Part shown: positions 1 to 64,000 of the stretch, piece after piece | How the letters are laid out: each line of letters begins with the position of its first letter | How positions within the stretch are numbered: position 1 is the stretch's first letter | Origin: Bacteroidota bacterium | GTDB lineage: Bacteria; Bacteroidota; Bacteroidia; Bacteroidales; CAIWKO01 | Reading direction: 5' to 3' | NCBI GenBank assembly: GCA_037128515.1 | Contig: JBAXWF010000004.1 | Location: 38,319 to 102,318 of the forward strand | Length of the DNA stretch: 64,000 nucleotides | Made by a program: the position numbers and the translations under genes | Notes under the pieces: model-generated | Seen by the model: only the letters and a program-made list of their open reading frames with translations | What the model was told of the DNA's origin: nothing | The model's database searches: none

Positions 1-204
1 GTGGATTCTTAAAGAAAATGTTTAATACAAGCATTGAGGTACCGTCGTTATTCGAAGAGGATTTTGGTATTTTATTTTTCGCCATTTTTAGTGTAAAAGT
101 ACTAAAAAAAATTTCAAAATGCTTTTTAACGCTCTTCTTATTAAGACAAATTATTTTTTACATAAAAAATGCACATAAAATTTGTTTAATTTAAAAAATA
201 GTAA

Positions 205-212
205 TACGTTTG
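205..212 (+). promoter_or_regulatory. Bacteroidota-type -7 box (TAcgTTTG) upstream of fumC
   Basis: tacgtttg matches the TAnnTTTG -7 consensus of Bacteroides-type primary sigma promoters. It ends 27 nt before the ATG at 239. Confidence 0.4.
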
Positions 213-238
213 ATGCTCCATTTTAAATTAAAAAAACC

Positions 239-1621
239 ATGAATATACGCATTGAACACGACACAATGGGTCCGGTTGAAGTACCGGCCGAAAAATATTG
301 GGGCGCTCAAACACAACGTTCCAAAGAAAATTTCAAAATTGGTGGTCATCTCATGCCAAAAGAAATTATCGAAGCTTTTGCCATATTGAAAAAAGCTGCA
401 GCCATCACCAACAACGAACTCGGAGTGCTGTCACAAGATAAATGTGATTTAATTGCTAGCGTGTGCGACGAAATTCAAGCCAACAAGCTTGATGCCGAAT
501 TTCCCTTGGTAGTATGGCAAACCGGCTCGGGCACGCAAAGCAACATGAACGTGAACGAAGTGGTGGCCAATCGCGCCGAAGTGATTCGGGGCGGAAAACT
601 GGGCGAGGGAAAAACCTTTATTCATCCCAACGATGATGTCAACAAATCGCAATCCTCGAACGACACATTTCCAACAGCAATGAACATTGCCGGGTACAAA
701 ATGTTGATAAAAACCACCATCCCCGGTTTGGAAATGCTGCGCAACACCCTAACCAAAAAATCAGAAGAATTTCAACATATCGTTAAAATTGGCCGCACCC
801 ACCTCATGGATGCAACGCCCCTCACACTTGGTCAGGAGTTTTCGGGCTATGTTTCCCAAATTGAACATGGCATAATTGCCATAAAAAACACCTTGCCTCA
901 TTTGGCCGAGCTAGCTTTGGGTGGCACCGCTGTTGGCACAGGCATCAACACCCCCAAAGGATATTCTGAATTGGTGGCCAAACACATCGCAAGCCTCACC
1001 GGCCTGCCCTTTATCACTGCACCAAACAAATACGAAGGCTTGTCGGCCCACGATGCCATTGTTGAAACATCCGGAGCCTTAAAAACCGTTGCAGTTAGTT
1101 TAATGAAAATTGCTCACGACATACGTTTGCTCGGATCCGGCCCCCGTTGCGGCATTGGCGAATTGTTGCTGCCCGAAAACGAACCCGGCTCATCAATTAT
1201 GCCCGGTAAAGTGAACCCCACGCAGTGCGAAGCCATGACCATGGTGTGTGCACAAGTTATTGGAAACGATGCAGCCATTAATATTGGTGGCATGAACGGT
1301 CATTTTCAACTTAATGTGTTCAAACCCGTCATGATTTACAACTTGCTGATGGCAGCCCGCCTGATTGGCGATGCATGCGTATCGTTTAATGATAATTGCG
1401 CTGACGGAATTGTAGCTCGCGAAGTCAATATTCAGCATCATCTGGAAAATTCACTGATGTTGGTGACTGCATTGAACCCGCATATTGGTTACGAAAACGC
1501 CGCCAAGATTGCTAAAAAAGCCCATACCGAAAATTTAACGTTGCGCCAGGCAGCCATTGCACTGGGGTTGGTTACAGAGGAGCAATTTACCCAGTGGGTT
1601 GATCCCCAAAAAATGATTTAA
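239..1621 (+). CDS. fumC: Class II fumarate hydratase
   Basis: 460-aa ORF with the fumarase/aspartase signature [16 protein letters not shown] and a full-length FumC-like layout. Confidence 0.95.
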
Positions 1622-1631
1622 CCGCGATGCA

Positions 1632-2084
1632 ATGCGAGTTGTTATTCAGCGAGTCAACCAGGCCAGCGTTACCATCAATAATTTAGAAACGCGTAGCATA
1701 TCAATGGGTTTGCTTATCTTGTTGGGTATTGAAGATGACGATGGCTTGGATGATATTGATTGGCTTTGCGGAAAAATTTGCCGATTACGGATTTTTGCGG
1801 ACGAGCAAGGCATTATGAATCGCTCGCTTCAGGAGGTTTTGGGGCAAGCGATGGTTGTAAGTCAGTTTACGCTGCACGCAAGCACCAAAAAGGGAAATCG
1901 TCCATCATATATTCGCGCTGCCAAACCTCAAATTGCTGTGCCGCTATATGAAAAGTTTATTGAAACTTTGAAAAGCGAAATAAAAAAAGAAGTGATACAC
2001 GGCGAGTTTGGCGCGGATATGCAAGTGGCTCTGGTGAACAATGGCCCAGTGACCATAATTATTGATACAAAAAACAGGGAATAG
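1632..2084 (+). CDS. dtd: D-aminoacyl-tRNA deacylase
   Basis: 150-aa ORF starting MRVVIQRV, with SQFTLHA and NNGPVTIIID motifs typical of Dtd. It starts 10 nt after the fumC stop. Confidence 0.9.
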   Translation: MRVVIQRVNQASVTINNLETRSISMGLLILLGIEDDDGLDDIDWLCGKICRLRIFADEQGIMNRSLQEVLGQAMVVSQFTLHASTKKGNRPSYIRAAKPQIAVPLYEKFIETLKSEIKKEVIHGEFGADMQVALVNNGPVTIIIDTKNRE

Positions 2085-2092
2085 TCTGCTGG

Positions 2093-2415
2093 TTACGGCT
2101 TGTTTATTAGTTGTTTGAGGAGTTCGTTTTCGATGGTTGGTTTTTCGTTCGTTTTTTTTAAGAGCGTTAACTGGGCATTGAGCTGGTCGAATTCGATTAA
2201 TACGCCATCATTGACTGAGAATCGATAGTTTTGAAATAAATCGTGTTTAAGTGCCACCGATATATTATATAGGGTGTTTACTTTGATATCGGGGTGTCGA
2301 TGGATTTTGTAGATGGCATCGATGCTGATACCAAGGGCCTTGGGCTAGTTTTTCGGTTTTGATGGCATGTTTGATGCAATAATGTTTTAAGGATTCTACC
2401 TATATGATGGTCCAT
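2093..2415 (-). pseudogene. Frame-disrupted XRE/Cro-type helix-turn-helix gene remnant
   Basis: Minus-strand translation gives MDHHIG.., then VESLKHYCIKHAIKTEKLAQG in a second frame, then LGISIDAIYKIHRHPDIKVNTLYNISVALKHDLF...LINKP* in a third. An extra C in ggcccttgg (about 2335-2343) breaks the HTH. No single frame spans the gene. Confidence 0.4.
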
Positions 2416-2490
2416 GGTTGGGGGGGTAATGTGGATTTTGGATTGATGGTGGGGCAAATGTAATTCAATTTGATGAAATAGCAATTAAAG

Positions 2491-2515
2491 TATAGTATAA
2501 ATCTTATATACTATA
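2491..2515. promoter_or_regulatory. Perfect 9-bp inverted repeat TATAGTATA-N7-TATACTATA
   Basis: Read directly from the sequence. Further ACTATAGT and AACTATAC copies lie within the next 100 nt, just upstream (minus sense) of the HTH remnant. Confidence 0.3.
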
Positions 2516-2773
2516 GGAAAATTCTTAAATATTATATGCTATATCTTAAAAAATAGATGTAAATTCTGAAATACTATAGTGAATGAACGGAAAACTATAC
2601 TAAATGTCTGATATGTTAGAAAAAATGGTGATTTTGTTTGAAAAGTGAGGAGGATGGAAAGGGTGAAGGGCGGAAATTGGTTAAGCGTTCCGCGGTAAGC
2701 GTTTTTTAATTAAATTTTTTTGTTTACTTGGTGAAAAAACATTGGAAAACTAAAGCGGGCAAGGATGTTAGGT

Positions 2774-5170
2774 TTATTTGGTTTTTTTATCGATTATTTC
2801 GAAATTGATGGTGAGGCTGATGCCTTTTTGGTTGACTAGGGTGAGCTGGTGCATGCCGGGCGGGGGGGTGAGGCCCATTTGGTGAAAATCTTGTGTGATG
2901 CCGATGAAGGTGTTGTCTAAATACCAGTAAATTTTAATTGATGGGGTGTTGTCGGCAGCTTTGAAAACGAGTTTTTGGCGTGTTCCGTTGATATCGACCG
3001 GGATGTATATTCGGCTGTTGTTTTTGGGGTATATCATGTCGAGGGCATTGGTGGTGTTGTCGGTGGGCATGCAATCGGCGCGGTAGGGGGGCAGGGTTTT
3101 GTAGAAGGGGTTTTTGGTTTTGTAGAAATATTCAATGACGGGGGGCAGTATAAACCATTTTTGGGGTTGGATGTTGGAAACGGATTCGCAATTGGAGTTG
3201 ACACGCCATTGGAGGGTGGCGTCGAGCAGGATAATTTGATGGTAGGGGCAACCTTGGGTTTTGGCTCCGTTTTTTTGTACCCAAACGGTGTCGATTGTTT
3301 CGCAAAGGTTGGTGGCTTTGAATCCGCTGTTGCGGCAAACGGGGAGTTGAATCATATCGTCGTAGGGTGCATAGAACCAGCCGTGGGGTTTTAGGGCTTT
3401 GAAGATTTCGAGCATGATGGGTGCGGCATAGGTTAGGCCGGTCATTCCGGGGCGGCCTTCGCCATCGGAATTGCCTACCCACACGGCCACGACGTATTGT
3501 GGATTGGTGCCAATGGCCCATGCATCGCGACTTCCGTAGCTTGTGCCGGTTTTCCAGGCAATTTTGGCGGATGAGGTGAATTGTTGCCATTGGGCATCTT
3601 CGTCGGGGCGGGAAACTTCGTTCATTGCCTGAAAGGTGAACCAAATGGAGGAGGCGCTGAGGTAGGATGCTTTGTCGGTGCCGGAGGTTTTTGGGGGGTA
3701 TTGCTGATAAATATAGTTTGGGGGATGGAAATCGTTTTTGGAATAGCGGGAATTGAAGGTTTGATAGTGGTTGAGGGTGCGCGCCATGGATGCATAGGCT
3801 CCGGCCATATCCCACAAATTGGCTTCGGCCCCGCCGAGAATTATTGACAAACCGTAGTGGGATGGGGGTTTGTTGAGGGTGGTGAGTCCAATTTTTTTTA
3901 GGATATAGTTGAAACGGTTGATTCCATAAGCTTGTAGCATTTTTACGGCTGGGACGTTTAGTGATCGCGAAAGTGCTTTTTTGGCGGGTACGGCTCCATC
4001 GTAGGTTAGGCTGAAATTTTCGGGGATGAAGCTTCCGAGTTGTATGGGTGTGTCGGGTACGAGTGAATTGGGGAGGAGTTGGCCATCGTTGAGCATGGCG
4101 GCATAGAGAAAGGGTTTGAGAATGCTGCCTGTGCTTCGGGCTGATGTGATGATATCGACGTTGCAACCGTATTCGGGATGGAGGGGATCGTTGGTGTTGC
4201 CGATGTAGGCGAGCACGTTGCCGGTTTCGACATCTAAAACTAGTGCGGCAGCATTGTTGACGTTGTTGGCTTTTTGTTTTTCGTGATAGCGGTCGATAAT
4301 ATTTTTTACGATTTCCTGGAAAGAAACATCCAGGGTGGTTTGGATGCGTTTACCTTTGTAACCTTGGTTGATAGCCCTATCGAGCAAATGGGGAGCTAGT
4401 TGTGGCAAGGGAAATGGTTTTGTGGGCAGGGGTTCGTTTTGTGCAAGCCAGAGTTGGTCGTTGCCCAAGTATTTACATTTGTAAAGCATGGTGAGCACGC
4501 GGTCGCGTTTTTGTTTGAGTTTTTGTTGGTTTTTTCCGGGGAAAATCAAGGATGGGCTATTGGGCAACACGGCGAGTGTGGCGGCTTCGGCCCAAGAAAG
4601 TTTTTCGGGGCTTTTGCCAAAATAGCGCCAGGAGGCGGCATCGAGGCCAACAACATTGCCACCAAAAGGCGCATTGGCAGCATAGAGTTGGAGGATTTGT
4701 TTTTTTGAATAGGTGAGTTCGAGCCGGATGGCGAGATAAGATTCGATGATTTTTTCGAAAATGGTGCGCGATTTTCCTTTTCGCGATAAGCGGACGACCT
4801 GCATGGTGATGGTGCTTCCGCCAGAGATAATTTTTCGGGCTTTGATGTCGCGAAAGACCGCTTTGGCGATTGAAATGGGGTTGACGCCATTGTGGAGGTA
4901 AAAATATTTGTCTTCGAATTGTATGAGGGCTTTTTCGAATTTATAGGGAATTTGGCTGCCGGGCGGAAACCGCCATTGACCATCGTTGGCGATGCGAGCT
5001 CCCATAAGATTTTGGTTTTGATCTTGGATGACAGACGAAGTTGGGTCGTGAAATAATGGTGAGGGAAGAGATGCCAGAAACACTAGGAAACAAAGGAAAA
5101 CAATAAAAATCCATGCATTTTTACGAAAGAAAATCAGCGTTTGATATTTTGATGGAAAAAAAAATTTCAT
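2774..5170 (-). CDS. pbpC: Penicillin-binding protein 1C (bifunctional transglycosylase/transpeptidase)
   Basis: 798 aa with an N-terminal TM segment. GT51 motifs EDKYFYLHNGVNP and GGSTITMQ. Transpeptidase SILK (SxxK) and KTGTS. Long C-terminal extension as in PBP1C. Confidence 0.85.
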   Translation of the reverse strand: MKFFFPSKYQTLIFFRKNAWIFIVFLCFLVFLASLPSPLFHDPTSSVIQDQNQNLMGARIANDGQWRFPPGSQIPYKFEKALIQFEDKYFYLHNGVNPISIAKAVFRDIKARKIISGGSTITMQVVRLSRKGKSRTIFEKIIESYLAIRLELTYSKKQILQLYAANAPFGGNVVGLDAASWRYFGKSPEKLSWAEAATLAVLPNSPSLIFPGKNQQKLKQKRDRVLTMLYKCKYLGNDQLWLAQNEPLPTKPFPLPQLAPHLLDRAINQGYKGKRIQTTLDVSFQEIVKNIIDRYHEKQKANNVNNAAALVLDVETGNVLAYIGNTNDPLHPEYGCNVDIITSARSTGSILKPFLYAAMLNDGQLLPNSLVPDTPIQLGSFIPENFSLTYDGAVPAKKALSRSLNVPAVKMLQAYGINRFNYILKKIGLTTLNKPPSHYGLSIILGGAEANLWDMAGAYASMARTLNHYQTFNSRYSKNDFHPPNYIYQQYPPKTSGTDKASYLSASSIWFTFQAMNEVSRPDEDAQWQQFTSSAKIAWKTGTSYGSRDAWAIGTNPQYVVAVWVGNSDGEGRPGMTGLTYAAPIMLEIFKALKPHGWFYAPYDDMIQLPVCRNSGFKATNLCETIDTVWVQKNGAKTQGCPYHQIILLDATLQWRVNSNCESVSNIQPQKWFILPPVIEYFYKTKNPFYKTLPPYRADCMPTDNTTNALDMIYPKNNSRIYIPVDINGTRQKLVFKAADNTPSIKIYWYLDNTFIGITQDFHQMGLTPPPGMHQLTLVNQKGISLTINFEIIDKKTK

Positions 5171-5427
5171 AGGTACACCAAGTTTTTTCGTGTAAAATTC
5201 GTTATAAAAAAAGATAAATTACAATTATGATTTAGAAAAAGTTTTTTATCATTTTAAACAACTTTTTTTTAATAACTTACGTAAAACTTAATAACTTTCT
5301 TATATTTGTAAGGAGTTTTGATTTTTTTTAAAAATAAACAGGCCGTAAACCTTGAAAATTGGTAAAAAAACAAAAAATTGGTTCTCGTTTGATTTTGTAC
5401 GATTGATTTAATAAAAAACACAAAAAC

Positions 5428-8115
5428 ATGAAGAAAACATTAAACTATTCAACATTAAAAATAATAATTGGTGCTATTTTATTTTCGATGATTTCGATAA
5501 ACAGTTGGGCACAATTAACCGTTAGCACTGCCATGACACCAGCACAGATGGTTCAAAATGTGTTGACTGGCACTGGAGTTACGGTAAATAATATCACTTA
5601 TACAGGTACGCCGGGATCGATAGGTGTTTTTACCACCGGTGGCACACCAACCAATTTGGGTTTGACCAGTGGTATTTTGATGTCGACAGGATTGGTGACA
5701 GGGACCACGCCATTGAGTTTGCCTCCGGCAATAGGATGTGCGGCAACGAACTTTGAATCGTCGATAAACAATTCGGCAACAGATGCGGATTTGCAGGCAT
5801 TGGTAACCCCCCACATTTCGGATGCAGCGGTATTGCAATTTGATTTTTTTCCTTTGTCGGATACTATTAAGTTTAGATATGTGTTTGCCTCGGAAGAATA
5901 TCCTGAATTTACGTGTTCGACCTTTACGGATGTTTTTGGTTTTTTTGTAAGCGGACAAAATCCGGCAGGAGGTAATTATGTTAGCAAAAATATTGCCTTG
6001 ATACCCGGAACCATATTGCCGGTTGCTATTAATACTGTGAACCCGGGACCTGGAGGTTCGGGCTATGATCCGAGTGGTTGTATTTCGACAGCTTACAGTA
6101 TGTATTATGTTGATAATACGGGAGGGCAAACCATCGTTTTTGATGGGTTTACCACTGTTTTAACTGCTTGGTGCCGGGTGGTGCCTTGTACACCATATCA
6201 TATAAAACTGGCAATAGGTGATGCCGGAGATCAATCGTATGATTCGGGTGTTTTTTTGGAGGCAAATAGTTTTTCAACGAGTGCGGTTACCATGGAAACG
6301 CATTTTAGCACGCCACTGGCTTCGACAACAGATGCAATAGAAGGTTGTAATGATGCTATAATTACGTTTAGTTTGCAGAATCCACAACCGTCAGCATATA
6401 CAGTTATATATAATGTTGGAGGAACCGCCACGAATGGCACAGATTATACAACAATACCAACTAGTGTTACCATACCTGCGGGCCAGGACTCGGTGAATTT
6501 GGTAATTCATCCGTTTATGGATGGAGTGGTGGAAGGTACTGAAACAGTACAATTAGTATTTCAAACGAGTATTTGCGGGGCGAGCGATACGCTTACGGTG
6601 AATATTTTAAACAATAATCCATTTAGTGTTACATCGAGTAACGATACCGCTATTTGTTCGGGATCGGCTACAATATCAGTGACACCAACAGGTGGCTTGT
6701 CGCCATACACGTATTTGTGGAATAACGCTGCGGGCACCAATGCGTCGGCAGTGGTGTCGCCGGCAAGCACCACAACCTATAATGTTACGGTGACGGACTT
6801 GTGTGGTTCTACAGCAACCCAAAGCGTTGTTGTTACGGTTGGAGCCAGTAATGCAAATGCCGGACCGAATGATTCGATATGCGTGGGGCAAACCTCCACA
6901 TTGACGGCAAGTGGCGGTGCTTCCTATTTGTGGAGCACGGGAGACACAACCCCTTCGATATTGGTAGGGCCACTAACAACCACTACTTATTATGTTACCG
7001 CAACAGGAACTTGTCCTTCGGCTGATTCTGTTATAGTGTTTGTATTTCCATTGCCAGTAATTTCGGCAACTGCAACACCTTCGTCGATATTAATGAGCCA
7101 AACATCCACTATTTGTGCCTCGGGCGGGAATACGTATTCGTGGACAGCCAATCCACCGGATCCCTCGTTGGCAGGTCAAACAAGCAGTATTTGTCCGGTT
7201 GTTACTCCATCGGTTACAACAATATATTTGGTTGTTGGAACCGATATTAATGGTTGTCAAAGTTTTGATACAGTTCGCGTGTTTGTTGTGCCCATTTTAC
7301 CCATAGTTGATTTTTATGGAGCCCCATTGAATGGTTGTGAACCATTGATAGTGCAGTTTCAAGACAGTTCGATGAAAACGGTTCCCGGAACCACCTATTA
7401 TTGGGATTTTGGCAATAACACGTTTTCCTATCAACAAAATCCAACAGCCTATTATGATCATGCCGGCACATATGATGTTACAGAAATTGTGACCAATCCG
7501 GGTGGGTTTACATCGCAATTGACAAAAACGAATTATATAACGGTTTATCCCAATCCCGTTGCCATATTTTCGTCGGTACCCAATGTGGCAGAAGCCTATG
7601 ATCCGAATTTTAGTTTTTACGATTATTCCTTAGGATATCCAACGCAATGGTATTGGACTTTTGGTGATGGAACGTATGATACAGTTCAAAACCCACACCA
7701 TAGCTATTCAGAACCGAGTGTTTATTATAATTTTCATTTTTTTGAAGATACCGGAGCTTACAATGTTACCCTTGTTGTTTCGACAAATCATGGTTGTACG
7801 GATTCTATGTCGAAAACTGTTTGGGTAGCACCCTCGTATGCAATTTATGTTCCGAATGCGTTTACACCAAATGACGATCCAAGCAATCAACTTTTTTGTG
7901 TTACAGGATATGGTGTGCTTGAAACAAATTATTCTATTCATATTTATAATCGTGTAGGTCAATTGATTTATACAAACAATGTTTGGGGAGAATGTTGGGA
8001 TGGAACCATTGGAGGTGTGGATGCAGAGGAAGGGGTTTATATTTATATAATCGAATTTATGGATACTCAGAATGTGATACATCATTTGAGGGGCGTAGTT
8101 ACATTATATCGATAG
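5428..8115 (+). CDS. Secreted adhesin-like protein: choice-of-anchor-L-like N-domain, Ig-like and PKD repeats, T9SS type B (gliding-motility) C-terminal domain
   Basis: Signal peptide present. YVFASEEYPEF..DVFGFFVSG..AIGDAGDQSYDSGVFLEANSF block. Three Cys-containing repeats of about 65 aa (..TLTASGGASYLWSTGDTT..). PKD-like units. C-terminus is YVPNAFTPNDD...GVYIYIIEF...LYR. Confidence 0.8.
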   Translation: MKKTLNYSTLKIIIGAILFSMISINSWAQLTVSTAMTPAQMVQNVLTGTGVTVNNITYTGTPGSIGVFTTGGTPTNLGLTSGILMSTGLVTGTTPLSLPPAIGCAATNFESSINNSATDADLQALVTPHISDAAVLQFDFFPLSDTIKFRYVFASEEYPEFTCSTFTDVFGFFVSGQNPAGGNYVSKNIALIPGTILPVAINTVNPGPGGSGYDPSGCISTAYSMYYVDNTGGQTIVFDGFTTVLTAWCRVVPCTPYHIKLAIGDAGDQSYDSGVFLEANSFSTSAVTMETHFSTPLASTTDAIEGCNDAIITFSLQNPQPSAYTVIYNVGGTATNGTDYTTIPTSVTIPAGQDSVNLVIHPFMDGVVEGTETVQLVFQTSICGASDTLTVNILNNNPFSVTSSNDTAICSGSATISVTPTGGLSPYTYLWNNAAGTNASAVVSPASTTTYNVTVTDLCGSTATQSVVVTVGASNANAGPNDSICVGQTSTLTASGGASYLWSTGDTTPSILVGPLTTTTYYVTATGTCPSADSVIVFVFPLPVISATATPSSILMSQTSTICASGGNTYSWTANPPDPSLAGQTSSICPVVTPSVTTIYLVVGTDINGCQSFDTVRVFVVPILPIVDFYGAPLNGCEPLIVQFQDSSMKTVPGTTYYWDFGNNTFSYQQNPTAYYDHAGTYDVTEIVTNPGGFTSQLTKTNYITVYPNPVAIFSSVPNVAEAYDPNFSFYDYSLGYPTQWYWTFGDGTYDTVQNPHHSYSEPSVYYNFHFFEDTGAYNVTLVVSTNHGCTDSMSKTVWVAPSYAIYVPNAFTPNDDPSNQLFCVTGYGVLETNYSIHIYNRVGQLIYTNNVWGECWDGTIGGVDAEEGVYIYIIEFMDTQNVIHHLRGVVTLYR

Positions 8116-8133
8116 AGAGTATATTTTACAAAA

Positions 8134-8161
8134 AGAGGAAGCATTGCTTCCTCTTTTTTTT
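8134..8161 (+). terminator. Rho-independent terminator
   Basis: Stem agaggaagc/gcttcctct with a 3-nt loop, followed by a T7 run. It lies 19 nt after the stop at 8115. Confidence 0.75.
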
Positions 8162-8162
8162 G

Positions 8163-8170
8163 TAATTTTG
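8163..8170 (+). promoter_or_regulatory. -7 box TAatTTTG upstream of gap
   Basis: Matches TAnnTTTG. It ends 29 nt before the ATG at 8199. Confidence 0.45.
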
Positions 8171-8198
8171 CAGCAAACAAACATAAAACAAAAATACT

Positions 8199-9209
8199 AT
8201 GCCTAATATAAATGTTGCTATTAACGGATTTGGTCGGATAGGTCGTTTAACTTTCAAAGCACTATTAAAAAAAAATAACGTAGAAGTTGTTGCAATAAAT
8301 GATTTAACCGACGCCCAAACACTTGCACACCTTTTTAAATATGATTCGGTGCATGGTATATATCAAGGGGAGGTTGGTTATGAAAATGATATTTTAATAA
8401 TAGATGGGAAAAAGTATAAAGTGTATGCCGAAAAAGATCCTGCCATGTTGCCCTGGAAAGCTTTGGGTGTTAAAGTTGTGGTTGAATGCACGGGAATATT
8501 CCGAACAAGAGAAAAGCTAGAGAAACATATTTCGGCTGGTGCTGAAAAAGTTATTTTGTCAGTTCCTTCAAATACATCAGAAGATGTTGACAAAACTATT
8601 GTTATTGGAGTTAATGATGGTGAATTGAAACCGACCGACCGTTTTATTTCAAATGCATCGTGTACAACGAACTGTTTGGCACCAATAGCAAAAGTGCTGA
8701 ACGATAGTTTTGGTATAAAACATGGACTTATAAACACAATCCATTCGTACACGAATGATCAGATAATACTTGATGCGCCGCACAAAGATTTGCGAAGAGC
8801 CCGTGCTGCCGCCATGTCGATAATTCCGACCAGTACTGGTGCTGCAAAAGCTATAGGCTTGGTTGTTCCGGAGCTTGAAGGAAAACTTGACGGCATGTCG
8901 ATGAGAGTGCCTACACCGGATGGTTCGGTGGTTGATTTAACATGCTTACTTAACGTTGCTGTGACAAAAGATGAGATTAATGCAGTGATGAAAAAAGCGG
9001 CCGAAGGTCCAATGAAAGGTATTTTGGAGTATTGTACTGATCCGATTGTTAGTATAGACATTGTTGGCAACAGACATTCTTCAATACTTGACTCAAAACT
9101 AACCCAAATTATTAGCGGCACTTTTGTAAAAGTGATATCGTGGTATGATAATGAGGCCGGTTATTCGGAACGATTGGCAGAATTAACTGTAAAAGCAGCA
9201 TTATTATAA
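8199..9209 (+). CDS. gap: Glyceraldehyde-3-phosphate dehydrogenase, type I
   Basis: 336 aa with INGFGRIGR Rossmann start, catalytic SNASCTTNCLAP motif and WYDNE near the C-terminus. Confidence 0.95.
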   Translation: MPNINVAINGFGRIGRLTFKALLKKNNVEVVAINDLTDAQTLAHLFKYDSVHGIYQGEVGYENDILIIDGKKYKVYAEKDPAMLPWKALGVKVVVECTGIFRTREKLEKHISAGAEKVILSVPSNTSEDVDKTIVIGVNDGELKPTDRFISNASCTTNCLAPIAKVLNDSFGIKHGLINTIHSYTNDQIILDAPHKDLRRARAAAMSIIPTSTGAAKAIGLVVPELEGKLDGMSMRVPTPDGSVVDLTCLLNVAVTKDEINAVMKKAAEGPMKGILEYCTDPIVSIDIVGNRHSSILDSKLTQIISGTFVKVISWYDNEAGYSERLAELTVKAALL

Positions 9210-9226
9210 TATTTCGAAAATTTTAA

Positions 9227-9251
9227 GGAGGCCATAGTGCCTCCTTTTTTT
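9227..9251. terminator. Hairpin terminator between convergent gap and comM
   Basis: Stem ggaggc/gcctcc with a 6-nt loop, followed by a T7 run. It abuts the comM stop codon. Confidence 0.6.
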
Positions 9252-10788
9252 ATCCTGCCCAATTTTCTCTATCCAAACTCCGATATTGTATTGCTTCGGC
9301 AAGGTGATGATTTTGAATATCTGAAGAGTTATCAAGATCGGCAATAGTTCTGGAGACTTTTAATATTCGATCGTAAGCTCTTGCAGATAGACAAAGTTTT
9401 TCCATAGCGTTTTTCAGAAGAGTCAGCCCCGATTCACTAATTTTACAATATGTTTGCAACAACTTCGTGTTCATTTGCGCATTGCAGTATACTCCTTGTA
9501 CCTGGGCAAAACGTTCTTCCTGAATTAAACGAGCAGTAATTACCCGTTCGCGAACCAGCTCACTTTTTTCGGACAATTGTGGGCGACTTAACTCACGAAA
9601 TGGCACTGGAGTGACTTCAACATGAATATCAATTCTGTCGAGCAAAGGCCCCGAGACTTTATTTAGGTATTTTTGAACAACCCCAGGACCGCAAACACAT
9701 TCTTTTTCGGGATGGTTATAATAGCCGCAAGGACAAGGGTTCATTGCCGCGACCAACATAAAACTTGCTGGATATTCGACAGTAAATTTGGCTCTTGAAA
9801 TAGTAACAACCCTATCTTCAACAGGCTGTCTCAATACTTCAAGAACTGTTCTTTTAAATTCGGGTAATTCATCGAGAAACAATACCCCATTATGCGCCAA
9901 TGAAATTTCGCCCGGTTGTGGAAAGCTTCCACCACCAACCAGAGCAACATCGCTGATGGTATGATGCGGTGCCCGAAAAGGCCTAACAGAAATCAATGAA
10001 GAGTTTTTTGCCAGTTTGCCCGAAACAGAATGAATTTTTGTTGTTTCAAGGGCTTCGTGCAAATTAAGTGGAGGAAGGATAGATGGCAAACGTTTTGCAA
10101 GCATTGTTTTTCCGGCACCCGGAGGTCCGATAAAAATGACATTATGCCCACCTGAAGCAGCAATTTCTAAAGCACGTTTTATATTTTCCTGTCCTTTCAC
10201 ATCTGAAAAATCAAATTCGTATTCGTTCAAACGTGAAAAAAACTCACCACGTGTATTCACAACCGTAGGCTCAATTTGAATATCTCCATCAAAAAACTCC
10301 ACAATTTGTCGTAATGATGAAACACCTATAACATCCAAATTGTTTACAATTGCAGCTTCTGCGGCGTTTTGTTCGGGCAATATAAAACCTTTAAAGCCCT
10401 GATTTCGGGCCTCAATAGCAATTGGCAAAGCACCTTTTATAGGCTGAATTGAACCATCGAGCGAAAGCTCTCCCATAATAATATATTTGTCCAATTCATC
10501 CGGTTTTAATTGATTTGAAGCAGCCAAAATACCCAATGCAATAGGTAGATCGTAAGCAGAACCTTCTTTTTTAATATCGGCCGGAGCCATATTAACTACA
10601 ATTCGTCGGCCAGGATAGTTAAAACCATTATTTTTAAATGATGCAACAATACGTTGTTGACTTTCTTTTACAGCGCTATCGGGCAAACCAACAATAAAGA
10701 AGTTAATACCTAAATCAATGTTCACCTCAATTGTAATGGTGATGGCGTCGATGCCAAAAATTGCGCTACCATAAGTTTTTATCAGCAT
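9250..10788 (-). CDS. comM: YifB/ComM family Mg-chelatase-like AAA+ ATPase
   Basis: 512 aa. Lon-like N-domain, Walker A GPPGAGKT, LFLDELPEF Walker B, C-terminal Mg-chelatase subunit ChlI-like region. Confidence 0.9.
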   Translation of the reverse strand: MLIKTYGSAIFGIDAITITIEVNIDLGINFFIVGLPDSAVKESQQRIVASFKNNGFNYPGRRIVVNMAPADIKKEGSAYDLPIALGILAASNQLKPDELDKYIIMGELSLDGSIQPIKGALPIAIEARNQGFKGFILPEQNAAEAAIVNNLDVIGVSSLRQIVEFFDGDIQIEPTVVNTRGEFFSRLNEYEFDFSDVKGQENIKRALEIAASGGHNVIFIGPPGAGKTMLAKRLPSILPPLNLHEALETTKIHSVSGKLAKNSSLISVRPFRAPHHTISDVALVGGGSFPQPGEISLAHNGVLFLDELPEFKRTVLEVLRQPVEDRVVTISRAKFTVEYPASFMLVAAMNPCPCGYYNHPEKECVCGPGVVQKYLNKVSGPLLDRIDIHVEVTPVPFRELSRPQLSEKSELVRERVITARLIQEERFAQVQGVYCNAQMNTKLLQTYCKISESGLTLLKNAMEKLCLSARAYDRILKVSRTIADLDNSSDIQNHHLAEAIQYRSLDRENWAG

Positions 10789-10989
10789 TTGAAATTTTTT
10801 AGGGACAATATGATAACAAATTTATTTTTTTTAATTAAGAAAACAAGGAGTATTATTAAAAATCATAAATTTTGTTAAAACAAATTATTATAATTAAAGT
10901 AAAATATTAATTATTAAATGATTGAAAAAACATAGATTTTGCTTGGTTAACTAAACGATTTAGCGAGCCTGTTTATCTTATTTTTTCAC

Positions 10990-10997
10990 TAATTTTG
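10990..10997 (+). promoter_or_regulatory. -7 box TAatTTTG
   Basis: Matches TAnnTTTG and sits 39 nt before the ATG at 11036. This argues for the 11036 start rather than the GTG at 10997. Confidence 0.4.
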
Positions 10998-11035
10998 TGC
11001 GGAAATTAAATCGCTTATTAATTAAAACTAAAAAA

Positions 11036-12025
11036 ATGAGAAAAATTACGCTTTCAATTATTTGTTTATTTGTTTTTACTATTGGTGTGGTAAAAGCACA
11101 ACAAGTTAATAATTCGGGATTCGAGAATTGGGATAATCTGGCAACCGCTACTGAAGAGCCCAGTGATTGGAATTCTTTTAAATCTGCATCCGGTGATGCT
11201 TTTTTATTAACTTTTGCAGCACAACAAGTCGCCAGATCAACACAAAAAAGACCTGGTTCTACAGGAGCATATAGTGCCGTGATTTGGTCAAGAACAATAC
11301 TTACAGTTACAGCAAATGGTAATATTACAACAGGACAAATAAATATGGGTAGTTCAACGGCTACAGATCCTAGTAATTATAATATTTCGCATACAGCATT
11401 ACCAGCATTTCGCGAAGCTTTAGGAGGAACTCCAGATTCGTTGGTGGTTTGGGTAAGGTTTAAACCCGCAAATGTTGCAGGAACGGATTCGGCACGAATT
11501 CATGCCACAATTCACGACACTTACGACTGCAAAGATCCTATTGATGCCGGTTCTGCAACACATGTGGTAGGCGAAGCAACATTAAATTTTGCAACAACTA
11601 ATAATATTTGGGTTCGTAAAAGTTTCGCATTTAATTATGCAGGACCGGCAACTTCACCCGATTATATCTTAATTTCTTTAACAACAAACAAAACTCCGGG
11701 CGGAGGCACCGGTGGGGATAGTTTATATATTGATGATTTAGAACTAAAATATAATGATGCAAGCATTGGTGGTGTTAATTACGCTAAAAACATTAATGTT
11801 TATACCGATGCACACGATTTGGTTATAAAATTACTATTCGAAAAACAACAGAAATCAAATATTACAATTTACAATATGCGAGGACAAGTTGTTTACAATA
11901 CGCAAATAAATGCAACAGCATCACAAAAGCGCATTACACTCGATACATTCAACAAGGGTGTTTATGTTGTTGATGTGGTTAACGAAGACGGACAAAGGTT
12001 CAGCCAAAAGGTGATAATTAAATAA
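11036..12025 (+). CDS. Secreted beta-sandwich (PCMD-like) protein with type A T9SS C-terminal domain
   Basis: Signal peptide MRKITLSIICLFVFTIGVVKAQ. GFENW...SDW start and DSLYIDDLEL end resemble the putative carbohydrate metabolism domain family (from memory). C-terminus ITIYNMRGQVVY...GVYVVDVV...KVIIK is a Por secretion tail. Confidence 0.75.
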   Translation: MRKITLSIICLFVFTIGVVKAQQVNNSGFENWDNLATATEEPSDWNSFKSASGDAFLLTFAAQQVARSTQKRPGSTGAYSAVIWSRTILTVTANGNITTGQINMGSSTATDPSNYNISHTALPAFREALGGTPDSLVVWVRFKPANVAGTDSARIHATIHDTYDCKDPIDAGSATHVVGEATLNFATTNNIWVRKSFAFNYAGPATSPDYILISLTTNKTPGGGTGGDSLYIDDLELKYNDASIGGVNYAKNINVYTDAHDLVIKLLFEKQQKSNITIYNMRGQVVYNTQINATASQKRITLDTFNKGVYVVDVVNEDGQRFSQKVIIK

Positions 12026-12076
12026 TAATTTGATTAATTTTGCTCCTTGTTTTTGTTTTAATTTAATATATTTAAA

Positions 12077-14485
12077 ATGACATATTTTTTTAAAAAGCTT
12101 AGCCAAATATTGCTTTTTATTATAGCAGGAATCTTTTTTCCTGCTATGCTTTTTTCACAAAATGGCACTATTAAAGGTAAAATTACCGAACAAGGTTCAA
12201 ACAAGTCGGTACCTTTTGTAAACATTGGCATTAAAGACCAGCACAAAGGGACTATGAGCGATATTGACGGAAATTATGAGTTAGAGGTTTTGCCCGGCGA
12301 TTATGTTCTAATGTTTTCATCTATAGGTTTTGAAAGAACGAATAGAACCGTTTCTGTTAAAGCCGGAAAAATACTAACAGTTGATATTTTTATGATTCCC
12401 GTGATACACGAATTAAATATGACCGTGGTTTCGGGTTCTAAATATGAACAAAAACTTGAAGATGCTACAAATTCAGTTGATATTATCAAACCGTCGATGA
12501 TTGAAAATCAAAATATTCTTACTCTTGATAAAGCGGTCGAATCGGTTCCCGGCGTTGCTATTGTAGATAATGAGCCGCAAATCAGAGGTGGAAGTGGTTT
12601 TAGCTCCGGATTAGGGAGCAGGGTAATGATTTTAATCGACGAAATACCCATTTTAAGTCCCGATGCAGGGAGACCGGTTTGGAGTTTTTTACCTGTTGAG
12701 TCGGTTGAACAAATAGAAGTTGTAAAAGGGGCATCATCGGTGATGTATGGTTCTGCAGCATTAAATGGCGCAATTAACATTCGCACGGCATATCCCAAAG
12801 AAAAAACCCTTACCAAGGTAACCTTAACAAGCGGCATTTATAGTGTTCCGCCCAAGCGCTACACAAAATCATGGGAAGGGTTTAATCCTATAATTCTGGG
12901 CGCAAGCTTCATTCATTCGCAGCGAATTAATAATTTCGATTACGTAATTGGTGGCAACTTTTTATCCGATCCGGGTTATATAGGCGCTCCACCCCACGAT
13001 ACAACTGGAAGTTATAACAAAGGCGCATTCGATCAAAACTTTCGATTAAATTTTGGCACACGGGTTCGCTCAGTTCGTGTTGAGGGTTTAACCTATGGTT
13101 TGAATGGCAATTTCATGTATTCTAAAAATACACAAGCATATTTTTGGATGGACGCCGATTCAAATATTTTTAGGGCATATCCTGGAGCCATCACAAATTT
13201 TAACGAATTTCAGTTTTATGTCGATCCGTACGTAAAATATTTTGGCCCCAAAGGGGCTTCGCATTCGCTAAAAAACAGAGTTTATTATGCCAACAATGGT
13301 GCCAACAACAACCAATCCACCATGTCGTATTCCATTTACGACGAATATCAGTTCTCAAAAGTGTTTAAAAAATTGGGCAACCTCATTATTAATGCCGGTA
13401 TCATGAACATGTATTCCTATTCTTACGGAAAAGTGTTTTCCGGCGATTTCGGAAAAAACGGATCTAAATCCTCCGACAATTTTGCCGTTTATTTGCAGGC
13501 CGAAAAGAAATTTTTCAACTGGCTCACCTTTTCGGGCGGTGCACGTTGGGAATATTATCATTTGGGCGATTATACTGATAACAAACCCATTTTCAGAGCA
13601 GGTTTAAATATGAGAGTTACCAAAGGCACCTATGTCAGAGCTTCTTTTGGACAAGGTTTCCGGTTTCCCAGCATTGGCGAACGTTATATTTCCACCTATT
13701 CGGGCAATTTCGGAATATATCCAAACCCCAATCTGCAATCCGAAACAAGTTGGAATACCGAACTGGGCATAAAGCAACTGTTTAAAATCAAAAATTTTGT
13801 TGGATTTATTGATGTCTGCGGATTTTTACAACAATATCATAACTACATCGAATTTACCGCCGCTTTGTGGGGACGCAATATGTATGCCGATAGCTCGGGA
13901 TACGACATTTCGAAAAATTTAGGCTACAAGTTTTTAAACACAGCCGATGCCCGAGTGTGGGGAATTGATTGCGCTTTGGTAGGAGAAGGCAAGTTCTCCA
14001 AAAATTTCTCTATGACCATTATGGCAGGATATACCTTCTCGCGTCCAACATCACTTGACCCCGAAAAGATTTATTACACCGACACGGTCCTGAAACAAGA
14101 TTTTACCTATGTTAGCAGTTCGTCCGATACACGAAAAAGTATTCTCAAATATCGTTTCGAGCAATTGGCAAAAGTGGATATCGATTTTACCTACAAAAGC
14201 ATTTCATTGGGCTTTAGTGGCAAATATTACGGATTTATGTACAACATCGATAAATTCTTTCTCGAAAACGACCGCCCGGGCTTGTTCGATACCGGTATAA
14301 AACAATATCGCAAAGATCATCACAACGGCGATTATGTATTCGATTCGCGAATAAGCTATGAACTCAAAAAACATTTTAAATTCTCCGTACTGGTTAATAA
14401 TATATTAAATGCCGAATACTCCTTGCGACCAATATCCGTTCAACCCCCCAGGGTTACATCCATACAAATTATTTATAAAGTTTAA
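12077..14485 (+). CDS. TonB-dependent receptor with N-terminal CarboxypepD_reg-like domain
   Basis: 802 aa. GTIKGKITE...DIDGNYELEVLPGDYVLMFSSIGFE, plug motifs (IRGGSG, GSAALNGAINI), long beta-barrel region. Confidence 0.9.
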   Translation: MTYFFKKLSQILLFIIAGIFFPAMLFSQNGTIKGKITEQGSNKSVPFVNIGIKDQHKGTMSDIDGNYELEVLPGDYVLMFSSIGFERTNRTVSVKAGKILTVDIFMIPVIHELNMTVVSGSKYEQKLEDATNSVDIIKPSMIENQNILTLDKAVESVPGVAIVDNEPQIRGGSGFSSGLGSRVMILIDEIPILSPDAGRPVWSFLPVESVEQIEVVKGASSVMYGSAALNGAINIRTAYPKEKTLTKVTLTSGIYSVPPKRYTKSWEGFNPIILGASFIHSQRINNFDYVIGGNFLSDPGYIGAPPHDTTGSYNKGAFDQNFRLNFGTRVRSVRVEGLTYGLNGNFMYSKNTQAYFWMDADSNIFRAYPGAITNFNEFQFYVDPYVKYFGPKGASHSLKNRVYYANNGANNNQSTMSYSIYDEYQFSKVFKKLGNLIINAGIMNMYSYSYGKVFSGDFGKNGSKSSDNFAVYLQAEKKFFNWLTFSGGARWEYYHLGDYTDNKPIFRAGLNMRVTKGTYVRASFGQGFRFPSIGERYISTYSGNFGIYPNPNLQSETSWNTELGIKQLFKIKNFVGFIDVCGFLQQYHNYIEFTAALWGRNMYADSSGYDISKNLGYKFLNTADARVWGIDCALVGEGKFSKNFSMTIMAGYTFSRPTSLDPEKIYYTDTVLKQDFTYVSSSSDTRKSILKYRFEQLAKVDIDFTYKSISLGFSGKYYGFMYNIDKFFLENDRPGLFDTGIKQYRKDHHNGDYVFDSRISYELKKHFKFSVLVNNILNAEYSLRPISVQPPRVTSIQIIYKV

Positions 14486-14535
14486 AACCTTCCAACTTCA
14501 AAAACAGAATTCAGAATAATAAACCCGAATTAAAG

Positions 14536-15294
14536 ATGAAAAAACTCCCCTATTCTTTTATCATAACAATAATTGCAGGACTCAGCATTTTTGCAGCAAC
14601 AACTGCTTGCCGCGAATATATCGACACCATACCGGTTAAAAACGTTGATTTAAACTGCTCTTTAAACATAACTGGAGGTTGTTTCGATCAGTGGGTAATG
14701 TTGAACGATGGCAACGATTTTTTTAGTATGGAACCCGCCGGCAATTATTTACGAACACTCAACTACCTGCACACACTGCCTGCAGCAGCCGGAGGCCCAG
14801 GACCTCTTACAACCGACAGCACCACTGATTCATATTCGGGCAAATATGCCGCCCTGTTAATTACAGGAACCTTTAGCCCAATGGGATCTCCCATCCTAAT
14901 ACCCGGTCTAGTTGGCACCGATTCTCTCGATATTCCCAATGCCAATATCCGACTTGGAAAACGCTACACATTGCGCCCAACAGCTTTTTTGGGTTATTAT
15001 AAATACGAACCCGTGGCTGGCGATAGTGCCATGATATCAGTAGTTTTATCAAAGTATAACACCGCATTGAACAAAAGAGATACAATTGGGTGGGTTAAAC
15101 AGTTGTATAAAAATACCGTAACAACCTATACCCCCATTAATTTACCAATCATATATAATTCGGCTGATACCCCCGATACCTTAACCCTGCTGATTTGTTC
15201 AAGCGCTGGAGTGCGGTTCAACGATTTAATGAACTGCAAAGGCCAAGTGGGTAGCAAAATGTGGATTGATGAAATTTCCTTTGTTTTGCCATAA
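14536..15294 (+). CDS. Lipoprotein paralogous to the 11036-12025 beta-sandwich protein (PCMD-like)
   Basis: Lipoprotein-type signal (..FAATTAC). By eye it aligns with the upstream protein: CFDQW vs GFENW, PTAFLGYYKYEP vs PDSLVVWVRFKP, GSKMWIDEISF vs GDSLYIDDLEL. Confidence 0.75.
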   Translation: MKKLPYSFIITIIAGLSIFAATTACREYIDTIPVKNVDLNCSLNITGGCFDQWVMLNDGNDFFSMEPAGNYLRTLNYLHTLPAAAGGPGPLTTDSTTDSYSGKYAALLITGTFSPMGSPILIPGLVGTDSLDIPNANIRLGKRYTLRPTAFLGYYKYEPVAGDSAMISVVLSKYNTALNKRDTIGWVKQLYKNTVTTYTPINLPIIYNSADTPDTLTLLICSSAGVRFNDLMNCKGQVGSKMWIDEISFVLP

Positions 15295-15414
15295 TGAAAT
15301 AATGATTTTGATAATAAATGCTACCATTTATGCTAGCCTTTTTTTATTAAACGCATCCCTCCGGATAAAAGATATCTATAAAAGAAATTCAGCATAAAAC
15401 TTGAGACGAAAAAC

Positions 15415-16905
15415 TCAAAACTCCAAATAAATAAAAGGTTGCGTATCGGCCGAAAATGCCTGATAAATAAAAATTACACCCACCGCCACCACCAAAGTCT
15501 TCAAAGCCCAGTGCAAGGCCACAAAACGGCGAGTGAAAATATCATTCCATTTCATAGGCGAATAAATAAGAAAAAAAGCCACCACCATGATCACAAGTGG
15601 TCGCGTATAAAGCTGTGCCCACTGCCCTGCCACACTCAAAGTAAAATGCGAAAACACCAGCGAATAAACCTTTGCTGCGGCCTGCAAACTTTCGGCACGA
15701 AACAACACCATAGAAAATGCCAAAAAATGAAAAGTAACGAAAATACTTAGAAAGCGATACAGCCCACTCAATTTACTTTTCGATAATTTTGAGCGCGTAT
15801 TCACTGTCACAAAAGTTAATGCAATGGCCAATCCGTGCGAAGTGCCCCACAAGATATACGTCCAGTTTGGCCCATGCCAAAAACCCGAAATAAAAAACGT
15901 AATAAGCACCGCCAAAACAACACCCGCTTGTTTAAACCGCCTGAAAGTGAACGAAAGCGGGTAAAACACATACTCATTAAACCATCCCGACAAAGTCATG
16001 TGCCAACGTCGCCAAAAATCCGCCACATTATTAGCCATAAAAGGCTTGTTGAAGTTCGGACTCACTGCAAAACCTAGCAGCATTGCCAACCCGATAACAA
16101 TATCGGTATAACCCGAAAAATCGAAATATATTTGAATGGCATAACCATAAATAGCCATCAACCCTTCAAAACCAGTAAAAAATTCGGGCGAATCGAACAC
16201 CCTATCAACAAGATTTGCACCTAAAAAATCTGCAATAAAAACTTTTTTAAATGTACCGATTAGTATCAACAAAAAGGCTTTTCCAATCAGCTCACGTGTA
16301 AAATTCAGTTTGCTTTGAAACTGCGGCAACAAATCGCGTGCTTTCGAAATAGGACCTGCCAATATATTTGGGAAAAACGAAACGTAGAGTAAATAATTGA
16401 AATAGTTTTTTTCGGGCTTATCAATTACCTCGCGATAAATATCAAAAATATACGACAAAGTTTTAAACACAAAAAACGAAATACCAATAGGCATTATCAA
16501 ATTCAAAATCACCGGCGAAGGCTGGCCTGTGGTTATACCAAAAAAAGTGTTTAACAAAAAATTGGTGTATTTAAAAAGAATTAAAGCCCCAATATTGATA
16601 AAAATTGAAAGCAACAACAACAATTTCTTTTTTTGCTGAGTGCTAACTCGAAACATCTTTTTCCCGATCAAATAATCGGAAGAGGCCATTAGTATAAGCA
16701 AAATCAAATAAAACCCCGAAATTTTATAATAAAAGAACAAACTAAAAGCCAGCAATAGCAGGTTTCGCTTTTTGATGTCGTTATACACAAAAACATAGCC
16801 GATATACAGAAACGAAAACAACACAATAAACAACACCGAATTGAACACCAAAGGCGATTTGGGGCTATAAACAAGTGCGTTTAAAAATTCATTAATGATG
16901 TTCAT
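15415..16905 (-). CDS. MBOAT family O-acyltransferase (AlgI/DltB/PatA-like)
   Basis: 496 aa and polytopic. Motifs FWRRWHMTLSGWFNEYVFYPL and GFWHGPNWTYILWG are typical of the AlgI/DltB family. Confidence 0.9.
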   Translation of the reverse strand: MNIINEFLNALVYSPKSPLVFNSVLFIVLFSFLYIGYVFVYNDIKKRNLLLLAFSLFFYYKISGFYLILLILMASSDYLIGKKMFRVSTQQKKKLLLLLSIFINIGALILFKYTNFLLNTFFGITTGQPSPVILNLIMPIGISFFVFKTLSYIFDIYREVIDKPEKNYFNYLLYVSFFPNILAGPISKARDLLPQFQSKLNFTRELIGKAFLLILIGTFKKVFIADFLGANLVDRVFDSPEFFTGFEGLMAIYGYAIQIYFDFSGYTDIVIGLAMLLGFAVSPNFNKPFMANNVADFWRRWHMTLSGWFNEYVFYPLSFTFRRFKQAGVVLAVLITFFISGFWHGPNWTYILWGTSHGLAIALTFVTVNTRSKLSKSKLSGLYRFLSIFVTFHFLAFSMVLFRAESLQAAAKVYSLVFSHFTLSVAGQWAQLYTRPLVIMVVAFFLIYSPMKWNDIFTRRFVALHWALKTLVVAVGVIFIYQAFSADTQPFIYLEF

Positions 16906-16908
16906 AAA

Positions 16909-18759
16909 CTATGGAATAAGCAAAGTTTGTCCGATGCTTAATTTTTCGGTTTTAAGTTTGTTTAATTGTTTAATTTTATCGACTGTGGTGTTATATTTTC
17001 GTGCAATAGACCAAAGCGAATCGCCCGAAGCAACTTTATAAACAGCTTTTCGCTGACCGGGTCGAGTTTCGTTTGTGGGTTTAATGGCAGTTTGGTTTTG
17101 AGGCACAGAGGTTTTCTCCACTGATTTTGGCACCGGATTAACGGCAGGAACGTGCGATTTTTTATATATCACCAACGATTCACCCGCAATAATTTTTGTG
17201 CCCGACAAACCATTCCAATACTGTAGGTCTTTTACCGAAACACCATGCCGCTCGGCAATAGCTCCCAAGTTGTCACCCGAACGGATAGTATAATAACGCC
17301 GGTCAGTGCCCTCTGTATCGTTTTCGGGTTCGGTATATACCACAGTTGGTTCTACCTTGGTATTTTCTTTTTTAAAGTTAAGTTCTTCAACAAAATATTT
17401 CTTTAATTGTGTGGTGTCCAGTGCATGTTTTTCGGCCACCAAACTATCCGATTTGCTTTTCAACCACAATACATAAGAATTTAAAATTGCATTCAAATAC
17501 AATTCGCCCTTGGTATAATATCCGGGAGTGGTCAAATGAATTTTGTCGGGTTTAGATAGTCCACGTTTATACCACAAATTCATCGAGCCTTTGTTGCCGC
17601 TCACATCATAGTAGTTATAAAAAGCACATTTACGGTATTCGGCCACACGTCGGGTTACTTCCATAAAATCTTTGCATTCTACAATATCTCTTTTTCGTCT
17701 GTACAAAATATCTTGTGAATTTGAAATGATGATAGATGTTGACGGTGTTGCCCGCTGAATAATATCAATAATTTTTACCAAATTACTTTCCATCTCTGCC
17801 GTATTAAAGGCACCTCCATAAAAATCGTTTGCCCCCAAATCTAAGATTACCAAATCGGGACAAAATTCGGCAATTTGAGTTTCGAAAATTCGTTGTTTTA
17901 ATATGCTTTTATAGCCAGCACCGTTTATACCGGTGCTACAGTATAGCACCCCACTGTTTTCCCGACTTTCAATCATCAAGCCATAACACTCAAAAAAGTT
18001 TTGTTTTTTGTTGGTTTTATTCATTGTAACCTCGATGGTGTCCGATGCTTTCGAAAGCGAGATAAGGATATAGGGTTTTTTGGCAGCATTATCGCTGCAA
18101 TCAACATAAATCGGTAGCGAACCCGAATTCGTTTTAAGCTTGATATCGTAGCTCAAACTGTCTTGCTTGCAATAGAGTTTAATAACACTGAAGTTGTCAC
18201 GGATAAATCCATCACGAAACACAATTTTAAAACTTGCAGCCGAATCTTTTGTATGGATGGTGGCACCAATCAATCCCATGTCGAACACTGCTTCGCGCTG
18301 AGTGTTACGGGTCCATTCCCATATTCCGGTGCAATAGGTTTTATAATCATAAGCCGAATGCGTTCCGGCAGCTCGGTATGGAAAAATCAATCCACGTCCT
18401 CCATAGCCGAATATATCCTGCAAGCGTTCGCGTATATATCCTGATGGAATGTCGGCCTGAAGGTGCGAGTCGCCAATGTGTAATATTTTTAATTTCCGTC
18501 TAGGAGTTTTTGGTATTTTTCTAAAAAACGAATCAATAGCCGCGAGGTTTGTCCATTCTATATAATTTCTGTTATAATTGATAAAAGGGTAGTAGTTTTG
18601 GTACCTTATCAGTTCATTCATAAACTTCGGACTAGAAATAGAATCTTCAACAAGTTGGGCACGGAAAACCGGTTTCATATAATTTCTGAACGCAAGCAAT
18701 ATTGCTATCATTGGTATAAGCGCCAAAATCCAAAACCGATATCGTCGAGCACGATGCAT
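16909..18759 (-). CDS. Membrane-anchored SGNH/GDSL-like protein with two C-terminal LysM domains
   Basis: N-terminal TM segment. Block I HIGDSHLQAD, then a long insertion, then LDLGANDF and PDKIHLT blocks. Two LysM repeats (YTIRSGDNLGAIAERHGV.., YKVASGDSLWSIARKYNT..). A GTG at 18762 is an alternative start. Confidence 0.8.
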   Translation of the reverse strand: MHRARRYRFWILALIPMIAILLAFRNYMKPVFRAQLVEDSISSPKFMNELIRYQNYYPFINYNRNYIEWTNLAAIDSFFRKIPKTPRRKLKILHIGDSHLQADIPSGYIRERLQDIFGYGGRGLIFPYRAAGTHSAYDYKTYCTGIWEWTRNTQREAVFDMGLIGATIHTKDSAASFKIVFRDGFIRDNFSVIKLYCKQDSLSYDIKLKTNSGSLPIYVDCSDNAAKKPYILISLSKASDTIEVTMNKTNKKQNFFECYGLMIESRENSGVLYCSTGINGAGYKSILKQRIFETQIAEFCPDLVILDLGANDFYGGAFNTAEMESNLVKIIDIIQRATPSTSIIISNSQDILYRRKRDIVECKDFMEVTRRVAEYRKCAFYNYYDVSGNKGSMNLWYKRGLSKPDKIHLTTPGYYTKGELYLNAILNSYVLWLKSKSDSLVAEKHALDTTQLKKYFVEELNFKKENTKVEPTVVYTEPENDTEGTDRRYYTIRSGDNLGAIAERHGVSVKDLQYWNGLSGTKIIAGESLVIYKKSHVPAVNPVPKSVEKTSVPQNQTAIKPTNETRPGQRKAVYKVASGDSLWSIARKYNTTVDKIKQLNKLKTEKLSIGQTLLIP

Positions 18760-18761
18760 CA

Positions 18762-20243
18762 CTATTTTTTTAATCGTTGTTTGTGAACATAAATATTGTA
18801 TTCTATCATTAAGGCCTCTACAAGTTCTTTTGCAATTATTTTTTGTCCTTTTTCCGAAAAATGTCCGTTCGTTACAGCAAGTTTTTTATCGGTCCAGGTT
18901 AAAATAGAATTGAGCCCCCCCATCATATTAAACAAATCCCAATAGGCACATCCAGCTTTCAAGGCAGCTTTTTTCTGAGCTTCTGTAATTTTGGGCAACC
19001 ATGCATAAGATGAGTAGCCGCCTTCGCCACCCTTGGCCATATCTCCTGCACCAATCACTAAAATACTTATATCGGGCTTTGCCTTCTTAAATTTCATGAA
19101 AAGTTTATAATAAATACCTCCAATCCATTCGCAAGCCTCGTCAGAATGAATGTAGGGCACCACATTGGCACCGTACTGAAATATGACAAGTTTGGTGTTC
19201 GTAAGATTCAACATGTCACTAAGCCTGTCATCATTAATCATCATCAATCCATCACCCGAATGACCACGGATAGCGTAATTATCAACCTGAACACCCTTAC
19301 CGCTGTCGAAATACATCCCATAAAAATCGGGGCTATTATCAGCAGTAAATTCAACTTTCACGTTCAAATAATTGCCCAATTGGGTTTTATGCAAACATAC
19401 TTTGTTGCACGATATAAGAGTATCGGATTTAATAAGGTCGCCACGAACATTATCATAAAAATTCACAATACAATCGTCGGTGGCCTTGCCATATAAAAAC
19501 GAAACAGAATTGTATGCATATTGACTACCCATTTTCATCGAAACACTGGCATTATAATAAGATTTACCTGCTTTAAATTGGTGGGTATCTTTTTTTGATG
19601 ATAAAGTGTCGTTGTCTGCATCATCTTCACTTTGATGAACAAAGTATTTGTTGAATCTAAAAACAGCACCCGAAATACCATAATTATTATCGCTGCTTCT
19701 GTCATGAAAAACAGTGTATTTTGCCCAGTTACCACTGCTTTTTCGGAAATAGCTTACAGGTGTAAGATCTTTTAAAGGCACATATCCTATGCCAGTTCCG
19801 CCAAATTTTTCATGAAATTTTTCACGAACTATGTACGACATACGGTCACCTTCCAATTGCGAATCTCCATAGTGTGCAATTCGCACCGTTATTGAATCTT
19901 TTTCGTGTAATAAGGATTTAAAAAAACCATCAAGGGCACTGCCGTCTTTTGTTACCGGATTCACCAGAAAGATATTTTGTTTTTTTGGTCCCACATTCGA
20001 AAGATTGGGGCGCTTCAATATCAAATCATCGTTTACGGTGTTCGAAAGATAGTTTTCGAGCAAACTGTCCGCATTTTTATTGGCATTTTTCAACGAAAAG
20101 TCAAATAATTTTTCAGGCGAAAGAAAACGGATATTTTCTTTTACAAAGGTTGTGGCCATAGAGTTATAATAGAACGAATAACCAACAAGCAGCAATTCTG
20201 AAATCAGAATAATAATGAGTACCCCTACAGGCTTGTTCCTCAT
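18762..20243 (-). CDS. Membrane-anchored SGNH/GDSL-like protein, paralogue of 16909-18759
   Basis: N-terminal TM segment. Block I HYGDSQLEGD aligns with HIGDSHLQAD of the neighbour. Later IRGHSGDG, FQYGANV and VTNGHFS blocks. The stop overlaps the next gene's start. Confidence 0.75.
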   Translation of the reverse strand: MRNKPVGVLIIILISELLLVGYSFYYNSMATTFVKENIRFLSPEKLFDFSLKNANKNADSLLENYLSNTVNDDLILKRPNLSNVGPKKQNIFLVNPVTKDGSALDGFFKSLLHEKDSITVRIAHYGDSQLEGDRMSYIVREKFHEKFGGTGIGYVPLKDLTPVSYFRKSSGNWAKYTVFHDRSSDNNYGISGAVFRFNKYFVHQSEDDADNDTLSSKKDTHQFKAGKSYYNASVSMKMGSQYAYNSVSFLYGKATDDCIVNFYDNVRGDLIKSDTLISCNKVCLHKTQLGNYLNVKVEFTADNSPDFYGMYFDSGKGVQVDNYAIRGHSGDGLMMINDDRLSDMLNLTNTKLVIFQYGANVVPYIHSDEACEWIGGIYYKLFMKFKKAKPDISILVIGAGDMAKGGEGGYSSYAWLPKITEAQKKAALKAGCAYWDLFNMMGGLNSILTWTDKKLAVTNGHFSEKGQKIIAKELVEALMIEYNIYVHKQRLKK

Positions 20244-20254
20244 AATATAGCCTT

Positions 20255-20500
20255 TTAGGCAGCCAGTTTGGTTTCTATTGACTTCATGAAATCACCCACG
20301 TTTTTCATAGAAATCAGTTCTTTCAGTTTAAATTTAATGGCAAATTCGGTTTCGGTGGCCGAAATCAGAATAAGATGGGTCAGCGAATCCCATTTCTCAA
20401 TATCTTTAGCAGTGGTTTCTTCCGAAATAACGATTGTATTATCTTTGAAAACCGTACAAAAGACTTGATTCAGGCGAGTTTTAATTTCATCGTAATGCAT
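20255..20500 (-). CDS. Acyl/peptidyl carrier protein (DltC-like size)
   Basis: 81 aa. EKWDSLTHLILISATE contains the DSL phosphopantetheine-attachment type serine. It lies 11 nt upstream of the SGNH gene. Confidence 0.75.
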   Translation of the reverse strand: MHYDEIKTRLNQVFCTVFKDNTIVISEETTAKDIEKWDSLTHLILISATETEFAIKFKLKELISMKNVGDFMKSIETKLAA

Positions 20501-20599
20501 AATAACGCATGTTTTTAAAAAAGAGGGACAAAGGTCGTAATAATTTAGAACATAACAAAATAATGTAGATTTTATTCTGTGCTTAAAGGCAAGGGCTTT

Positions 20600-23242
20600 T
20601 TATTTCTCTTTTTTCTCCACAGCATCCTCCTCATCCCAAATCACATTAAAATCGTATTTGTCCTTTGGCTTAATATTTTTATTTAGAGTACTGTCCTTTT
20701 TAAACCAACCAAATTCGCGATTTAAAATAGTTTTCAAGTTTTCTTTTTCTTTAACCAGATTCTCCTTCATGTTTTCTTTATACCCATCTTTATCCAGCGT
20801 TCTATATATTGGTTTATCAACAGTTCCGGTAATTCTGAAAAAATATTTTTCCTTATGAAGACCGTCGTCAATAATTTGTCCTATATCTTCAACCTTATCA
20901 TTTTTGTGTTCACCACTATTCTTAAGTTGCGATATTAATACACTTAAATGATAGTCGATAGTCTGATCAAAACCATGGGTGCCATTCAGTTTAAAGTTGA
21001 TGGCGGTGCTGTTAATTTCCATGTCCGGAATAGTAATCAACTGATCTTTTATAACAATGGTGTTTTTCAGTGTTTGAAAAGCAACATGCGAAAGGTCTCG
21101 GTTTTTTAGATATTTAGACAAACCCTTCAAGGGCTCATAATCAATCAGCTCTCCATTTTCAATTACAATATTGGCTTTAGCATAAATCGTGCGTTTTTCA
21201 ACCGTAAGTGTCGACGACCACACAGAAGCAAACTGAACATCGGCCGTGAGCACCCCCTTAAGATTATTATCTTGAAGACTTTTTTGGCCAAAATTTTCCA
21301 ATTCATAAAACAATCGTTGAATAGTCACTTTTTTAATCGAGGCATCACAACTTATCAACAGCTTGTCGGGTTGAGAACCATCAATAAGTCCCGCAAAATC
21401 AATCTTTCCATTCACGGCCTGAAGCGAAATATCCTTAGCAATTAGTTGTTTGTTTTTCATTATTATGGTACCCGAAATATTCTTTGCACTAAACTTCTTA
21501 AATACAAAATTCTTCAATTGTACGGTAAGATTAAAACCGATATTATCAGGCAAGCGAAGTTTGTAAACAGTATCATTTCTATTTTCCGAGAATTTCAAAA
21601 TTTCTCCCAAGTCAAGGTTTTGCGAAACCAAGTCGGCGTCAATTATAAGGTTTTGATTTTCTAAAAACAAATAAGGCAAAATGTTTATAAAGCGCCCTTT
21701 TAACGAAAAATCATTCGACATATAGCTTCCGGTGAAATTTTGAGATTCCACATCGTTGTTGTTAAAAACAAAATTTCCGTTTAAGTTCATAAACTTTTGT
21801 TGCTTTCCCTTTAAAATAATATTGGCGTTCTCAAGGTCCATCTTACCCGTGCATGTACTCGAAATAAAATCTTTCATTGTAAAGCGGTCAGAATTTTCAA
21901 TTATTCCTTTAAAATCGGCCTGTACCACAATTCTCCCATCGGCAGATTCAATGGTATCCAATTTAATAAAATCAATAAAATCCTTTAAGCCCAGGTTGGC
22001 CGATACTTTTAATTCGATCTCCGGCTTCAAAAAGTTGTGAATCGATACATTTCCATTGATAGTACCATCATTTAATGAAGAGGAAAATCCGGTGATATTT
22101 AATCGAGAGGTTTGTTTTTCATGTTTAGCTCCATTCGAATATACCGCACTAAAACCCACGTTTTTCAAAGCAATAGCATTTTCCGAACGAACAATCTCTC
22201 CTTTGCTGAGTCCAAACGAAACATATATGGCGGGAGTAGCATTGTTTCCAACATAACCCTTGATACTTGCCTGAAAGTAAAAATCACCCGAGCATTCATA
22301 TCCATTAAAATAGGAACGGTATTGGGGGGGCAATTCGTTAACAAACGATTGCAGCCGCATCTTTTTCCCATCAATTTGCAAATCTGTGTAAGTAAGGCTA
22401 TCGGCATACGAAATATTTCCGCCAACCGAAAAAACAAGCTTACCCATAGCAATACTCGATTCTTTAAAAGAGAGGTATTTTTCCTTGCTATTAATGTATA
22501 ATGTAGCGTCCACAACGCTTCCTTTGTTTGCCAAATACAGCTCGTTTCCCGATTTTATGTTCTGAACATAAATATCGCCGTCTATATCCAATGTATACTC
22601 AACATCCGAAAACCTGCCTTTAAACAATGCCTCTTTAACCAAAAAAGTAAAGTTCTGCTGTCGTCCATAGTCGATATACGATATTTTTACTTTATTCAAC
22701 ACAACTTTTTGCAAATCAAAGGAAAATTTCGAACTTGCAGTATCGGTCGATGGTTTCCAAAAATGATAATTATCGCTTCGGTCTTTATACGTTTTTATAA
22801 GGACAATAGCCTCATCAATTGCTATTCTTTTTATGTGATACTCACCGAATAGCATATTCCAAATACTAAATTCCAGAGAAACACTTTTCGCTTCAAGCAA
22901 GTTTTTTTTATTTTTTTTATCCGCTATGGCATCAAGAATTATAACATGATTAAAACTAACCGATGCATAAGGAAACTTTTTAAATATGGAAAATTGAATG
23001 TCGCGATTTACATCCTGAACAATAATTTCGGTATTTAAACGCTTATTGAGTTCGTTGATGATGATTCGCTTAACGGTATCCTCATAATAATACCCCATGA
23101 AAATACCAATACAACCAAAAAACACGAATACAACCAAAAGAGTTATGGCGGCCTTTTTAAGTCGTTTGGCTACTTTCGGATTTTTTATCCTTAAACTTAG
23201 CTTTTTCACCGGGTTTTTTTGCAAATTTAATTCAACTATCAT
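20600..23242 (-). CDS. AsmA-family outer-membrane biogenesis protein
   Basis: 880 aa with a single N-terminal TM segment (AAITLLVVFVFFGCIGIFMGYYY), followed by a long beta-rich periplasmic region and a basic C-terminal tail. Architecture is typical of AsmA-like proteins. Confidence 0.65.
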   Translation of the reverse strand: MIVELNLQKNPVKKLSLRIKNPKVAKRLKKAAITLLVVFVFFGCIGIFMGYYYEDTVKRIIINELNKRLNTEIIVQDVNRDIQFSIFKKFPYASVSFNHVIILDAIADKKNKKNLLEAKSVSLEFSIWNMLFGEYHIKRIAIDEAIVLIKTYKDRSDNYHFWKPSTDTASSKFSFDLQKVVLNKVKISYIDYGRQQNFTFLVKEALFKGRFSDVEYTLDIDGDIYVQNIKSGNELYLANKGSVVDATLYINSKEKYLSFKESSIAMGKLVFSVGGNISYADSLTYTDLQIDGKKMRLQSFVNELPPQYRSYFNGYECSGDFYFQASIKGYVGNNATPAIYVSFGLSKGEIVRSENAIALKNVGFSAVYSNGAKHEKQTSRLNITGFSSSLNDGTINGNVSIHNFLKPEIELKVSANLGLKDFIDFIKLDTIESADGRIVVQADFKGIIENSDRFTMKDFISSTCTGKMDLENANIILKGKQQKFMNLNGNFVFNNNDVESQNFTGSYMSNDFSLKGRFINILPYLFLENQNLIIDADLVSQNLDLGEILKFSENRNDTVYKLRLPDNIGFNLTVQLKNFVFKKFSAKNISGTIIMKNKQLIAKDISLQAVNGKIDFAGLIDGSQPDKLLISCDASIKKVTIQRLFYELENFGQKSLQDNNLKGVLTADVQFASVWSSTLTVEKRTIYAKANIVIENGELIDYEPLKGLSKYLKNRDLSHVAFQTLKNTIVIKDQLITIPDMEINSTAINFKLNGTHGFDQTIDYHLSVLISQLKNSGEHKNDKVEDIGQIIDDGLHKEKYFFRITGTVDKPIYRTLDKDGYKENMKENLVKEKENLKTILNREFGWFKKDSTLNKNIKPKDKYDFNVIWDEEDAVEKKEK

Positions 23243-23367
23243 TTATTAAACGTAAAAACAACAACTTTTTATACACAACCCACTGTTTGTTTTTCATTAT
23301 TATTATTTCCCTGAACAGAATTATGGAAAAAATTTTACATTTTCTTTGAACTTTATCAATAATAATT

Positions 23368-23375
23368 TAACTTTG
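23368..23375 (+). promoter_or_regulatory. -7 box TAacTTTG
   Basis: Matches TAnnTTTG and ends 15 nt before the ATG at 23390. Confidence 0.4.
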
Positions 23376-23389
23376 AAAAAAAAATAATT

Positions 23390-24409
23390 ATGAAACGGGC
23401 AATCATTTTCATTTTTCTTGCTGTAGCATCCGCTTTTTCTGGGTTTTCTCAAAACACCACCACAATGCTGCAAAAAATAGCTCCCTCTTTGGTTTTACTG
23501 AAAAGTGATGCCAAAACCAACTACGGGTTTTTTATTTCAAAAAACACCGTACTTACTACCATCGGAAATTATAAAAATTGTCAGGCACTTATGAATAACG
23601 GAAAAATTGCGAATATTCTCGGATATACTGCCGTTGATGCCGAAAACGACCTGGTTCTTCTTAAAATAGATTACGATAGTGCCACGCCCTTAATTGTCGC
23701 ACCCTACGAGCCAGTGTCCGGGCAAAATGTTTTAATAACAAACCAGGTTGTCGGCGAAAAACAAGGAATGAGTCCGGGCAAGCTGAAAGCACTCAAAGAC
23801 TATGGTAATATTAAATTAATTACAATTATTTCAGCCGCTCAATACCAAACGCCTGGATTACCCATCATGGATTCTTTGGGAAATGTTATTGGCATGTCGG
23901 TTAGTCCACCCATTTTAGATCCCATCACAAGTTTTGCTTCACCTTCCGAAAAAATAGCCAATCTTATTAACAACATGGGCGATTTGCGCGATTTAGATAT
24001 TTTGGCCTCTATGGTGGAAAGCAAAAATAAACAATCCTATGTTGTAGTGCCCATAAGCAAAACTGCACAAGAACTTTTCGACCAAGGGATAATGCGCATT
24101 AAAGAAAAAGAATATAATGCTGCGATCGAAAAATTTACCTTGCTCATTCGCATAAACCCCGAAGATGCCGATGCGTATGCGTTTCGCGGTCAGGCAAAGT
24201 GTTATCAACTGCGCTTTACCGAAGCGCTCGAAGATTTTAACAAAGCACTGATTTTGCAACCCGAATTTGCCGAAGTTTACGACATGCGCGGTGTGTGCAA
24301 AGCCGAACTGGGCGACAAAGAGGGTGCCTGCCAAGACTGGAAACTGTCTTACGAAAAAGGATACGACCCGGCGTTTAAACTAATCGAAAAATTCTGCGAA
24401 CTGGAGTAG
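23390..24409 (+). CDS. Secreted trypsin-fold-like domain (apparently non-catalytic) fused to TPR repeats
   Basis: Signal peptide present. S1C-like blocks (ENDLVLLKI, GLPIMDSLGNVIGM) are present, but the usual TNxHV His and GxSGGP Ser are not evident. C-terminal TPRs (AYAFRGQAKCY.., AEVYDMRGVCK..). Confidence 0.6.
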   Translation: MKRAIIFIFLAVASAFSGFSQNTTTMLQKIAPSLVLLKSDAKTNYGFFISKNTVLTTIGNYKNCQALMNNGKIANILGYTAVDAENDLVLLKIDYDSATPLIVAPYEPVSGQNVLITNQVVGEKQGMSPGKLKALKDYGNIKLITIISAAQYQTPGLPIMDSLGNVIGMSVSPPILDPITSFASPSEKIANLINNMGDLRDLDILASMVESKNKQSYVVVPISKTAQELFDQGIMRIKEKEYNAAIEKFTLLIRINPEDADAYAFRGQAKCYQLRFTEALEDFNKALILQPEFAEVYDMRGVCKAELGDKEGACQDWKLSYEKGYDPAFKLIEKFCELE

Positions 24410-24440
24410 CTATCCTTTTCAGAATCATAAAACCACCAAC

Positions 24441-26150
24441 TTGTTTTTCAATAAATACCTTACGCTGCTTCTGTGTGTCCTTAATGGCTTGCCTTTTGTA
24501 TTTTCGCAAACGCTAGCACCAAATCGCAATTTCCGTTTGCCCTTAGATATTTTGCCTGTGATAAGTGGCACATTCGGCGAACTTCGTTCCGATCATTTTC
24601 ATTCGGGTCTCGATTTTTCAACGCAGAACAAAGAAAACGTCAACGTGTTTTGCATTGACAACGGCTATGTTTCGCGCATCAAGATTTCTGCCACAGGCTA
24701 CGGAAAAGTAATTTATGTGACACATGCCAACGGATGGGTTACGGTGTATGCACACTTGAACGAGTTCAATGTGGTGGTTGAAGATTATGTCAGGCGCAAA
24801 CAATACGAACAAAAAACCTACGAAATAGAATTGTTTCCCAACCCAGCCTTGTTTCATGTCAAAAAAGGCGACATCATCGGCTATTCGGGCAACACAGGGG
24901 CTTCTTCGGGTCCGCATTTGCATTTCGAGTTTCGCAATGCGCGCACCGAACTGCCCATCAACCCCTTTTATTTTGGCACCTATCCTGTTGACAAGCTAAG
25001 CCCCGACATCGAAAAAATATACTTCTACACAACCAGCGCGGAGGGTATAAACAAAACCGCTGTCGACATCCAAAAGGTAGGAAACGGTTTCAAACCAAAA
25101 ACCAACGACACACTAACGGTGTCGGGCAAAACATTTTTTGGCATCGCGGCATCCGACAATATCAACAACGGGGGCACTTGCGGAATTTATGCCCTGAAAA
25201 TACTTGTCGATTCCACCCTGGTTTTCAATCTGCATTTCGATTCGTTGAGCTTCAACGATGGCCGATACATCAACACCCTCATTGATTATCCCGAATATGT
25301 AACGCGGGGCAAACGCATCATTCAAACCTATGTAGCCCCAGGTAATCGTTTGAACAATAATGTGGATGCGCTAAACAATGGCCTCTGGCAAATTACCGAC
25401 ACCTGTGTGCATATGGTAAAATTTTGGGTTTACGACTTTCAGGGCAACCTTTCTTCGGTTGAGAAAACGGTGAAATGGAAACCCGAAATTAGCAAGCAAA
25501 ACGAGTCAAACAAAACCGTTTTACCGCTTTTTCGTTATGGGTTGAAAAACCATTTCGAAGCCGAAAACATTACAGTCGATTTGCCTCCCGACGCCCTCTA
25601 CGATTCCATTTATTTTGATTGCCAAACTCTAGCCGCAAGCAAACAAACCTATTCAAAGATTTTTAAGATTCACAACAACCTTACACCCATTCACTCCTTT
25701 GCAACCCTGAAAATAAAACCCGACACCACTCTGCCCCTTGCCATGCGCGAAAAACTCACCCTGGCCGAGGTTTCGGGAAAGAACTTTGTGTATACACGCA
25801 GCGAATGGGCTGGCGAGTACCTGTCGGCAAAAATACGCCGCTTTGGCAACTATGCCATTGTGGCCGATACCATCGCGCCCGAAATAGCTTATCTGGGCAT
25901 GGGGGGCTCCAAAAAAATCGACACCGACGGACAAATCAAATTTAAAATTACCGACGATTTTTCAGGCATAGCCACCTACCAACTCACCATCAACGGCCAA
26001 TGGGTGTTGGCTGCCTACGATGCCAAATCAGATATGCTTATCTACAAAACCGACCCCCTGCAATTCAAAAAAGGGAGCAACGATATCGAAGTGCGGGTAA
26101 CCGACAAGCTCAACAACCAACGCATTTTCCGCACCACCATCAACTATTAA
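24441..26150 (+). CDS. M23 family metallopeptidase, long form
   Basis: 569 aa with a TTG start. HFHSGLDF (HxxxD) and GPHLHFEF (HxH) motifs, followed by about 380 aa of beta-rich C-terminal region. Confidence 0.85.
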   Translation: MFFNKYLTLLLCVLNGLPFVFSQTLAPNRNFRLPLDILPVISGTFGELRSDHFHSGLDFSTQNKENVNVFCIDNGYVSRIKISATGYGKVIYVTHANGWVTVYAHLNEFNVVVEDYVRRKQYEQKTYEIELFPNPALFHVKKGDIIGYSGNTGASSGPHLHFEFRNARTELPINPFYFGTYPVDKLSPDIEKIYFYTTSAEGINKTAVDIQKVGNGFKPKTNDTLTVSGKTFFGIAASDNINNGGTCGIYALKILVDSTLVFNLHFDSLSFNDGRYINTLIDYPEYVTRGKRIIQTYVAPGNRLNNNVDALNNGLWQITDTCVHMVKFWVYDFQGNLSSVEKTVKWKPEISKQNESNKTVLPLFRYGLKNHFEAENITVDLPPDALYDSIYFDCQTLAASKQTYSKIFKIHNNLTPIHSFATLKIKPDTTLPLAMREKLTLAEVSGKNFVYTRSEWAGEYLSAKIRRFGNYAIVADTIAPEIAYLGMGGSKKIDTDGQIKFKITDDFSGIATYQLTINGQWVLAAYDAKSDMLIYKTDPLQFKKGSNDIEVRVTDKLNNQRIFRTTINY

Positions 26151-26206
26151 CCCGGTCGCACACCTAGATTTGGTTTGATTTTTGTTTGCACTCCAATTAA
26201 AATCTT

Positions 26207-26214
26207 TAACTTTG
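26207..26214 (+). promoter_or_regulatory. -7 box TAacTTTG
   Basis: Ends 21 nt before the ATG at 26235, supporting that start over 26175. Confidence 0.4.
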
Positions 26215-26234
26215 TAGAACCAAACGAGTCCAAA

Positions 26235-26783
26235 ATGAAAAAAAACCTTACCGTGGCAGCCCTTTCCCTTCTTTTCGCGAGCGTTTCCTTGTCGGGATTT
26301 GCCCAAAGCAGCATCTTACCCATCGATTCCATCACCAAGCTTATCACCTATAAAGAAGTGGTGCAGCAAGAAGCCGATGTGAACAAATTATACGTCACAG
26401 CCATTGCCTGGATTAATGCCAACTATAAAAACCCCAACGAAGCTACCACCGTGCGCGACCCCGAAAACGGCAAAATCGTCATTCGGCACCGTTTCAAAAT
26501 CTATAATTTTGATGTAAAAACAGGCGACAAATCCGATGCCGGAGCAATTATTTATACCCTGAAGTTAGAATTTAAACCAAACAAATATCGGTATATTTTC
26601 ACCGACTTTTCACTGGAAGCAACCTCAAAATTCCCGCTCGAGCGTTGGCTCAACAAAAAAGACCCGCAATACACACCCGCTTGCGAAGAATACATAAAAC
26701 AGGTGAACACTTGGGTAACCGACATGATTGTGAGCCTCAAAAAAGGAATGGTCCCCAAAGTGGAAACACCCGACACCTGGTAA
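26235..26783 (+). CDS. Secreted DUF4468-like (TBP-fold) protein
   Basis: Signal peptide MKKNLTVAALSLLFASVSLSGFAQ. Layout ITYKEVV...LYVTAIAWINANYKN...IIYTLKLEFKPNKYRYIFTDF resembles DUF4468 (from memory). Confidence 0.55.
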   Translation: MKKNLTVAALSLLFASVSLSGFAQSSILPIDSITKLITYKEVVQQEADVNKLYVTAIAWINANYKNPNEATTVRDPENGKIVIRHRFKIYNFDVKTGDKSDAGAIIYTLKLEFKPNKYRYIFTDFSLEATSKFPLERWLNKKDPQYTPACEEYIKQVNTWVTDMIVSLKKGMVPKVETPDTW

Positions 26784-26812
26784 CCAAATCCACAAAAGTT
26801 TCAAAAGATTAG

Positions 26813-26836
26813 AGCGGAAGTTTTTCCGCTTTTTTT
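26813..26836 (+). terminator. Rho-independent terminator
   Basis: Stem agcggaa/ttccgct with a 4-nt loop and a T6 run, 30 nt after the stop at 26783. Confidence 0.7.
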
Positions 26837-26843
26837 ATCTTTG
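26836..26843 (+). promoter_or_regulatory. -7 box TAtcTTTG upstream of add
   Basis: Matches TAnnTTTG and ends 18 nt before the ATG at 26861. Confidence 0.45.
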
Positions 26844-26860
26844 TAAAAAAACCACACCCT

Positions 26861-27901
26861 ATGAACCACGACAACATCCTCGAATTTATATACAAGATCC
26901 CCAAAGCCGAACAGCATCTGCACATCGAAGGCACTCTCGAACCCGCCATGATATTTGAAATTGCCAGACGCAATAACATCGTGTTGAAATATCGCGACGC
27001 CCACGAATTGCGTGCCGCCTATAACTTCAGCAATTTGCAGGAGTTTTTAGATATTTATTATCTCTGCTCGCGGGTCCTGAAAACGTATTCCGATTTCTAC
27101 GAAATCGCCATGGCCTATTACACCACAGCATTCCATCAGAGTGTTGTGCACTCCGAAATCTTTTTCGATCCGCAAACACACCTCCAAAACGGCGTTCCCT
27201 TTTCCGTGTTTTTCAATGCTATCAGCGATGCTGCCCGCGATGCTAAAAAGCGATTTGGCCACGATGTGAGCTTCATTATGTGTTTCTTGCGCCACTTGTC
27301 CGAAGAGTCGGCCTTAGAAACCCTCGAAATGGCCTTGCCTTTCAAAAAGAAAATTATCGGTATCGGGCTCGACTCTTCCGAACTCGGCAACCCACCCAAA
27401 AAATTCGAACGCCTGTTCGAAAAAGCACGTCAATACGGTTTTCATACCGTCGCACATGCCGGCGAAGAAGGTCCGGTGGAATACATTCACCAAGCACTGG
27501 ATTTGCTCAAAGTACAACGCATCGACCACGGCAACCGCGCCATCGACGACGAATCCTTAATCCAAAAACTCGCTCAATCCCAAATTCCCCTCACACTGTG
27601 TCCGCTTTCCAATAAAAAACTGAAAGTGATAAATGATTTTAAAGAGCACCCCCTAAAACACTTTTTAGATAAAAACGTGCTCGCCACAGTCAACTCCGAC
27701 GACCCTGCTTTTTTTGGTGGCTACTTAAGCGAAAACCTTATGGTAGTGCAACAGGCATTGAATTTAGATAAAAACGATATCATTACACTGGCAAAAAATT
27801 CATTCCGCGCATCCTTTATGTCCGACAAAAAAAAGGAAGATTACATCGAAATGGTCGACGATTTTGTAACACATTTCAACAAACAAAATCCCCCAAAGTG
27901 A
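26861..27901 (+). CDS. add: Adenosine/adenine deaminase family protein
   Basis: 346 aa. Metal-binding HLHIEG, HAGE and SDDPAFF motifs of the adenosine deaminase superfamily. Confidence 0.85.
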   Translation: MNHDNILEFIYKIPKAEQHLHIEGTLEPAMIFEIARRNNIVLKYRDAHELRAAYNFSNLQEFLDIYYLCSRVLKTYSDFYEIAMAYYTTAFHQSVVHSEIFFDPQTHLQNGVPFSVFFNAISDAARDAKKRFGHDVSFIMCFLRHLSEESALETLEMALPFKKKIIGIGLDSSELGNPPKKFERLFEKARQYGFHTVAHAGEEGPVEYIHQALDLLKVQRIDHGNRAIDDESLIQKLAQSQIPLTLCPLSNKKLKVINDFKEHPLKHFLDKNVLATVNSDDPAFFGGYLSENLMVVQQALNLDKNDIITLAKNSFRASFMSDKKKEDYIEMVDDFVTHFNKQNPPK

Positions 27902-28935
27902 AAACACACATCAAATCACTTTCGTTAAACGAACTCACAAACTACGCGCTGGCAAACCACCAACCGGCTTTTCGCGCAAAGCAACTCCACGAGTGGATAT
28001 GGAAAAAGCAAGCCCTAGCTTTTGCCGAAATGACCAACATGCCGCAAGACTTCAGGCAAAGCCTGGAAACGGATTATATGATAACTTCGCTGCAAATCAC
28101 CGACGAAAAAGTGTCAGCCGACGGCACCCGAAAATACGCCCTGGCTTTGCCCGACGATTGCATGATCGAAAGTGTACTCATTCCTTCCCAAACACGAATT
28201 ACCGCGTGCATATCCACCCAAGTGGGTTGTGCTTTGGGTTGCCGCTTTTGTGCCACAGGCAACATGAGCATAGTGCGTGATTTGCATTTCACCGAAATTC
28301 ACGACCAAATTATCCTGATGATGAAACTGGCCAGCGAAAAAATGGGTGCCACGCTCCACAACATTGTGGTGATGGGCATGGGCGAACCCTTGCTAAACTT
28401 GGATAACACCTTGGCAGCCCTCAACAAAATTTCCGACAAAGCCCTGCTCAACTTCTCCCCACAGCGCATCACCATTTCAACGGCAGGCATTGTGCCTGCC
28501 ATAAAAAAAATGGCCGACAAAAACGTTCCCTACCATTTGGCAATTTCCCTTCATTCGGCTATCGAGCAAAAGCGCAAACAATTAATGCCCATAGCCAACA
28601 AGTATCCGCTACTCATGCTCATCGATGCGCTCAAACATTATTATGCCAAAACCGCCAACCGCATCACCATCGAATATATACTGTTCGAGGGCCTAAACGA
28701 TGCCCCGGAAGATGCTGCGGCTTTGGCCAACTTTTGTCGCAATTTCCCCGTCAAGGTCAACGTGATACACTACAACCCAACCGCCAACCAAGGCTTTAAA
28801 AACAGCAACCAAATCAACACCAAAAAATTTGTTGAATTTCTGGAAAGTAAAAATTTAGTTGTAAATTTACGCAAAAGTAAAGGCGACGACATACAGGCTG
28901 CCTGCGGACAATTAGTAAAAAACAAAAAACAATAA
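27898..28935 (+). CDS. rlmN: 23S rRNA/tRNA (adenine-C2)-methyltransferase, radical SAM
   Basis: 345 aa with the radical-SAM motif CALGCRFCATG and a C-terminal GDDIQAACGQL. The GTG start overlaps the add stop (GTGA). Confidence 0.9.
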   Translation: MKTHIKSLSLNELTNYALANHQPAFRAKQLHEWIWKKQALAFAEMTNMPQDFRQSLETDYMITSLQITDEKVSADGTRKYALALPDDCMIESVLIPSQTRITACISTQVGCALGCRFCATGNMSIVRDLHFTEIHDQIILMMKLASEKMGATLHNIVVMGMGEPLLNLDNTLAALNKISDKALLNFSPQRITISTAGIVPAIKKMADKNVPYHLAISLHSAIEQKRKQLMPIANKYPLLMLIDALKHYYAKTANRITIEYILFEGLNDAPEDAAALANFCRNFPVKVNVIHYNPTANQGFKNSNQINTKKFVEFLESKNLVVNLRKSKGDDIQAACGQLVKNKKQ

Positions 28936-28939
28936 TCGT

Positions 28940-29488
28940 ATGAATACCAACGATACCACCACCATTACTGTGAGCGATGTGGCAGCAGCCATTCGCAATG
29001 TGCCCGATTTTCCGGTGCCGGGCATTTTGTTCAAAGATATTACTACGGCCATCAAACGCCCCGAAATATTTCGGTTTATGCTCCACACCACTTACGAAAA
29101 ATATAAAGATTTGGGCATAACCAAAGTGGCGGGAATCGAATCGCGCGGCTTTATTTTGGGTGGCGCACTGGCCGCCAAACTCAACGCAGGCTTTGTGCCC
29201 ATTCGCAAACCGGGCAAACTGCCCGCGCCCACCTTTTCCAAATCTTATAGCCTGGAGTATGGCCAAAACATTTTGCACATTCATCAAGATGCCCTCAACC
29301 AAAACGATGTGGTGCTGCTCCACGACGATTTGCTCGCCACCGGCGGTTCAGCCAAAGCGGCCATCGCACTAATTGAACAATTCAATGTGAAAAAAATTTA
29401 TGTAAACTTTATTTGCGAACTGGCCTTTTTGCACGGAATCAACCAAATTAAAAAAAATTGCGAAGTGTTTTCCTTGGTAACCTTTTAG
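28940..29488 (+). CDS. apt: Adenine phosphoribosyltransferase
   Basis: 182 aa. DFPVPGILFKDIT and the PRPP motif VVLLHDDLLATGGSA. Confidence 0.9.
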   Translation: MNTNDTTTITVSDVAAAIRNVPDFPVPGILFKDITTAIKRPEIFRFMLHTTYEKYKDLGITKVAGIESRGFILGGALAAKLNAGFVPIRKPGKLPAPTFSKSYSLEYGQNILHIHQDALNQNDVVLLHDDLLATGGSAKAAIALIEQFNVKKIYVNFICELAFLHGINQIKKNCEVFSLVTF

Positions 29489-29567
29489 GGCGAACCATCA
29501 GCCAACACACGGGCAAAGCAGCCGCAACAAAAAACGTCAAAAAAGTACATAAAATGATAAACAAATA

Positions 29568-30080
29568 ATGATGAAAATACTCGAGAAAATTGTTGAACGA
29601 TTAATTTATCATAGCCGATGGATTCAAGTACCCATGTATTTGGGCTTAATCGTTGTGGCCATCCTTTATTCTGTAAGGTTTTTAATCGAGTTGTGGCATT
29701 TGTGCACCTCCTTCACCGCCCTAACCGAATCGCAGTTTATGCTGCTGGTCATCGGCCTAATTGATGCTTCCATGGTAATTAATCTTTTAATAATAATCGT
29801 TATTGGAGGGTATTGGGCTTTCGTTAGCAAAATTGATGTTGAAGACGACAAAGACTTTGAGCAATTCAGCTATCTCGGAAAAATATCGCCAAGCACACTA
29901 AAAATAAAATTGGTTGTATCCTTAATCAGCATTTCCGGCGTTCATTTATTAGAAGTGTTTTTACGAGCCGAAGATTTGCCCCTGCAAAGTGTCGTTCTTA
30001 AAATTGCCATACATTTAGTATTTCTTATCTCAGCCGTTATGTTAGCCTATACCGACAAATTGCTAGGCACAAAACACTAA
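29568..30080 (+). CDS. YqhA/UPF0114 family membrane protein
   Basis: 170 aa with four hydrophobic segments. The N-terminus ..LIYHSRWIQVPMYLGLIV.. is typical of the TIGR00645/UPF0114 family (from memory). Confidence 0.6.
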   Translation: MMKILEKIVERLIYHSRWIQVPMYLGLIVVAILYSVRFLIELWHLCTSFTALTESQFMLLVIGLIDASMVINLLIIIVIGGYWAFVSKIDVEDDKDFEQFSYLGKISPSTLKIKLVVSLISISGVHLLEVFLRAEDLPLQSVVLKIAIHLVFLISAVMLAYTDKLLGTKH

Positions 30081-30340
30081 AAAACACCTATTTTAAACAA
30101 ACCGAACACCCCACAGTTCAACAGGGGCCACACACTACTGTATACAAATCAAACCGCAGCCCCCCCAAAGTCGAGTCGATTTTTTTCTTACAACATAACC
30201 CGCGCAAATCCTCCCCATCCTAACAAATCAATGTCCAATCCTCCATGCCCAGCTGCTTTCTCAGAATCTCCATGCTGGTTTGCGCCATAAGCACTTGGCT
30301 AATTCCTGCAATAATAAATAATGCAAGTAGTATGTCCCAA

Positions 30341-31111
30341 TTATTTATTTGGATTATTTATCTCAAGCACATCACTTTTTATTGAATCCTTGTATAATTC
30401 ATAACCCAGAATGGTTTTAGGATAATTAATTATACAACTATCAATTTGGTTTTTTAAACTAGTTGTTGGATTATTGTTTTGTTTAAGGTAATATAAATCC
30501 CTGAAGTTATTTGGATAAACAAATTGTATCTGTTCCAAATCTATATTCCAATGCATAATAATTACTTCCTTTGCAGGAATAAACAAACAATGCATATTCC
30601 GCAATATAGAATGTTTTATCTCACGGTCAAGTTGGTTAGTATCTGCAAATTCTGATTCTGTTTCAAATGATAACCGACCATAATGATGATTAAAAGCAAA
30701 AGTTCTGTATAAAGGAGAAATATGATAAAATAGCTCATTAGCAACCTTTAATCTAAAATTATCATCTTCATAAACCGGACCACGATAGCTCTTTCCACAA
30801 TTGCACTGTTTATCATTTTTACTTAAATTATCTAGCATGGATAATCCGCTATCAGCATGTGGAATGGCACCATAAGCATCATCCATTGCGTCATAAATAG
30901 TTCCATTATATTCTTTCTTTACATTAAAAAACCAAGAACCCGGCGATAGATATATATTCCGATCTTGGTTGTTTTTTATGGATAGACATAACGCTAAGAT
31001 TTTATTATTAATATGCTTTGTTATCCTAACGCAGATAGACTTATTTTTACATTGATTATTATATGCAGTTAAGAAAAAGAGTGCAAATAATATTAAAATA
31101 AAACGTTTCAT
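30341..31111 (-). CDS. Secreted hypothetical protein (island gene A)
   Basis: Signal peptide MKRFILILFALFFLTAYN begins at Met39 of the 294-aa ORF. The 38 upstream codons fall inside the repeated GC-rich module and are unlikely to be part of a secreted protein. Confidence 0.6.
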   Translation of the reverse strand: MKRFILILFALFFLTAYNNQCKNKSICVRITKHINNKILALCLSIKNNQDRNIYLSPGSWFFNVKKEYNGTIYDAMDDAYGAIPHADSGLSMLDNLSKNDKQCNCGKSYRGPVYEDDNFRLKVANELFYHISPLYRTFAFNHHYGRLSFETESEFADTNQLDREIKHSILRNMHCLFIPAKEVIIMHWNIDLEQIQFVYPNNFRDLYYLKQNNNPTTSLKNQIDSCIINYPKTILGYELYKDSIKSDVLEINNPNK

Positions 31112-31120
31112 AATATCCTC

Positions 31121-31291
31121 CCCTGATGGCGCGCGTTGCACCCACCGTTTACGCGCGTCACCCGACGCGTGCAGTGGTTTCTCATGCGCCATGTCAATCG
31201 TTTCAATAATTTTTTCTTGCATCATTTTACGGTAATCACTTCGCTCGAAATGAATATAAAATTCAGCAAACTACTTAACTCAACATAATTT
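31121..31291 (-). repeat. GC-rich leader module, copy 1 (171 bp)
   Basis: Aligns without gaps to 32240-32410 with 12 mismatches by hand count. It ends 10 nt upstream of the gene A start. Contains the palindromic cores ACGCGT and CGCGCG. Confidence 0.9.
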
Positions 31292-31361
31292 ATCAGTTGT
31301 TTTATATTTTTCCGACAGTTACAACAAAATTAATACATTTTTTATTCTTTTCTTACATTGT

Positions 31362-31439
31362 CGCGCATGAGCTATTACAAAATGTACGCGTTACAAACGC
31401 GCGCAAACATTTGTGAAACGCGCGCCATCAAGGAAGCTT
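31362..31439 (+). repeat. Degenerate inverted copy of the GC-rich part of the module
   Basis: The reverse complement of 31121-31190 aligns to cgcgcatgag..tgtacgcgt..acgcgcgcaaac..aacgcgcgccatcaagg. The cores are conserved and many G/C positions have become A/T. It lies 26 nt downstream of the gene B stop. Confidence 0.7.
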
Positions 31440-31464
31440 ATGATTATAAATATTATTATCGTTT

Positions 31465-32211
31465 TCATTTTTTTAAATGTTTATTGTAAGGAATAATTGG
31501 AATTTTCACACCATAAAGTAGGTTTAAATGATAGCTTCTTTTAAGATTAAAATGAATGAAATCGTCAAATCCAACATATACCATCGGAGATATTTTCTTA
31601 AATTTGATAGTATAAGAAATTATTATTTCAGGAAAAAAAACCTGTTGATTGAAATTTCCACTAAAAACAGTTATGAATTCATCATTTTCAATGCTTTTAT
31701 TGCCCTTCAGACTATGTTTAGTTTTTCGTTCAAATGTAGCCAAAGGTATTTTTGCACCGATGAAAAATCCGAATTGTTTATAAGAATATCCAAAAGAGAG
31801 ATTTATTTCAAAATTATTTTTGTGTATGTCAAATTTGGAAATTGTATCATATCCTATGTGATAATCTTTAAACTTTGCTAAATTAGCACTATCGCTTTCA
31901 TAAGCAAACCGCCGATCATTATAGAATAGTCCACAGGTAAAAACATATTTGTTTTTTAAAGTAAATTGATAATCCATCCCCACATAAAAATTACTTATCA
32001 TTAGGTGATAATAGCCAATATACGGAAAACCAAGATTGACCTTATGTCCAATATTTGTATCCGGCATAATATATCTGCTACCTAAAAAACAACTTGATTG
32101 ACCTCCAATATTAAAATAGACCTGATGCTTAGGAATACTATCTTTTTGGGCCGATGATTTAAAACAATATAAGCTACTTAGAAATAGAAAAAAAAGAAAA
32201 ATCTTCTTCAT
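31465..32211 (-). CDS. Probable outer-membrane beta-barrel protein (island gene B)
   Basis: 248 aa. Signal peptide MKKIFLFFLFLSSLYCFKSSAQ. Alternating hydrophobic/aromatic strands with Y/F/G-rich turns, as in small OMP beta-barrels. No specific family recognised. Confidence 0.6.
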   Translation of the reverse strand: MKKIFLFFLFLSSLYCFKSSAQKDSIPKHQVYFNIGGQSSCFLGSRYIMPDTNIGHKVNLGFPYIGYYHLMISNFYVGMDYQFTLKNKYVFTCGLFYNDRRFAYESDSANLAKFKDYHIGYDTISKFDIHKNNFEINLSFGYSYKQFGFFIGAKIPLATFERKTKHSLKGNKSIENDEFITVFSGNFNQQVFFPEIIISYTIKFKKISPMVYVGFDDFIHFNLKRSYHLNLLYGVKIPIIPYNKHLKK

Positions 32212-32239
32212 TATTATTTAGAATTATCAAGTTTATTAA

Positions 32240-32410
32240 CCCTGATGGCGCGCGTTGCACCCATCGTTTGCGCGCGTCTCCCGACGCGTGCAGTGGTTTC
32301 TCATGCGCCACGATAATCGTTTCAATTATTTTTTCTTGCATCATTTTACGGTTATCACTTCGCTCGAAATGAATATAACATTCAGCAAACTAATTAACTC
32401 AGCACAATTT
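32240..32410 (-). repeat. GC-rich leader module, copy 2 (171 bp)
   Basis: See copy 1. It ends 29 nt upstream of the gene B start at 32211. Confidence 0.9.
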
Positions 32411-32673
32411 CTGGCCGAACTAAATTTTTATTCTTCCAGTTTTAATGCCAAACCTTTTTCTATAAGTAGTAGCCTCTAAAACATGGAGGCACCAAACAAT
32501 TGTAAAGGTAACAAAATGCGCTGAATCGTGTTCAATAATTTTCTATTTTTCTGACATGCGTTTAACCTAATATGATATTTTGCTGTGCACCCGTCGTGAG
32601 ATGCCCGTAGCTTAAAAATAATCCTTTCCGCACAAATCCTCCCCATCCTCCTTTCCGCCATAGCACCCCCCAC

Positions 32674-33360
32674 TCACTCCAAACCGCAATTCACAGCAAA
32701 TCGTGTAACTTCTGCCACAGTGTGCACACCCAAAATATCAAAAATCGATTGACGTATAGAACGGATAGTATTTTTTGCCAAAAACATCTTTTCCCCAATC
32801 TGCCCACTGGTCAATCCCTTGCTCATGTGTATTATTATCTCCAAATGGCGAGAATTTAATTTACTCAAAATCGGTTCGTTTATTATCCTAAAATTTTCAA
32901 CAAGCATGGCCTGCAGATTTTCAATTTTCAAAATCGGCAAACCAATATTTATAATAGTACCACGTATCATAGTCGGTTTGCGCTTCAAATTGTGTTCCAC
33001 CACCCAAGCAGTTATATAAATCCAATTCCATTGCCCATCCGGGTTTCTAAAATGATAACCCGCACCAATATCATTTTGGCAATACTGCAACTTTTCCAAG
33101 CCATTTTTCACAATATGGCAATCCACTTCCCTAAAATAAGTATTCACAAAATCGCAATTCAGCTCATAATATTCATTGGTTTTCAATCCAAATTTTTCAG
33201 CCGCCGCACAATTAAACTGCACACAAACGCGACCATTCAAAACAATTAAAAAATGTAAATCATTGATTTTGTTATTCAAAAATCGAGTTATGTCCACTCC
33301 GTGTCCATCTTCAAATGCCTCTTTTTTATAAGGCAACAGCGGTCTAAAATTATTTTCCAT
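32674..33360 (-). CDS. LuxR-family transcriptional regulator with N-terminal sensory (PAS-like?) region
   Basis: 228 aa. The C-terminal HTH LSKLNSRHLEIIIHMSKGLTSGQIGEKMFLAKNTIRSIRQSIFDILGV fits the LuxR/GerE type. The N-terminal ~150 aa are unassigned. Confidence 0.75.
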   Translation of the reverse strand: MENNFRPLLPYKKEAFEDGHGVDITRFLNNKINDLHFLIVLNGRVCVQFNCAAAEKFGLKTNEYYELNCDFVNTYFREVDCHIVKNGLEKLQYCQNDIGAGYHFRNPDGQWNWIYITAWVVEHNLKRKPTMIRGTIINIGLPILKIENLQAMLVENFRIINEPILSKLNSRHLEIIIHMSKGLTSGQIGEKMFLAKNTIRSIRQSIFDILGVHTVAEVTRFAVNCGLE

Positions 33361-33420
33361 ATCTTTTTAATAAGTAGTGTTAATAAATCTACAAAAATAT
33401 AATTTTCACAAATAGAATAA

Positions 33421-33440
33421 AAAGATGCATTTGCATCTTT
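33421..33440. promoter_or_regulatory. 20-bp palindrome AAAGATGCA-TT-TGCATCTTT
   Basis: Perfect 9-bp arms with a 2-nt centre, 61 nt upstream of the LuxR-family start in the divergent intergenic region. Confidence 0.4.
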
Positions 33441-33461
33441 TATGCCCCTACCTAAAAAGTA

Positions 33462-33469
33462 TAAATTTG
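33462..33469 (+). promoter_or_regulatory. -7 box TAaaTTTG facing the 21-bp repeat array
   Basis: Matches TAnnTTTG, 35 nt before the ATG at 33504. Transcription from here would run through the repeat array into 33933-35105. Confidence 0.35.
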
Positions 33470-33590
33470 AAAAATAAAAAAATCAAAAACCACTTTCACC
33501 CAAATGCAAAAAACACACCCAATAAATCACCACAGTAGCCACATTTTCAATACCGTTTCCGGAAATTTGGCCTATAATAATGCATTCCGG

Positions 33591-33842
33591 GCACCTCTTT
33601 CACCCAAACAGTCACCTCCTTCACCCAAATTGGCACCTCTTTCACCCACACAAGCACGTGTTTCACCCACACAAGCACCTCTTTCATCAATAGGAGCACG
33701 TCATGCACCCACACAAGCACCTCTTTCATCCAAATTGGAACGTCATCCACCCACAAAGGCACGTGTTTTATCAATATACGCACCTCTTTCACCAAAACAG
33801 GCATCGCATTCACCAAAACCAGCACCGCTTTCACTTTTCTGC
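33591..33842 (+). repeat. Tandem array of 12 x 21 bp (consensus about GCACCTCTTTCACCCAmAmAr)
   Basis: The units start at 33591 and recur every 21 nt with no indel. GCAC and TTCACCCA cores are conserved. Positions 5-10 vary (ctcttt, gtgttt, gtcatg/gtcatc) and so do positions 17-21. A partial unit lies at 33491-33505. Confidence 0.9.
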
Positions 33843-33932
33843 CCCGCTCAGCCTATTTTTTCATTCCGTAATCCTTCATCAAATCATTTCATAAACCACA
33901 AACCACAATTTATAAATTAAAATAACCACACC

Positions 33933-35105
33933 ATGAAAGCAACAGACAAACTCCACCTCAATTCCTTATACAATGTAGAAGTCGTATGCGAAGAAAACGA
34001 TGCAGCACTCCTCCTCATCCCCGAAGCCACCGTCGAACGCACCAACCTTCACAACTTCATTGTCAAACTCGAAGCCGCCAAAGCCATCAATGTGGCCGAT
34101 CTAACCTATTTGGCAATCGACAAAATGGCAGCCCAAATCGATATGCTCACCACAGTCAAAAAATACATGTATCGCGGCGCAGTCAAAGCCAACCAACTCA
34201 ACAAACCCAAAATCGAAGCAGCACTCAACAAAAAACCAACCTATTTCGTTTCAAACGACGATGCAACCATCGCCAACAAAGCCGAAGAAGTCAAAGAAAT
34301 GCTAAAAAACAACACCACCCTCCTCGTCAACATCCTTCCCGCCAACATCACCGAAATGGAAACCAAAATCCAAGCCTATCGCGATGTGCTCCTCTTGCCA
34401 CAACAAGCCATCGATAAACGAAAAACCACCGGCTCCATGATCATTAAAGAACTCGTCAAAGAATCCCTAATCCCCAAAAACAATATCGTCAAACTATTCT
34501 ATTCCTACATTTCCGAACAAACCAATGTCATCAACGAAGCCGCCCGCATCGGCAAACCGCAGGGCTCTCGCCACCTTTCCATTGCCGTTTCTTACACAGA
34601 AGCCGATACCGGCGTCCGCCTCAAAAACGTAAAAACCACCGTCACCAACGGCATCAAAACCTTCATTAAATATAGCTCCAAACGCGGAGGGGCACAATTC
34701 TATAGCCTCGATAACGACAACTACACAATCACCTCCGAGCGCGAAACCTTCATCACCAACGTTCAAACCCCAGTCGGAGTCGATGAAACCCACGTCGCAC
34801 GTTTCAAAATCATTCTCAAAAAAGAATCAAGCCCAGCCAACGATCCCGAAAAAACAACCGGATTCTACAACATCATTGTCTACGACCAGGAAACCAACCA
34901 ACCCCTGCCCGGCGTCCAGGTCTCTTTCCCCACCATACAGTATGTCGAAACCACCGACGAAGACGGCGAAAACTTCCAAGACACACTCCAACCAGCCACC
35001 CTAGCCGGAACACTTTACCTCGATGGCTACAAACAGCAAAACATCACCCTCATCATCCAAGCCGGAAAAGAAACCAAAGGCCAATTCTACCTCGAAAAAG
35101 AATAA
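33933..35105 (+). CDS. Hypothetical protein, helical N-half plus two beta-sandwich (CarboxypepD_reg-like?) C-terminal modules (island gene C)
   Basis: 390 aa with no signal peptide. The C-terminus GFYNIIVYDQETNQPLPGVQVSF...TDEDGENF...LDGYKQQNITL resembles carboxypeptidase-regulatory-like folds. Strong NNC codon bias. Followed by a clean terminator. Confidence 0.7.
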   Translation: MKATDKLHLNSLYNVEVVCEENDAALLLIPEATVERTNLHNFIVKLEAAKAINVADLTYLAIDKMAAQIDMLTTVKKYMYRGAVKANQLNKPKIEAALNKKPTYFVSNDDATIANKAEEVKEMLKNNTTLLVNILPANITEMETKIQAYRDVLLLPQQAIDKRKTTGSMIIKELVKESLIPKNNIVKLFYSYISEQTNVINEAARIGKPQGSRHLSIAVSYTEADTGVRLKNVKTTVTNGIKTFIKYSSKRGGAQFYSLDNDNYTITSERETFITNVQTPVGVDETHVARFKIILKKESSPANDPEKTTGFYNIIVYDQETNQPLPGVQVSFPTIQYVETTDEDGENFQDTLQPATLAGTLYLDGYKQQNITLIIQAGKETKGQFYLEKE

Positions 35106-35128
35106 CCACCAAAGCCCCACACCAAAAA

Positions 35129-35155
35129 GGGGCGGAGTTCACTCCGCCCCTTTTT
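35129..35155 (+). terminator. Rho-independent terminator
   Basis: Stem ggggcggag/ctccgcccc with loop ttca and a T5 run, 24 nt after the stop at 35105. Confidence 0.85.
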
Positions 35156-35396
35156 ATTATTTAAATCCCTTGCTATTAGCTATAGGCAAAAAACCCAACC
35201 TTCAAAAAACACACCGCTCCATCCTCCCCCCAAAACCTCCCTTTCCCAATCCCATCAAGCCTTTCACCACGCAGTCCTAAAATCAAAAACCGAAAAACAA
35301 AAAATAAACCGCAAAAAGGCATAGTATCTAAAAAAATAGTCATAAATTTGGTTATTATAATTCATCGAAACCCATGCAAAACAAACCCACATCAAT

Positions 35397-36125
35397 ATGA
35401 AAAAATATAAAATAAACGAAGTGGATATCGGTATCTTTTTGGAAGACAACCAGCAGCTCCTGCCCGAAAGCATTCAAAAAATGGTCCACAATTATCACAC
35501 CACCCTCCAAATTATTATAGGCATCGCCGACGATGCCTATGGCCAACTCTCCGACAAACTAGACGATTTGTTTTTCAAACAATATCCTTCAATACTAGTA
35601 AACAGCAACAACCAATTGCCCATAGAGGTGCTAATGGTTGCGGAAGATGCGGCTTGGTTCATGCCAATAAGAACCTACAAACTTATTATGGATCAAAAAG
35701 CGGGCTTGGATGTGTGCAAGCTGTATCCCCAATTTAATAAGTGGGCTACCGAGCTAAACTCAGCCCAAAAACCCATAGATGAAAAAGGCAAAAGCAAATC
35801 TGCCCTTTTGCAAATAAAATACGATGCCAAGCGCAAAAAAGAATTTATGCAGCTGGTCGAAAAAATGCTGCTCTACCAATTTCCCGCCATAGCCAATTTT
35901 AATACCAACGAACAAATAGTTTACAAAGCCCTGCTCAACCAACAATATGCCCAATACAAAGCCGATGCCGAACGCATGCAACTATTGTACGATTGTGGCT
36001 TTAGCAATGACGATATTAAGCTTTCAAAAACCGCCATCCTTAAAAAAATGAAACAACTCTCGCCCCAAAAACAAGCCGAAATCAAAGCACTTGAAGCACG
36101 ACGGAGGCAGGGCGAAAAAATTTAG
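35397..36125 (+). CDS. Hypothetical protein (island gene D)
   Basis: 242 aa, no signal peptide, mostly helical with a basic C-terminus (..KALEARRRQGEKI). A TAaaTTTG box lies at 35343-35350. No family recognised. Confidence 0.6.
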   Translation: MKKYKINEVDIGIFLEDNQQLLPESIQKMVHNYHTTLQIIIGIADDAYGQLSDKLDDLFFKQYPSILVNSNNQLPIEVLMVAEDAAWFMPIRTYKLIMDQKAGLDVCKLYPQFNKWATELNSAQKPIDEKGKSKSALLQIKYDAKRKKEFMQLVEKMLLYQFPAIANFNTNEQIVYKALLNQQYAQYKADAERMQLLYDCGFSNDDIKLSKTAILKKMKQLSPQKQAEIKALEARRRQGEKI

Positions 36126-36384
36126 GAAACCCCCGTGGCAAAAGTTTATAAAGGTGCTATTATTTCATAGCAACATGCATTAAGCTGCGGTTCAAAACAG
36201 TTTTAGTAAACAGGTCGCGCTAAGCCGTCCCAACATTTTTTGTCGGGGCATGTCAAAGCGCGAAATGGGACCTGCCAGCCAAAAATATCAACGCAGCTGC
36301 AATCCACTTCAACACGGTTTTCTTTTAATAGCGCATTAATTCAAATAATAAATTGGTAACCTTGTAATCAACAAACTACACAAG

Positions 36385-38687
36385 ATGCAAACACCAAACA
36401 AATTCCACGATAGTAAAACAACCAAAGAAAGTTCCGAATATTGGGAAACAATGTATCAGGAATTTCTTGATTTCAGGCGTAAACAGCCCCAGGGAATGCC
36501 TCCTGCAAAAATTGCAGGAGCCACCAATCCTTTGTTTACTTGGGTGCAGCAACAGCATCAGTTTAAACTTTTATTATCGGTTACACGTTTAAAAAAATTA
36601 AATGCAGCCCGATTTGTTTGGGCCACAAACGAAATAGATCCCGAATAGGAGAAGGGGTATCTCGATTTTCTAAAATTTAGGCAGGATCATCCAACGGGGA
36701 TGCCATCAGCAAAATTAAAAAAAAAGAGTAACCCACTCTATAGATGGTGTTATCTACAGCGCAGAAACAAAGATATGCTCACGGCCAACCAACTTGCCAA
36801 GTTGAAAGCTGCCGGCTTTGAATGGGAATTTAGGATAAAACTGGTGGAAGAAGTTTGGGAGAAGAACTTTGAAAACTTTGTGGAGTTTAAAAAGGAGCAT
36901 ACCCACACCATGCCTTTGTGTATGAGCAATGGGATGGTAAACCAACTCTATTTGTGGTGCAATAGCCAAAGGGTTCTAAAAAGCAAGCTTGGGTCCGATA
37001 GAATTGCGCGGCTTAAAAACGCAGGGTTTGATTTCGAAAAGCTCGAAATTTTTTCACCATGGGAACTACGATATATGGAATTTTAAACCTGGCGCAAAAA
37101 CAATCCGCATGGCATGCCAAAGAAATACAATGATGGGGTGTCATGTTCCCTGCAAGGCTGGTGTATATCACAGATAAAGAAAAAAGAACAAAAAAAACTT
37201 ACCCGGCAACAAATTACAAAATTGGACAAGGCCGGGTTTGTATGGGTAATAAAAGACCTGGATGCTACATGGGAAAAAAGGTATCAAGAATTTGTAGAGT
37301 TCAAGAAAAACAACCCCACCGTTTCGCCTCCAACCCGAATAAATGGCATAGCCAGTCCGCTTTATTCATGGTATATGCAACAGCGCGACTTTAAATACAA
37401 ACTATCGCCCGAACGCATTAGCAAACTCAATGCCGTTGGCATGAACTGGAAAAATTTTAACAATGATAAGGCTTGGGAACAGCATTTTGCAGCATTTGTT
37501 GAATTTAAGAAAAACAATTCTGAAAAAATGCCAACGTATGATAAAATCGATAAGGCAAAAAAACCGTTGTATCATTGGTGTTTTATACAAAGAAGAAATA
37601 AAATTAATGGATTGCTGTCAGAAATAAAAACAAAACGACTTGAAGCTGTAGGTTTTATTTGGGGATATTTTGATTTTGATGAGGCATGGGAGAATCATTA
37701 TAAGGACTATGTAGCCTTTATTAAAGAAAATCCCGGAAAAAAACTGGTAGAAAGTGGCAGCAAACAAGAAGGTATCATTAGCCGATGGTGCTCAAGGCAA
37801 CGGTCTCGTAAAATTAAACTGTCGCCAGAACAAATCAAAAAACTGGATGATTTGGAATTTGTTTGGGAAATACTTGTGGGTAAACAGGATTTGACTTGGG
37901 AAAAATGGTTTCAGCAATATCGTAGTTTTTTAAAAAACAATCCAACAGGGATACCTCCGTATAAAATAAACGGTAAAACAAATTTCTTAAATGTATGGTA
38001 TGTGAAACAATGCCAAGGAAAAAAGTTGTTATCAGAAAATCAGATAAACAGATTGAACGAGGTCGGTTTTGTTTGGCAGATAAAAAACAAAATAGAAAAA
38101 TGGGACTCCATGTTCTGCAAATTTGTCGAATATAAAGAAAGCAAAGATGCAGGGAAACCTACTTTCCTAACACCAGCACAGCCTAAAAAGATTCAAGATT
38201 GGTGCAGCACGCAACGAACAAATAAAACGAAACTAACTGCCGAGCAAATCAAAAAACTGAATGATGCAGGTTTTAGTTGGCAAGAAAAAACAATGATCAA
38301 AACTGGGAAAATTTTTATTTGCAATATCTTGCGTTTAGGGCAAACAAAACAAAGGGCATGCCAGATGCTTTTCTGCATGGCAAAGCAAATCCGCTGCACT
38401 CCTGGTGCCGCCGAATGCAAAAATTTAAAAATAAACTCTCGGCCGAAAAAGTTCAAAAACTGAATGATGCAAACTTCGAATGGTATTTTTTTATTCCCGA
38501 TAGGATGGAGTTTTATAACGAGTTTCTGGAATTAAAGAAGCAATCCAATAATGTCATTAAGGAAAGAAACAATCCGGTTCAAAAGAAAACCATATATGAA
38601 TGGATTCAGGAACAAAGAGATAAAAAAGAACTACTTTCACCTGAGTATATACAAAAACTGAATGAGGCCAATTTTGATTGGGGTTAA
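36385..38687 (+). pseudogene. Array of 11 helicase-associated (HA) domain-like repeats, interrupted by two in-frame stops and one frameshift
   Basis: Repeats of about 65-70 aa: W-E-x2-[FY]-x2-F-x2-F-K-x-N-...P-...-PLY-x-W-x3-QR-...-L-x3-QI-x-KL-x3-GF-x-W. TAG at 36646-36648 and TAA at 37084-37086 are in frame with the flanking ORFs. The frames switch at the A6 run 38285-38290. Confidence 0.65.
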
Positions 38688-38858
38688 TAAATAACCCGGC
38701 CAAAGAATGCAGCAGTAAATTGGATAATTAAAATTTAGCAGTAACAGCGCCTATAATTATCGCGACAAGCCAGCTGTTATGCGCAACCAATGCGCTCCGA
38801 ACAAACGGCATCGCTACTTGAAAGTATTAAATAAGTAACAAACAAAAATTTAAACAAA

Positions 38859-39497
38859 ATGAGAAACTTATTTTTATATTTATTATTAGCAATAATTCTT
38901 TTTTTTATCTCATGTAAAAAAGACAATTCAACAATCTACAGTGCTTCAAATGAATTTGCAACAACGACAAGTTTAGCTGGTTTTGGAGACCGACCAGGAA
39001 CACCTTCTGGATACCCTTTTTGTTTGCCTTATAATGTGAGAGTGACAACCCCGATAGTTATTATTGATAGTACGGTTTCCTCTTATCCAAAATATGGAGT
39101 AGGCATTATTAATGGAATCTTTACGCTGAAAAATTCAAACAATTATCCTGCAACTGTAAATTTTCCTGCCGGTCTTATTTTCTTACCTGATAATGATACA
39201 TCACAAAAAGGTATGACGGTTTATCCAGTAACCTTCACGATTCCCTCGAACGACTCAACGAGAATCCTTTTGAGGTTTTCTTGCATTAATAAACACAAGA
39301 ACTATTTTTATGTAAATTATTATACAATGAGCGTAATATCTAACAATAATCAAGTCGCAACATTGACAAATGCGCTAAAGAATAAAAATGATAGTATATT
39401 ATTCAACCATAGATGGCAATTGCAAGATATGGTCTATGATATTTCTGAAAGTACTGGACTTACTCAAGCTGATTTAGATAGTATTCAAAGTTGGTGA
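38859..39497 (+). CDS. Hypothetical lipoprotein
   Basis: 212 aa. Lipoprotein signal MRNLFLYLLLAIILFFISCKKDN. No family recognised. Confidence 0.65.
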   Translation: MRNLFLYLLLAIILFFISCKKDNSTIYSASNEFATTTSLAGFGDRPGTPSGYPFCLPYNVRVTTPIVIIDSTVSSYPKYGVGIINGIFTLKNSNNYPATVNFPAGLIFLPDNDTSQKGMTVYPVTFTIPSNDSTRILLRFSCINKHKNYFYVNYYTMSVISNNNQVATLTNALKNKNDSILFNHRWQLQDMVYDISESTGLTQADLDSIQSW

Positions 39498-39581
39498 TTG
39501 CAGGAATAAAATCTTGTTGCGGAAAATTTAGTATGCGCATAACACCAAGATTAAAAAACTTCTTTAATCCCTTCTTCGTCC

Positions 39582-40391
39582 TCACTTTTTATCCACAGGC
39601 AAAAACCCCGAATGCCTGCGAAACCACACCACAAAGCCCGGCGGAACCACACAAAGCACTGCTCGTGTAATGCGGTTCAAGGCACCAGGCATCAGTGTCG
39701 ATTTGCCACCAAACAAAGCCTTCACACTCAATCGGGCCAGTTTGTCAGCCCGCATCATAATACCAAAGCGAATAGCTTTTTTATGATTGGCATCAGATAA
39801 GCCCAACAAATCTGTCGACACGGCCCCCGGCAAAATGCAAGTAACATACACATTGTAATCAAGCATTTCAGAGCGCAACGCCCGCGAAAAACTTTTCAGA
39901 AAACGTTTAGTGGAACTGTATAGCGCTATGCCCGGATACGGCAAGTAAGCCGCCAACGACGATATGTTGAGGATATATCCAAACCCACGTTGTTTCATAT
40001 CCTTGCCAAACAAGCTGCAAAGCAAAGCAGGAGTAACAGTTTGTAGCACCAGCATGGTTTGTGCTTTTTCGGCAGGCGTTTTCACCACTTCGTCAAAAAA
40101 AAACATACCGGCATTGTTCACCAGCACATCCACCTGCCATTGGTTTTCCTGGCATGTCGTGTAGAGCGCGGTAGCAGCATCCACTTGCGCCAAATCCATA
40201 TACACCACTCGGGCATCAATAGCATAATCATGCGATAGCTCATCGCAAACCGCCTGTAGTTTTTCGCGCTGATTGCTTACCAAAATCAGGTCATAATTTC
40301 GTTGAGCCAGTTCGCAGGCAATAGCATATCCAATACCCGAACTCCCGCCCGTTATCAAGGCTGTGCCTGCCAATGTAGAAGTTCGCGTCAT
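39582..40391 (-). CDS. Short-chain dehydrogenase/reductase (SDR)
   Basis: 269 aa. TGGSSGIGYAIA cofactor motif, NNAG, and the catalytic YSSTK. The start overlaps the upstream gene's stop (ATGA). Confidence 0.85.
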   Translation of the reverse strand: MTRTSTLAGTALITGGSSGIGYAIACELAQRNYDLILVSNQREKLQAVCDELSHDYAIDARVVYMDLAQVDAATALYTTCQENQWQVDVLVNNAGMFFFDEVVKTPAEKAQTMLVLQTVTPALLCSLFGKDMKQRGFGYILNISSLAAYLPYPGIALYSSTKRFLKSFSRALRSEMLDYNVYVTCILPGAVSTDLLGLSDANHKKAIRFGIMMRADKLARLSVKALFGGKSTLMPGALNRITRAVLCVVPPGFVVWFRRHSGFLPVDKK

Positions 40392-41620
40392 GCTGTGCGC
40401 ATTTTTTTAACCCGATGAATTTCTTTAACCGAACAGTGCGGCAAATCAGAAACGTGCTCATGGCAGGCCATTTCTATTGAATACATTCGGGCAATACAAT
40501 AGTTACTGCAAATGCATCGGTTCACGGCGTCTTCATCCAGTTTCATGCGGTTCACAAAACCGGGTTCGTTGAGCAAAGCGCGAGCCATCGAAACAAACTC
40601 GAAACCCAAGCCAAGCACTTCATCTATTTTCTTGCGCGACAAAAGTCCACCCACATAAATCAGCGGAAGAGTCACGGCTTTGCGAAATTTCAAAGCATCT
40701 TCCAAAAAGTAGGCTTCAGTAAAAGGCACTTCACGAATCATCCATCTTCCGGCAAGACCCACACCCATTTTTAGCGGAAGGCTTTTCATATAATGCGTCA
40801 GAGTGCGAATGGGCATAGCACCACGCATCACAAACATGGGTGCTTTGCTCACAAACCCGCCGCTCAGCACCAACGCATGCGCACCGCATTGCTCCAACAT
40901 TCGCGCCACTTCAATGCATTCGTCAGTTTCCATGCCACCCCGAAAACCGTCGCGCATATTGGTTTTCACCACCACACCCATATCGTTGCCGGCGGCCTGC
41001 ATCACACTTTCCATGGCCATTTGCATAAAACGCGCCCTGTTTTGCAACGAACCGCCAAACTCGTCCTTGCGCCGGTTCGTATAAGGCGAAAGAAACTGAC
41101 TAATAAGGTAGCCATGTCCTGCATGCACTTCCACACAATCGAAACCGGCTTCGCGAACTATATTCACACTCTCGCCAAACGAGGTCGCCACTTGCACTAT
41201 ATCCTCTTTTGTCATTTTTCGCGTCCAGGTAGGCGAGTAAATGTTAAGCCCACCCGAAGGCGAAAGGGGTGTACAACCGGCAACACTTTTCTTCGACATA
41301 TTGCCACAATGCCCCAGTTGAACCGACACCGAAGCACCTTCGCGGTGAATGGCATCGGTGAGTGTGCGCAGTTCGGGTATAATTTCTTTTCGCAGCCACA
41401 GTTGGTGCGGAAACGACAACCCACTTTGCGTAACCGCAGCATAGGCAATGGTCGTCATGCCAATTCCGCCTTGGGCCACCGAAAGATGATAATCGAATAA
41501 CATTTGCGAAGGTCGGTGGTTAGGGCACATGCCTTCAAAAGCGGCTGCGCGTATCGTTCGGTTGCGAAGCCGCACCGGACCAATAGATGCCGGCGTGAAT
41601 AGAGTAGAGGATGTTGTCAA
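40388..41620 (-). CDS. Old Yellow Enzyme-family NADH:flavin oxidoreductase with C-terminal Cys cluster
   Basis: 410 aa. HAGHGYLISQFLSPYTNRRKDEFGGSLQNRARF motif. The C-terminal CICSNYCIARMYSIEMACH recalls the Fe-S motif of 2,4-dienoyl-CoA reductase-like enzymes, but no FAD/NAD domain follows. Confidence 0.8.
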   Translation of the reverse strand: MTTSSTLFTPASIGPVRLRNRTIRAAAFEGMCPNHRPSQMLFDYHLSVAQGGIGMTTIAYAAVTQSGLSFPHQLWLRKEIIPELRTLTDAIHREGASVSVQLGHCGNMSKKSVAGCTPLSPSGGLNIYSPTWTRKMTKEDIVQVATSFGESVNIVREAGFDCVEVHAGHGYLISQFLSPYTNRRKDEFGGSLQNRARFMQMAMESVMQAAGNDMGVVVKTNMRDGFRGGMETDECIEVARMLEQCGAHALVLSGGFVSKAPMFVMRGAMPIRTLTHYMKSLPLKMGVGLAGRWMIREVPFTEAYFLEDALKFRKAVTLPLIYVGGLLSRKKIDEVLGLGFEFVSMARALLNEPGFVNRMKLDEDAVNRCICSNYCIARMYSIEMACHEHVSDLPHCSVKEIHRVKKMRTA

Positions 41621-41840
41621 GTTACTATCGAAAATAGGATGGTTTGTAAAAGTTCAATTTTTTGTAAATATACAAAATCAAAAGAAACCACAATAGGTTT
41701 TTGAAACAGGGTGTAAAATACCAAAGCCGTAAACAGCCATAGTGGAAATCAATGCGATAAATATCATACAATATTTCCACCGATGTTGTCTTTTACTTTT
41801 TAACTTTGCCAACGCAAAAACACCAATTGAACCCAAACCC

Positions 41841-42773
41841 ATGAAGATACTTAACACTGCCATTTTACTGATAGTTACTTTGCTCATAGTTCCGCTCATC
41901 AGTTATTTTTTTGGCAAAGCATTGGGGCCAAACGAGTGGAAAGCCCTGCACACACTAATTTTAATGGCAGCAGCAGTCATAGCCTATTCGTTTATTGTTG
42001 GCGAACTCACCAAAAACAACAGTCAAGTGGATAAGCTCTGGAGCCTAATACCAATTGCTTATGCTTGGGTGGTGGTGGCTTACGGCGATTTTGCACCGCG
42101 GCTGCTGCTAATGGGTGTGCTCGTCACCTTGTGGGGTGTTCGGCTCACCGCAAACTTTGCCATGAAAAGAGCGTATCAATGGCGTTTTTGGTCGGGCGAA
42201 GAAGATTATCGATGGCAGGTGTTGCGCCAAAAACCCGAGTTCAGCAAACCTTGGATTTGGATGCTTTTCAATCTTTTGTTTATTTCGGGATATCAAAACG
42301 TGGTGATATTGCTGTTTGTCTTGCCCACCATTGTTGCGCTTCAAAATAATAGTTTCCCTTTGGGTAGTATTGATTACACGGCGGCCACACTGATGTTTGG
42401 TTTTATCGTTTACGAAATGGTGGCCGACATCCAACAATGGAAATATCAAAGCAAAAAATGGGCGATGATTAAAGCAGCGGAGGAACTGAACAGCGATTAC
42501 GAAAAAGGATTTTTGGATAAAGGCTTGTGGGCCATCAGTCGGCATCCCAACTATTTTGCCGAACAAGCAATTTGGGTTTGTTTTTATTTGTTTAGCGTGG
42601 CTGCAAGTGGTTTGTGGTTCAACTGGAGTATAGCGGGATGTTTGCTGCTCATAGTTTTGTTTCAGGGAAGTTCAAATTTTAGCGAAGAAATTAGCGCAGG
42701 CAAATATCCGCAGTATGCTGCCTATCAAAAAAGAGTGCCACGCTTTTTTCCGTTTGGGTGGATCAAGAAATAG
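41841..42773 (+). CDS. DUF1295 / steroid 5-alpha-reductase-like membrane protein
   Basis: Polytopic, with the ISRHPNYFAEQAIW motif. Start chosen at MKILNTAILL (41841), because the longer ORF from 41742 overlaps the divergent promoter region. Confidence 0.7.
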   Translation: MKILNTAILLIVTLLIVPLISYFFGKALGPNEWKALHTLILMAAAVIAYSFIVGELTKNNSQVDKLWSLIPIAYAWVVVAYGDFAPRLLLMGVLVTLWGVRLTANFAMKRAYQWRFWSGEEDYRWQVLRQKPEFSKPWIWMLFNLLFISGYQNVVILLFVLPTIVALQNNSFPLGSIDYTAATLMFGFIVYEMVADIQQWKYQSKKWAMIKAAEELNSDYEKGFLDKGLWAISRHPNYFAEQAIWVCFYLFSVAASGLWFNWSIAGCLLLIVLFQGSSNFSEEISAGKYPQYAAYQKRVPRFFPFGWIKK

Positions 42774-42879
42774 ATTCGGAAATTTTGTCATAAAACATGC
42801 CTTTATTGCATAAGGAACAATTTTTGACGACCCCCAAAGATGAAATGATTTTAAGTTTCATTCATTAAAAACCAATACA

Positions 42880-43854
42880 ATGGAAAACACAAATACATTA
42901 CGTCCATTGGGGCGCAGCAATATGATGGTAACACCCATAGGTTTGGGTTGTTGGCAGTTTAGCAAACAACAAAACATGGCTGGAAAATTCTGGCCTACCC
43001 TAGAAGACGACCTAATTGATAAAGTGGTATCCCTTTCGCTCCAAGGCGGTATTAATTGGTTTGATACGGCCGAGGTGTATGGCAACGGCGCATCGGAAAA
43101 AGCACTTTCAAAAGCCCTTCAGGCAGCCGGAAAAAAACCGGGCGAAATACAAATAGCCACCAAATGGTGGCCAATGTTTCGTTTTGCTTCCAACATGTCG
43201 AAAACCATCCATAAACGTATCGAAGCATTATCACCCTATCCAATCGACCTGTTTCAGGTGCATCAACCCTGGGGTTTTTCAAACGAAAAAGCCGAAATGG
43301 AAGGCATGGCTGCCCTTCTCAACCGCAAGTTAATTAAGAATATTGGTGTCAGCAATTTCTCAGCTAAGAAAATGCAACATGCCTGGGAAACGCTTGATAA
43401 AAAGGGAATAACCTTGGCAACAAATCAAATGCCTTATAGCTTGTTAAATCGCAAAATCGAATCGAATGGCGTCATGGAAATGGCAAAAAAACTTGGTATT
43501 ACTATCATCGCCTATTCGCCCCTAGCGCAGGGAATGGTTACCGGAAAATTTCACGACAATCCCGAATTACTTAAAAACATTGGTTTCCGAAAATATAGTG
43601 CCAAATTTAAACCTGCCGGAATGACGAAAAGTTTGCCTTTGATAAAACTCATTAAAGAACTTGCCCTGAAGTACAATGTTTCTGCTTCACAAATTTCGCT
43701 CAACTGGTTGATAAATTTTCAGGGCAATACGGTGGTTGCCATACCCGGAGCCACCAAAGAAAACCATGTTAAAGAAAACACCGGAGCCATGTCGTTCCGT
43801 TTAACCGACGAGGATATGGAACGCTTGGATAAAGAGAGCGCTATTTTTAAATGA
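42880..43854 (+). CDS. Aldo/keto reductase
   Basis: 324 aa. LGCWQF, GINWFDTAEVYGNGASE, DLFQVHQP and IPGATK motifs of the AKR family. Confidence 0.85.
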   Translation: MENTNTLRPLGRSNMMVTPIGLGCWQFSKQQNMAGKFWPTLEDDLIDKVVSLSLQGGINWFDTAEVYGNGASEKALSKALQAAGKKPGEIQIATKWWPMFRFASNMSKTIHKRIEALSPYPIDLFQVHQPWGFSNEKAEMEGMAALLNRKLIKNIGVSNFSAKKMQHAWETLDKKGITLATNQMPYSLLNRKIESNGVMEMAKKLGITIIAYSPLAQGMVTGKFHDNPELLKNIGFRKYSAKFKPAGMTKSLPLIKLIKELALKYNVSASQISLNWLINFQGNTVVAIPGATKENHVKENTGAMSFRLTDEDMERLDKESAIFK

Positions 43855-43880
43855 TACAATAACACCGTTATAAAAAAAGA

Positions 43881-43910
43881 AAGGCATACTGTGTAAACAA
43901 TATGCCTTTT
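43881..43910. terminator. Hairpin terminator between convergent AKR and ferritin genes
   Basis: Stem aaggcata/tatgcctt with a 12-nt loop. It is flanked by an A run upstream and a T run downstream, so it could act in both directions. Confidence 0.55.
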
Positions 43911-43931
43911 ATTTTTAATATGAAGATAAAT

Positions 43932-44453
43932 CTATGCTACGGCTCCGGGCAACAAGGGGTTTACAAACACCCGAGTTTTTAGTTCGCGGTCCAGTAGTAG
44001 CAGTCCTTGTCCTTTGCCTTCCACAATCTTCAGTTGCTCCAGAATTTCTGTGGCATTGGCTTCTTCTTCCACTTGTTCGGCCACAAACCATTGCAATTTG
44101 TTGTTGGTAGCATGATCTTTTTCTTGTATGGCAATATCCACCAAGTTGTTGATTAGTCCAGTTACCATTTGTTCGTGCGCTAAAATAGCTTCGAAAACAG
44201 CTATCGCATCGCTCCATTCCATATCGGGTTGTGCAATGGCTTTTAGGTGGGCGTTTCCACCGCGTTCGTTCACATGGTTGAAAAACAACATCCCGTGCGC
44301 CGCTTCTTCCTGCATTTGAATATTCATCCAATGGGCAAAACCTGGTAAATTTTTACGCACAAAATAGGCCGACATGGCCAAATACAAATAGGATGAATAA
44401 AACTCGGCATTGATTTGTTGGTTCAATGCATCTTCCATTTTTTTTGATAACAT
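43932..44453 (-). CDS. ftnA: Non-heme ferritin
   Basis: 173 aa. LNQQINAEFYSSYLYLAMSAYF and EEAAHGMLFFNHV ferroxidase-centre blocks. Confidence 0.9.
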   Translation of the reverse strand: MLSKKMEDALNQQINAEFYSSYLYLAMSAYFVRKNLPGFAHWMNIQMQEEAAHGMLFFNHVNERGGNAHLKAIAQPDMEWSDAIAVFEAILAHEQMVTGLINNLVDIAIQEKDHATNNKLQWFVAEQVEEEANATEILEQLKIVEGKGQGLLLLDRELKTRVFVNPLLPGAVA

Positions 44454-44550
44454 ATAGTTGATTTTAAATTAATAAAATAAAATTATCATTTTTGATTAAT
44501 ACAAAAATACAACATTTTGAAAGAAAATGGAAGAGAATAATCGTTTTATT

Positions 44551-45435
44551 TTATCCTTTCAGTGCGTTCACCCCGCTCACAATTTCAATGATTTCGCGTG
44601 TGATGGAAGCCTGACGTGCTTTGTTGTACGACAAACGTAGCGATTTCAACAACTCATCGGCATTATCAGATGCTTTTTGCATGGCCGACATGCGTGCACC
44701 TTGTTCCGAAGCCCACGAATCGATGAGTGCTTTATAAATTTGAAGTTTCAGTGTTTTCGGTACCAAATCTTTCAGGATTTCATCCTTGCTGGGTTCAAAA
44801 ATATAATCGGGTGTTCGTTTAAGTTTGCTTTCTTTGGCAACAAGTTTTGTAATAGGCAAAAACTGCTCTATAGTGAGAATCTGAGTGACGGCATTTTTAA
44901 ACTGGTTGTAAATAATCTCAATATTGTCGTAAACTCCGGTCGCGTATAAATCCATTAGTTTCAGGGCAAGTTGGCTCGTTCTTTCGTAAGTCAGGTTTTC
45001 GTAAATACTGTCGTGATTTTCAACAACTGAAAACTTGCGTTTCCCCAAAAATTCGGTTGCTTTCTTACCAATAGTTATTATATCCAAGCCGCCGTTTTGA
45101 TTGCGCTCAGCATGATTTGCGTTTATATGAACCATTGCTGCTTTCAGCACATTCGCATTGAAGGCACCACATAAACCCCTGTTGGACGTGATGATTACCA
45201 AGAGCGTTTTTTTAATCTTGCGTGTTTTAAAATATACCACATCGTCCGAAACATCAGCACTAGCACTTAAATTGGAGAGCAATTCGTTGAGTTTGTTTGC
45301 ATAGGGGCGCAATTTCTGTATGGCGCCCTGAGCTCTGCGGAGTTTAGCAGCCGACACCATTTTCATTGCACTTGTAACCTGCTTGGTGGTGTTAACCGAC
45401 GCTATTCGAATTCGTACTTCTTTTAATCCGGCCAT
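44551..45435 (-). CDS. atpG: F1 ATP synthase subunit gamma
   Basis: 294 aa. N-terminus MAGLKEVRIRIASVNTTKQVTSAMKMVSAAKLRRAQ and C-terminus ITREIIEIVSGVNAL. Confidence 0.95.
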   Translation of the reverse strand: MAGLKEVRIRIASVNTTKQVTSAMKMVSAAKLRRAQGAIQKLRPYANKLNELLSNLSASADVSDDVVYFKTRKIKKTLLVIITSNRGLCGAFNANVLKAAMVHINANHAERNQNGGLDIITIGKKATEFLGKRKFSVVENHDSIYENLTYERTSQLALKLMDLYATGVYDNIEIIYNQFKNAVTQILTIEQFLPITKLVAKESKLKRTPDYIFEPSKDEILKDLVPKTLKLQIYKALIDSWASEQGARMSAMQKASDNADELLKSLRLSYNKARQASITREIIEIVSGVNALKG

Positions 45436-45483
45436 GCCATAATTTATTTAATCATTAAAATCCTTTTTGGATTTTTTAGCATA

Positions 45484-47067
45484 TTATTTTTCATATTTGG
45501 CGGCAACATCTTTTGCCACCTTTTCCATTTCTTGTGTCATTTCGTCGGTGAGGACTCCCTTACGCAAGTTTTCCAACAAATCTTTGTTATACACATCCAA
45601 ATGATGAAGATATTCATCCTGAAAATTGATGATGTTCTTCACAGGAACTTTCTGAAGCAAACCGCGTGTACCACAATAAATAATGGCAACCTGATGCTCA
45701 ACCGACATAGGCGAATATTGTGGTTGCTTTAGTATTTCAACATTGCGGGCACCTTTGTCAAGAACAGCCTTGGTGGTTGCATCCAAATCGGAACCAAATT
45801 TTGAGAACGATTCCAGTTCGCGATACTGTGCCTGGTCTAGTTTAAGGGTTCCGGCAATTTTCTTCATTGATTTGATTTGAGCACTACCACCCACACGCGA
45901 TACAGAAATACCCACGTTGATGGCCGGTCGAATACCCGAATTAAATAGAGTTGTTTCCAAAAATATTTGTCCATCGGTGATGGAAATCACGTTAGTGGGG
46001 ATATAAGCCGAAACATCGCCTGCTTGAGTTTCAATGATAGGTAGTGCTGTGAGCGAGCCACCACCTTTTACCAAATGTTTAATTGATTCAGGCAAGTCGT
46101 TCATTTTTTTGGCAATCACATCAGATGTGATAACACGAGCGGCTCTTTCCAAAAGGCGTGAGTGTAAATAAAACACATCGCCAGGATAAGCTTCGCGTCC
46201 CGGGGGACGGCGGAGTAACAAAGAAACTTCGCGATACGCCACAGCCTGTTTCGACAAATCATCAAACACAATCAAAGCCGGACGTCCAGTATCTCTGAAA
46301 AATTCGCCAATAGCTGCACCGGCAAAAGGAGCAAAAAACTGCATAGCAGCAGGGTCGGATGCTGTGGCAGCAACCACAACAGTAAATGGTAAGGCACCTT
46401 TTTCCTCGAGGGTTTTCACTGTGTTGGCAATCGAAGAGCCTTTTTGCCCAATGGCTACATAAATACAAAAAACGGGTTCGCCTCGTTCGTAAAACGATTT
46501 TTGATTGATGATGGTATCGATAGCGATAGCTGTCTTCCCAGTTTGACGGTCGCCGATAATCAATTCACGTTGTCCACGGCCGATGGGTATCATTGCATCA
46601 ATAGGTTTGATACCAGTTTGCAGCGGTTGGTTTACCGGTTGACGGAAAATAACACCGGGAGCTTTCCGTTCTAGAGGCATGTCGTAAACGGGACCTTCGA
46701 TAGGGCCTTTTCCATCGATAGGCATACCGATGGTATTTATAACGCGTCCAAGCATACCTTCACCTACTGCTATGGAAGCAATTTTCCGGGTACGTTTCAC
46801 AATATCGCCCTCAATAATGTTGTCTGATTCTCCCATCATAACCACACCCACATTATCTTCTTCTAGGTTGAGCACAACGCCCATCACACCCGTTTTTTCA
46901 AACTCCACCAATTCGCCCGATCCAACATTATTGAGACCAAAAATACGTGCAATACCATCGCCTACTTGAAGCACAGTACCAACTTCTTCAAGCTCGGCTT
47001 CATATTTAAATCCTGCAAGTTGTTGACGTAAAATTGCAGAGACTTCTGCCGGTTTAATTTCTGCCAT
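45484..47067 (-). CDS. atpA: F1 ATP synthase subunit alpha
   Basis: 527 aa. Walker A GDRQTGKT plus conserved alpha-subunit blocks. Confidence 0.97.
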
Positions 47068-47079
47068 TATAATTAACTA

Positions 47080-47637
47080 TTAAAATTTTGGTTCGTAAAA
47101 ATTTATATTGTACTCTTTTTTCAATTTATTTAAATTCTTTCTAATGGATGTATCAACCTGTTTATCGTCAACAGTAAGAATAAAGCCGCCTACTAGATTT
47201 GGAACAACCGTTTGAACCAACTCGATAGTAGCATGTAATTGCTTTACGAGCATTTGTTTTAAGTGTTCAATAACGTTTTCGTCGGGAACTACTGCTGTTT
47301 TTAAATAAACAGTTTTGATGTTGTGTTTATCTTTATACATATTGATAAACTCTTGTGCAATTTCGTCGATAGCCACTTCTCGTCGTTTTTTGATAATGAT
47401 TTCCAGAAATCGAAACGACATAAAATTGAAGTTTTCGGCAAATAAAACTTTAAAAACGGATATTTTTTTATCCTGACTGATAATAGGGCTTTGTAATAAT
47501 AGCCTAAAATCTCTGTTTGCAACGCAAACATTTTGCAACGCCACCATATCGGCATGAACGCTTTCGAGTACGTTTTCTTCCAACGCCAAATCGAAGAGGG
47601 CTTTTGCATAACGAATAGCAATTCTTCCGGTTTTCAT
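47080..47637 (-). CDS. atpH: F1 ATP synthase subunit delta (OSCP)
   Basis: 185 aa with IAIRYAKALFDLA start. Sits between atpF and atpA. Confidence 0.85.
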   Translation of the reverse strand: MKTGRIAIRYAKALFDLALEENVLESVHADMVALQNVCVANRDFRLLLQSPIISQDKKISVFKVLFAENFNFMSFRFLEIIIKKRREVAIDEIAQEFINMYKDKHNIKTVYLKTAVVPDENVIEHLKQMLVKQLHATIELVQTVVPNLVGGFILTVDDKQVDTSIRKNLNKLKKEYNINFYEPKF

Positions 47638-47649
47638 GTAATATTTCCC

Positions 47650-48144
47650 TTAATTGAAGTTAATATTACTTAAAAATTTTTCGATCAACTTGTCTTGTTT
47701 GGCATCTTTAACAAGCTCTTCTTGTATCAGTTTTTCAGCAATTTCGATTGATAACACTGCAATTTGGTTTTTTAGCTCGGTTAAAGCCTCCATTTTTTCG
47801 TAATGTATGCTTTGTTTTGCTGATTCTACTATACGATTTGCTTCTTCTGTGGCTTTCGCACGAGCTTCCTCGATTAGCTTCTCGCGAACCAGTCGTGCAT
47901 CACGAAGCAACGCATCGCGTTCTTCTTTTGCTTCTTTCAATAATTCTTCGTTACTGAACTTGAGTTGTTTCATTTCTTCACGCGCTTTTTCGGCCAGATG
48001 CAATGCTTCATCTATTTTTGTTTCGCGTTCGTTCAGCATCTTCATAATTGGCTTCCATGCATATCTTCCTAAAATCAAAATCAGGAAAAGAAATGAAAGC
48101 GTCATCCAAAAAATAAGTCCTATTTCGGGTTTTACGAGTTCCAT
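47650..48144 (-). CDS. atpF: F0 ATP synthase subunit b
   Basis: 164 aa. One N-terminal TM segment, then a long charged helix. Confidence 0.85.
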   Translation of the reverse strand: MELVKPEIGLIFWMTLSFLFLILILGRYAWKPIMKMLNERETKIDEALHLAEKAREEMKQLKFSNEELLKEAKEERDALLRDARLVREKLIEEARAKATEEANRIVESAKQSIHYEKMEALTELKNQIAVLSIEIAEKLIQEELVKDAKQDKLIEKFLSNINFN

Positions 48145-48224
48145 ATATTAATTTATTAAAATTCGTACTAAAAAATCTTTACCCTGCAACCAACCGTTGC
48201 AGAGTAAAGATTAGTTGTTTTCTG

Positions 48225-48485
48225 TTAAAGGAAAAGAATAAGCAGACAAACAACAATTGCAAAAAAAGCAACACCTTCGATAAGTGCGGCGGCAACAATC
48301 ATATTAGAACGAATATCGCCAACAGCTTCGGGCTGTCTGCCTATTGATTCCATGGCGCCTTTACCAATGTTACCAATACCCAAACCTGCGCCAATTGCTG
48401 CAATTCCGGCACCAATTCCGGCTCCCATTTTTGCGATAGGAGTGAAATCGGCTGCTGCTTGTAATAAAACTGACATGAGTGACAT
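48225..48485 (-). CDS. atpE: F0 ATP synthase subunit c
   Basis: 86 aa from MSLMSVLL. A Gly-rich helix (GAGIGAGIAAIGAGLGIG), a RQPE loop, and a second helix with the carboxylate (ALIEGVAFF). The longer 137-aa ORF start is rejected. Confidence 0.9.
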   Translation of the reverse strand: MSLMSVLLQAAADFTPIAKMGAGIGAGIAAIGAGLGIGNIGKGAMESIGRQPEAVGDIRSNMIVAAALIEGVAFFAIVVCLLILFL

Positions 48486-48519
48486 AATTTTTGTTTTTAG
48501 TTTGTATATAGAGTTGTTA

Positions 48520-49644
48520 TTAATGTGCTGTTTCGTGATGTTCGGCTGATGCCATTCCGATGTATAATGCCGATAGCAAGGTAAAAACGTATGCTTGAAT
48601 AAAGGCAACCAAAAGTTCGAGTAATGCCATAAAAACATAGAAAAATACCGAAACTATTGAGAAGCCATAACCTGCACCTGTACTAATACCTCCGAAAATA
48701 AATATCAAACTAATAAAGCCCAGCGCGATAATATGTCCGGCGGTGATGTTTGCAAACAAACGGACCATTAATACAAAAGGTTTTGTGATAACACCAATTA
48801 TTTCAACAAGAGGCATCAAGGGAATGGGTATTTTGAGCCACCAAGGAACACCGGGAGCATTATATATTTCTTTCCAATAATGTTTGTTTGCACTAAAAGT
48901 TGTGATGATAAACGTAAAGATTGCCATTACCAGCGTTACGGCAATATTACCTGTAAGGTTTGCTCCTCCTGGAAAAAACGGAACGAGTCCCAGAAGATTA
49001 TTTATAAATATAAAAAAGAAGATGGTTAATAAAAACGGCATATACTTTACATATTTTTTTTCTCCGATAGATGATATGGCAATATCATCGCGAACAAATA
49101 ATATTAATGGCTCTAACAACGATTGTAATCCTTTTGGAGCGAGGTCGGTGCGTTTTTTATAACGGCGTGCAATTGAAATAAAAATCCAACACAATAAGAA
49201 CACGCTGATAAACAATGATAAAACATTTTTTGTGATTGAAAAATCAATTGGCAACGCCGCAGAAGTGTCTTCTTCTCCGTCTTGGTTGACTTTAATAATT
49301 TTTCCTTTATTTTTTCCTTCAAGTTCCAGCTTGTATCCCTTATATATTTCTGCACCGTGATGAAATTTGCTTGACATAAAACAAACAATTTTTCCATTAT
49401 CATAAAGTATAACTGGTAATGGAATTGTAATAGGTTTTTCTCCAATTTTAGCAATATGCCATTCGTGATTATCCAAAATATGCTCGATAATCATTTCACC
49501 AGCATTAAACTTTTCTTTTTTGTTTTGATGAGTTCCCGCTTCTTTGGTTTCGGAAAATGCATTATTTGTTGAAAAAAACAATAAAACAAAAAGGGATATA
49601 AATAAATAAAAACTTGATTTTAAAACATTTGTTTTCATCCGCAC
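48520..49644 (-). CDS. atpB: F0 ATP synthase subunit a
   Basis: 374 aa. Conserved LMVRLFANITAGH arginine motif. Long N-terminal extension with a signal-like segment. Confidence 0.9.
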   Translation of the reverse strand: MRMKTNVLKSSFYLFISLFVLLFFSTNNAFSETKEAGTHQNKKEKFNAGEMIIEHILDNHEWHIAKIGEKPITIPLPVILYDNGKIVCFMSSKFHHGAEIYKGYKLELEGKNKGKIIKVNQDGEEDTSAALPIDFSITKNVLSLFISVFLLCWIFISIARRYKKRTDLAPKGLQSLLEPLILFVRDDIAISSIGEKKYVKYMPFLLTIFFFIFINNLLGLVPFFPGGANLTGNIAVTLVMAIFTFIITTFSANKHYWKEIYNAPGVPWWLKIPIPLMPLVEIIGVITKPFVLMVRLFANITAGHIIALGFISLIFIFGGISTGAGYGFSIVSVFFYVFMALLELLVAFIQAYVFTLLSALYIGMASAEHHETAH

Positions 49645-49809
49645 AACGTTTCTTCGTTATAAAGTAAGAAAGGCAAATATAAACATTTTCTAAAATGAAA
49701 AAAAAATTATTTTAAAATTCGCAAATTATTTTAAACACGAAAGAATCATGTAATTATAAAATGTGATTTCAGAAGTATGCGAATGGAATTTTTGCGAGTG
49801 AAATCATTA

Positions 49810-50187
49810 CTATCGCTTGTCGGGTTTATTGTTTAGCAATAAAGCAACATCGAAAACCAGGTAAAAAACAAAGAGAATGAAAAAGCTAATAATGAAATTT
49901 ACAGCATCATTACGAAACATCATGACATAAGCAACCAAAACCAAGATATAAAACATAAACTTTAAGAAGGTTGTCAACATAAAAGTACGTATGAATTTGT
50001 TTGGATTTTCGGTATTGGCCGAAAATAAAAATAGATTTGTAATTAATGTTGTAGCTAAAAACAGTGGGACAAGAAATAAAAGGGCGTATGAAATATAAGG
50101 TTTTGGTAGTATAAAGTATAAGATTGAGGTAATAATCTGCAGCGATAATGAAAACAAAATTGTTTGGATTAATAGTTTCTTTCGCAT
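49810..50187 (-). CDS. Small four-TM membrane protein upstream of the atp genes
   Basis: 125 aa with four hydrophobic segments. Starts 2 nt after the AtpZ-like gene's stop. No family recognised. Confidence 0.55.
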   Translation of the reverse strand: MRKKLLIQTILFSLSLQIITSILYFILPKPYISYALLFLVPLFLATTLITNLFLFSANTENPNKFIRTFMLTTFLKFMFYILVLVAYVMMFRNDAVNFIISFFILFVFYLVFDVALLLNNKPDKR

Positions 50188-50189
50188 GA

Positions 50190-50402
50190 TTATTTTTTTT
50201 TGATAAAATCTTTTGTTGCAATATAAATGGCAGTTCCAACAGAAAAAACTGATAAAAAAAGAGTGAAGACGGGGAATTTAATTCCTATCCATTTATCCAA
50301 AATAACACCTCCTCCAACACCTATAATAATAATTACAAACATTTGAAGTGTAATGCTGGAATATTTCGCATAGGAATTAAGTGAATTGTTCGGTTTTTTC
50401 AT
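50190..50402 (-). CDS. AtpZ/AtpI-like small membrane protein
   Basis: 70 aa from MKKPNNSLNSYAKYSSITLQMFVIIIIGVGGGVILDKW.., with two TM segments. Position and size are typical of AtpZ/AtpI. Its start overlaps the bactofilin 3' end by 26 nt. Confidence 0.55.
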   Translation of the reverse strand: MKKPNNSLNSYAKYSSITLQMFVIIIIGVGGGVILDKWIGIKFPVFTLFLSVFSVGTAIYIATKDFIKKK

Positions 50403-50778
50403 CAATTGTTTTGCCCGTTGGTACCTGTTTAGATGCATCACCGGACATTTTGCAACTTCCGGAAAATTTTGCTCCGGGTTCAATTGATAATTTGCCTGTG
50501 CAAATATCGCCAATTAAGCTAGCGGATGATTTCATGGCGAGCAATTCGTTAACATTCACTTTGGCTTTGATGCTCCCTGAAAAATCGGCATTTTGGCAAA
50601 CTATTTCCCCTTCAACCAGTCCTGTTACGCCAATCACCACTTTTCCCAAAGAGCTGATTGATCCGATAAGTGTTCCATCAATACGCATATCGCCAGAAGC
50701 ATTAATATCACCCTTTATTGTTGTGCCATTACCAATTATGTTGATTACTGGAGATTCTAATTCAATATTTTTTGCCAT
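50377..50778 (-). CDS. Bactofilin (polymer-forming cytoskeletal protein)
   Basis: 133 aa. Repetitive beta-helix pattern IKGDINASGDMRIDGTLIGSI..VVIGVTGLVEGEIVC..ADFSGSIKAKV is typical of the DUF583/bactofilin domain. Confidence 0.8.
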   Translation of the reverse strand: MAKNIELESPVINIIGNGTTIKGDINASGDMRIDGTLIGSISSLGKVVIGVTGLVEGEIVCQNADFSGSIKAKVNVNELLAMKSSASLIGDICTGKLSIEPGAKFSGSCKMSGDASKQVPTGKTIDEKTEQFT

Positions 50779-50815
50779 GACTTTAATTTTTAAAGCATTA
50801 TACGTAAGTGTTTTG

Positions 50816-53440
50816 TTAAGGTTTCGTATAAAATTGATTATAAAATTTTAAATACAAATCCACGTCTTTATTTTTATAAAAAACAGGATAGTTTGCTGCA
50901 GATATAACAAAATGTTTATACTTCGAATTTTGAAGCAGCTGAAGTATTTCCGGAGCATTTTCAATAGATTGTAGATAATTCATTGCATTATTTTTATTTT
51001 CAAAACGACTCACATTTAACACCTCGTGTTTATCATCTAAAAACAACGTATTGATAAGGTATTTTTGAGTAGAGAAATACTTGGTATTATGATTCGAAAA
51101 TAAATTTTTAAGATCATTAATATTTAGGTTTTTTATTTCAACAACAACTATATAAAAATGAAATGCCAAAGGGTCGAATTTGTATAAAGATGTGTTTGAT
51201 ACAATAGTGTCTATTGCAGGGGTAGTTGTAACATTTCCCCCAGTTTTTTTCTTATTTAAGAAATCTAGAATGTTTTGGGCATCATTTTTAACTTCAGATT
51301 CAGGATATTTTTTAACTATTTTATTCAAAGCATCAACAAATTCCGACTGAGGTCTGGTTTTTCCAATGGAAAGTGTCTTTAACATCTCAAACTTTGGGAT
51401 CAAGATTTTATCTTTTTTTGAACGAATAGCACTGTCTGCATTTTGTATTACTATAGGGTATTGACCAGAGGTATAAGCCAAATAAGTAGCTTTATAAAAA
51501 GTGGCAAACAAGTTTTTTTGTTCTTCAAGTTTCTGATAATAATTTGGATCGGAAATCATTTTTGCAAAATCACTGTCCGGATATTTTGTAAGTATTTTGT
51601 CCTTATAATAACCGGCCTTCCCCGCATCTTGGTTCTCAATATAAATTTGATATAAATTATAAAAGGCAGGTAAAATATATTTACTATCTGGAAATCTTTT
51701 TTCCAATTTATTAAAAGCATCAATAGATCTATCATAATCGTCGAGCGACTCTTTATAAATAATCCCAATATTATACAATGCCTCGCTAATTTTCAAATTT
51801 GATTTTGTGATAGCCTCAGGAGTTAAAGGCAAGCGCGCTATGTATGTTTGAACATTTTTTAAATCCGCTATAGTTTTATCTTTAATAATTTCATTGCTAT
51901 CAAGTTTTTCTGATACTTCTTCAAAATTATATTCCGATATGGCTTTGTTCTTTAACCGCCAAAGATCTTCATATTTACGCCCTCCCCATTTTCGGACAAA
52001 CTCCGTAAAACCGAAACTCATAGATGATGGGTTATAAAAATACCACGATCCCGTTGATTGGGTTCCTGTTTGATTGATTTGTTGAATATTTGCAAGACCT
52101 GCCTGACGATCAATCTCTTCTTGTCTTTTGCGCTCTTCTTCTTTAACAATTTCGTTAATATGTGCCTGGATTTTCTTATTACGTTCATTTGGAGACAAAC
52201 TTGCTAACATCTGCAAACTATCTTCCGTTGAAACAATATTAAGATTTTTAACCAAATCGTTTAACGTGTTCTTTTTGTTTTCAATTAGCGTATAATTCGG
52301 AAATTCTTTTGGCAGCGTCATCACACAACTGTCGTAGAAGACTTGTGCATTTTGATAATCAGGTATTGCAAAATACAAATCACCAAGTTTTAAAAAGGAG
52401 ATTGATTTTTGATAATTATTTGAAATGCTTGATCGGGCAGATTTTTTTAAATGAATAATTGCCAATTCCTGATTGTTTTCCTTTAGATAAACTTCTGCCA
52501 AAGCATAATGAATCTGATCCAGATATTCTTTGTTTTTCTCATCACGAAGCATTCTGTTTAAAAGTTTTTTAATATCTTTTCCTCCACCCATCGTTACATC
52601 ATAGTTTTTCGCCAGATTAATTTTTGTGGCAAATTCCATATCATAGGTTGGGTTCATACCGAGCACTTTTTTATAATATTCGTTAGCCTTATTTACTTTT
52701 CCTGTACGTTGATATGTTTGGGCTAAAATAAAATCGAGCCGGGTTCTAACATGTCTTGATTTATTAAGGTGTAGGGCTTGATGCAAATACTCGATTGCCT
52801 GGTCGTATTTTTGTTGTTTTATTAACACGTCGCTATAAGCAAGCGGATAAAGTTTTTCGGCAGCACGATTGGCTTTGTTTTTATCAATCTTCTTTTCGAT
52901 TGATACAAGAAGAGCTTCTGCCTCATCAATTTTTCCTTGTTGGGTTAATACACGTGCCTTCCAAATTATTGCTTCGTATTTTGTATTGCCATCTTTAAAC
53001 CTGTTAAGAACAAAATTAAATGTTTGTGCAGCCAAATCGTATTCCTGTTTATAATAGTACGATTTGCCGATAAGCATATAAGCATCGTCAATCCACTTTA
53101 CATGTTCAATGCCCTTTATGTAAATAGAGTGTCGCGTGATGATTATTGAACCTTTTTCAATTGAACGATCCAGATAATTATAAACGGATTGAGCATCTGC
53201 TTTGGTTCCTAATTCAAAAACCGGTAAAATTTTTGTGTAATCGTCTTTGTTTTTTTTATAAAGCTCAACAACGCCTTCTTTTAAGGCCTCCTTACCATTG
53301 AAATAAGCATTATAATGGGCAGTAAGGTTATGATACATTCTTCGCGACCATGTGTTTTTTTTCGTAGAGCATGAAAAAAACAATAATCCGAAACAACAAA
53401 AGACAACGAAAATGGTTTTACTTAGTAGTTTTTTGGACAC
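50816..53440 (-). CDS. TPR lipoprotein, PorW/SprE-like (T9SS component candidate)
   Basis: 874 aa. Lipoprotein signal ..LLFFSCSTKKN, then the RRMYHNLTAHYNAYFNG motif and multiple TPRs. Size and N-terminal motif match my recollection of SprE/PorW. Confidence 0.5.
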   Translation of the reverse strand: MSKKLLSKTIFVVFCCFGLLFFSCSTKKNTWSRRMYHNLTAHYNAYFNGKEALKEGVVELYKKNKDDYTKILPVFELGTKADAQSVYNYLDRSIEKGSIIITRHSIYIKGIEHVKWIDDAYMLIGKSYYYKQEYDLAAQTFNFVLNRFKDGNTKYEAIIWKARVLTQQGKIDEAEALLVSIEKKIDKNKANRAAEKLYPLAYSDVLIKQQKYDQAIEYLHQALHLNKSRHVRTRLDFILAQTYQRTGKVNKANEYYKKVLGMNPTYDMEFATKINLAKNYDVTMGGGKDIKKLLNRMLRDEKNKEYLDQIHYALAEVYLKENNQELAIIHLKKSARSSISNNYQKSISFLKLGDLYFAIPDYQNAQVFYDSCVMTLPKEFPNYTLIENKKNTLNDLVKNLNIVSTEDSLQMLASLSPNERNKKIQAHINEIVKEEERKRQEEIDRQAGLANIQQINQTGTQSTGSWYFYNPSSMSFGFTEFVRKWGGRKYEDLWRLKNKAISEYNFEEVSEKLDSNEIIKDKTIADLKNVQTYIARLPLTPEAITKSNLKISEALYNIGIIYKESLDDYDRSIDAFNKLEKRFPDSKYILPAFYNLYQIYIENQDAGKAGYYKDKILTKYPDSDFAKMISDPNYYQKLEEQKNLFATFYKATYLAYTSGQYPIVIQNADSAIRSKKDKILIPKFEMLKTLSIGKTRPQSEFVDALNKIVKKYPESEVKNDAQNILDFLNKKKTGGNVTTTPAIDTIVSNTSLYKFDPLAFHFYIVVVEIKNLNINDLKNLFSNHNTKYFSTQKYLINTLFLDDKHEVLNVSRFENKNNAMNYLQSIENAPEILQLLQNSKYKHFVISAANYPVFYKNKDVDLYLKFYNQFYTKP

Positions 53441-53594
53441 TTTTTTCGATTTTATACAAAATAACTAATATTTTACAAATTTATTTTATTTTTTTAAAAA
53501 TCTATGCATTTTATTCCGAAAAGTTCTAATTAACTTTTGTTCAATGTTTACGATATTTAATTTTATTTTCGGATATTTGCACCAAGTTTAGATT

Positions 53595-54476
53595 ATGACA
53601 ACACAAAAGTTAACACGCTGGCAGAGTTTTAGAAAAAAACTTCACGATAAGTATCGGCTTGTGATTATGAACGACTCTACCTTTGAGCGTAAAATATCAT
53701 TTCGGCTTACTCGTATGAATGTTTTTATTGTTGTTGGTGCTGCCGTCATGATACTTATTATTGCCACTACTTTTATTATAGCCTACACCCCATTACGCGA
53801 ATATATTCCCGGTTACGGTGATGTTAATATTCAGCGCGAATTATATCGACTAACGCTTAAAACCGATTCCATGGAAAAAGAAATTATAAGACGCAATTTG
53901 TATTTGAAAAACATTCGATATATAATTGAAGGCAGAGACTTTCCTCAACCCGACACACAAAAACCTTCTGATACTTCTGTACACCATTATAATAATCTTG
54001 ATTTTAATATTTCTTCAGAAGATTCGGCATTGAGAAACGAATTTGATAATCTCGATAAATATAACCTTTCTTTTTCATCCGAAACAGAAGAACAAAACTC
54101 AATTAGCAGTTTTTTCTTTTTCACACCAATTAAGGGTATGGTTGTTAATGGTTTTAATCCTGCAAAAGGGCATTATGGTATTGATATTGCTGCCAAACAA
54201 AATGATGCTGTAAAAGCAACATTGGATGGAACTGTGATTTTTAACGGATGGACGCTCGAAACAGGTTATATAATTTCCATTCAGCACAGCAATAATATTG
54301 TTTCTGTTTATAAACACAATTCGGCACTATTGAAAAAGACAGGTGATTATGTAAAAGCAGGAGATCCAATTGCCATTGTTGGCAATTCGGGCGAACTATC
54401 CACGGGCCCCCATTTGCATTTCGAACTGTGGCATAACGAAACTGCTGTTAACCCTAAAGAATTTATGTCTTTTTAG
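53595..54476 (+). CDS. M23 family metallopeptidase, membrane-anchored
   Basis: 293 aa with an N-terminal TM segment. HYGIDIA (HxxxD) and GPHLHFELW (HxH) motifs. Confidence 0.85.
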   Translation: MTTQKLTRWQSFRKKLHDKYRLVIMNDSTFERKISFRLTRMNVFIVVGAAVMILIIATTFIIAYTPLREYIPGYGDVNIQRELYRLTLKTDSMEKEIIRRNLYLKNIRYIIEGRDFPQPDTQKPSDTSVHHYNNLDFNISSEDSALRNEFDNLDKYNLSFSSETEEQNSISSFFFFTPIKGMVVNGFNPAKGHYGIDIAAKQNDAVKATLDGTVIFNGWTLETGYIISIQHSNNIVSVYKHNSALLKKTGDYVKAGDPIAIVGNSGELSTGPHLHFELWHNETAVNPKEFMSF

Positions 54477-54486
54477 TCTGAAACCA

Positions 54487-55647
54487 TTGAAGAAAAGAAT
54501 AGCCATATTAGGCTCTACAGGTTCTATTGGAACCCAAACCCTTGATGTAATCAGACAACATCGGGAAGTGTTTACTGCCGAAATACTCACAGCACATGCG
54601 AATGCCGATTTGTTGATTGCTCAATCAATAGAGTTCTTACCAAATGCTGTTGTGGTGACCGATTTAAATCAATATGAAAGAGTAAAAACGGCATTAGAAC
54701 AATACGATATAAAGGTATATGCCGGAGAAGATTCTTTAGAACAAATTGTAGAATCGGACGAAGTAGATATTGTTGTTACCGCTATTGTTGGTTTTGCAGG
54801 ATTGCGTTCTACCCTGAATGCTATCAAGCATAATAAAACCATAGCACTTGCTAATAAAGAGACTCTGGTGGTTGCTGGCGACATTATCATGGAAAATGCT
54901 CGCCAGGCAGGTGTATATGTTTTTCCGGTTGATTCCGAACATTCTGCTATTTTTCAGTGTTTGGCTGGCGAATTTCACAATCCGATAGAAAAAATTATTC
55001 TGACGGCTTCTGGTGGCCCCTTCAGAGGTTATACACGTGACACTCTTTCGAGAATTACAAAAGCCGAAGCCTTGCAACATCCCAATTGGGTGATGGGGAA
55101 TAAAATCACTATTGATTCGGCAACCATGATGAACAAAGGTTTAGAAGTAATAGAAGCCCGTTGGCTTTTCAATCTTAAACCCAAACAAATTGATGTCATC
55201 ATTCATCCGCAATCCATCATACATTCCATGGTGCAATTTGCCGATGGTGCCATAAAAGCACAAATGGGGCCGCCTGATATGCGCATGCCTATTATTTATG
55301 CATTGGGATATCCTTATAGAATTAAAACAACTTTTCCGCGTTTTGATTTTGCTTCTTGTCCCAATTTTACTTTTGAACAGCCAGATACGAAAATTTTTCG
55401 TAATCTTGCACTCGCGTTCGAAGCTTTGAAACAAGGAGGTAACATGCCATGTATTTTGAATGCTGCGAACGAAATAGCAGTTGATGCTTTTTTGCACGAT
55501 GATATAGGCTTTTTGCAAATTTCCGATGTTATTGAAAAATGCATGCAAACATCAACCTTTATAACGAAACCTTCGCTGGATGATTATTTTAAGAGCAACA
55601 GCGAAACACGAATTATTTGTAGAGAAATCATTAAAAAACAACGATAA
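54487..55647 (+). CDS. dxr: 1-deoxy-D-xylulose 5-phosphate reductoisomerase
   Basis: KKRIAILGSTGSIGTQTLDV NADPH motif, plus LANKE, DSEHSAIFQC and HPNWVMG motifs. The likely TTG start at 54487 lies 10 nt after the M23 stop. The ATG at 54370 would overlap that gene by 107 nt. Confidence 0.9.
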   Translation: MKKRIAILGSTGSIGTQTLDVIRQHREVFTAEILTAHANADLLIAQSIEFLPNAVVVTDLNQYERVKTALEQYDIKVYAGEDSLEQIVESDEVDIVVTAIVGFAGLRSTLNAIKHNKTIALANKETLVVAGDIIMENARQAGVYVFPVDSEHSAIFQCLAGEFHNPIEKIILTASGGPFRGYTRDTLSRITKAEALQHPNWVMGNKITIDSATMMNKGLEVIEARWLFNLKPKQIDVIIHPQSIIHSMVQFADGAIKAQMGPPDMRMPIIYALGYPYRIKTTFPRFDFASCPNFTFEQPDTKIFRNLALAFEALKQGGNMPCILNAANEIAVDAFLHDDIGFLQISDVIEKCMQTSTFITKPSLDDYFKSNSETRIICREIIKKQR

Positions 55648-56960
55648 TGAGCACTTTGATTATGATTGCCCAATTAATATTGGGCTTGTCGATTTTGGTT
55701 TTTATTCACGAACTTGGACACTATTTGGCTGCACGTGCATTTAAGATTCGTGTCGAAAAATTTTACTTATTTTTTGATGCCTGGAAATTTAAAATCTTTA
55801 AATTTAAAAAAGGGGACACCGAATATGGCATTGGGTGGTTGCCATTGGGCGGATATGTGAAAATTTCAGGTATGATTGACGAATCGATGGATAAAAAACA
55901 AATGAAACTTCCTCCCCAACCTTGGGAATTCCGGTCGAAACCTGCCTGGAAACGATTGATTGTGATGCTTGCCGGTGTTTTCATGAACCTGATATTAGGG
56001 ATGGTTATTTTTACAGGCGTTATACTGCATTACGAAAAAGAATATTTGCCCACCGACCAATTGAATACTGGTATTTATGCCTATCCTGCCGGTCGCGAAA
56101 TAGGATTCCAAACTGGAGATAAAATTATGGCTGTGAATGGCGAAAAAATCGAACGTTTTAAAGACGTTACCACGGCCAACGTGTTGATGGGTTCAACTAT
56201 AACCATAGACCGTAATGGAAAATCGATGGCTATAACCGTGCCCGATACCCTATACAGAATCTATAACAAAAAGATTCGCGACTTTTTTATCGATGCTCAC
56301 AATTTCCCTTGCTTAATAGACAGTGTTATTCCCGAAATGGCGGCCGAAAAAGCCCAACTGAAAAAGAATGATAAAGTATTGCGCCTCGATACCTTTAATA
56401 TAACAAGCTACGGTTCGTTTCGCGAAATTGTGTGGAATCTAAAAGGAAAAACCTTACCTATGCGAGTGCTACGAAACAAAGATACTTTACAACTTTCTAT
56501 GAAAATTGATTCAACCGGCCTAGTGGGTGTATTTTGTAAGATGCCCTATCAAACTAAAAAGTATAGTATTGCCTCGGGGGTTAAATATGGTATTAGCGAT
56601 GCCTTGGGTAACCTTTGGGCCAACATACGTGGATTGGGTAAAATATTTGTCGGCAAAGAAAGTGCAAGCGAATCGATTCAGGGTCCTATCGGCATTATGA
56701 AAATATACGGCGGCATTTGGGATTGGCACCGCTTTTGGCTTATCACCGGATTGATATCGGTTGTGTTGGCATTTATGAATGTTTTGCCCATACCGGCCCT
56801 AGATGGCGGCCATGTAATTTTTACTACTTGGGAGTTGATTACAGGTCGAAAGCTATCGCAAAAATTTCTCGAACGTTCACAAGTGGTCGGCATGGTTATT
56901 TTAATTGCCTTGATGGTGTTTGCCATTTTCAATGATGTATGGAAACATTTTATTCGTTAA
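55647..56960 (+). CDS. rseP: RIP (site-2) zinc metalloprotease
   Basis: 437 aa. HELGHY zinc motif, PDZ region, and NVLPIPALDGGH C-terminal motif. The start overlaps the dxr stop. Confidence 0.9.
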   Translation: MSTLIMIAQLILGLSILVFIHELGHYLAARAFKIRVEKFYLFFDAWKFKIFKFKKGDTEYGIGWLPLGGYVKISGMIDESMDKKQMKLPPQPWEFRSKPAWKRLIVMLAGVFMNLILGMVIFTGVILHYEKEYLPTDQLNTGIYAYPAGREIGFQTGDKIMAVNGEKIERFKDVTTANVLMGSTITIDRNGKSMAITVPDTLYRIYNKKIRDFFIDAHNFPCLIDSVIPEMAAEKAQLKKNDKVLRLDTFNITSYGSFREIVWNLKGKTLPMRVLRNKDTLQLSMKIDSTGLVGVFCKMPYQTKKYSIASGVKYGISDALGNLWANIRGLGKIFVGKESASESIQGPIGIMKIYGGIWDWHRFWLITGLISVVLAFMNVLPIPALDGGHVIFTTWELITGRKLSQKFLERSQVVGMVILIALMVFAIFNDVWKHFIR

Positions 56961-57448
56961 CACTCTTTATGAACGAAGTAAATGAACATTTATTTGGATT
57001 AAAAACCATATTGCACAAAGCTCAGGCATATTGTGTTTATCAAGAACGTTGCTCGAATGAAGTAATGCAAAAACTTCGCCGATGGAAAGTTGATGATAGT
57101 CGCATTCCCAAGATTATTGACGCACTTATAGCTGAAAACTTTTTTAACGACCAACGTTATACAGAAAACTTCGTGGGAAGCAAACTTCGATTAAATAAAT
57201 GGGGCCGCAAAAAAATTGTGTATGAACTTCAATTAAAAAAAATTCCAGAAATTATTATTTCACAAGCTATTACCAGCATCGATGAAAATGAATATCAATC
57301 AGCGATACAGTTTCTAATTGTCCAAAAAACGAAAGAAGTGAAAGAAAAAGATTTATTTAAGAAAAAAAACAAAATTGCCCGTTTCCTTATTTCGCGTGGT
57401 TTTGAAGCGGAGTTTGTTTTTAAAAATATGAAGATAGTTGAAAAATAA
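56939..57448 (+). CDS. recX: RecX-like regulatory protein
   Basis: 169 aa. YCVYQERCSNEVMQKL.., NDQRYTENFVGSKLRLNKWGRKKI and ARFLISRGF blocks typical of RecX. An alternative start at 56969 avoids overlap with rseP. Confidence 0.7.
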   Translation: METFYSLTLFMNEVNEHLFGLKTILHKAQAYCVYQERCSNEVMQKLRRWKVDDSRIPKIIDALIAENFFNDQRYTENFVGSKLRLNKWGRKKIVYELQLKKIPEIIISQAITSIDENEYQSAIQFLIVQKTKEVKEKDLFKKKNKIARFLISRGFEAEFVFKNMKIVEK

Positions 57449-57538
57449 GCTTTAAAACATCTATTGAGTGAAAAATATTCTCAATGCTTTAAAGTAAAGT
57501 AAAAATTTTATGTTGTATTTTCGTAAAAACGCCAAATT

Positions 57539-58117
57539 ATGATAAAATTGTTAAAAGGAACCCAAACCGAATTAAACCTGCTAAAATCCTTTGCAGGTGA
57601 ATCACAGGCACGCACCCGCTACGAATTTTTTGCAAGCATAGCCCGCAAAGAAGGATACGAACAAATTGCCAATATATTTATGGAAACTTCCAATCAGGAA
57701 AAAGCACATGCCAAACGCTTTTTCAAGTTTCTGGAGGGTGGCACAGCCGAAATTGTAGCCTCATATCCAGCAGGCATTATAGGCACCACGCTTGAAAACT
57801 TAAAAGCAGCAGCCGAAGGCGAAATGGAAGAATGGGCCGAAATATATCCCGAGTTTGCCAAGGTCGCCCTCGAAGAAGGTTTTTCAGAAGTTGCCGCCGC
57901 ATTTAAAATGATTGCAAAGGTTGAAGCCGAACACGAACGCCGCTATTTAAAGCTGCTGCAAAATATTTCCTATGATAAAGTATTTGTAAAAGACGGCAAA
58001 GTATGGTGGCAATGTATCAATTGCGGTTATGTTTACGAATCGGCCAAAGCATTAGAAAACTGTCCTGCTTGCTTGCATCCTAAGGCATTTATGCAGGTTC
58101 GTGAAGATAATTATTGA
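57539..58117 (+). CDS. rbr: Rubrerythrin
   Basis: 192 aa. Diiron four-helix motifs (ESQARTRY, EKAHAKRF, EGEMEEW, AEHERRY) and a C-terminal rubredoxin-like CINCG...CPAC. Confidence 0.9.
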   Translation: MIKLLKGTQTELNLLKSFAGESQARTRYEFFASIARKEGYEQIANIFMETSNQEKAHAKRFFKFLEGGTAEIVASYPAGIIGTTLENLKAAAEGEMEEWAEIYPEFAKVALEEGFSEVAAAFKMIAKVEAEHERRYLKLLQNISYDKVFVKDGKVWWQCINCGYVYESAKALENCPACLHPKAFMQVREDNY

Positions 58118-58135
58118 TAAACGGTCAAATCCATC

Positions 58136-58143
58136 TATCTTTG
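58136..58143 (+). promoter_or_regulatory. -7 box TAtcTTTG upstream of prfB
   Basis: Matches TAnnTTTG and ends 17 nt before the ATG at 58160. Confidence 0.4.
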
Positions 58144-58159
58144 CAAAAAATAGCAGAGT

Positions 58160-59243
58160 ATGATTATTCACGAACAGATTAAAGATCTCGAAAAACGACT
58201 CGAAGATCTACGGAGGTTTCTTTGACATTGATAAGAAACAAATTCAATTAGCAGAAAACGAAAAAATTACTCAACAGTCCGATTTCTGGAACGACCCCAA
58301 AAAAGCCGAGACCTTACTCAAAGTGATTCAGGAAACAAAAACCTGGACTGATGTTTATATGCGAGCCAAAAGTGCTTTCGACGATGTTGAGGTGATGTGG
58401 CAATATTTTAATATGGGGGAAGCTACCGAAGCAGAACTGGAAAAACAGTATCAAGACGCATTAAACGACATCGAAAAGCTCGAATTCAAAAAAATGCTTA
58501 GCGGCGAAGAAGACCGCATGAGCGCCATTGTAAATATCAACCCCGGGGCGGGGGGTACCGAAAGTCAGGATTGGGCACAAATGCTCATGCGTATGTATTT
58601 ACGCTGGGGAGAACGCAACAACTATAAAGTAAATATCATCAGCATACAGGAAGGCGATACTGCGGGCATCAAATCGGCCTCCATTGAGTTTGAAGGGGAT
58701 TATGCTTTTGGATATCTGAAAGGCGAAAACGGTGTACACCGTCTGGTGCGGTTGTCACCTTTCGATGCAGCCAATCGGCGCCACACATCCTTTGCGTCGG
58801 TTTATGCTTATCCTATCATCGATGATAATATTGTTATAGAAGTAAGCGCAGCCGAAATAGTCTTTGATACCTTCCGTTCGAGTGGGCCGGGTGGACAAAA
58901 TGTAAATAAGGTAGAAACGGCTGTAAGATTAAAACATATTCCTTCAGGGATTGTAGTGGAATGTCAAGAAACACGATCGCAATTGCAAAACCGTGAAAAA
59001 GCTATGCGTATGTTGAAATCGCAATTATACGAGATTGAACTTCGCAAGAAAAAAGAAAAGATTGATGAAATTGAAAGTAATAAGAAAAAGATAGAATGGG
59101 GTTCGCAAATTCGCAGCTATGTGATGCATCCCTATAAAATGGTGAAAGACCTGCGCACCGGTGTTGAAACATCAGATGTACAAAGTGTAATGGATGGCGA
59201 TTTAGAAGAATTTACTAAAGCTTTCTTAATTCAGTTTGCTTAG
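58160..59243 (+). CDS. prfB: Peptide chain release factor 2, requires programmed +1 frameshift
   Basis: Frame 0 reads MIIHEQIKDLEKRLEDLRRFL and stops at TGA 58223-58225. The +1 frame from 58224 continues DIDKKQIQLAENE... into ORF 58323-59243, which carries SPF and GGQ (SSGPGGQNVNK) motifs. Confidence 0.9.
58212..58226 (+). promoter_or_regulatory. RF2 autoregulatory frameshift site (GGAGG-N3-CTT TGA C)
   Basis: ggaggtttctttgac: an SD-like element 3 nt upstream of the canonical CUU UGA C shift site. Confidence 0.85.
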
Positions 59244-59450
59244 GATTATTTCATTTCATGCTGTTTTTTTATTCGTTTATACGAAATTAATTATAAGTGA
59301 TATTTTTTTGTTAATAGCAATTATAGAAAAATATTAGTTGTATTTTTGCAAAGAAATATTCTTGATACGTATTTTTTACGTTACCAAAATAAGTACATCG
59401 GAGTCACTTTTTATTTTTTAAAGCATACTATTAAACCACCAACCAAACAC

Positions 59451-61169
59451 ATGAAAAAGGTTTTATTGTTTATAATTTTTGTTGCATTTTTTATTATCAA
59501 TAGTTTTTCACAAATAGTTCCGATAGCAACAGCACGAACAGTTGCAAAAAACATATATTACGAACGCGCCAATATAGGCGGAAATATTGATTTGCAGGAT
59601 ATCAACTTTAGTCAAGATTTTGTTGTTAGCAATAATCAGCAGCCGGTTTATTATGTATTTAATATTTCAAACAATCGCGGGTTTGTGATTGTGGCTGCCG
59701 AAGAACGTAGCGTGCCCGTGTTGTTTTATACTTTCGAAGGAAGTTATTCGACCACAAATCAACCCGACAATTTTGTGTATTGGATGAAGAATTATGAACT
59801 GCAAATTGTGGCTGCCCGAGATGCTAATGTGGCTAAAGAGAAAAAAACCACCGCTTTGTGGACTTATTATTCGTCAACAACCGCCCCCAATAACAAGACA
59901 AGTACAGTGGCAGTTCCCATATTGTTAACTACCAATTGGAGCCAGGACCCCTATTATAATGATTTGTGTCCTTCGATGAGCGGCAATCATTGCCCCACAG
60001 GATGTGTGGCTACAGCCATGGCTATGATTATGAAATATCACGCATACCCTACACATGGTTATGGTTCGCATAGCTATGCACACACCATCGCCAATGGTTT
60101 TTCGAATAACTTAGGGACACTTTCAGCAAATTTCGGAACAACCACATATAATTGGGCTGCCATGCCAAATAGTGTAAACTCAACAAACACTTCGGTTGCA
60201 ACCTTAATGTATCATTGCGGTGTTTCGGTAAATATGGATTATGATATCAATGGTTCAGGTGCATATCTTTCGAATGCACAAACTGCATTTATGACTTATT
60301 TCATTTATTCGGCACAGTACGCAACACGTACATCCTATACGGATGCAGCATGGACATTATTAATTAAAAACAGTCTCGATTCACTTCGACCGGTTCTATA
60401 TGGCGGATCTGATGTGAGTTATGGAGGACATGCTTTTGTTTGCGATGGATATCAAAATAGCGGAACTTATACCAACATGTTTCATTTCAATTGGGGCTGG
60501 GGCGGAAGTTCTAACGGCTATGTTTATCTCAGCAATTTAACCCCACAATCAAGCGGAATGACTTTTTCGCAAAATCAGGAAATTGTTTACGAAATATATC
60601 CCAAACCTGCAACATTGCCTGTAGCAAATTTTACTTCAAATAAAACAAGCCTTGCACCTAACGGTTTAGTTGTTTTTACCAACACCTCTACCAATAATCC
60701 TTTAAATTACTTATGGTCGATAACTCCGAATACAGGACTTACTTTTACATCAGGCACTTCGACATCAACCAAAAATATTTATGTGATTTTTGCCAATATT
60801 GGATATTACACTGTTTCGCTTACAAGTAGCAACTCTGCCGGTTCGGCTAATGAAACAAAAACAAATTATATTCATGTATGGATTGATGATGCTGGAGTTG
60901 AACATACTGATGTGTTACAAAACATAAAGCTCTATCCCAATCCTTCCAATGGAGATATTACTATTGAAACTGATTTAGAATTGCAGGGAGATGTTTCTTG
61001 CAAAATTTATGATATTCTCGGAAACGAAGTTTTAAACATTCTTTATACTTCCGGGTTGAATAATAATAATATTATTCTGAATCTATCAGAATTGCATAAA
61101 GGGTTATACTTCATAAAAATTACAACTTCAAAAGGTTCTATTACCAAAAGAATAGAACTCATAGACTAA
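59451..61169 (+). CDS. C10 (streptopain-like) cysteine peptidase with PKD domain and type A T9SS C-terminal domain
   Basis: Signal peptide MKKVLLFIIFVAFFIINSFSQ. Catalytic blocks TGCVATAMAMIMKYH (Cys) and GGHAFVCDGY (His). PKD-like unit (ANFTSNKTS...YTVSLTSSN). The C-terminus KLYPNPSNGDITIE...GLYFIKITT is a Por secretion tail. Confidence 0.85.
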   Translation: MKKVLLFIIFVAFFIINSFSQIVPIATARTVAKNIYYERANIGGNIDLQDINFSQDFVVSNNQQPVYYVFNISNNRGFVIVAAEERSVPVLFYTFEGSYSTTNQPDNFVYWMKNYELQIVAARDANVAKEKKTTALWTYYSSTTAPNNKTSTVAVPILLTTNWSQDPYYNDLCPSMSGNHCPTGCVATAMAMIMKYHAYPTHGYGSHSYAHTIANGFSNNLGTLSANFGTTTYNWAAMPNSVNSTNTSVATLMYHCGVSVNMDYDINGSGAYLSNAQTAFMTYFIYSAQYATRTSYTDAAWTLLIKNSLDSLRPVLYGGSDVSYGGHAFVCDGYQNSGTYTNMFHFNWGWGGSSNGYVYLSNLTPQSSGMTFSQNQEIVYEIYPKPATLPVANFTSNKTSLAPNGLVVFTNTSTNNPLNYLWSITPNTGLTFTSGTSTSTKNIYVIFANIGYYTVSLTSSNSAGSANETKTNYIHVWIDDAGVEHTDVLQNIKLYPNPSNGDITIETDLELQGDVSCKIYDILGNEVLNILYTSGLNNNNIILNLSELHKGLYFIKITTSKGSITKRIELID

Positions 61170-61193
61170 TCTAAAGAATACTTTTAAGTTTGG

Positions 61194-62015
61194 TTATTTC
61201 GATTTAGTATACGATTGCGGAATATTGAATGGAAACGATTCGGTTTTTTCAGGGCTGATGCGTGTAAAGCTAATTATCCCTTTTAGTCGTTTGGTGTCGG
61301 TAATAATGAATTCAACTTTTTGCGGAAAATATTGCTTTTCTATTTGTAAGAAATCGGAGTATTCACAATCAATTTTTCTTCTGTCCTGAGTTTTAATTTC
61401 TTTTAAGGTGGTCTTTAATATTTTAAATGTAAGTGGGTCGAGCCAAATATCCTGAATAAGCACCATGGAGTATTCTTTTTCGGATTTTACATATTTCTTG
61501 ATTTTTTGCCGGCCAACAGTACTTAAATGATAAAGCTTATTTTCTATATTGGCTTTAAAAACATCATTTTGATAATATGTAAAATCGTTTCCGGAAATGA
61601 TTGATTGCAAAATATCAAAATCAAAATCGGTGTCAAATAACTCGTTTACCTTATCAAAAGTTCCTGTGAAATACGTTTTATTAATCCGGTTAATCATTTT
61701 TGCCGAATCGGGGGTGATGAAAATGCGCACAGCTTCTAAACCAAACTTCTGAATAGATATCCACATCATACTGTCTCTTACAAGATAAATATTTCCCGAA
61801 AAACTACTGTTTTCATTATTGTTTTCAATTTCGGCACTAAATTTCAATGAGATTCTTGTAAAGTTAAATTCGTTTTTTTTCATTTGTGCAAACAAATAAT
61901 CGGGGCCTTGTTCTTTCAAGGGTTCAACCATCATCTGGCGCTTGCTAGTTTTGCACGAAGCGAAAAACAACACGCTACTTAATAAAAGGATTGGAACTAT
62001 AATTTTTTTACTCAT
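61194..62015 (-). CDS. DUF4292-like (LolB-fold?) lipoprotein
   Basis: Lipoprotein signal MSKKIIVPILLLSSVLFFASCKT. About 270 aa and beta-rich. Its position downstream of a TPR lipoprotein is a common Bacteroidota arrangement (from memory). Confidence 0.5.
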   Translation of the reverse strand: MSKKIIVPILLLSSVLFFASCKTSKRQMMVEPLKEQGPDYLFAQMKKNEFNFTRISLKFSAEIENNNENSSFSGNIYLVRDSMMWISIQKFGLEAVRIFITPDSAKMINRINKTYFTGTFDKVNELFDTDFDFDILQSIISGNDFTYYQNDVFKANIENKLYHLSTVGRQKIKKYVKSEKEYSMVLIQDIWLDPLTFKILKTTLKEIKTQDRRKIDCEYSDFLQIEKQYFPQKVEFIITDTKRLKGIISFTRISPEKTESFPFNIPQSYTKSK

Positions 62016-63750
62016 AAAGTTTCTTTTCAACAATTTTCTTGTTTAACAAATCGGTCGACATACCATTTTCTTTTGCTTTGATCCAGTATTCAACAGCCTT
62101 AACGGTATCGTTGGTCTTAAATAAAATATCGCCGTAATGATCCAGTATGCTTGCGTTTTTGCTTCCGGTTCCTGCTAATGCTTTTTCAATCCAAACTTTT
62201 GCATTCACCAAATCGTTGTTTTTGTATAATACCCAGGCATAAGTATCTTGATAATTGCTATCGTCGGGTTTTAGGTTTACCAGTTTTGCGGCTAACTCAA
62301 GTGCGCGATTTAAATTGGTGTTTTGCAATGCCAGATAATAGGCATAGTTATTTAATGTACGGTCGTCGTTGGGATTTATCACTAATGCTTTTTCATAGTT
62401 ATCGAAAGCCAGGTCGAAGTTTTTATTTTGATAATAGCAATCGCCCAGATAAGAATAGAAAAAGAATAAATTTTTATCTTTTGATTCTAGAAAACTTTTC
62501 CCGGCATTTAATGTTGAAATAGCCGCCAAATAGTCTTTTTGATTCATTTGGGCGATACCGCAATACAAATAGGGCTCGGACTGTTCGGGAAACAACTCAA
62601 TGGCTTTTTTGCTTTCTTTTAGTATTGCCGGAGTATCTTTTAAATCATAATCAATCAAAATAATTTGCTGCCAAATTGCATATTTGCTGCTATCCAGTTG
62701 GGTTACTTTTCTGAACGCATCGCGGGCTTCCGAAGTTTTATCTTGTTGATACAATATGTCGCCATAAACGGAATAGGCTTTTGCTTCTTCCGGTGAACAC
62801 GCAATAAAAAGCTCGGAAAGCGGAATAAGAGCATCGTAGTAAGCGTTCTTTTTTCCTGGGGTGTCTAAAATGGTTATCAACACCTTCACTTTAGTATCAA
62901 CATCCAGATTGCGATTTGCAAAGGCTATCTTAAGTTCATCAATGGCTTTTTCGGTCAGGTTCTGCGACCTGTAATAATCGGCCAACGAAAGATGTACATA
63001 GCCATCGTTTGGGTTTATTTTCAGTATCTTTTGATACAGTTCATAGGCTTGCACAGGTTGGTTTGTTGAAACATAAATATCGGCAAGTATTCCTAAATAC
63101 TCCGTTTCGCCGGGAAAACTTTCAATTAGTTTGTTCATTTCCTCTATTGCTTTGGTGGGTTTGCCCAGTTGCATATAGAGTTTTTCTTTTTGCTCCGAAA
63201 TTTCGGGTTGAACACCTTCTTTGTTTTCGAAATCATTATAAACTTTTATTGCTTCATTGTATTTACCTATTGAAATATACATGTCGGCCAAATTGAGATA
63301 ATATTCCGTTTGGTCGGGGTTTTTTTCGATTAGCAGTTTATAGGTTTTCTCAGCATTGGTATAATCTTTAAGCGAGATGTACAACTCCGATAGCAATAAC
63401 AAATACCAGGGATTGTCGGGTTTCTTTTTTACTGCGCTTTGTGCCAATACTGCTGCATCAGCATATTTTTTTTGTTGATACAACAAGCACGACATTTCGT
63501 ATAATGCCCCGTCGTTGTCGGGATTTTGTTTTAGACATTGTGCAAACAAACCAATAGCCTTATCATCGTTGCCCAAATATTTTTCGCGCACGGCGTTCAA
63601 AAAAATATTGGTGTTAAAGAGTTGTTCCTCTTGGGTGAGTTTTTTTGAATTAGTTGATTTGCTTGAATCGGCAGCTGTTTTGGTGGTTTTACAACCACTT
63701 GCAAATACGAAAAAACCACTAAGATAAACCAACAATAAAATCTGTTTCAT
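62008..63750 (-). CDS. TPR-repeat lipoprotein
   Basis: Lipoprotein signal MKQILLLVYLSGFFVFASGCKT, followed by about 14 TPR-like units (e.g. ALYEMSCLLYQQKKYADA, AEKTYKLLIEKNPD). Confidence 0.8.
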   Translation of the reverse strand: MKQILLLVYLSGFFVFASGCKTTKTAADSSKSTNSKKLTQEEQLFNTNIFLNAVREKYLGNDDKAIGLFAQCLKQNPDNDGALYEMSCLLYQQKKYADAAVLAQSAVKKKPDNPWYLLLLSELYISLKDYTNAEKTYKLLIEKNPDQTEYYLNLADMYISIGKYNEAIKVYNDFENKEGVQPEISEQKEKLYMQLGKPTKAIEEMNKLIESFPGETEYLGILADIYVSTNQPVQAYELYQKILKINPNDGYVHLSLADYYRSQNLTEKAIDELKIAFANRNLDVDTKVKVLITILDTPGKKNAYYDALIPLSELFIACSPEEAKAYSVYGDILYQQDKTSEARDAFRKVTQLDSSKYAIWQQIILIDYDLKDTPAILKESKKAIELFPEQSEPYLYCGIAQMNQKDYLAAISTLNAGKSFLESKDKNLFFFYSYLGDCYYQNKNFDLAFDNYEKALVINPNDDRTLNNYAYYLALQNTNLNRALELAAKLVNLKPDDSNYQDTYAWVLYKNNDLVNAKVWIEKALAGTGSKNASILDHYGDILFKTNDTVKAVEYWIKAKENGMSTDLLNKKIVEKKLYE

Positions 63751-63764
63751 GGAATTATATTTTG

Positions 63765-64000
63765 CTAACAAAGAGTGGTATAATCGCCGATGCTTAGCTC
63801 CGAAAACCGTCCTTTATATTCCACATGATTTCCTATCATCGAATTGTCGAGGTTGGCATCGGATATGCGCGAATTTTCCTGTAAAATACTATTGGTGATA
63901 ATTGAATTGTGAATTTGTGTGTTTTTTCCAACCGAAACATGTGGCCCGATAACACAATCTTCTATAACAACATTTTCGCCTAAATAACAAGGTGGTTTTA
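63765..64000 (-). CDS. C-terminal fragment of a left-handed beta-helix (hexapeptide-repeat) nucleotidyl/acyl-transferase, partial at window edge
   Basis: The minus-strand translation ..CVIGPHVSVGKNTQIHNSIITNSILQENSRISDANLDNSMIGNHVEYKGRFSELSIGDYTTLC* shows hexapeptide periodicity. Stop codon at 63765-63767. Confidence 0.5.
   Translation of the reverse strand, partial: KPPCYLGENVVIEDCVIGPHVSVGKNTQIHNSIITNSILQENSRISDANLDNSMIGNHVEYKGRFSELSIGDYTTLC

What the first reader, a model, noticed from the sequence alone, without database searches (positions are those of the whole stretch)
15415..20500. ACP - SGNH - SGNH/LysM - MBOAT operon: a Dlt/Pat hybrid envelope-acylation cassette with no visible loader
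Four minus-strand genes are packed with 11-nt, about 0-nt (TAG overlapping GTG/ATG at 18757-18764) and 3-nt spacers.
- An 81-aa carrier protein with a DSL serine motif.
- Two paralogous, N-terminally anchored SGNH-like proteins. Block I is HYGDSQLEGD / HIGDSHLQAD, followed by a long insertion and then GxN(D) and xxH blocks.
- The second SGNH paralogue ends in two LysM repeats.
- An AlgI/DltB/PatA-type MBOAT (WRRWHMTLSGW, FWHGPNW).

Two established systems are relevant. Dlt uses DltA ligase, DltC carrier, DltB MBOAT and SGNH-like DltD. Peptidoglycan O-acetylation uses PatA MBOAT with PatB/Ape1 SGNH enzymes and no carrier. This locus combines a carrier (Dlt logic), LysM domains pointing at murein (Pat/Ape logic) and duplicated SGNH partners. 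There is no adenylating or loading enzyme in the window.

Inference: a carrier-protein-dependent acylation or aminoacylation of peptidoglycan or another envelope glycan in a Bacteroidota. I do not know of a characterised example.
Basis: partly seen in the sequence, partly recalled or inferred. Interest (0 to 1): 0.7.

Follow-up and report, generated by a model that had tools for sequence, protein, structure and literature searches.

The report
Carrier-protein-fed peptidoglycan acylation operon
A real four-gene operon in an uncultured Bacteroidales bacterium couples a small acyl carrier protein to a membrane acyltransferase and two cell-wall esterase-like enzymes. This is a little-known, carrier-fed version of the machinery bacteria use to decorate their cell wall, and the enzyme that loads the carrier lies outside this window.

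Summary
Four tightly packed minus-strand genes encode:
- an 81-aa WDSLxH-type acyl carrier protein (ACP);
- two membrane-anchored SGNH proteins, both of the Ape1 (O-acetyl-peptidoglycan esterase) family, the second ending in two LysM domains;
- a PatA/AlgI-type MBOAT that ends in its own FxYxxF "acyl-shuttle" motif (FIYLEF).

No adenylating enzyme lies anywhere in the 64 kb.

Comparative genomics explains the gap:
- The cassette is the carrier-bearing sister lineage of the common Bacteroidota ape1b-ape1c-patA cluster, which has no ACP and no LysM.
- In more distant carrier-bearing relatives, the orthologous ACP follows a DltA-like amino-acid adenylation enzyme plus a GNAT.
- In the sister clade, an acetyl-CoA-synthetase-like ligase with its own second ACP sits right after the MBOAT.
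- The window's clade has the ACP only, and that ACP is under strong purifying selection.

Best reading: a trans-loaded ACP feeds the MBOAT. The acyl group then passes through Tyr493 and an SGNH serine onto peptidoglycan.

The acyl group is undecided. A D-Ala-like aminoacyl is slightly favoured over acetyl.

I found no characterised example. A broader ligase-ACP-MBOAT-SGNH module turned out to be widespread. I class this as a new variant of a known kind.

The parts
20255..20500 (-). Stand-alone acyl carrier protein, 81 aa, WDSLxH subfamily. The predicted phosphopantetheine site is Ser39 (codon 20384-20386).
   Evidence: ORF. The closest solved structure is 2LML, 'putative acyl carrier protein' (E=3e-16). 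NCBIfam ACP hits are weak. 182 close homologues, mostly named ACP and from Bacteroidota. 2819 clusters at 50% identity reach E<=0.001. Against the L008 orthologue it is 81% identical in protein while synonymous sites are near saturation (pN 0.10, pS 0.70).
18762..20243 (-). SGNH1: an N-terminally membrane-anchored Ape1-family SGNH protein with a beta-sandwich insert. Key residues are Ser128 (19860-19862), Asn360 and His461 (18861-18863); Asn459 stands in place of the triad Asp.
   Evidence: A profile of six orthologues hits N. meningitidis Ape1 (4K3U, E=1e-21) and C. jejuni Ape1. The AF2 model (pLDDT 84, pTM 0.79) matches Ape1 structures 8GKD and 4K3U at E about 1e-23, with target-normalised TM 0.76-0.82 over about 400 columns. 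The next hits are at E>=1e-6. Invariant residues are listed.
16909..18762 (-). SGNH2: a second N-terminally anchored Ape1-family SGNH protein with Ser99, Asn312, Asp406 and His409. A low-complexity linker is followed by two C-terminal LysM domains.
   Evidence: The profile hits Ape1 4K3U (E=8e-28) and C. jejuni Ape1 8GKD over residues 73-425. Pfam gives Lipase_GDSL_2 and LysM x2. It is a paralogue of SGNH1, about 20% identical with shared invariant catalytic columns.
17164..17295 (-). LysM repeat 1 of SGNH2 (aa 490-533)
   Evidence: Pfam PF01476; positions.
16912..17043 (-). LysM repeat 2 of SGNH2 (aa 574-617)
   Evidence: Pfam PF01476; positions; aligns to the LytE LysM repeats in 8I2E.
15415..16905 (-). 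PatA/AlgI-type MBOAT, 496 aa, with conserved His302 and His344. It has two extra C-terminal hydrophobic helices (429-447 and 462-480) beyond the part that aligns to DltB.
   Evidence: Pfam MBOAT E=6e-23. Aligns to DltB structures 8JEM and 6BUG over residues 135-403 (E about 2e-28). TIGR04091 DltB scores 194 bits, below its 375-bit cutoff. Hydropathy.
15418..15435 (-). C-terminal hexapeptide FIYLEF (aa 491-496), matching the FxYxxF acyl-shuttle motif. Tyr493 is the predicted covalent acyl acceptor.
   Evidence: Sequence. The motif definition and its role in DltX and PatA come from PMC12148441. It is conserved as F-x-Y-[LI]-x-[FY] in all ACP-bearing relatives and as FIYFQF in the ACP-less sister clade.
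20501..20599 (-). A 99-nt intergenic gap upstream of the ACP gene; the likely promoter region of the operon (not demonstrated).
   Evidence: Sequence. It is the only sizeable gap in the cluster. The sigma-70 consensus scan was uninformative.

Best explanation
The four genes form one operon for a carrier-protein-fed MBOAT-SGNH acyl relay that esterifies peptidoglycan.

Proposed steps:
1. The cytoplasmic ACP carries an acyl group as a thioester on the phosphopantetheine arm at Ser39. Shown: carrier-family membership and the motif. Inferred: modification and loading.
2. The ACP docks on the cytoplasmic face of the MBOAT, as DltC does on DltB. The MBOAT (His302/His344) moves the acyl group to Tyr493 of its own C-terminal FIYLEF tail on the periplasmic side. 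Shown: the motif and the two extra helices. Inferred by analogy with DltB/DltX and PatA: the chemistry.
3. The acyl-Tyr is handed to the catalytic serine of one of the two membrane-anchored Ape1-type SGNH proteins (Ser128 or Ser99), and from there to a hydroxyl of the peptidoglycan glycan. The LysM pair on SGNH2 would hold the complex on murein. The second SGNH paralogue may trim or reverse the modification.
4. The ACP is charged in trans by an adenylating enzyme encoded outside this window.

The window's ACP is orthologous to ACPs that directly follow a DltA-like amino-acid adenylation enzyme and a GNAT in relatives. The leading candidate for the acyl group is therefore a small D-Ala-like amino acid, possibly N-acetylated. 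This last point is the weakest step. Acetate or another short acyl group is a close second.
For: Operon and conservation:
- The genes are packed with 11, -1 and 3 nt spacers.
- The same four-gene unit occurs in the closest relatives in different neighbourhoods.

ACP linkage:
- ACP, LysM and an FxY[LI]xF tail co-occur in one monophyletic MBOAT clade.
- The sister clade, about 67 loci covering most Bacteroidota orders, has none of the three.
- In the window's larger clade every cassette keeps at least one ACP, either ACP1 or ACP2.
- The ACP is under strong purifying selection in loaderless cassettes.

Loaders in relatives:
- L005, L006, L013, L015, L017, L020 and L056 carry an A-domain and GNAT, with the ACP next in all of these except L013.
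- The L005 A-domain scores 320 bits on TIGR01733, above its 317-bit cutoff. Those of L006 (305) and L004 (295) fall just below it. DltA is the next-best family for all three.
- Pocket code is DLMSLCVIFK, against DLMSMCTVAK for B. subtilis DltA, and it includes the Cys that sets D-Ala selectivity.
- The ACP tree places the window's ACP with these A-domain-partnered ACPs, not with the ligase-partnered ones.
- Loader parts are often dispersed. L016 has the GNAT but no A-domain, L013 has no ACP, and L001 became ACP-only independently next to type-c L017.

Mechanism:
- The FxYxxF Tyr shuttle and the carrier-to-MBOAT logic come from PMC12148441.

Target:
- SGNH2 has two LysM domains.
- Both SGNH proteins are Ape1-family by sequence profile, and SGNH1 also by predicted structure.
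- The sister cluster type occurs in Bacteroides, whose peptidoglycan is heavily O-acetylated (PMC1199599; PMC11382707).
Against: - No loader is in the window, so steps 1 and 4 are inferred.
- The sister clade of the window's cassette carries an acetyl-CoA-synthetase-like ligase, which points to acetate rather than an amino acid.
- Both SGNH partners resemble a known esterase (Ape1). Neither resembles a proven transferase such as PatB, DltD or AlgX.
- SGNH1 lacks the triad Asp.
- LysM also binds chitin-like and other GlcNAc glycans, so the target is not proven.
- Direct ACP-MBOAT contact was not modelled.
- All trees are neighbour-joining without support values.
Confidence: 0.45

Rival explanations
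1. Same carrier-fed relay onto peptidoglycan, but the group is acetyl or another short-chain acyl. An acetyl-CoA-synthetase-like ligase encoded elsewhere in the genome makes acetyl-S-ACP. The system is then an acetyl-ACP-dependent version of peptidoglycan O-acetylation.
For: - The sister clade of the window's cassette (60-71% SGNH1 identity, same flanking genes in L011) has such a ligase plus a second WDSLxH ACP directly after the MBOAT.
- The ligase scores 651 bits on NF003313 acetate--CoA ligase, below its 729-bit cutoff, and its best PDB hit is an acetyl-CoA synthetase at E=2e-140.
- Some of those cassettes have lost ACP1 and work with ligase plus ACP2 alone.
- Three of four acetate-pocket residues are conserved or conservative; Trp414 is Phe.
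- The ligase family is followed by an ACP in 70 of 74 loci and sits next to an FxYxxF MBOAT in 53 of 63.
- The sister ACP-less cluster type and the Ape1 fold are both associated with acetyl esters (PMC1199599).
Against: - The window's ACP belongs to the A-domain-partnered clade, not the ligase-partnered clade.
- The ligase nearly always brings its own ACP, which suggests it does not use ACP1.
- No such ligase is in the window or next to the cassette in the five closest relatives.
Confidence: 0.3
2. The machinery works as described, but the acceptor is not peptidoglycan. It could be another envelope glycan such as LPS or O-antigen, a capsule, or a GlcNAc-rich exopolysaccharide.
For: - Related ligase-ACP-MBOAT modules sit in polysaccharide gene clusters with ALGX- or DUF1574-type partners.
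- LysM also binds chitin-like glycans.
- An AsmA/YhdP-like outer-membrane lipid-transport gene lies directly upstream in the window, the P0241 contig and L010.
Against: - Both partners are Ape1-family, and the only characterised members of that family act on peptidoglycan.
- No glycosyltransferase or polysaccharide export genes flank the cassette in the window or its relatives.
- The AsmA neighbour is not conserved; it is absent in L008, L001 and the P0242 contig.
Confidence: 0.15
3. The ACP gene is a bystander or serves another pathway. The MBOAT uses acetyl-CoA like PatA, which would make this an ordinary Bacteroidota O-acetyl-peptidoglycan cluster.
For: - PatA was shown to use acetyl-CoA (PMC12148441).
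- The ACP-less sister clusters evidently work without a linked carrier.
- L013, L018 and L019 have the LysM-type cassette without an ACP in the locus.
Against: - The ACP sits 4-19 nt upstream of SGNH1 in relatives spanning 33-86% SGNH1 identity and in different genomic neighbourhoods.
- It is absent from all of about 67 sister-type loci.
- Loader genes for the carrier are embedded in the cassette in many relatives.
Confidence: 0.08

Closest known systems
PatA/PatB/Ape1 peptidoglycan O-acetylation system of Neisseria and Campylobacter
   Same: - An MBOAT with two extra C-terminal helices and an FxYxxF Tyr shuttle.
- A periplasmic, N-terminally anchored SGNH partner with Ser/His.
- An Ape1-family protein encoded in the same cluster.
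- Peptidoglycan as the likely target.
   Different: - No PatB (DUF459) homologue; both partners are Ape1-like.
- A dedicated acyl carrier protein is co-conserved, whereas PatA uses acetyl-CoA.
- One partner carries LysM domains.
Bacteroides/Porphyromonas 'OAP' cluster ape1b-ape1c-pat (Weadge, Pfeffer & Clarke 2005, PMC1199599)
   Same: - Same gene order: SGNH, SGNH, MBOAT.
- Same phylum.
- Both SGNH proteins belong to the Ape1 family.
- The MBOATs are sister clades.
   Different: - That lineage has no ACP and no LysM, a shorter SGNH2, and an FIYFQF tail.
- The window's lineage adds the carrier, the LysM domains and, in relatives, loader enzymes.
- I did not verify the assignment of SGNH2 to subfamily '1c'.
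DltABCD/DltX D-alanylation of teichoic acids
   Same: - The logic: carrier protein to MBOAT to Tyr of an FxYxxF motif to an SGNH serine to an envelope polymer.
- Relatives of the cassette carry a stand-alone A-domain with a DltA-like pocket.
   Different: - The MBOAT scores below the DltB family cutoff and carries the shuttle motif itself, so there is no separate DltX.
- The carrier belongs to the WDSLxH subfamily, not DltC.
- The SGNH partners are Ape1-like, not DltD.
- A GNAT accompanies the A-domain in relatives.
- The host is a Gram-negative without teichoic acids.
AlgI/AlgJ/AlgF/AlgX and WssFGHI (alginate and cellulose O-acetylation)
   Same: An MBOAT with a fused C-terminal shuttle motif plus periplasmic SGNH-like partners.
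   Different: - Those partners are ALGX-type, and no carrier protein has been described for them.
- However, ALGX-type partners do occur in the related ligase-ACP-MBOAT modules seen here.
WDSLxH/N acyl carrier proteins (solved example PDB 2LML, a Geobacter structural-genomics target; from my own knowledge this is GmACP3, proposed to act in LPS biosynthesis)
   Same: Same motif and 4-helix carrier family (E=3e-16). Geobacteraceae carry the ligase-ACP-MBOAT-SGNH module.
   Different: The window's ACP belongs to the sub-clade partnered with A-domain/GNAT, not the ligase-partnered one. No function has been shown for either sub-clade.
AlmEFG glycine modification of Vibrio cholerae lipid A (from my own knowledge)
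   Same: A Gram-negative envelope aminoacylation that uses a DltA-like ligase and a carrier protein.
   Different: The transfer is done by a cytoplasmic-face LpxL-like acyltransferase. It involves no MBOAT, no SGNH protein and no Tyr shuttle.

Membership tests
Bacterial MBOAT-SGNH polymer acyltransferase systems (PatAB / AlgIJFX / Dlt class) | Polytopic MBOAT with the conserved catalytic histidines | tested here: met
   Pfam MBOAT E=6e-23. WRRWH302 and FWH344G align to the WNRWH and GFWHG motifs of DltB structure 8JEM.
Bacterial MBOAT-SGNH polymer acyltransferase systems (PatAB / AlgIJFX / Dlt class) | FxYxxF acyl-shuttle hexapeptide at an extracytoplasmic C-terminus (on the MBOAT or on DltX) | tested here: met
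   The protein ends in FIYLEF after two extra hydrophobic helices. The motif definition is from PMC12148441. It is conserved in all relatives. The side of the membrane was not tested.
Bacterial MBOAT-SGNH polymer acyltransferase systems (PatAB / AlgIJFX / Dlt class) | Co-encoded extracytoplasmic SGNH-fold partner with a catalytic Ser and His | tested here: met
   Ser128/His461 in SGNH1 and Ser99/His409 in SGNH2 are invariant in alignments. Each protein has an N-terminal anchor with a positively charged N-terminus.
PatA/PatB O-acetyl-peptidoglycan system | PatB (DUF459) type transferase partner | tested here: not met
   No DUF459 hit. Both partners match Ape1 instead.
PatA/PatB O-acetyl-peptidoglycan system | Acetyl-CoA as donor, no carrier protein | tested here: not met
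   A carrier protein is co-conserved with this MBOAT clade, and loader enzymes are embedded in relatives' cassettes. The donor itself cannot be tested in silico.
Ape1 family (O-acetyl-peptidoglycan esterase; SGNH with an inserted beta-sandwich) | SGNH fold interrupted after block I by a CBM-like beta-sandwich, with overall similarity to solved Ape1 | tested here: met
   Profile searches against PDB give 4K3U at E=1e-21 for SGNH1 and E=8e-28 for SGNH2. The AF2 model of SGNH1 has strands at 153-322 between the block I and block III regions. Foldseek returns Ape1 as the top hits at E about 1e-23 with TM 0.76-0.82.
Ape1 family (O-acetyl-peptidoglycan esterase; SGNH with an inserted beta-sandwich) | Ser-His-Asp catalytic triad | tested here: inconclusive
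   SGNH2 has D406-x-x-H409. SGNH1 of the window's clade has N459-G-H461, whereas more distant orthologues have D-G-H.
Ape1 family (O-acetyl-peptidoglycan esterase; SGNH with an inserted beta-sandwich) | Esterase (rather than transferase) activity on O-acetyl-MurNAc | not testable with these tools
   Requires enzyme assays.
Dlt pathway (DltA, DltB, DltC, DltD, DltX) | DltA D-alanine-carrier ligase in the system | tested here: not met
   None in the 64 kb window. DltA-like A-domains are present next to the orthologous ACP in relatives, but they score below the DltA cutoffs: about 290 bits against 476 and 560.
Dlt pathway (DltA, DltB, DltC, DltD, DltX) | DltB equivalog MBOAT without a fused shuttle, plus a separate DltX microprotein | tested here: not met
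   TIGR04091 scores 194 bits, below its 375-bit cutoff. The shuttle motif is fused to the MBOAT.
Dlt pathway (DltA, DltB, DltC, DltD, DltX) | DltD-family SGNH partner | tested here: not met
   No DltD Pfam or NCBIfam hit. The structure search returns Ape1 and no DltD in the top 50.
Dlt pathway (DltA, DltB, DltC, DltD, DltX) | Phosphopantetheinylated carrier protein as acyl donor to the MBOAT | tested here: inconclusive
   A carrier with a DSL serine is present and co-conserved. Its modification, loading and docking were not testable.
Bacteroidota OAP cluster (ape1b-ape1c-pat, PMC1199599) | Gene order of two Ape1-family genes followed by the MBOAT | tested here: met
Bacteroidota OAP cluster (ape1b-ape1c-pat, PMC1199599) | Membership of the same MBOAT/SGNH lineage as the Bacteroides clusters | tested here: not met
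   The window falls in the sister clade (Tier A), distinguished by ACP, LysM and tail motif. Bacteroides-type loci (L027, L036, L064) fall in Tier B.
WDSLxH/N acyl carrier proteins | W-D-S-L-x-H/N motif around the phosphopantetheine serine in a stand-alone protein of about 80 aa | tested here: met
   WDSLTH at residues 37-42. 2LML at E=3e-16. The motif is conserved in all cassette ACPs.

The most novel reading that the evidence does not exclude
Many Bacteroidota esterify their peptidoglycan, or another GlcNAc-containing envelope glycan, with a group other than plain acetate. The candidate is a D-alanyl or N-acetyl-alanyl ester, installed by a Dlt-like, carrier-fed PatA-type pathway.

More broadly, carrier-fed MBOAT-SGNH systems with interchangeable loader modules (A-domain plus GNAT, or an Acs-like ligase) would form a widespread, unrecognised third class of envelope-polymer acylation machinery. 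They reach from Bacteroidota to Geobacteraceae.
Probability: 0.3. Interest if true: 0.85.

Novelty: new variant of a known kind. Interest (0 to 1): 0.66.

Why it matters
Current models divide bacterial MBOAT-SGNH systems in two:
- Dlt, which uses a carrier-protein donor and a separate DltX shuttle.
- All the others, which use an acyl-CoA donor, have a fused shuttle and have no carrier.

This cassette and its relatives break that division. A PatA-type MBOAT with a fused shuttle is genetically tied to a dedicated carrier protein, and to two alternative loading enzymes.

If the carrier really feeds the MBOAT:
- Donor choice in these systems is modular, and the acyl group written onto the wall of a major phylum may not be acetate.
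- The function of a solved but unassigned carrier-protein family gets a concrete lead.
- The SGNH family DUF1574, which has no known function, gets a concrete lead as well.

Wall esters control lysozyme and autolysin sensitivity and innate immune recognition. A new substituent in Bacteroidota would therefore matter for gut and environmental microbiology.

Tried and rejected
- Rfam scan of the window: no hits.
- Sigma-70 promoter and terminator scan of the operon: counts at background, uninformative for a Bacteroidota.
- A weak tblastn hit of the Acs-like ligase at 3506-3703 turned out to lie in a class A PBP and is chance.
- Finding a trans-encoded loader in a complete genome with a loaderless cassette (the 3.81-Mb contig of L001/L002): I looked for ligase homologues whose longest contig matched that length. 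None appeared in the top 120 of 7993, which is inconclusive because the list is truncated.
- dN/dS: synonymous sites are saturated for most comparisons, so only pN/pS is usable.
- The key Dlt mechanism paper (PMC10664464) is not held in the library.
- Mapping SGNH2 onto Weadge's 'Ape1c' (which lacks the insert) could not be confirmed. SGNH2 keeps the insert here and in Adhaeribacter, and Bacteroides copies did not match a simple block-I pattern.
- I considered DltD, PatB and ALGX identities for the SGNH proteins and rejected them.
- I considered the AsmA-like upstream gene as part of the system and rejected it, because it is not conserved next to the cassette.
- An ACP-MBOAT complex model could not be run with the tools available.

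Full report
**1. What is in the window**

The ORF listing gives four consecutive minus-strand ORFs:
- 20255-20500, 81 aa;
- 18762-20243, 493 aa;
- 16909-18762, 617 aa;
- 15415-16905, 496 aa.

The junctions read directly from the DNA:
- an 11-nt spacer;
- a 1-nt overlap of TAG with GTG, with an ATG one codon later;
- a 3-nt spacer.

A 99-nt gap precedes the first gene and a 120-nt gap follows the last.

Family and structure searches give the following:
- The first protein is a stand-alone acyl carrier protein. It has weak ACP NCBIfam hits, and its closest solved structure is 2LML, 'putative acyl carrier protein' (E=3e-16). It carries W37-D-S39-L-T-H42.
- The second and third proteins carry GDSL/SGNH domains.
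- The third ends in two LysM repeats (E=1.5e-29).
- The fourth is an MBOAT (E=6e-23). It aligns to DltB structures over residues 135-403 but scores only 194 bits on the DltB equivalog model, whose cutoff is 375.

**2. Three refinements of the observation**

(a) The MBOAT ends in F491-I-Y493-L-E-F496, and this tail is preceded by two hydrophobic helices that lie beyond the DltB-aligned core.
- According to PMC12148441, FxYxxF is the 'acyl shuttle'.
- Its Tyr is acylated in DltX, and in the C-terminal extension of PatA-type MBOATs.
- So this is a PatA/AlgI-type MBOAT, not a DltB-type one.

(b) Both SGNH proteins belong to the Ape1 family.
- Profiles of SGNH1 and SGNH2 orthologues hit N. meningitidis Ape1 (4K3U) at E=1e-21 and E=8e-28, and also C. 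jejuni Ape1.
- An AlphaFold2 model of SGNH1 (pLDDT 84, pTM 0.79) has a beta-sandwich between block I and block III.
- That model matches the Ape1 crystal structures at E about 1e-23, with TM 0.76-0.82 over about 400 columns.
- The next hits are CE2 esterases, 17 orders of magnitude weaker in E-value. No DltD, PatB or AlgX appears among the top 50.

(c) Both paralogues keep the catalytic Ser, the Gly and Asn blocks, and His.
- SGNH1 of the window's clade has Asn459 where more distant orthologues have the triad Asp.
- Both have a single N-terminal helix with a positively charged N-terminus. Their catalytic and LysM domains should therefore be periplasmic.

**3. No loader in the window**

- tblastn and HMM searches with three loader types found in relatives gave nothing. 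The types were a DltA-like A-domain, its GNAT, and an Acs-like ligase.
- The one marginal hit lies in a class A PBP.
- Pfam scans of essentially all ORFs of 150 aa or more found no AMP-binding, GNAT, phosphopantetheinyl transferase or FabD-like protein.

**4. Relatives: two lineages**

An SGNH1-anchored scan of one genome per GTDB species found at least 598 matches, nearly all in Bacteroidota, with a few Ignavibacteria. I annotated the 80 returned loci with HMMs built here. They split cleanly.

| Feature | 'Tier B' (about 67 loci) | 'Tier A' (11 of these loci, plus the window and the ACP-anchored loci L001-L010) |
|---|---|---|
| Taxa | Bacteroidales including Bacteroides, Flavobacteriales, Cytophagales, Chitinophagales, Sphingobacteriales | Bacteroidales and other Bacteroidota, plus Ignavibacteriaceae |
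| Gene content | SGNH1, a short SGNH2 (about 410-450 aa), MBOAT | SGNH1, SGNH2 with 2-3 LysM repeats, MBOAT |
| MBOAT tail | FIYFQF | F-x-Y-[LI]-x-[FY] |
| ACP | none | present in 8 of the 11 scan loci |
| LysM | none | present |

- A neighbour-joining MBOAT tree makes each tier monophyletic and makes the two tiers sisters.
- Tier B has the gene order described in 2005 as the Bacteroides/Porphyromonas 'OAP' cluster, ape1b-ape1c-pat. That paper also measured 27-69% O-acetylation of Bacteroides peptidoglycan (PMC1199599; see also PMC11382707).
- The duplicated SGNH partners are therefore a known Bacteroidota feature. The carrier and the LysM domains are what set the window's lineage apart.

**5. 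Relatives: the loaders**

Within Tier A there are three architectures.

Type c (L005, L006/7, L013, L015, L017, L020, L056; partly L016):
- A stand-alone amino-acid adenylation enzyme and a GNAT sit directly upstream of the ACP. L013 has the A-domain and GNAT but no ACP in the locus, and L016 has the GNAT and ACP but no A-domain.
- The L005 A-domain scores 320 bits on TIGR01733, just above its 317-bit cutoff. Those of L006 (305) and L004 (295) fall just below it. DltA is the next-best family for all three at about 290 bits, below its own cutoff.
- I aligned these enzymes to GrsA and to B. subtilis DltA, whose sequence I verified against 3E7W. The specificity-pocket code is DLMSLCVIFK, against DLMSMCTVAK for DltA.
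- The two codes share the alpha-amino-binding Asp and the Cys known to set D-Ala selectivity.

Type b (L011, L012, L014, L092-L104, L172 and the P0041 contig):
- An acetate--CoA-ligase-like enzyme sits immediately after the MBOAT. It scores 651 bits on NF003313 (cutoff 729), and its best PDB hit is an acetyl-CoA synthetase at E=2e-140.
- Its acetate pocket is V, T, I, F where S. enterica Acs has V310, T311, V386, W414.
- It is followed by a second WDSLxH ACP.
- L011 shares the window's downstream genes (PCMD, a TonB-dependent receptor, a T9SS-tail protein). The ligase and ACP2 lie exactly where the window has only 120 nt.

Type a (the window; the P0241 and P0242 contigs at 86% and 81% SGNH1 identity; L008; L010; and, independently, L001-3):
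- These have the ACP only, in several different neighbourhoods.

**6. How the types relate**

- A concatenated SGNH2+MBOAT tree makes (window, L008), L010 an ACP1-only clade.
- That clade is sister to the ligase-bearing clades, in which ACP1 has often been lost. Every cassette in this group keeps at least one carrier.
- An ACP tree splits into two clades:
  - cassette ACP1, including the window's, together with the ACPs that follow the A-domain/GNAT;
  - ACP2, together with all other ligase-partnered ACPs.
- The window's ACP is 81% identical to that of L008 while synonymous sites are near saturation (pN 0.10, pS 0.70). It is therefore maintained by selection in loaderless cassettes.
- Loader components are often separated from the cassette elsewhere:
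  - L016 has the GNAT but no A-domain.
  - L013 has A-domain and GNAT but no ACP.
  - L001 is ACP-only next to type-c L017 in the tree.
- A trans-encoded loader is therefore a normal state for this family.

**7. A wider module**

I anchored a metagenome scan on the Acs-like ligase.
- 70 of 74 loci with room downstream have a WDSLxH ACP directly after the ligase.
- 53 of 63 evaluable loci have an MBOAT adjacent.
- All 29 complete downstream MBOATs end in an FxYxxF-like tail.

Their partners differ:
- an ALGX-type protein inside a polysaccharide cluster in L114;
- a DUF1574 protein in Citrifermentans bremense. DUF1574 is an SGNH family with no known function (PMC9487903).

Ligase homologues at 63-64% identity are common in Geobacteraceae. 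The ACP family as a whole comprises about 2800 clusters at 50% identity.

**8. Mechanism**

The best-supported reading is a carrier-fed relay: acyl-S-ACP (cytoplasm) to MBOAT to Tyr493 of the fused FIYLEF tail (periplasm) to the Ser of an Ape1-type SGNH partner to peptidoglycan, with LysM holding SGNH2 on murein.

What is shown:
- the families, the motifs and the predicted topology elements;
- the tight co-conservation of ACP, LysM and this MBOAT clade;
- the presence of carrier-loading enzymes inside relatives' cassettes.

What is inferred by analogy with Dlt and PatAB (PMC12148441):
- ACP docking;
- Tyr and Ser acyl intermediates;
- the direction of transfer.

Which SGNH paralogue is the transferase is unknown. 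Neither resembles a proven transferase, so an Ape1-fold transferase would itself be new.

The acyl group is undecided:
- ACP orthology and loader-carrier pairing favour a DltA-like loader, and so a small D-Ala-like amino acid, perhaps N-acetylated by the GNAT.
- The gene content of the sister clade, the Ape1 fold and the O-acetylating sister lineage favour acetate or another short acyl group.
- I put these at roughly 0.45 and 0.30.

**9. Comparison with known systems and novelty**

- The system works like Dlt (carrier to MBOAT to Tyr to SGNH). It is built like PatA/Ape (fused shuttle, Ape1-type partners, likely murein target).
- It fails defining features of both families:
  - no DltA, DltB-equivalog, DltD or DltX;
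  - no PatB and, apparently, no CoA-only donor.
- It is the sister of the Bacteroides OAP cluster, not a member of it.
- Eight full-text searches found no description of a carrier-dependent non-Dlt MBOAT-SGNH system.
- The 2025 paper explicitly says such pathways lack a carrier.
- The library omits most subscription journals, so prior description cannot be excluded.
- I class it as a new variant of a known kind, of moderately high interest. It is mechanistically predictable, but it contradicts a current generalisation, is widespread, and is directly testable.

**10. Limits**

- All functional statements are inferences from sequence, predicted structure and gene neighbourhood.
- Trees are neighbour-joining on BLOSUM distances, without support values.
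- The tier counts come from the best 80 of at least 598 genome hits and the best 80 of 167 metagenome hits.
- HMMs were built from few sequences.
- The loader of the window's own ACP was not found.

Noticed in passing
L105-L171 (e.g. L114:9992-14401, L171:8001-12243): A widespread module: Acs-like ligase, then a WDSLxH ACP, then an MBOAT ending in FxYxxF, then an SGNH-like partner. The partner is ALGX-type in L114, inside a polysaccharide cluster, and DUF1574 in Citrifermentans bremense. An ACP follows the ligase in 70 of 74 loci, and an MBOAT is adjacent in 53 of 63.
   Followed up: partly
L004:5982-12225: A variant without an MBOAT: DltA-like A-domain, GNAT, ACP, a 358-aa protein with no family hit, and a FemAB-like 300-aa protein (weak TIGR03019 hit). 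It lies next to OlsB/OlsA-like acyltransferases and a class A PBP. This suggests the same A-domain/GNAT/ACP loader also feeds a cytoplasmic FemAB-type transferase.
   Followed up: no
L011:14847-16472 (also L012, L014): In the cassette-linked Acs-like ligase, the Trp that closes the acetate pocket (Trp414 in S. enterica Acs) is Phe, while the other three pocket residues are conserved or conservative. The substrate may be slightly larger than acetate.
   Followed up: partly
window 18861-18869 (SGNH1 residues 459-461): SGNH1 of the window's clade, including the ligase-bearing L011, has Asn-Gly-His where more distant orthologues have Asp-Gly-His. The classical triad Asp is missing in one paralogue only.
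   Followed up: partly
L013, L018, L019: These loci have the LysM-type cassette (Tier A tail motif, 2-3 LysM repeats) but no ACP anywhere in the fetched locus. L018 and L019 are Ignavibacteriaceae and carry an extra divergent SGNH2-like gene plus an unrelated AMP-binding gene upstream.
   Followed up: no
Tier B loci, e.g. L027:8076-9704, L064:8040-9671: Many ACP-less Bacteroidota clusters have a third, divergent SGNH2-like gene (about 520 aa, 60-90 bits) upstream of SGNH1. The Bacteroides SGNH2 copies did not match a simple GDS block-I pattern.
   Followed up: no
window 20600-23242 (-): An 880-aa AsmA/YhdP-like protein (weak Pfam YhdP hit) lies directly upstream of the ACP gene. The same neighbour is seen in the P0241 contig and L010, but not in L008, L001 or the P0242 contig.
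   Followed up: partly
window 2774-5170 (-), 24441-26150 (+), 53595-54476 (+): Other murein-related genes are scattered in the window: a PBP1C-like class A PBP (transglycosylase, transpeptidase and BiPBP_C domains) and two M23 peptidases. None is adjacent to the cassette in relatives.
   Followed up: no
window 30341-39497: A stretch with strongly negative GC skew (32-36 kb). It holds several ORFs without any Pfam hit (30341-31225, 31465-32211, 35397-36125, 38859-39497), a LuxR-type regulator (32674-33360), and a protein with four 'HA' helicase-associated repeats (37114-38463).
   Followed up: no

Follow-up and report, generated by a model that had tools for sequence, protein, structure and literature searches.

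Organization of the locus

In the window, the whole 64,000-nt stretch of DNA analysed here, a tandem array of 21-bp units lies between a divergently transcribed regulator gene and a 390-aa gene that we call gene C. The array is enclosed in an upstream open reading frame (uORF), and the locus contains the following features.

32674..33360, minus strand: divergent regulator gene, 228 aa, with a C-terminal LuxR/GerE helix-turn-helix (Pfam GerE E=2.5e-6; NCBIfam response-regulator HTH matches)
33420..33441, no strand assigned: perfect 10-2-10 palindrome, AAAAGATGCA-TT-TGCATCTTTT (inverted-repeat search, also flagged by the hairpin scan)
33462..33469, plus strand: promoter box TAAATTTG, fitting the Bacteroidota −7 consensus TAnnTTTG (pattern scan)
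33487..33507, plus strand: solitary unit-like copy of marginal significance, overlapping the ATG of the leader ORF (33504)
33504..33920, plus strand: leader ORF (uORF), 138 aa, comprising 29 non-repeat codons, 12 heptads (84 codons) and a 25-codon tail
33591..33842, plus strand: array of 12 x 21 bp, consensus GCACCTCTTTCACCCAAACAG, with nucleotides 1-4 and 9-16 conserved and 5-8 and 17-21 variable
33933..35105, plus strand: gene C, 390 aa, the sole conserved partner of the array (Pfam, AlphaFold2 and PDB fold searches)
35124..35155, plus strand: strong intrinsic terminator (14-bp stem with 8 G-C pairs, T run) closing the uORF-gene C unit

Cutting the plus strand in 21-nt steps from 33591 gave 12 head-to-tail units without indels up to position 33842. 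TRF called the repeat at 33590-33834 (period 21, 11.7 copies, matches 70%, indels 0%), bearing out the twelve indel-free phased units of an earlier note on this DNA, and reported a second, higher-order period of 105 bp, equal to 5 units. The same note had regarded two cores as kept. This holds for GCAC, which is exact in 9 of the 12 units, but is somewhat generous for TTCACCCA, which is exact in only 4 of 12 and represented by a near-match in most of the remaining ones. The CACGTG reported for units 4 and 9 is present. Dyad symmetry is absent from the window units, and the array RNA does not fold more than shuffled sequences (z = +0.72). An Rfam E-value scan of 32500-36500 returned no match in the array, its sub-threshold matches being confined to the terminator 3' of gene C, and a tRNA scan found none. 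The partial unit described at the start codon of the uORF does overlap the ATG at 33504; however, its PWM score of 11.3 lies only just above the 90th-percentile shuffle maximum of 10.6, and the PWM search of the other loci returned no equivalent solitary copy. With this marginal window copy as the sole match, the idea of extra operator sites was dropped.

The box TAAATTTG corresponds to the TAaaTTTG-type element noticed earlier and is the only plus-strand TAnnTTTG match between the regulator and gene C. Among 10 loci scanned for this pattern, 8 had a plus-strand box 89-324 nt 5' of the array and none had a usefully placed one between the array and the gene. The distance from the start of the box to the ATG of the uORF is 42 nt in the window and either 36 or 42 nt across the window, L003, L016, L017, L019 and L024, with the uORFs of L016, L017 and L024 sharing an MKN start. 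Both ORFs listed in the earlier note, the 138-aa uORF and a 95-aa minus-strand ORF at 33547-33834, exist. The window uORF is in frame with gene C, its stop lies 12 nt 5' of the gene C ATG, and two public assemblies carry it as a called gene. In automatic annotation the repeat ORF is either given the label 'hypothetical' or passed over for a call on the wrong strand. No terminator-like site was found by the hairpin scan in the segment from the array to gene C (33843-33932). The centre of the 22-bp palindrome is located ~44 nt 5' of the inferred transcription start, and we consider the palindrome, which is not conserved in L003, a candidate operator site of the LuxR-type neighbour.

Gene C is composed of a novel helical N-terminal domain (residues 1-204), a beta-sandwich (217-295) and a CarboxypepD_reg-like beta-sandwich (310-387), according to Pfam and the AlphaFold2 model. 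Comparison of the whole model with PDB folds recovered only CnaB/transthyretin-like beta-sandwiches, and the N-terminal domain alone (pLDDT 91), whose net charge is about neutral by residue count, gave no significant PDB match. The gene belongs to an unannotated Bacteroidota family of at least 110 clusters with proteins of 295-405 aa. Neither gene C nor gene D nor the uORF could be assigned to a family in PADLOC, PHROGs or NCBIfam, and viral contig and plasmid scans returned no relatives.

Recurrence and turnover of the array

Among the at least 110 clusters of the family, 18 distinct loci had readable upstream DNA, and in all 18 a 21-nt-periodic array precedes the gene C homologue. TRF-detectable 21-bp arrays of 8-22 units occur in 17 of them, while the remaining locus, L032, shows a degenerate 21-nt periodicity (lag-21 identity of 0.48 versus ~0.29 at other lags). 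Because the 21-bp periodicity lies upstream of every readable homologue, the window array is not a product of chance. The arrays persist across gene C divergence as low as ~25% identity with a constant position relative to the gene. An array combined with an upstream reading frame is a hallmark of the family, of which the window array is one example.

Unit sequences, by contrast, are unrelated between loci except in close pairs. A permutation test on circular unit alignments gave significant similarity only for L017-L024 and L030-L031, the latter sharing the core TGGTTTCATCAC. A homologous core CTTTCAC, proposed as common to the window, L016, L015 and L023 and read in different frames, was withdrawn since it was not supported by this test. 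In L030 an invariant 12-nt core stands beside 9 hypervariable nucleotides across 20 units. One MAG carries at least three paralogues, each with its own repeat, so that unit cores differ within a single genome. Phased A-tracts occur in some arrays and are missing in L003, L018, L027 and L028; DNA curvature was rejected as a common property.

Except in L020 and L025, every locus has units whose length is divisible by three, and periods of 18, 24 or 27 nt were found in no locus. If preservation of the reading frame were the sole constraint such periods would be expected, and their absence therefore counts against a frame-only constraint. L020 and L025 contain 20-bp units. According to the earlier note, unit-length changes not divisible by three would speak against coding; such units do exist, but the ORF nevertheless stays open in both loci, so that translation is not cleanly refuted. 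The two loci are ~99.8% identical outside the array and carry 17.3 and 9.3 units, respectively, being separated by a 188-nt array deletion that alters the exit frame and the stop. L001 and L002, which come from the window's own population, are identical. Higher-order periods of 42, 63, 84 and 105 bp were seen among the arrays.

The surroundings of the array-gene C module vary from locus to locus. The window neighbours are chromosomal housekeeping genes, and defence-type genes adjoin the module in some loci (AbiGi and AAA_21 in L030; NYN, MazG-like and a Schlafen-like helicase in L029; NOV_C in L022). An adjacent regulator is of the GerE type in the window and L003 and of the LytTR type in L016, and most loci are without one. 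The LuxR/GerE regulator is therefore a neighbour rather than a universal part of the module.

A maintained leader ORF with an unconstrained peptide

In most loci an ATG-initiated plus-strand ORF that starts shortly 3' of the promoter box spans the array. We estimate that a 21-nt unit is free of stop codons in at least one frame by chance in ~94% of cases; therefore, an open array is itself no evidence, and only the flanks and the position of the start count. Maintenance of the plus-strand ORF through its non-repeat flanks exceeds chance, the frame open in the array extending without a stop for a further 20-86 codons in the 5' direction (combined Fisher p = 2.5e-5). Codon usage in these flanks is between that of real genes and that of off-frame sequence. 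Of the 18 loci, 12 have the uORF and gene C in one frame (binomial p ~0.004, relatedness ignored); within the ~390-aa subfamily this is so for 10 of the 11 loci. In one case (P0128/L029) 17 heptads are fused to the gene C homologue with no stop between them, such fusions amounting to 1 in ~130 full-length matches. The stop codons between the uORF and gene C are nearly always TAA, often with two or three in succession. Because of these TAA runs and the standard code of the surrounding genes, stop-codon reassignment or phage suppressor read-through was rejected as an account of the in-frame layout.

The encoded peptide shows no constraint at the amino-acid level. Counting substitutions per codon position, as had been proposed, gave no coding-like third-position excess within the arrays (67/68/62 pooled variable states at codon positions 1/2/3), and the uORF frame did not exceed the other frames in its synonymous fraction, the old degenerate array of L032 included. 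No other locus has a counterpart of the window heptad APLSPxQ. The heptads found elsewhere (FRVKDID, YSEHVHY, SADDNDR, GKGSHGR, LKWFHxx and NSAGIGA) are chemically unrelated, ranging from Pro/Ser-rich and acidic to Gly/Lys-rich and fully hydrophobic. Within L020 a single ORF reads the same unit in three phases, and the L025 peptide has its C-terminal third changed without other divergence. The uORF flanks of L030 and L031 are hardly conserved although their gene C sequences are 69% identical in nucleotides; both loci encode 'WFHH' in a common frame. By position-specific base composition the uORF frame has a slight advantage, scoring best in 9 of 17 arrays. The heptad ORF of the earlier note is thus upheld as a maintained reading frame that is longer than chance, but not as a conserved peptide.

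Two specific roles for the peptide were examined. A multi-core RiPP or pheromone precursor was rejected in view of the missing conserved leader, modifying enzyme, transporter and peptide constraint. The features of a coiled-coil heptad, hydrophobic a/d positions and a helix-compatible composition, are lacking in APLSPKQ with its two prolines and in GKGSHGR, SADDNDR and NSAGIGA elsewhere. In the P0007 clade (L012, L017 and L024) the uORF start is normal and stop codons appear from about the third unit, yet the array is still kept. This indicates that full-length translation is not universally needed and that the array may act independently of translation.

Discussion

We tentatively favour, at somewhat below an even chance, an arrangement in which the array makes up the repetitive part of a translated leader ORF that acts in cis on gene C, its frame-preserving repeats carrying a lineage-specific nucleotide core. 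As read from sequence features, a single transcription unit would extend from the TAnnTTTG promoter at 33462 through a 5' UTR of ~25 nt, the ATG at 33504, the 12 x 21 nt of the array and gene C to the terminator at 35124. What matters would then be the passage of ribosomes along the leader to the start of gene C rather than the peptide, with expression of gene C coupled to uORF translation or the long unstructured leader protected by it. A unit of seven codons would allow unequal recombination to alter the length of the leader with its frame intact. Known leader ORFs such as tnaC, mgtL, his and trp have ~10-40 codons without tandem repeats and use stalling motifs or alternative RNA structures. 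The uORFs described here resemble them in their position close to the transcription start, within the leader of the gene that they would regulate, and in ending shortly before it, and the act of translation may likewise outweigh the peptide product. By contrast, they have 120-240 codons and are repetitive, unstructured as RNA and hypervariable, and the features of an attenuator (array RNA structure beyond shuffles, a terminator, a peptide motif common to the loci) are all absent.

Besides its effect on the reading frame, the periodic lineage-specific core might serve as an RNA or DNA recognition site for a cognate factor, and a factor other than the LuxR-type protein may recognise the core nucleotides of each unit. 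The gene C product is the sole cognate candidate encoded in the module, and its binding could lead to cooperative autoregulation; the novel fold and near-neutral charge of its N-terminal domain count against this. A bolder version, which we regard as rather unlikely, would make the recognition self-addressed: one gene C-family protomer would sit on each 21-nt unit, assembling cooperatively on its own repeat RNA or DNA or on the repeat peptide, and paralogues would be kept orthogonal by their divergent cores. This would constitute a new cognate repeat-protein module that is type III-like but unrelated; its array would be translated, and an isoform with the N-terminal repeats fused or split off might exist.

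The maintained ORF raises the alternative that it encodes a functional micro-protein of heptad repeats that evolves fast, or else a repeat domain split off from the N-terminus of gene C, for example a multivalent partner binding one gene C per heptad. In addition to the ORF itself, the frequent in-frame layout with the natural fusion of P0128, the common frame of 'WFHH' in L030 and L031, the weak preference of base composition for the uORF frame and the separate repeat of each paralogue, as cognate pairs would show, are consistent with it. However, neither a third-position nor a synonymous excess is seen in any array, the degenerate L032 included, and the disparate heptad chemistry, the three phases of L020, the isolated change at the end of the L025 peptide, the truncation in the P0007 clade and the rarity of fusions argue against it, leaving this alternative an improbable one that still deserves serious weight. 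That the array outlasts the truncated uORF is in favour of a role of the array as RNA, in which the cognate gene C protein would bind single-stranded 21-nt sites and might also process them, in the manner of a type III antitoxin RNA or a protein sponge. Type III toxin-antitoxin systems (toxIN, cptIN and tenpIN) likewise place a promoter, a direct-repeat array and a co-oriented protein gene on one strand, keep the repeat length within a family while the repeat sequence differs among members, may occur as several orthogonal copies per genome, as do the paralogues of the MAG mentioned above, and in some cases reside in defence islands, comparable to the surroundings of L030, L029 and L022; the conserved core and variable segment of each unit would suit such sites as well. 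By contrast, type III repeats have units of 31-62 nt in 1.9-5.6 copies (PMC3401426) as opposed to 21 nt in 8-22 copies here. They are separated from the toxin gene by a palindromic terminator, which is missing at 33843-33932 in the window, and their toxins ToxN, CptN and TenpN are endoribonucleases, whereas the helical domain and beta-sandwiches of gene C bear no nuclease-like or ToxN-like fold and have no PADLOC, Pfam or NCBIfam match. Since the array RNA is also unstructured and lies inside a significant leader ORF, which would not be expected of a non-coding antitoxin, we judge an RNA role of this kind unlikely.

A DNA element appears more doubtful again. Here the array would provide phased sites, 21 bp being two helical turns, for a LuxR-type, LytTR or other DNA-binding protein and act as operator, roadblock or iteron-like element. 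LytTR proteins bind 9-bp direct repeats at 12-bp spacing, and this geometry, together with the exact 21-bp phasing in nearly all loci, the conserved core and variable spacer of each unit and the regulators adjoining the window, L003 and L016, is in favour of it. Iterons and other phased arrays (plasmid origins, parC/parS-type centromeres and the 9+12 bp LytTR sites) are also ~21-bp direct repeats in phase with a core and a variable spacer, and the 12 indel-free 21-bp units of the window fall within the ~17-22 bp range of phased iterons. The present arrays differ, however, in being chromosomal, unrelated to replication or partition, and located in DNA that is predicted to be transcribed and translated; a cognate gene of the Rep or ParR type is missing, and neither a Rep domain (Pfam) nor a plasmid match was found. 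Nor do the units look like a lux-box-like operator, as they lack dyad symmetry and are located 3' of the promoter box, while the separate 22-bp palindrome of the window occupies the classical activator position and fits that role instead. Given in addition that most loci lack an adjacent regulator, that solitary sites elsewhere in the loci are absent, that paralogue cores differing within one genome would each need a separate binder, and that the maintained ORF is left unexplained, the earlier proposal of an iteron-like binding array for the LuxR-type neighbour finds no support. It is less probable still that the array is a neutral minisatellite kept only by unequal recombination, with the ORF as a by-product of a stop-free unit. 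Fast copy-number turnover, higher-order periods of 42 to 105 bp typical of unequal crossing-over and the unconstrained peptide are in line with neutrality, but the array is retained in 18 of 18 readable loci with gene C identity down to ~25%, at a constant position and with strongly non-uniform conservation within the unit, and the ORF stays open through its non-repeat flanks more than chance would allow. The earlier note had considered that absence from relatives would argue for a neutral expansion; arrays are present in all relatives examined, which argues against it. Finally, we see hardly any prospect that the minus-strand ORF, which reads the window array as VWVKEVx heptads, is a real gene. 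It is open in the window over 95 aa with a GTG start, and 11 of the 16 loci have an open minus-strand frame, but the other five (L003, L015, L021, L030 and L032) have none. The window ORF starts inside the array with flanks of only 4 and 14 codons, and no promoter box on that strand is suitably positioned. The closed loci and short flanks led us to reject it as a conserved feature.

With the translated cis-acting leader as the preferred reading, the copy-number difference between the near-identical L020 and L025, which alters the reading-frame connection of the uORF, recalls contingency loci. Unlike the classical 1-7 nt repeats of such loci, however, the present units are far longer and in all other loci a multiple of three, so that a change in copy number is normally frame-safe. 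A literature search found no prior description of the array-gene family, and we know of no system that combines a 21-nt period over at least 18 lineages with unrelated units, an ORF kept without peptide constraint, and strain-level copy change. If correct, the proposal would reveal a family-wide regulatory or partner architecture that annotation has wholly missed. It would also offer a tractable case for asking how bacteria without Shine-Dalgarno-led initiation use long translated leaders, and whether tandem repeats can tune expression without risk to the frame or can act as private binding arrays. A 21-nt array next to a member of the gene C family provides a genomic signature by which more examples can be sought.

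The array and its surroundings

The array lies in a Bacteroidota metagenome contig, and the 12-kb stretch around it has an identical copy in a second, independent assembly. Positions below are those in the window.

upstream of the array, divergent: regulator, 228 aa, with a LuxR/GerE helix-turn-helix
33420-33441: perfect 22-bp palindrome AAAAGATGCATTTGCATCTTTT, flanked by the divergent LuxR-type gene and the promoter box of the leader ORF
33462: promoter box TAAATTTG
33504-33920, plus strand: leader ORF reading through the array
33547-33834, minus strand: opposing ORF
33591-33842: array of 12 head-to-tail 21-bp units, indel-free
33933-35105, plus strand: gene C, 390 aa, an all-helical N-terminal domain followed by two beta-sandwich domains
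35124-35155: strong intrinsic terminator, 3' of gene C

The twelve phased units without an indel that the earlier note had described were recovered by TRF (33590-33834, period 21, 11.7 copies, 70% matches, 0% indels), together with a second, higher-order period of 105 bp, and their register is apparent upon slicing the sequence every 21 nt. The promoter box and both ORFs are likewise as described, and CACGTG falls in units 4 and 9. The two cores said to be kept within the unit (GCACCTCTTTCACCCAAACAG) are both present but looser than claimed, with a perfect GCAC in 9 of the 12 units and a perfect TTCACCCA in 4, while a partial unit (33487-33507) exists but barely exceeds chance. Folded as RNA, the array does not exceed shuffled sequence in structure (z = +0.72).

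The Bacteroidota −7 consensus TAnnTTTG was found on the gene C strand 89-324 nt 5' of the array in 8 of 10 loci, and the same scan of the array-to-gene gap in 10 loci returned none, if matches that run across the ATG, which carry no meaning, are set aside. Because promoter boxes lie upstream of the array and none lies in the gap, the array is most probably transcribed within a long leader, on the same strand as gene C. The palindrome, ~44 nt 5' of the inferred transcription start, has no conserved counterpart in L003, the closest relative, and would be a better candidate site for the LuxR-type neighbour than the non-palindromic units.

The N-terminal domain of gene C is modelled with confidence as all-helical, and a search for a structural relative in the PDB found none; the last domain is CarboxypepD_reg-like. 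Rfam, defence-system models, phage families and NCBI families gave zero matches to any part of the locus.

Recurrence across the gene C family

A word-based search returned only eight homologues of gene C, and an exhaustive profile search delimited a family of 110 clusters at E<1e-30, many members of which are ~298 aa long and lack the last domain of gene C. Upstream DNA was read for 18 distinct loci, on which all array counts rest. At 17 of these, TRF detected a tandem array of period 21 with 8-22 copies, ending ~90-210 nt from the gene, and the remaining locus (L032) carries a degenerate array of ~18 units with a lag-21 identity of 0.48, against ~0.29 at neighbouring lags. The sole units of another length are two of 20 bp in L020 and one of 20 bp in L025. 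Units are unrelated between loci in sequence and even in base composition (for example ACTTCGACACCACCGCACACC, TTTCACTGAAACTAATTTTTC, GAGTAAAGGATATTGACTTTC, TTCGCACGACCGGGGAAAGGG and ATTACAGTGAGGATGTCCATT outside the window); unit similarity was significant in a permutation test for two close pairs only, and a single MAG with at least five paralogues has a different unit before each.

Flanking genes vary at every locus, and regulator neighbours are GerE at two loci, LytTR at one and none at most. Given that neither the flanking genes, nor gene D (named with gene C in the earlier note), nor the LuxR neighbour is conserved, the conserved module consists of the array and gene C, and the array is a property of the gene family rather than of the window locus. 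The sole possible exception to the array preceding the gene is a 320-aa homologue (P0003) without the first ~70 residues, located 57 nt after a DUF3792 gene with no space for an array; this copy may be truncated, or its contig chimeric.

Two loci differing almost only in their arrays provide a natural experiment on copy number. Between L020 and L025, gene C has 2 synonymous differences in 969 nt and the flanks have 0-3 differences, while the arrays comprise 17.3 and 9.3 units, respectively, a difference of 188 nt that includes one 20-bp unit. Their leader ORFs share the start ATG and differ in array exit frame and stop, and in L020 three phases of the unit (GKGSHGR, ERVRTTK, GKGFARL) are read within one ORF. 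Array copy number thus turns over on strain timescales.

Among the neighbours, T9SS cargo genes adjoin some of the other loci and defence-island-type genes adjoin three, namely an NYN RNase, a MazG-like gene and a Schlafen-like helicase (L029, 5846-9281), AbiGi and an AAA_21 ATPase (L030, 1-2609), and a 1010-aa Sacsin/HATPase + NOV_C protein (L022, 371-3403); no neighbour is consistent across loci. A run of N separates two 21-bp arrays in L003 (~5430-5570), and contig ends fall inside the arrays of L004, L012 and L014, which shows that assembly from short reads breaks down at these repeats. Unit counts taken from short-read data may be unreliable, and the 12 of the window may be among them.

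A maintained frame without a conserved peptide

At this base composition, an estimated ~94% of 21-nt units would lack a stop in one or more of the three frames (stop probability ~0.07 per codon), so openness of the array alone is uninformative, and the evidence has to come from the non-repeat flanks and from the start. The array's open frame extends 20-86 codons upstream in 13 of 14 testable loci (combined Fisher p = 2.5e-5), and the distance from the promoter-box start to its first ATG is exactly 36 or 42 nt in the window, L003, L016, L017, L019 and L024, three of these six ORFs starting with MKN. The ORF continues 11-66 codons past the array, and its stop lies within 36 nt of the gene C ATG in about half of the loci. 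The open upstream flank and fixed spacing bear out the plus-strand ORF as a reading frame, and the module therefore contains a maintained ORF made of frame-preserving 21-nt units.

By contrast, the micro-protein that had been raised as one possibility for this ORF does not hold as a conserved product. The heptads differ by locus (APLSPKQ, HHFDTPA, FTETIFS, NRTIHSW, VKDIDFR, YSEHVHY, VLLYILC, SADDNDR, SADDFPT, NSAGIGA, LKWFHHG, GKGSHGR), and variable states within arrays are spread evenly over codon positions (67/68/62; diversity 20.8/20.7/18.2), the third showing no excess. The synonymous fraction in the ORF frame is not above that in other frames, and the old, degenerate array of L032 likewise shows no codon-position or synonymous excess. 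Codon usage of the ORF flanks falls between genes and off-frame sequence, and position-specific composition weakly favours the ORF frame. What the units do retain is a conserved nucleotide core beside a hypervariable segment, most clearly in L030, where 12 invariant nt accompany 9 variable nt across 20 units; between L030 and L031, gene C is 69% identical in nucleotides and the ORF flanks are almost unalignable, and this 12-nt core (TGGTTTCATCAC) is identical.

The leader ORF is in the frame of gene C at 12 of 18 loci (binomial p ~0.004, relatedness ignored), including 10 of 11 in the ~390-aa subfamily, and the gap between them in the window is one TAA plus four codons. In a long-read assembly, P0128 (L029) has 17 heptads fused to a gene C homologue with no stop, the one fusion in ~130 full-length matches. 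The simplest reading of the shared frame is descent from a protein whose N-terminal repeat region was split, the frame being preserved because frameshifting indels in a maintained ORF are selected against. Joining of the two by stop-codon read-through is unlikely, since the intervening stops are TAA and often multiple.

Proposed readings and known systems

The array is a real, non-random and conserved feature, and we tentatively favour a leader ORF acting in cis on gene C, a reading to which we give somewhat less than an even chance. Translation itself would be what counts, for example because it brings ribosomes to the start of gene C or shields a long leader without structure; the peptide would be largely irrelevant. 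A functional repeat protein or split N-terminal domain, to which the shared frame and the fusion are relevant, appears rather unlikely. The cis-acting leader resembles leader-peptide regulation in position, although the ORF is ten times longer, repetitive and without alternative RNA structures. An RNA array, type III-like or a sponge, is less likely still: type III toxin-antitoxin loci have the nearest layout, but the terminator between array and gene that defines them is absent here (none was found), gene C is not a ToxN-type toxin, and their repeats are of 31-62 nt in 1.9-5.6 copies (PMC3401426) rather than 21 nt in 8-22.

A DNA-binding array we consider improbable. Likeness to iterons is limited to unit length and phasing, and the array of LuxR-bound iterons that had been suggested is not supported, GerE neighbours occurring at two loci only, the units being non-palindromic and the separate palindrome fitting better. 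A neutral minisatellite has very little probability beside the conservation of the feature, and a minus-strand gene is barely credible; 5 of 16 loci lack any open minus-strand frame, and flanks on that strand are short, so the VWVKEVx ORF is not a conserved feature. Nevertheless, the leader-ORF model does not explain everything. The period is always 21 and never another multiple of three, and in one clade (P0007; L012, L017 and L024) the leader ORF has a normal start and is interrupted by stops from roughly the third unit onward, with arrays of 9-12 units still kept. Together these suggest a nucleic-acid or structural constraint on the arrays. Speculatively, the periodic core could be a private binding site, for which the gene C product would be the only lineage-specific binder candidate encoded in the module; if each array did serve as a recognition site private to its own protein, the module would represent a new type of system. 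Judged from sequence, the module combines features of a translated leader and a tandem-repeat element, and no earlier description was found in the literature or family libraries.

Further observations in the window

Strand asymmetry is strong at 33500-36000 (GC skew ~ −0.34, AT skew up to +0.30): over the leader ORF, gene C and the spacer after it, the plus strand is rich in C+A and poor in G+T, unlike the remaining window. Two further period-21 arrays (2491-2579, 4.2 copies, 67% match; 5225-5268, 2.1 copies) adjoin no gene C homologue and are probably unrelated. Three successive ORFs at 36385-38463 (87, 128 and 449 aa) consist nearly entirely of HA ('helicase-associated', PF03457) domain repeats, five of them in the 449-aa ORF, and no helicase domain lies close to them. 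A direct repeat of 171 nt, whose copies are 93% identical, is present at 31121-31291 and 32240-32410, 1119 nt apart; each copy covers the region where a minus-strand ORF starts, and both ORFs open with MMQEKIIETI...HEKPLHASGDARKRWVQRAPSG. Duplication of a promoter or leader is one possible origin of the repeat, a small mobile element another.
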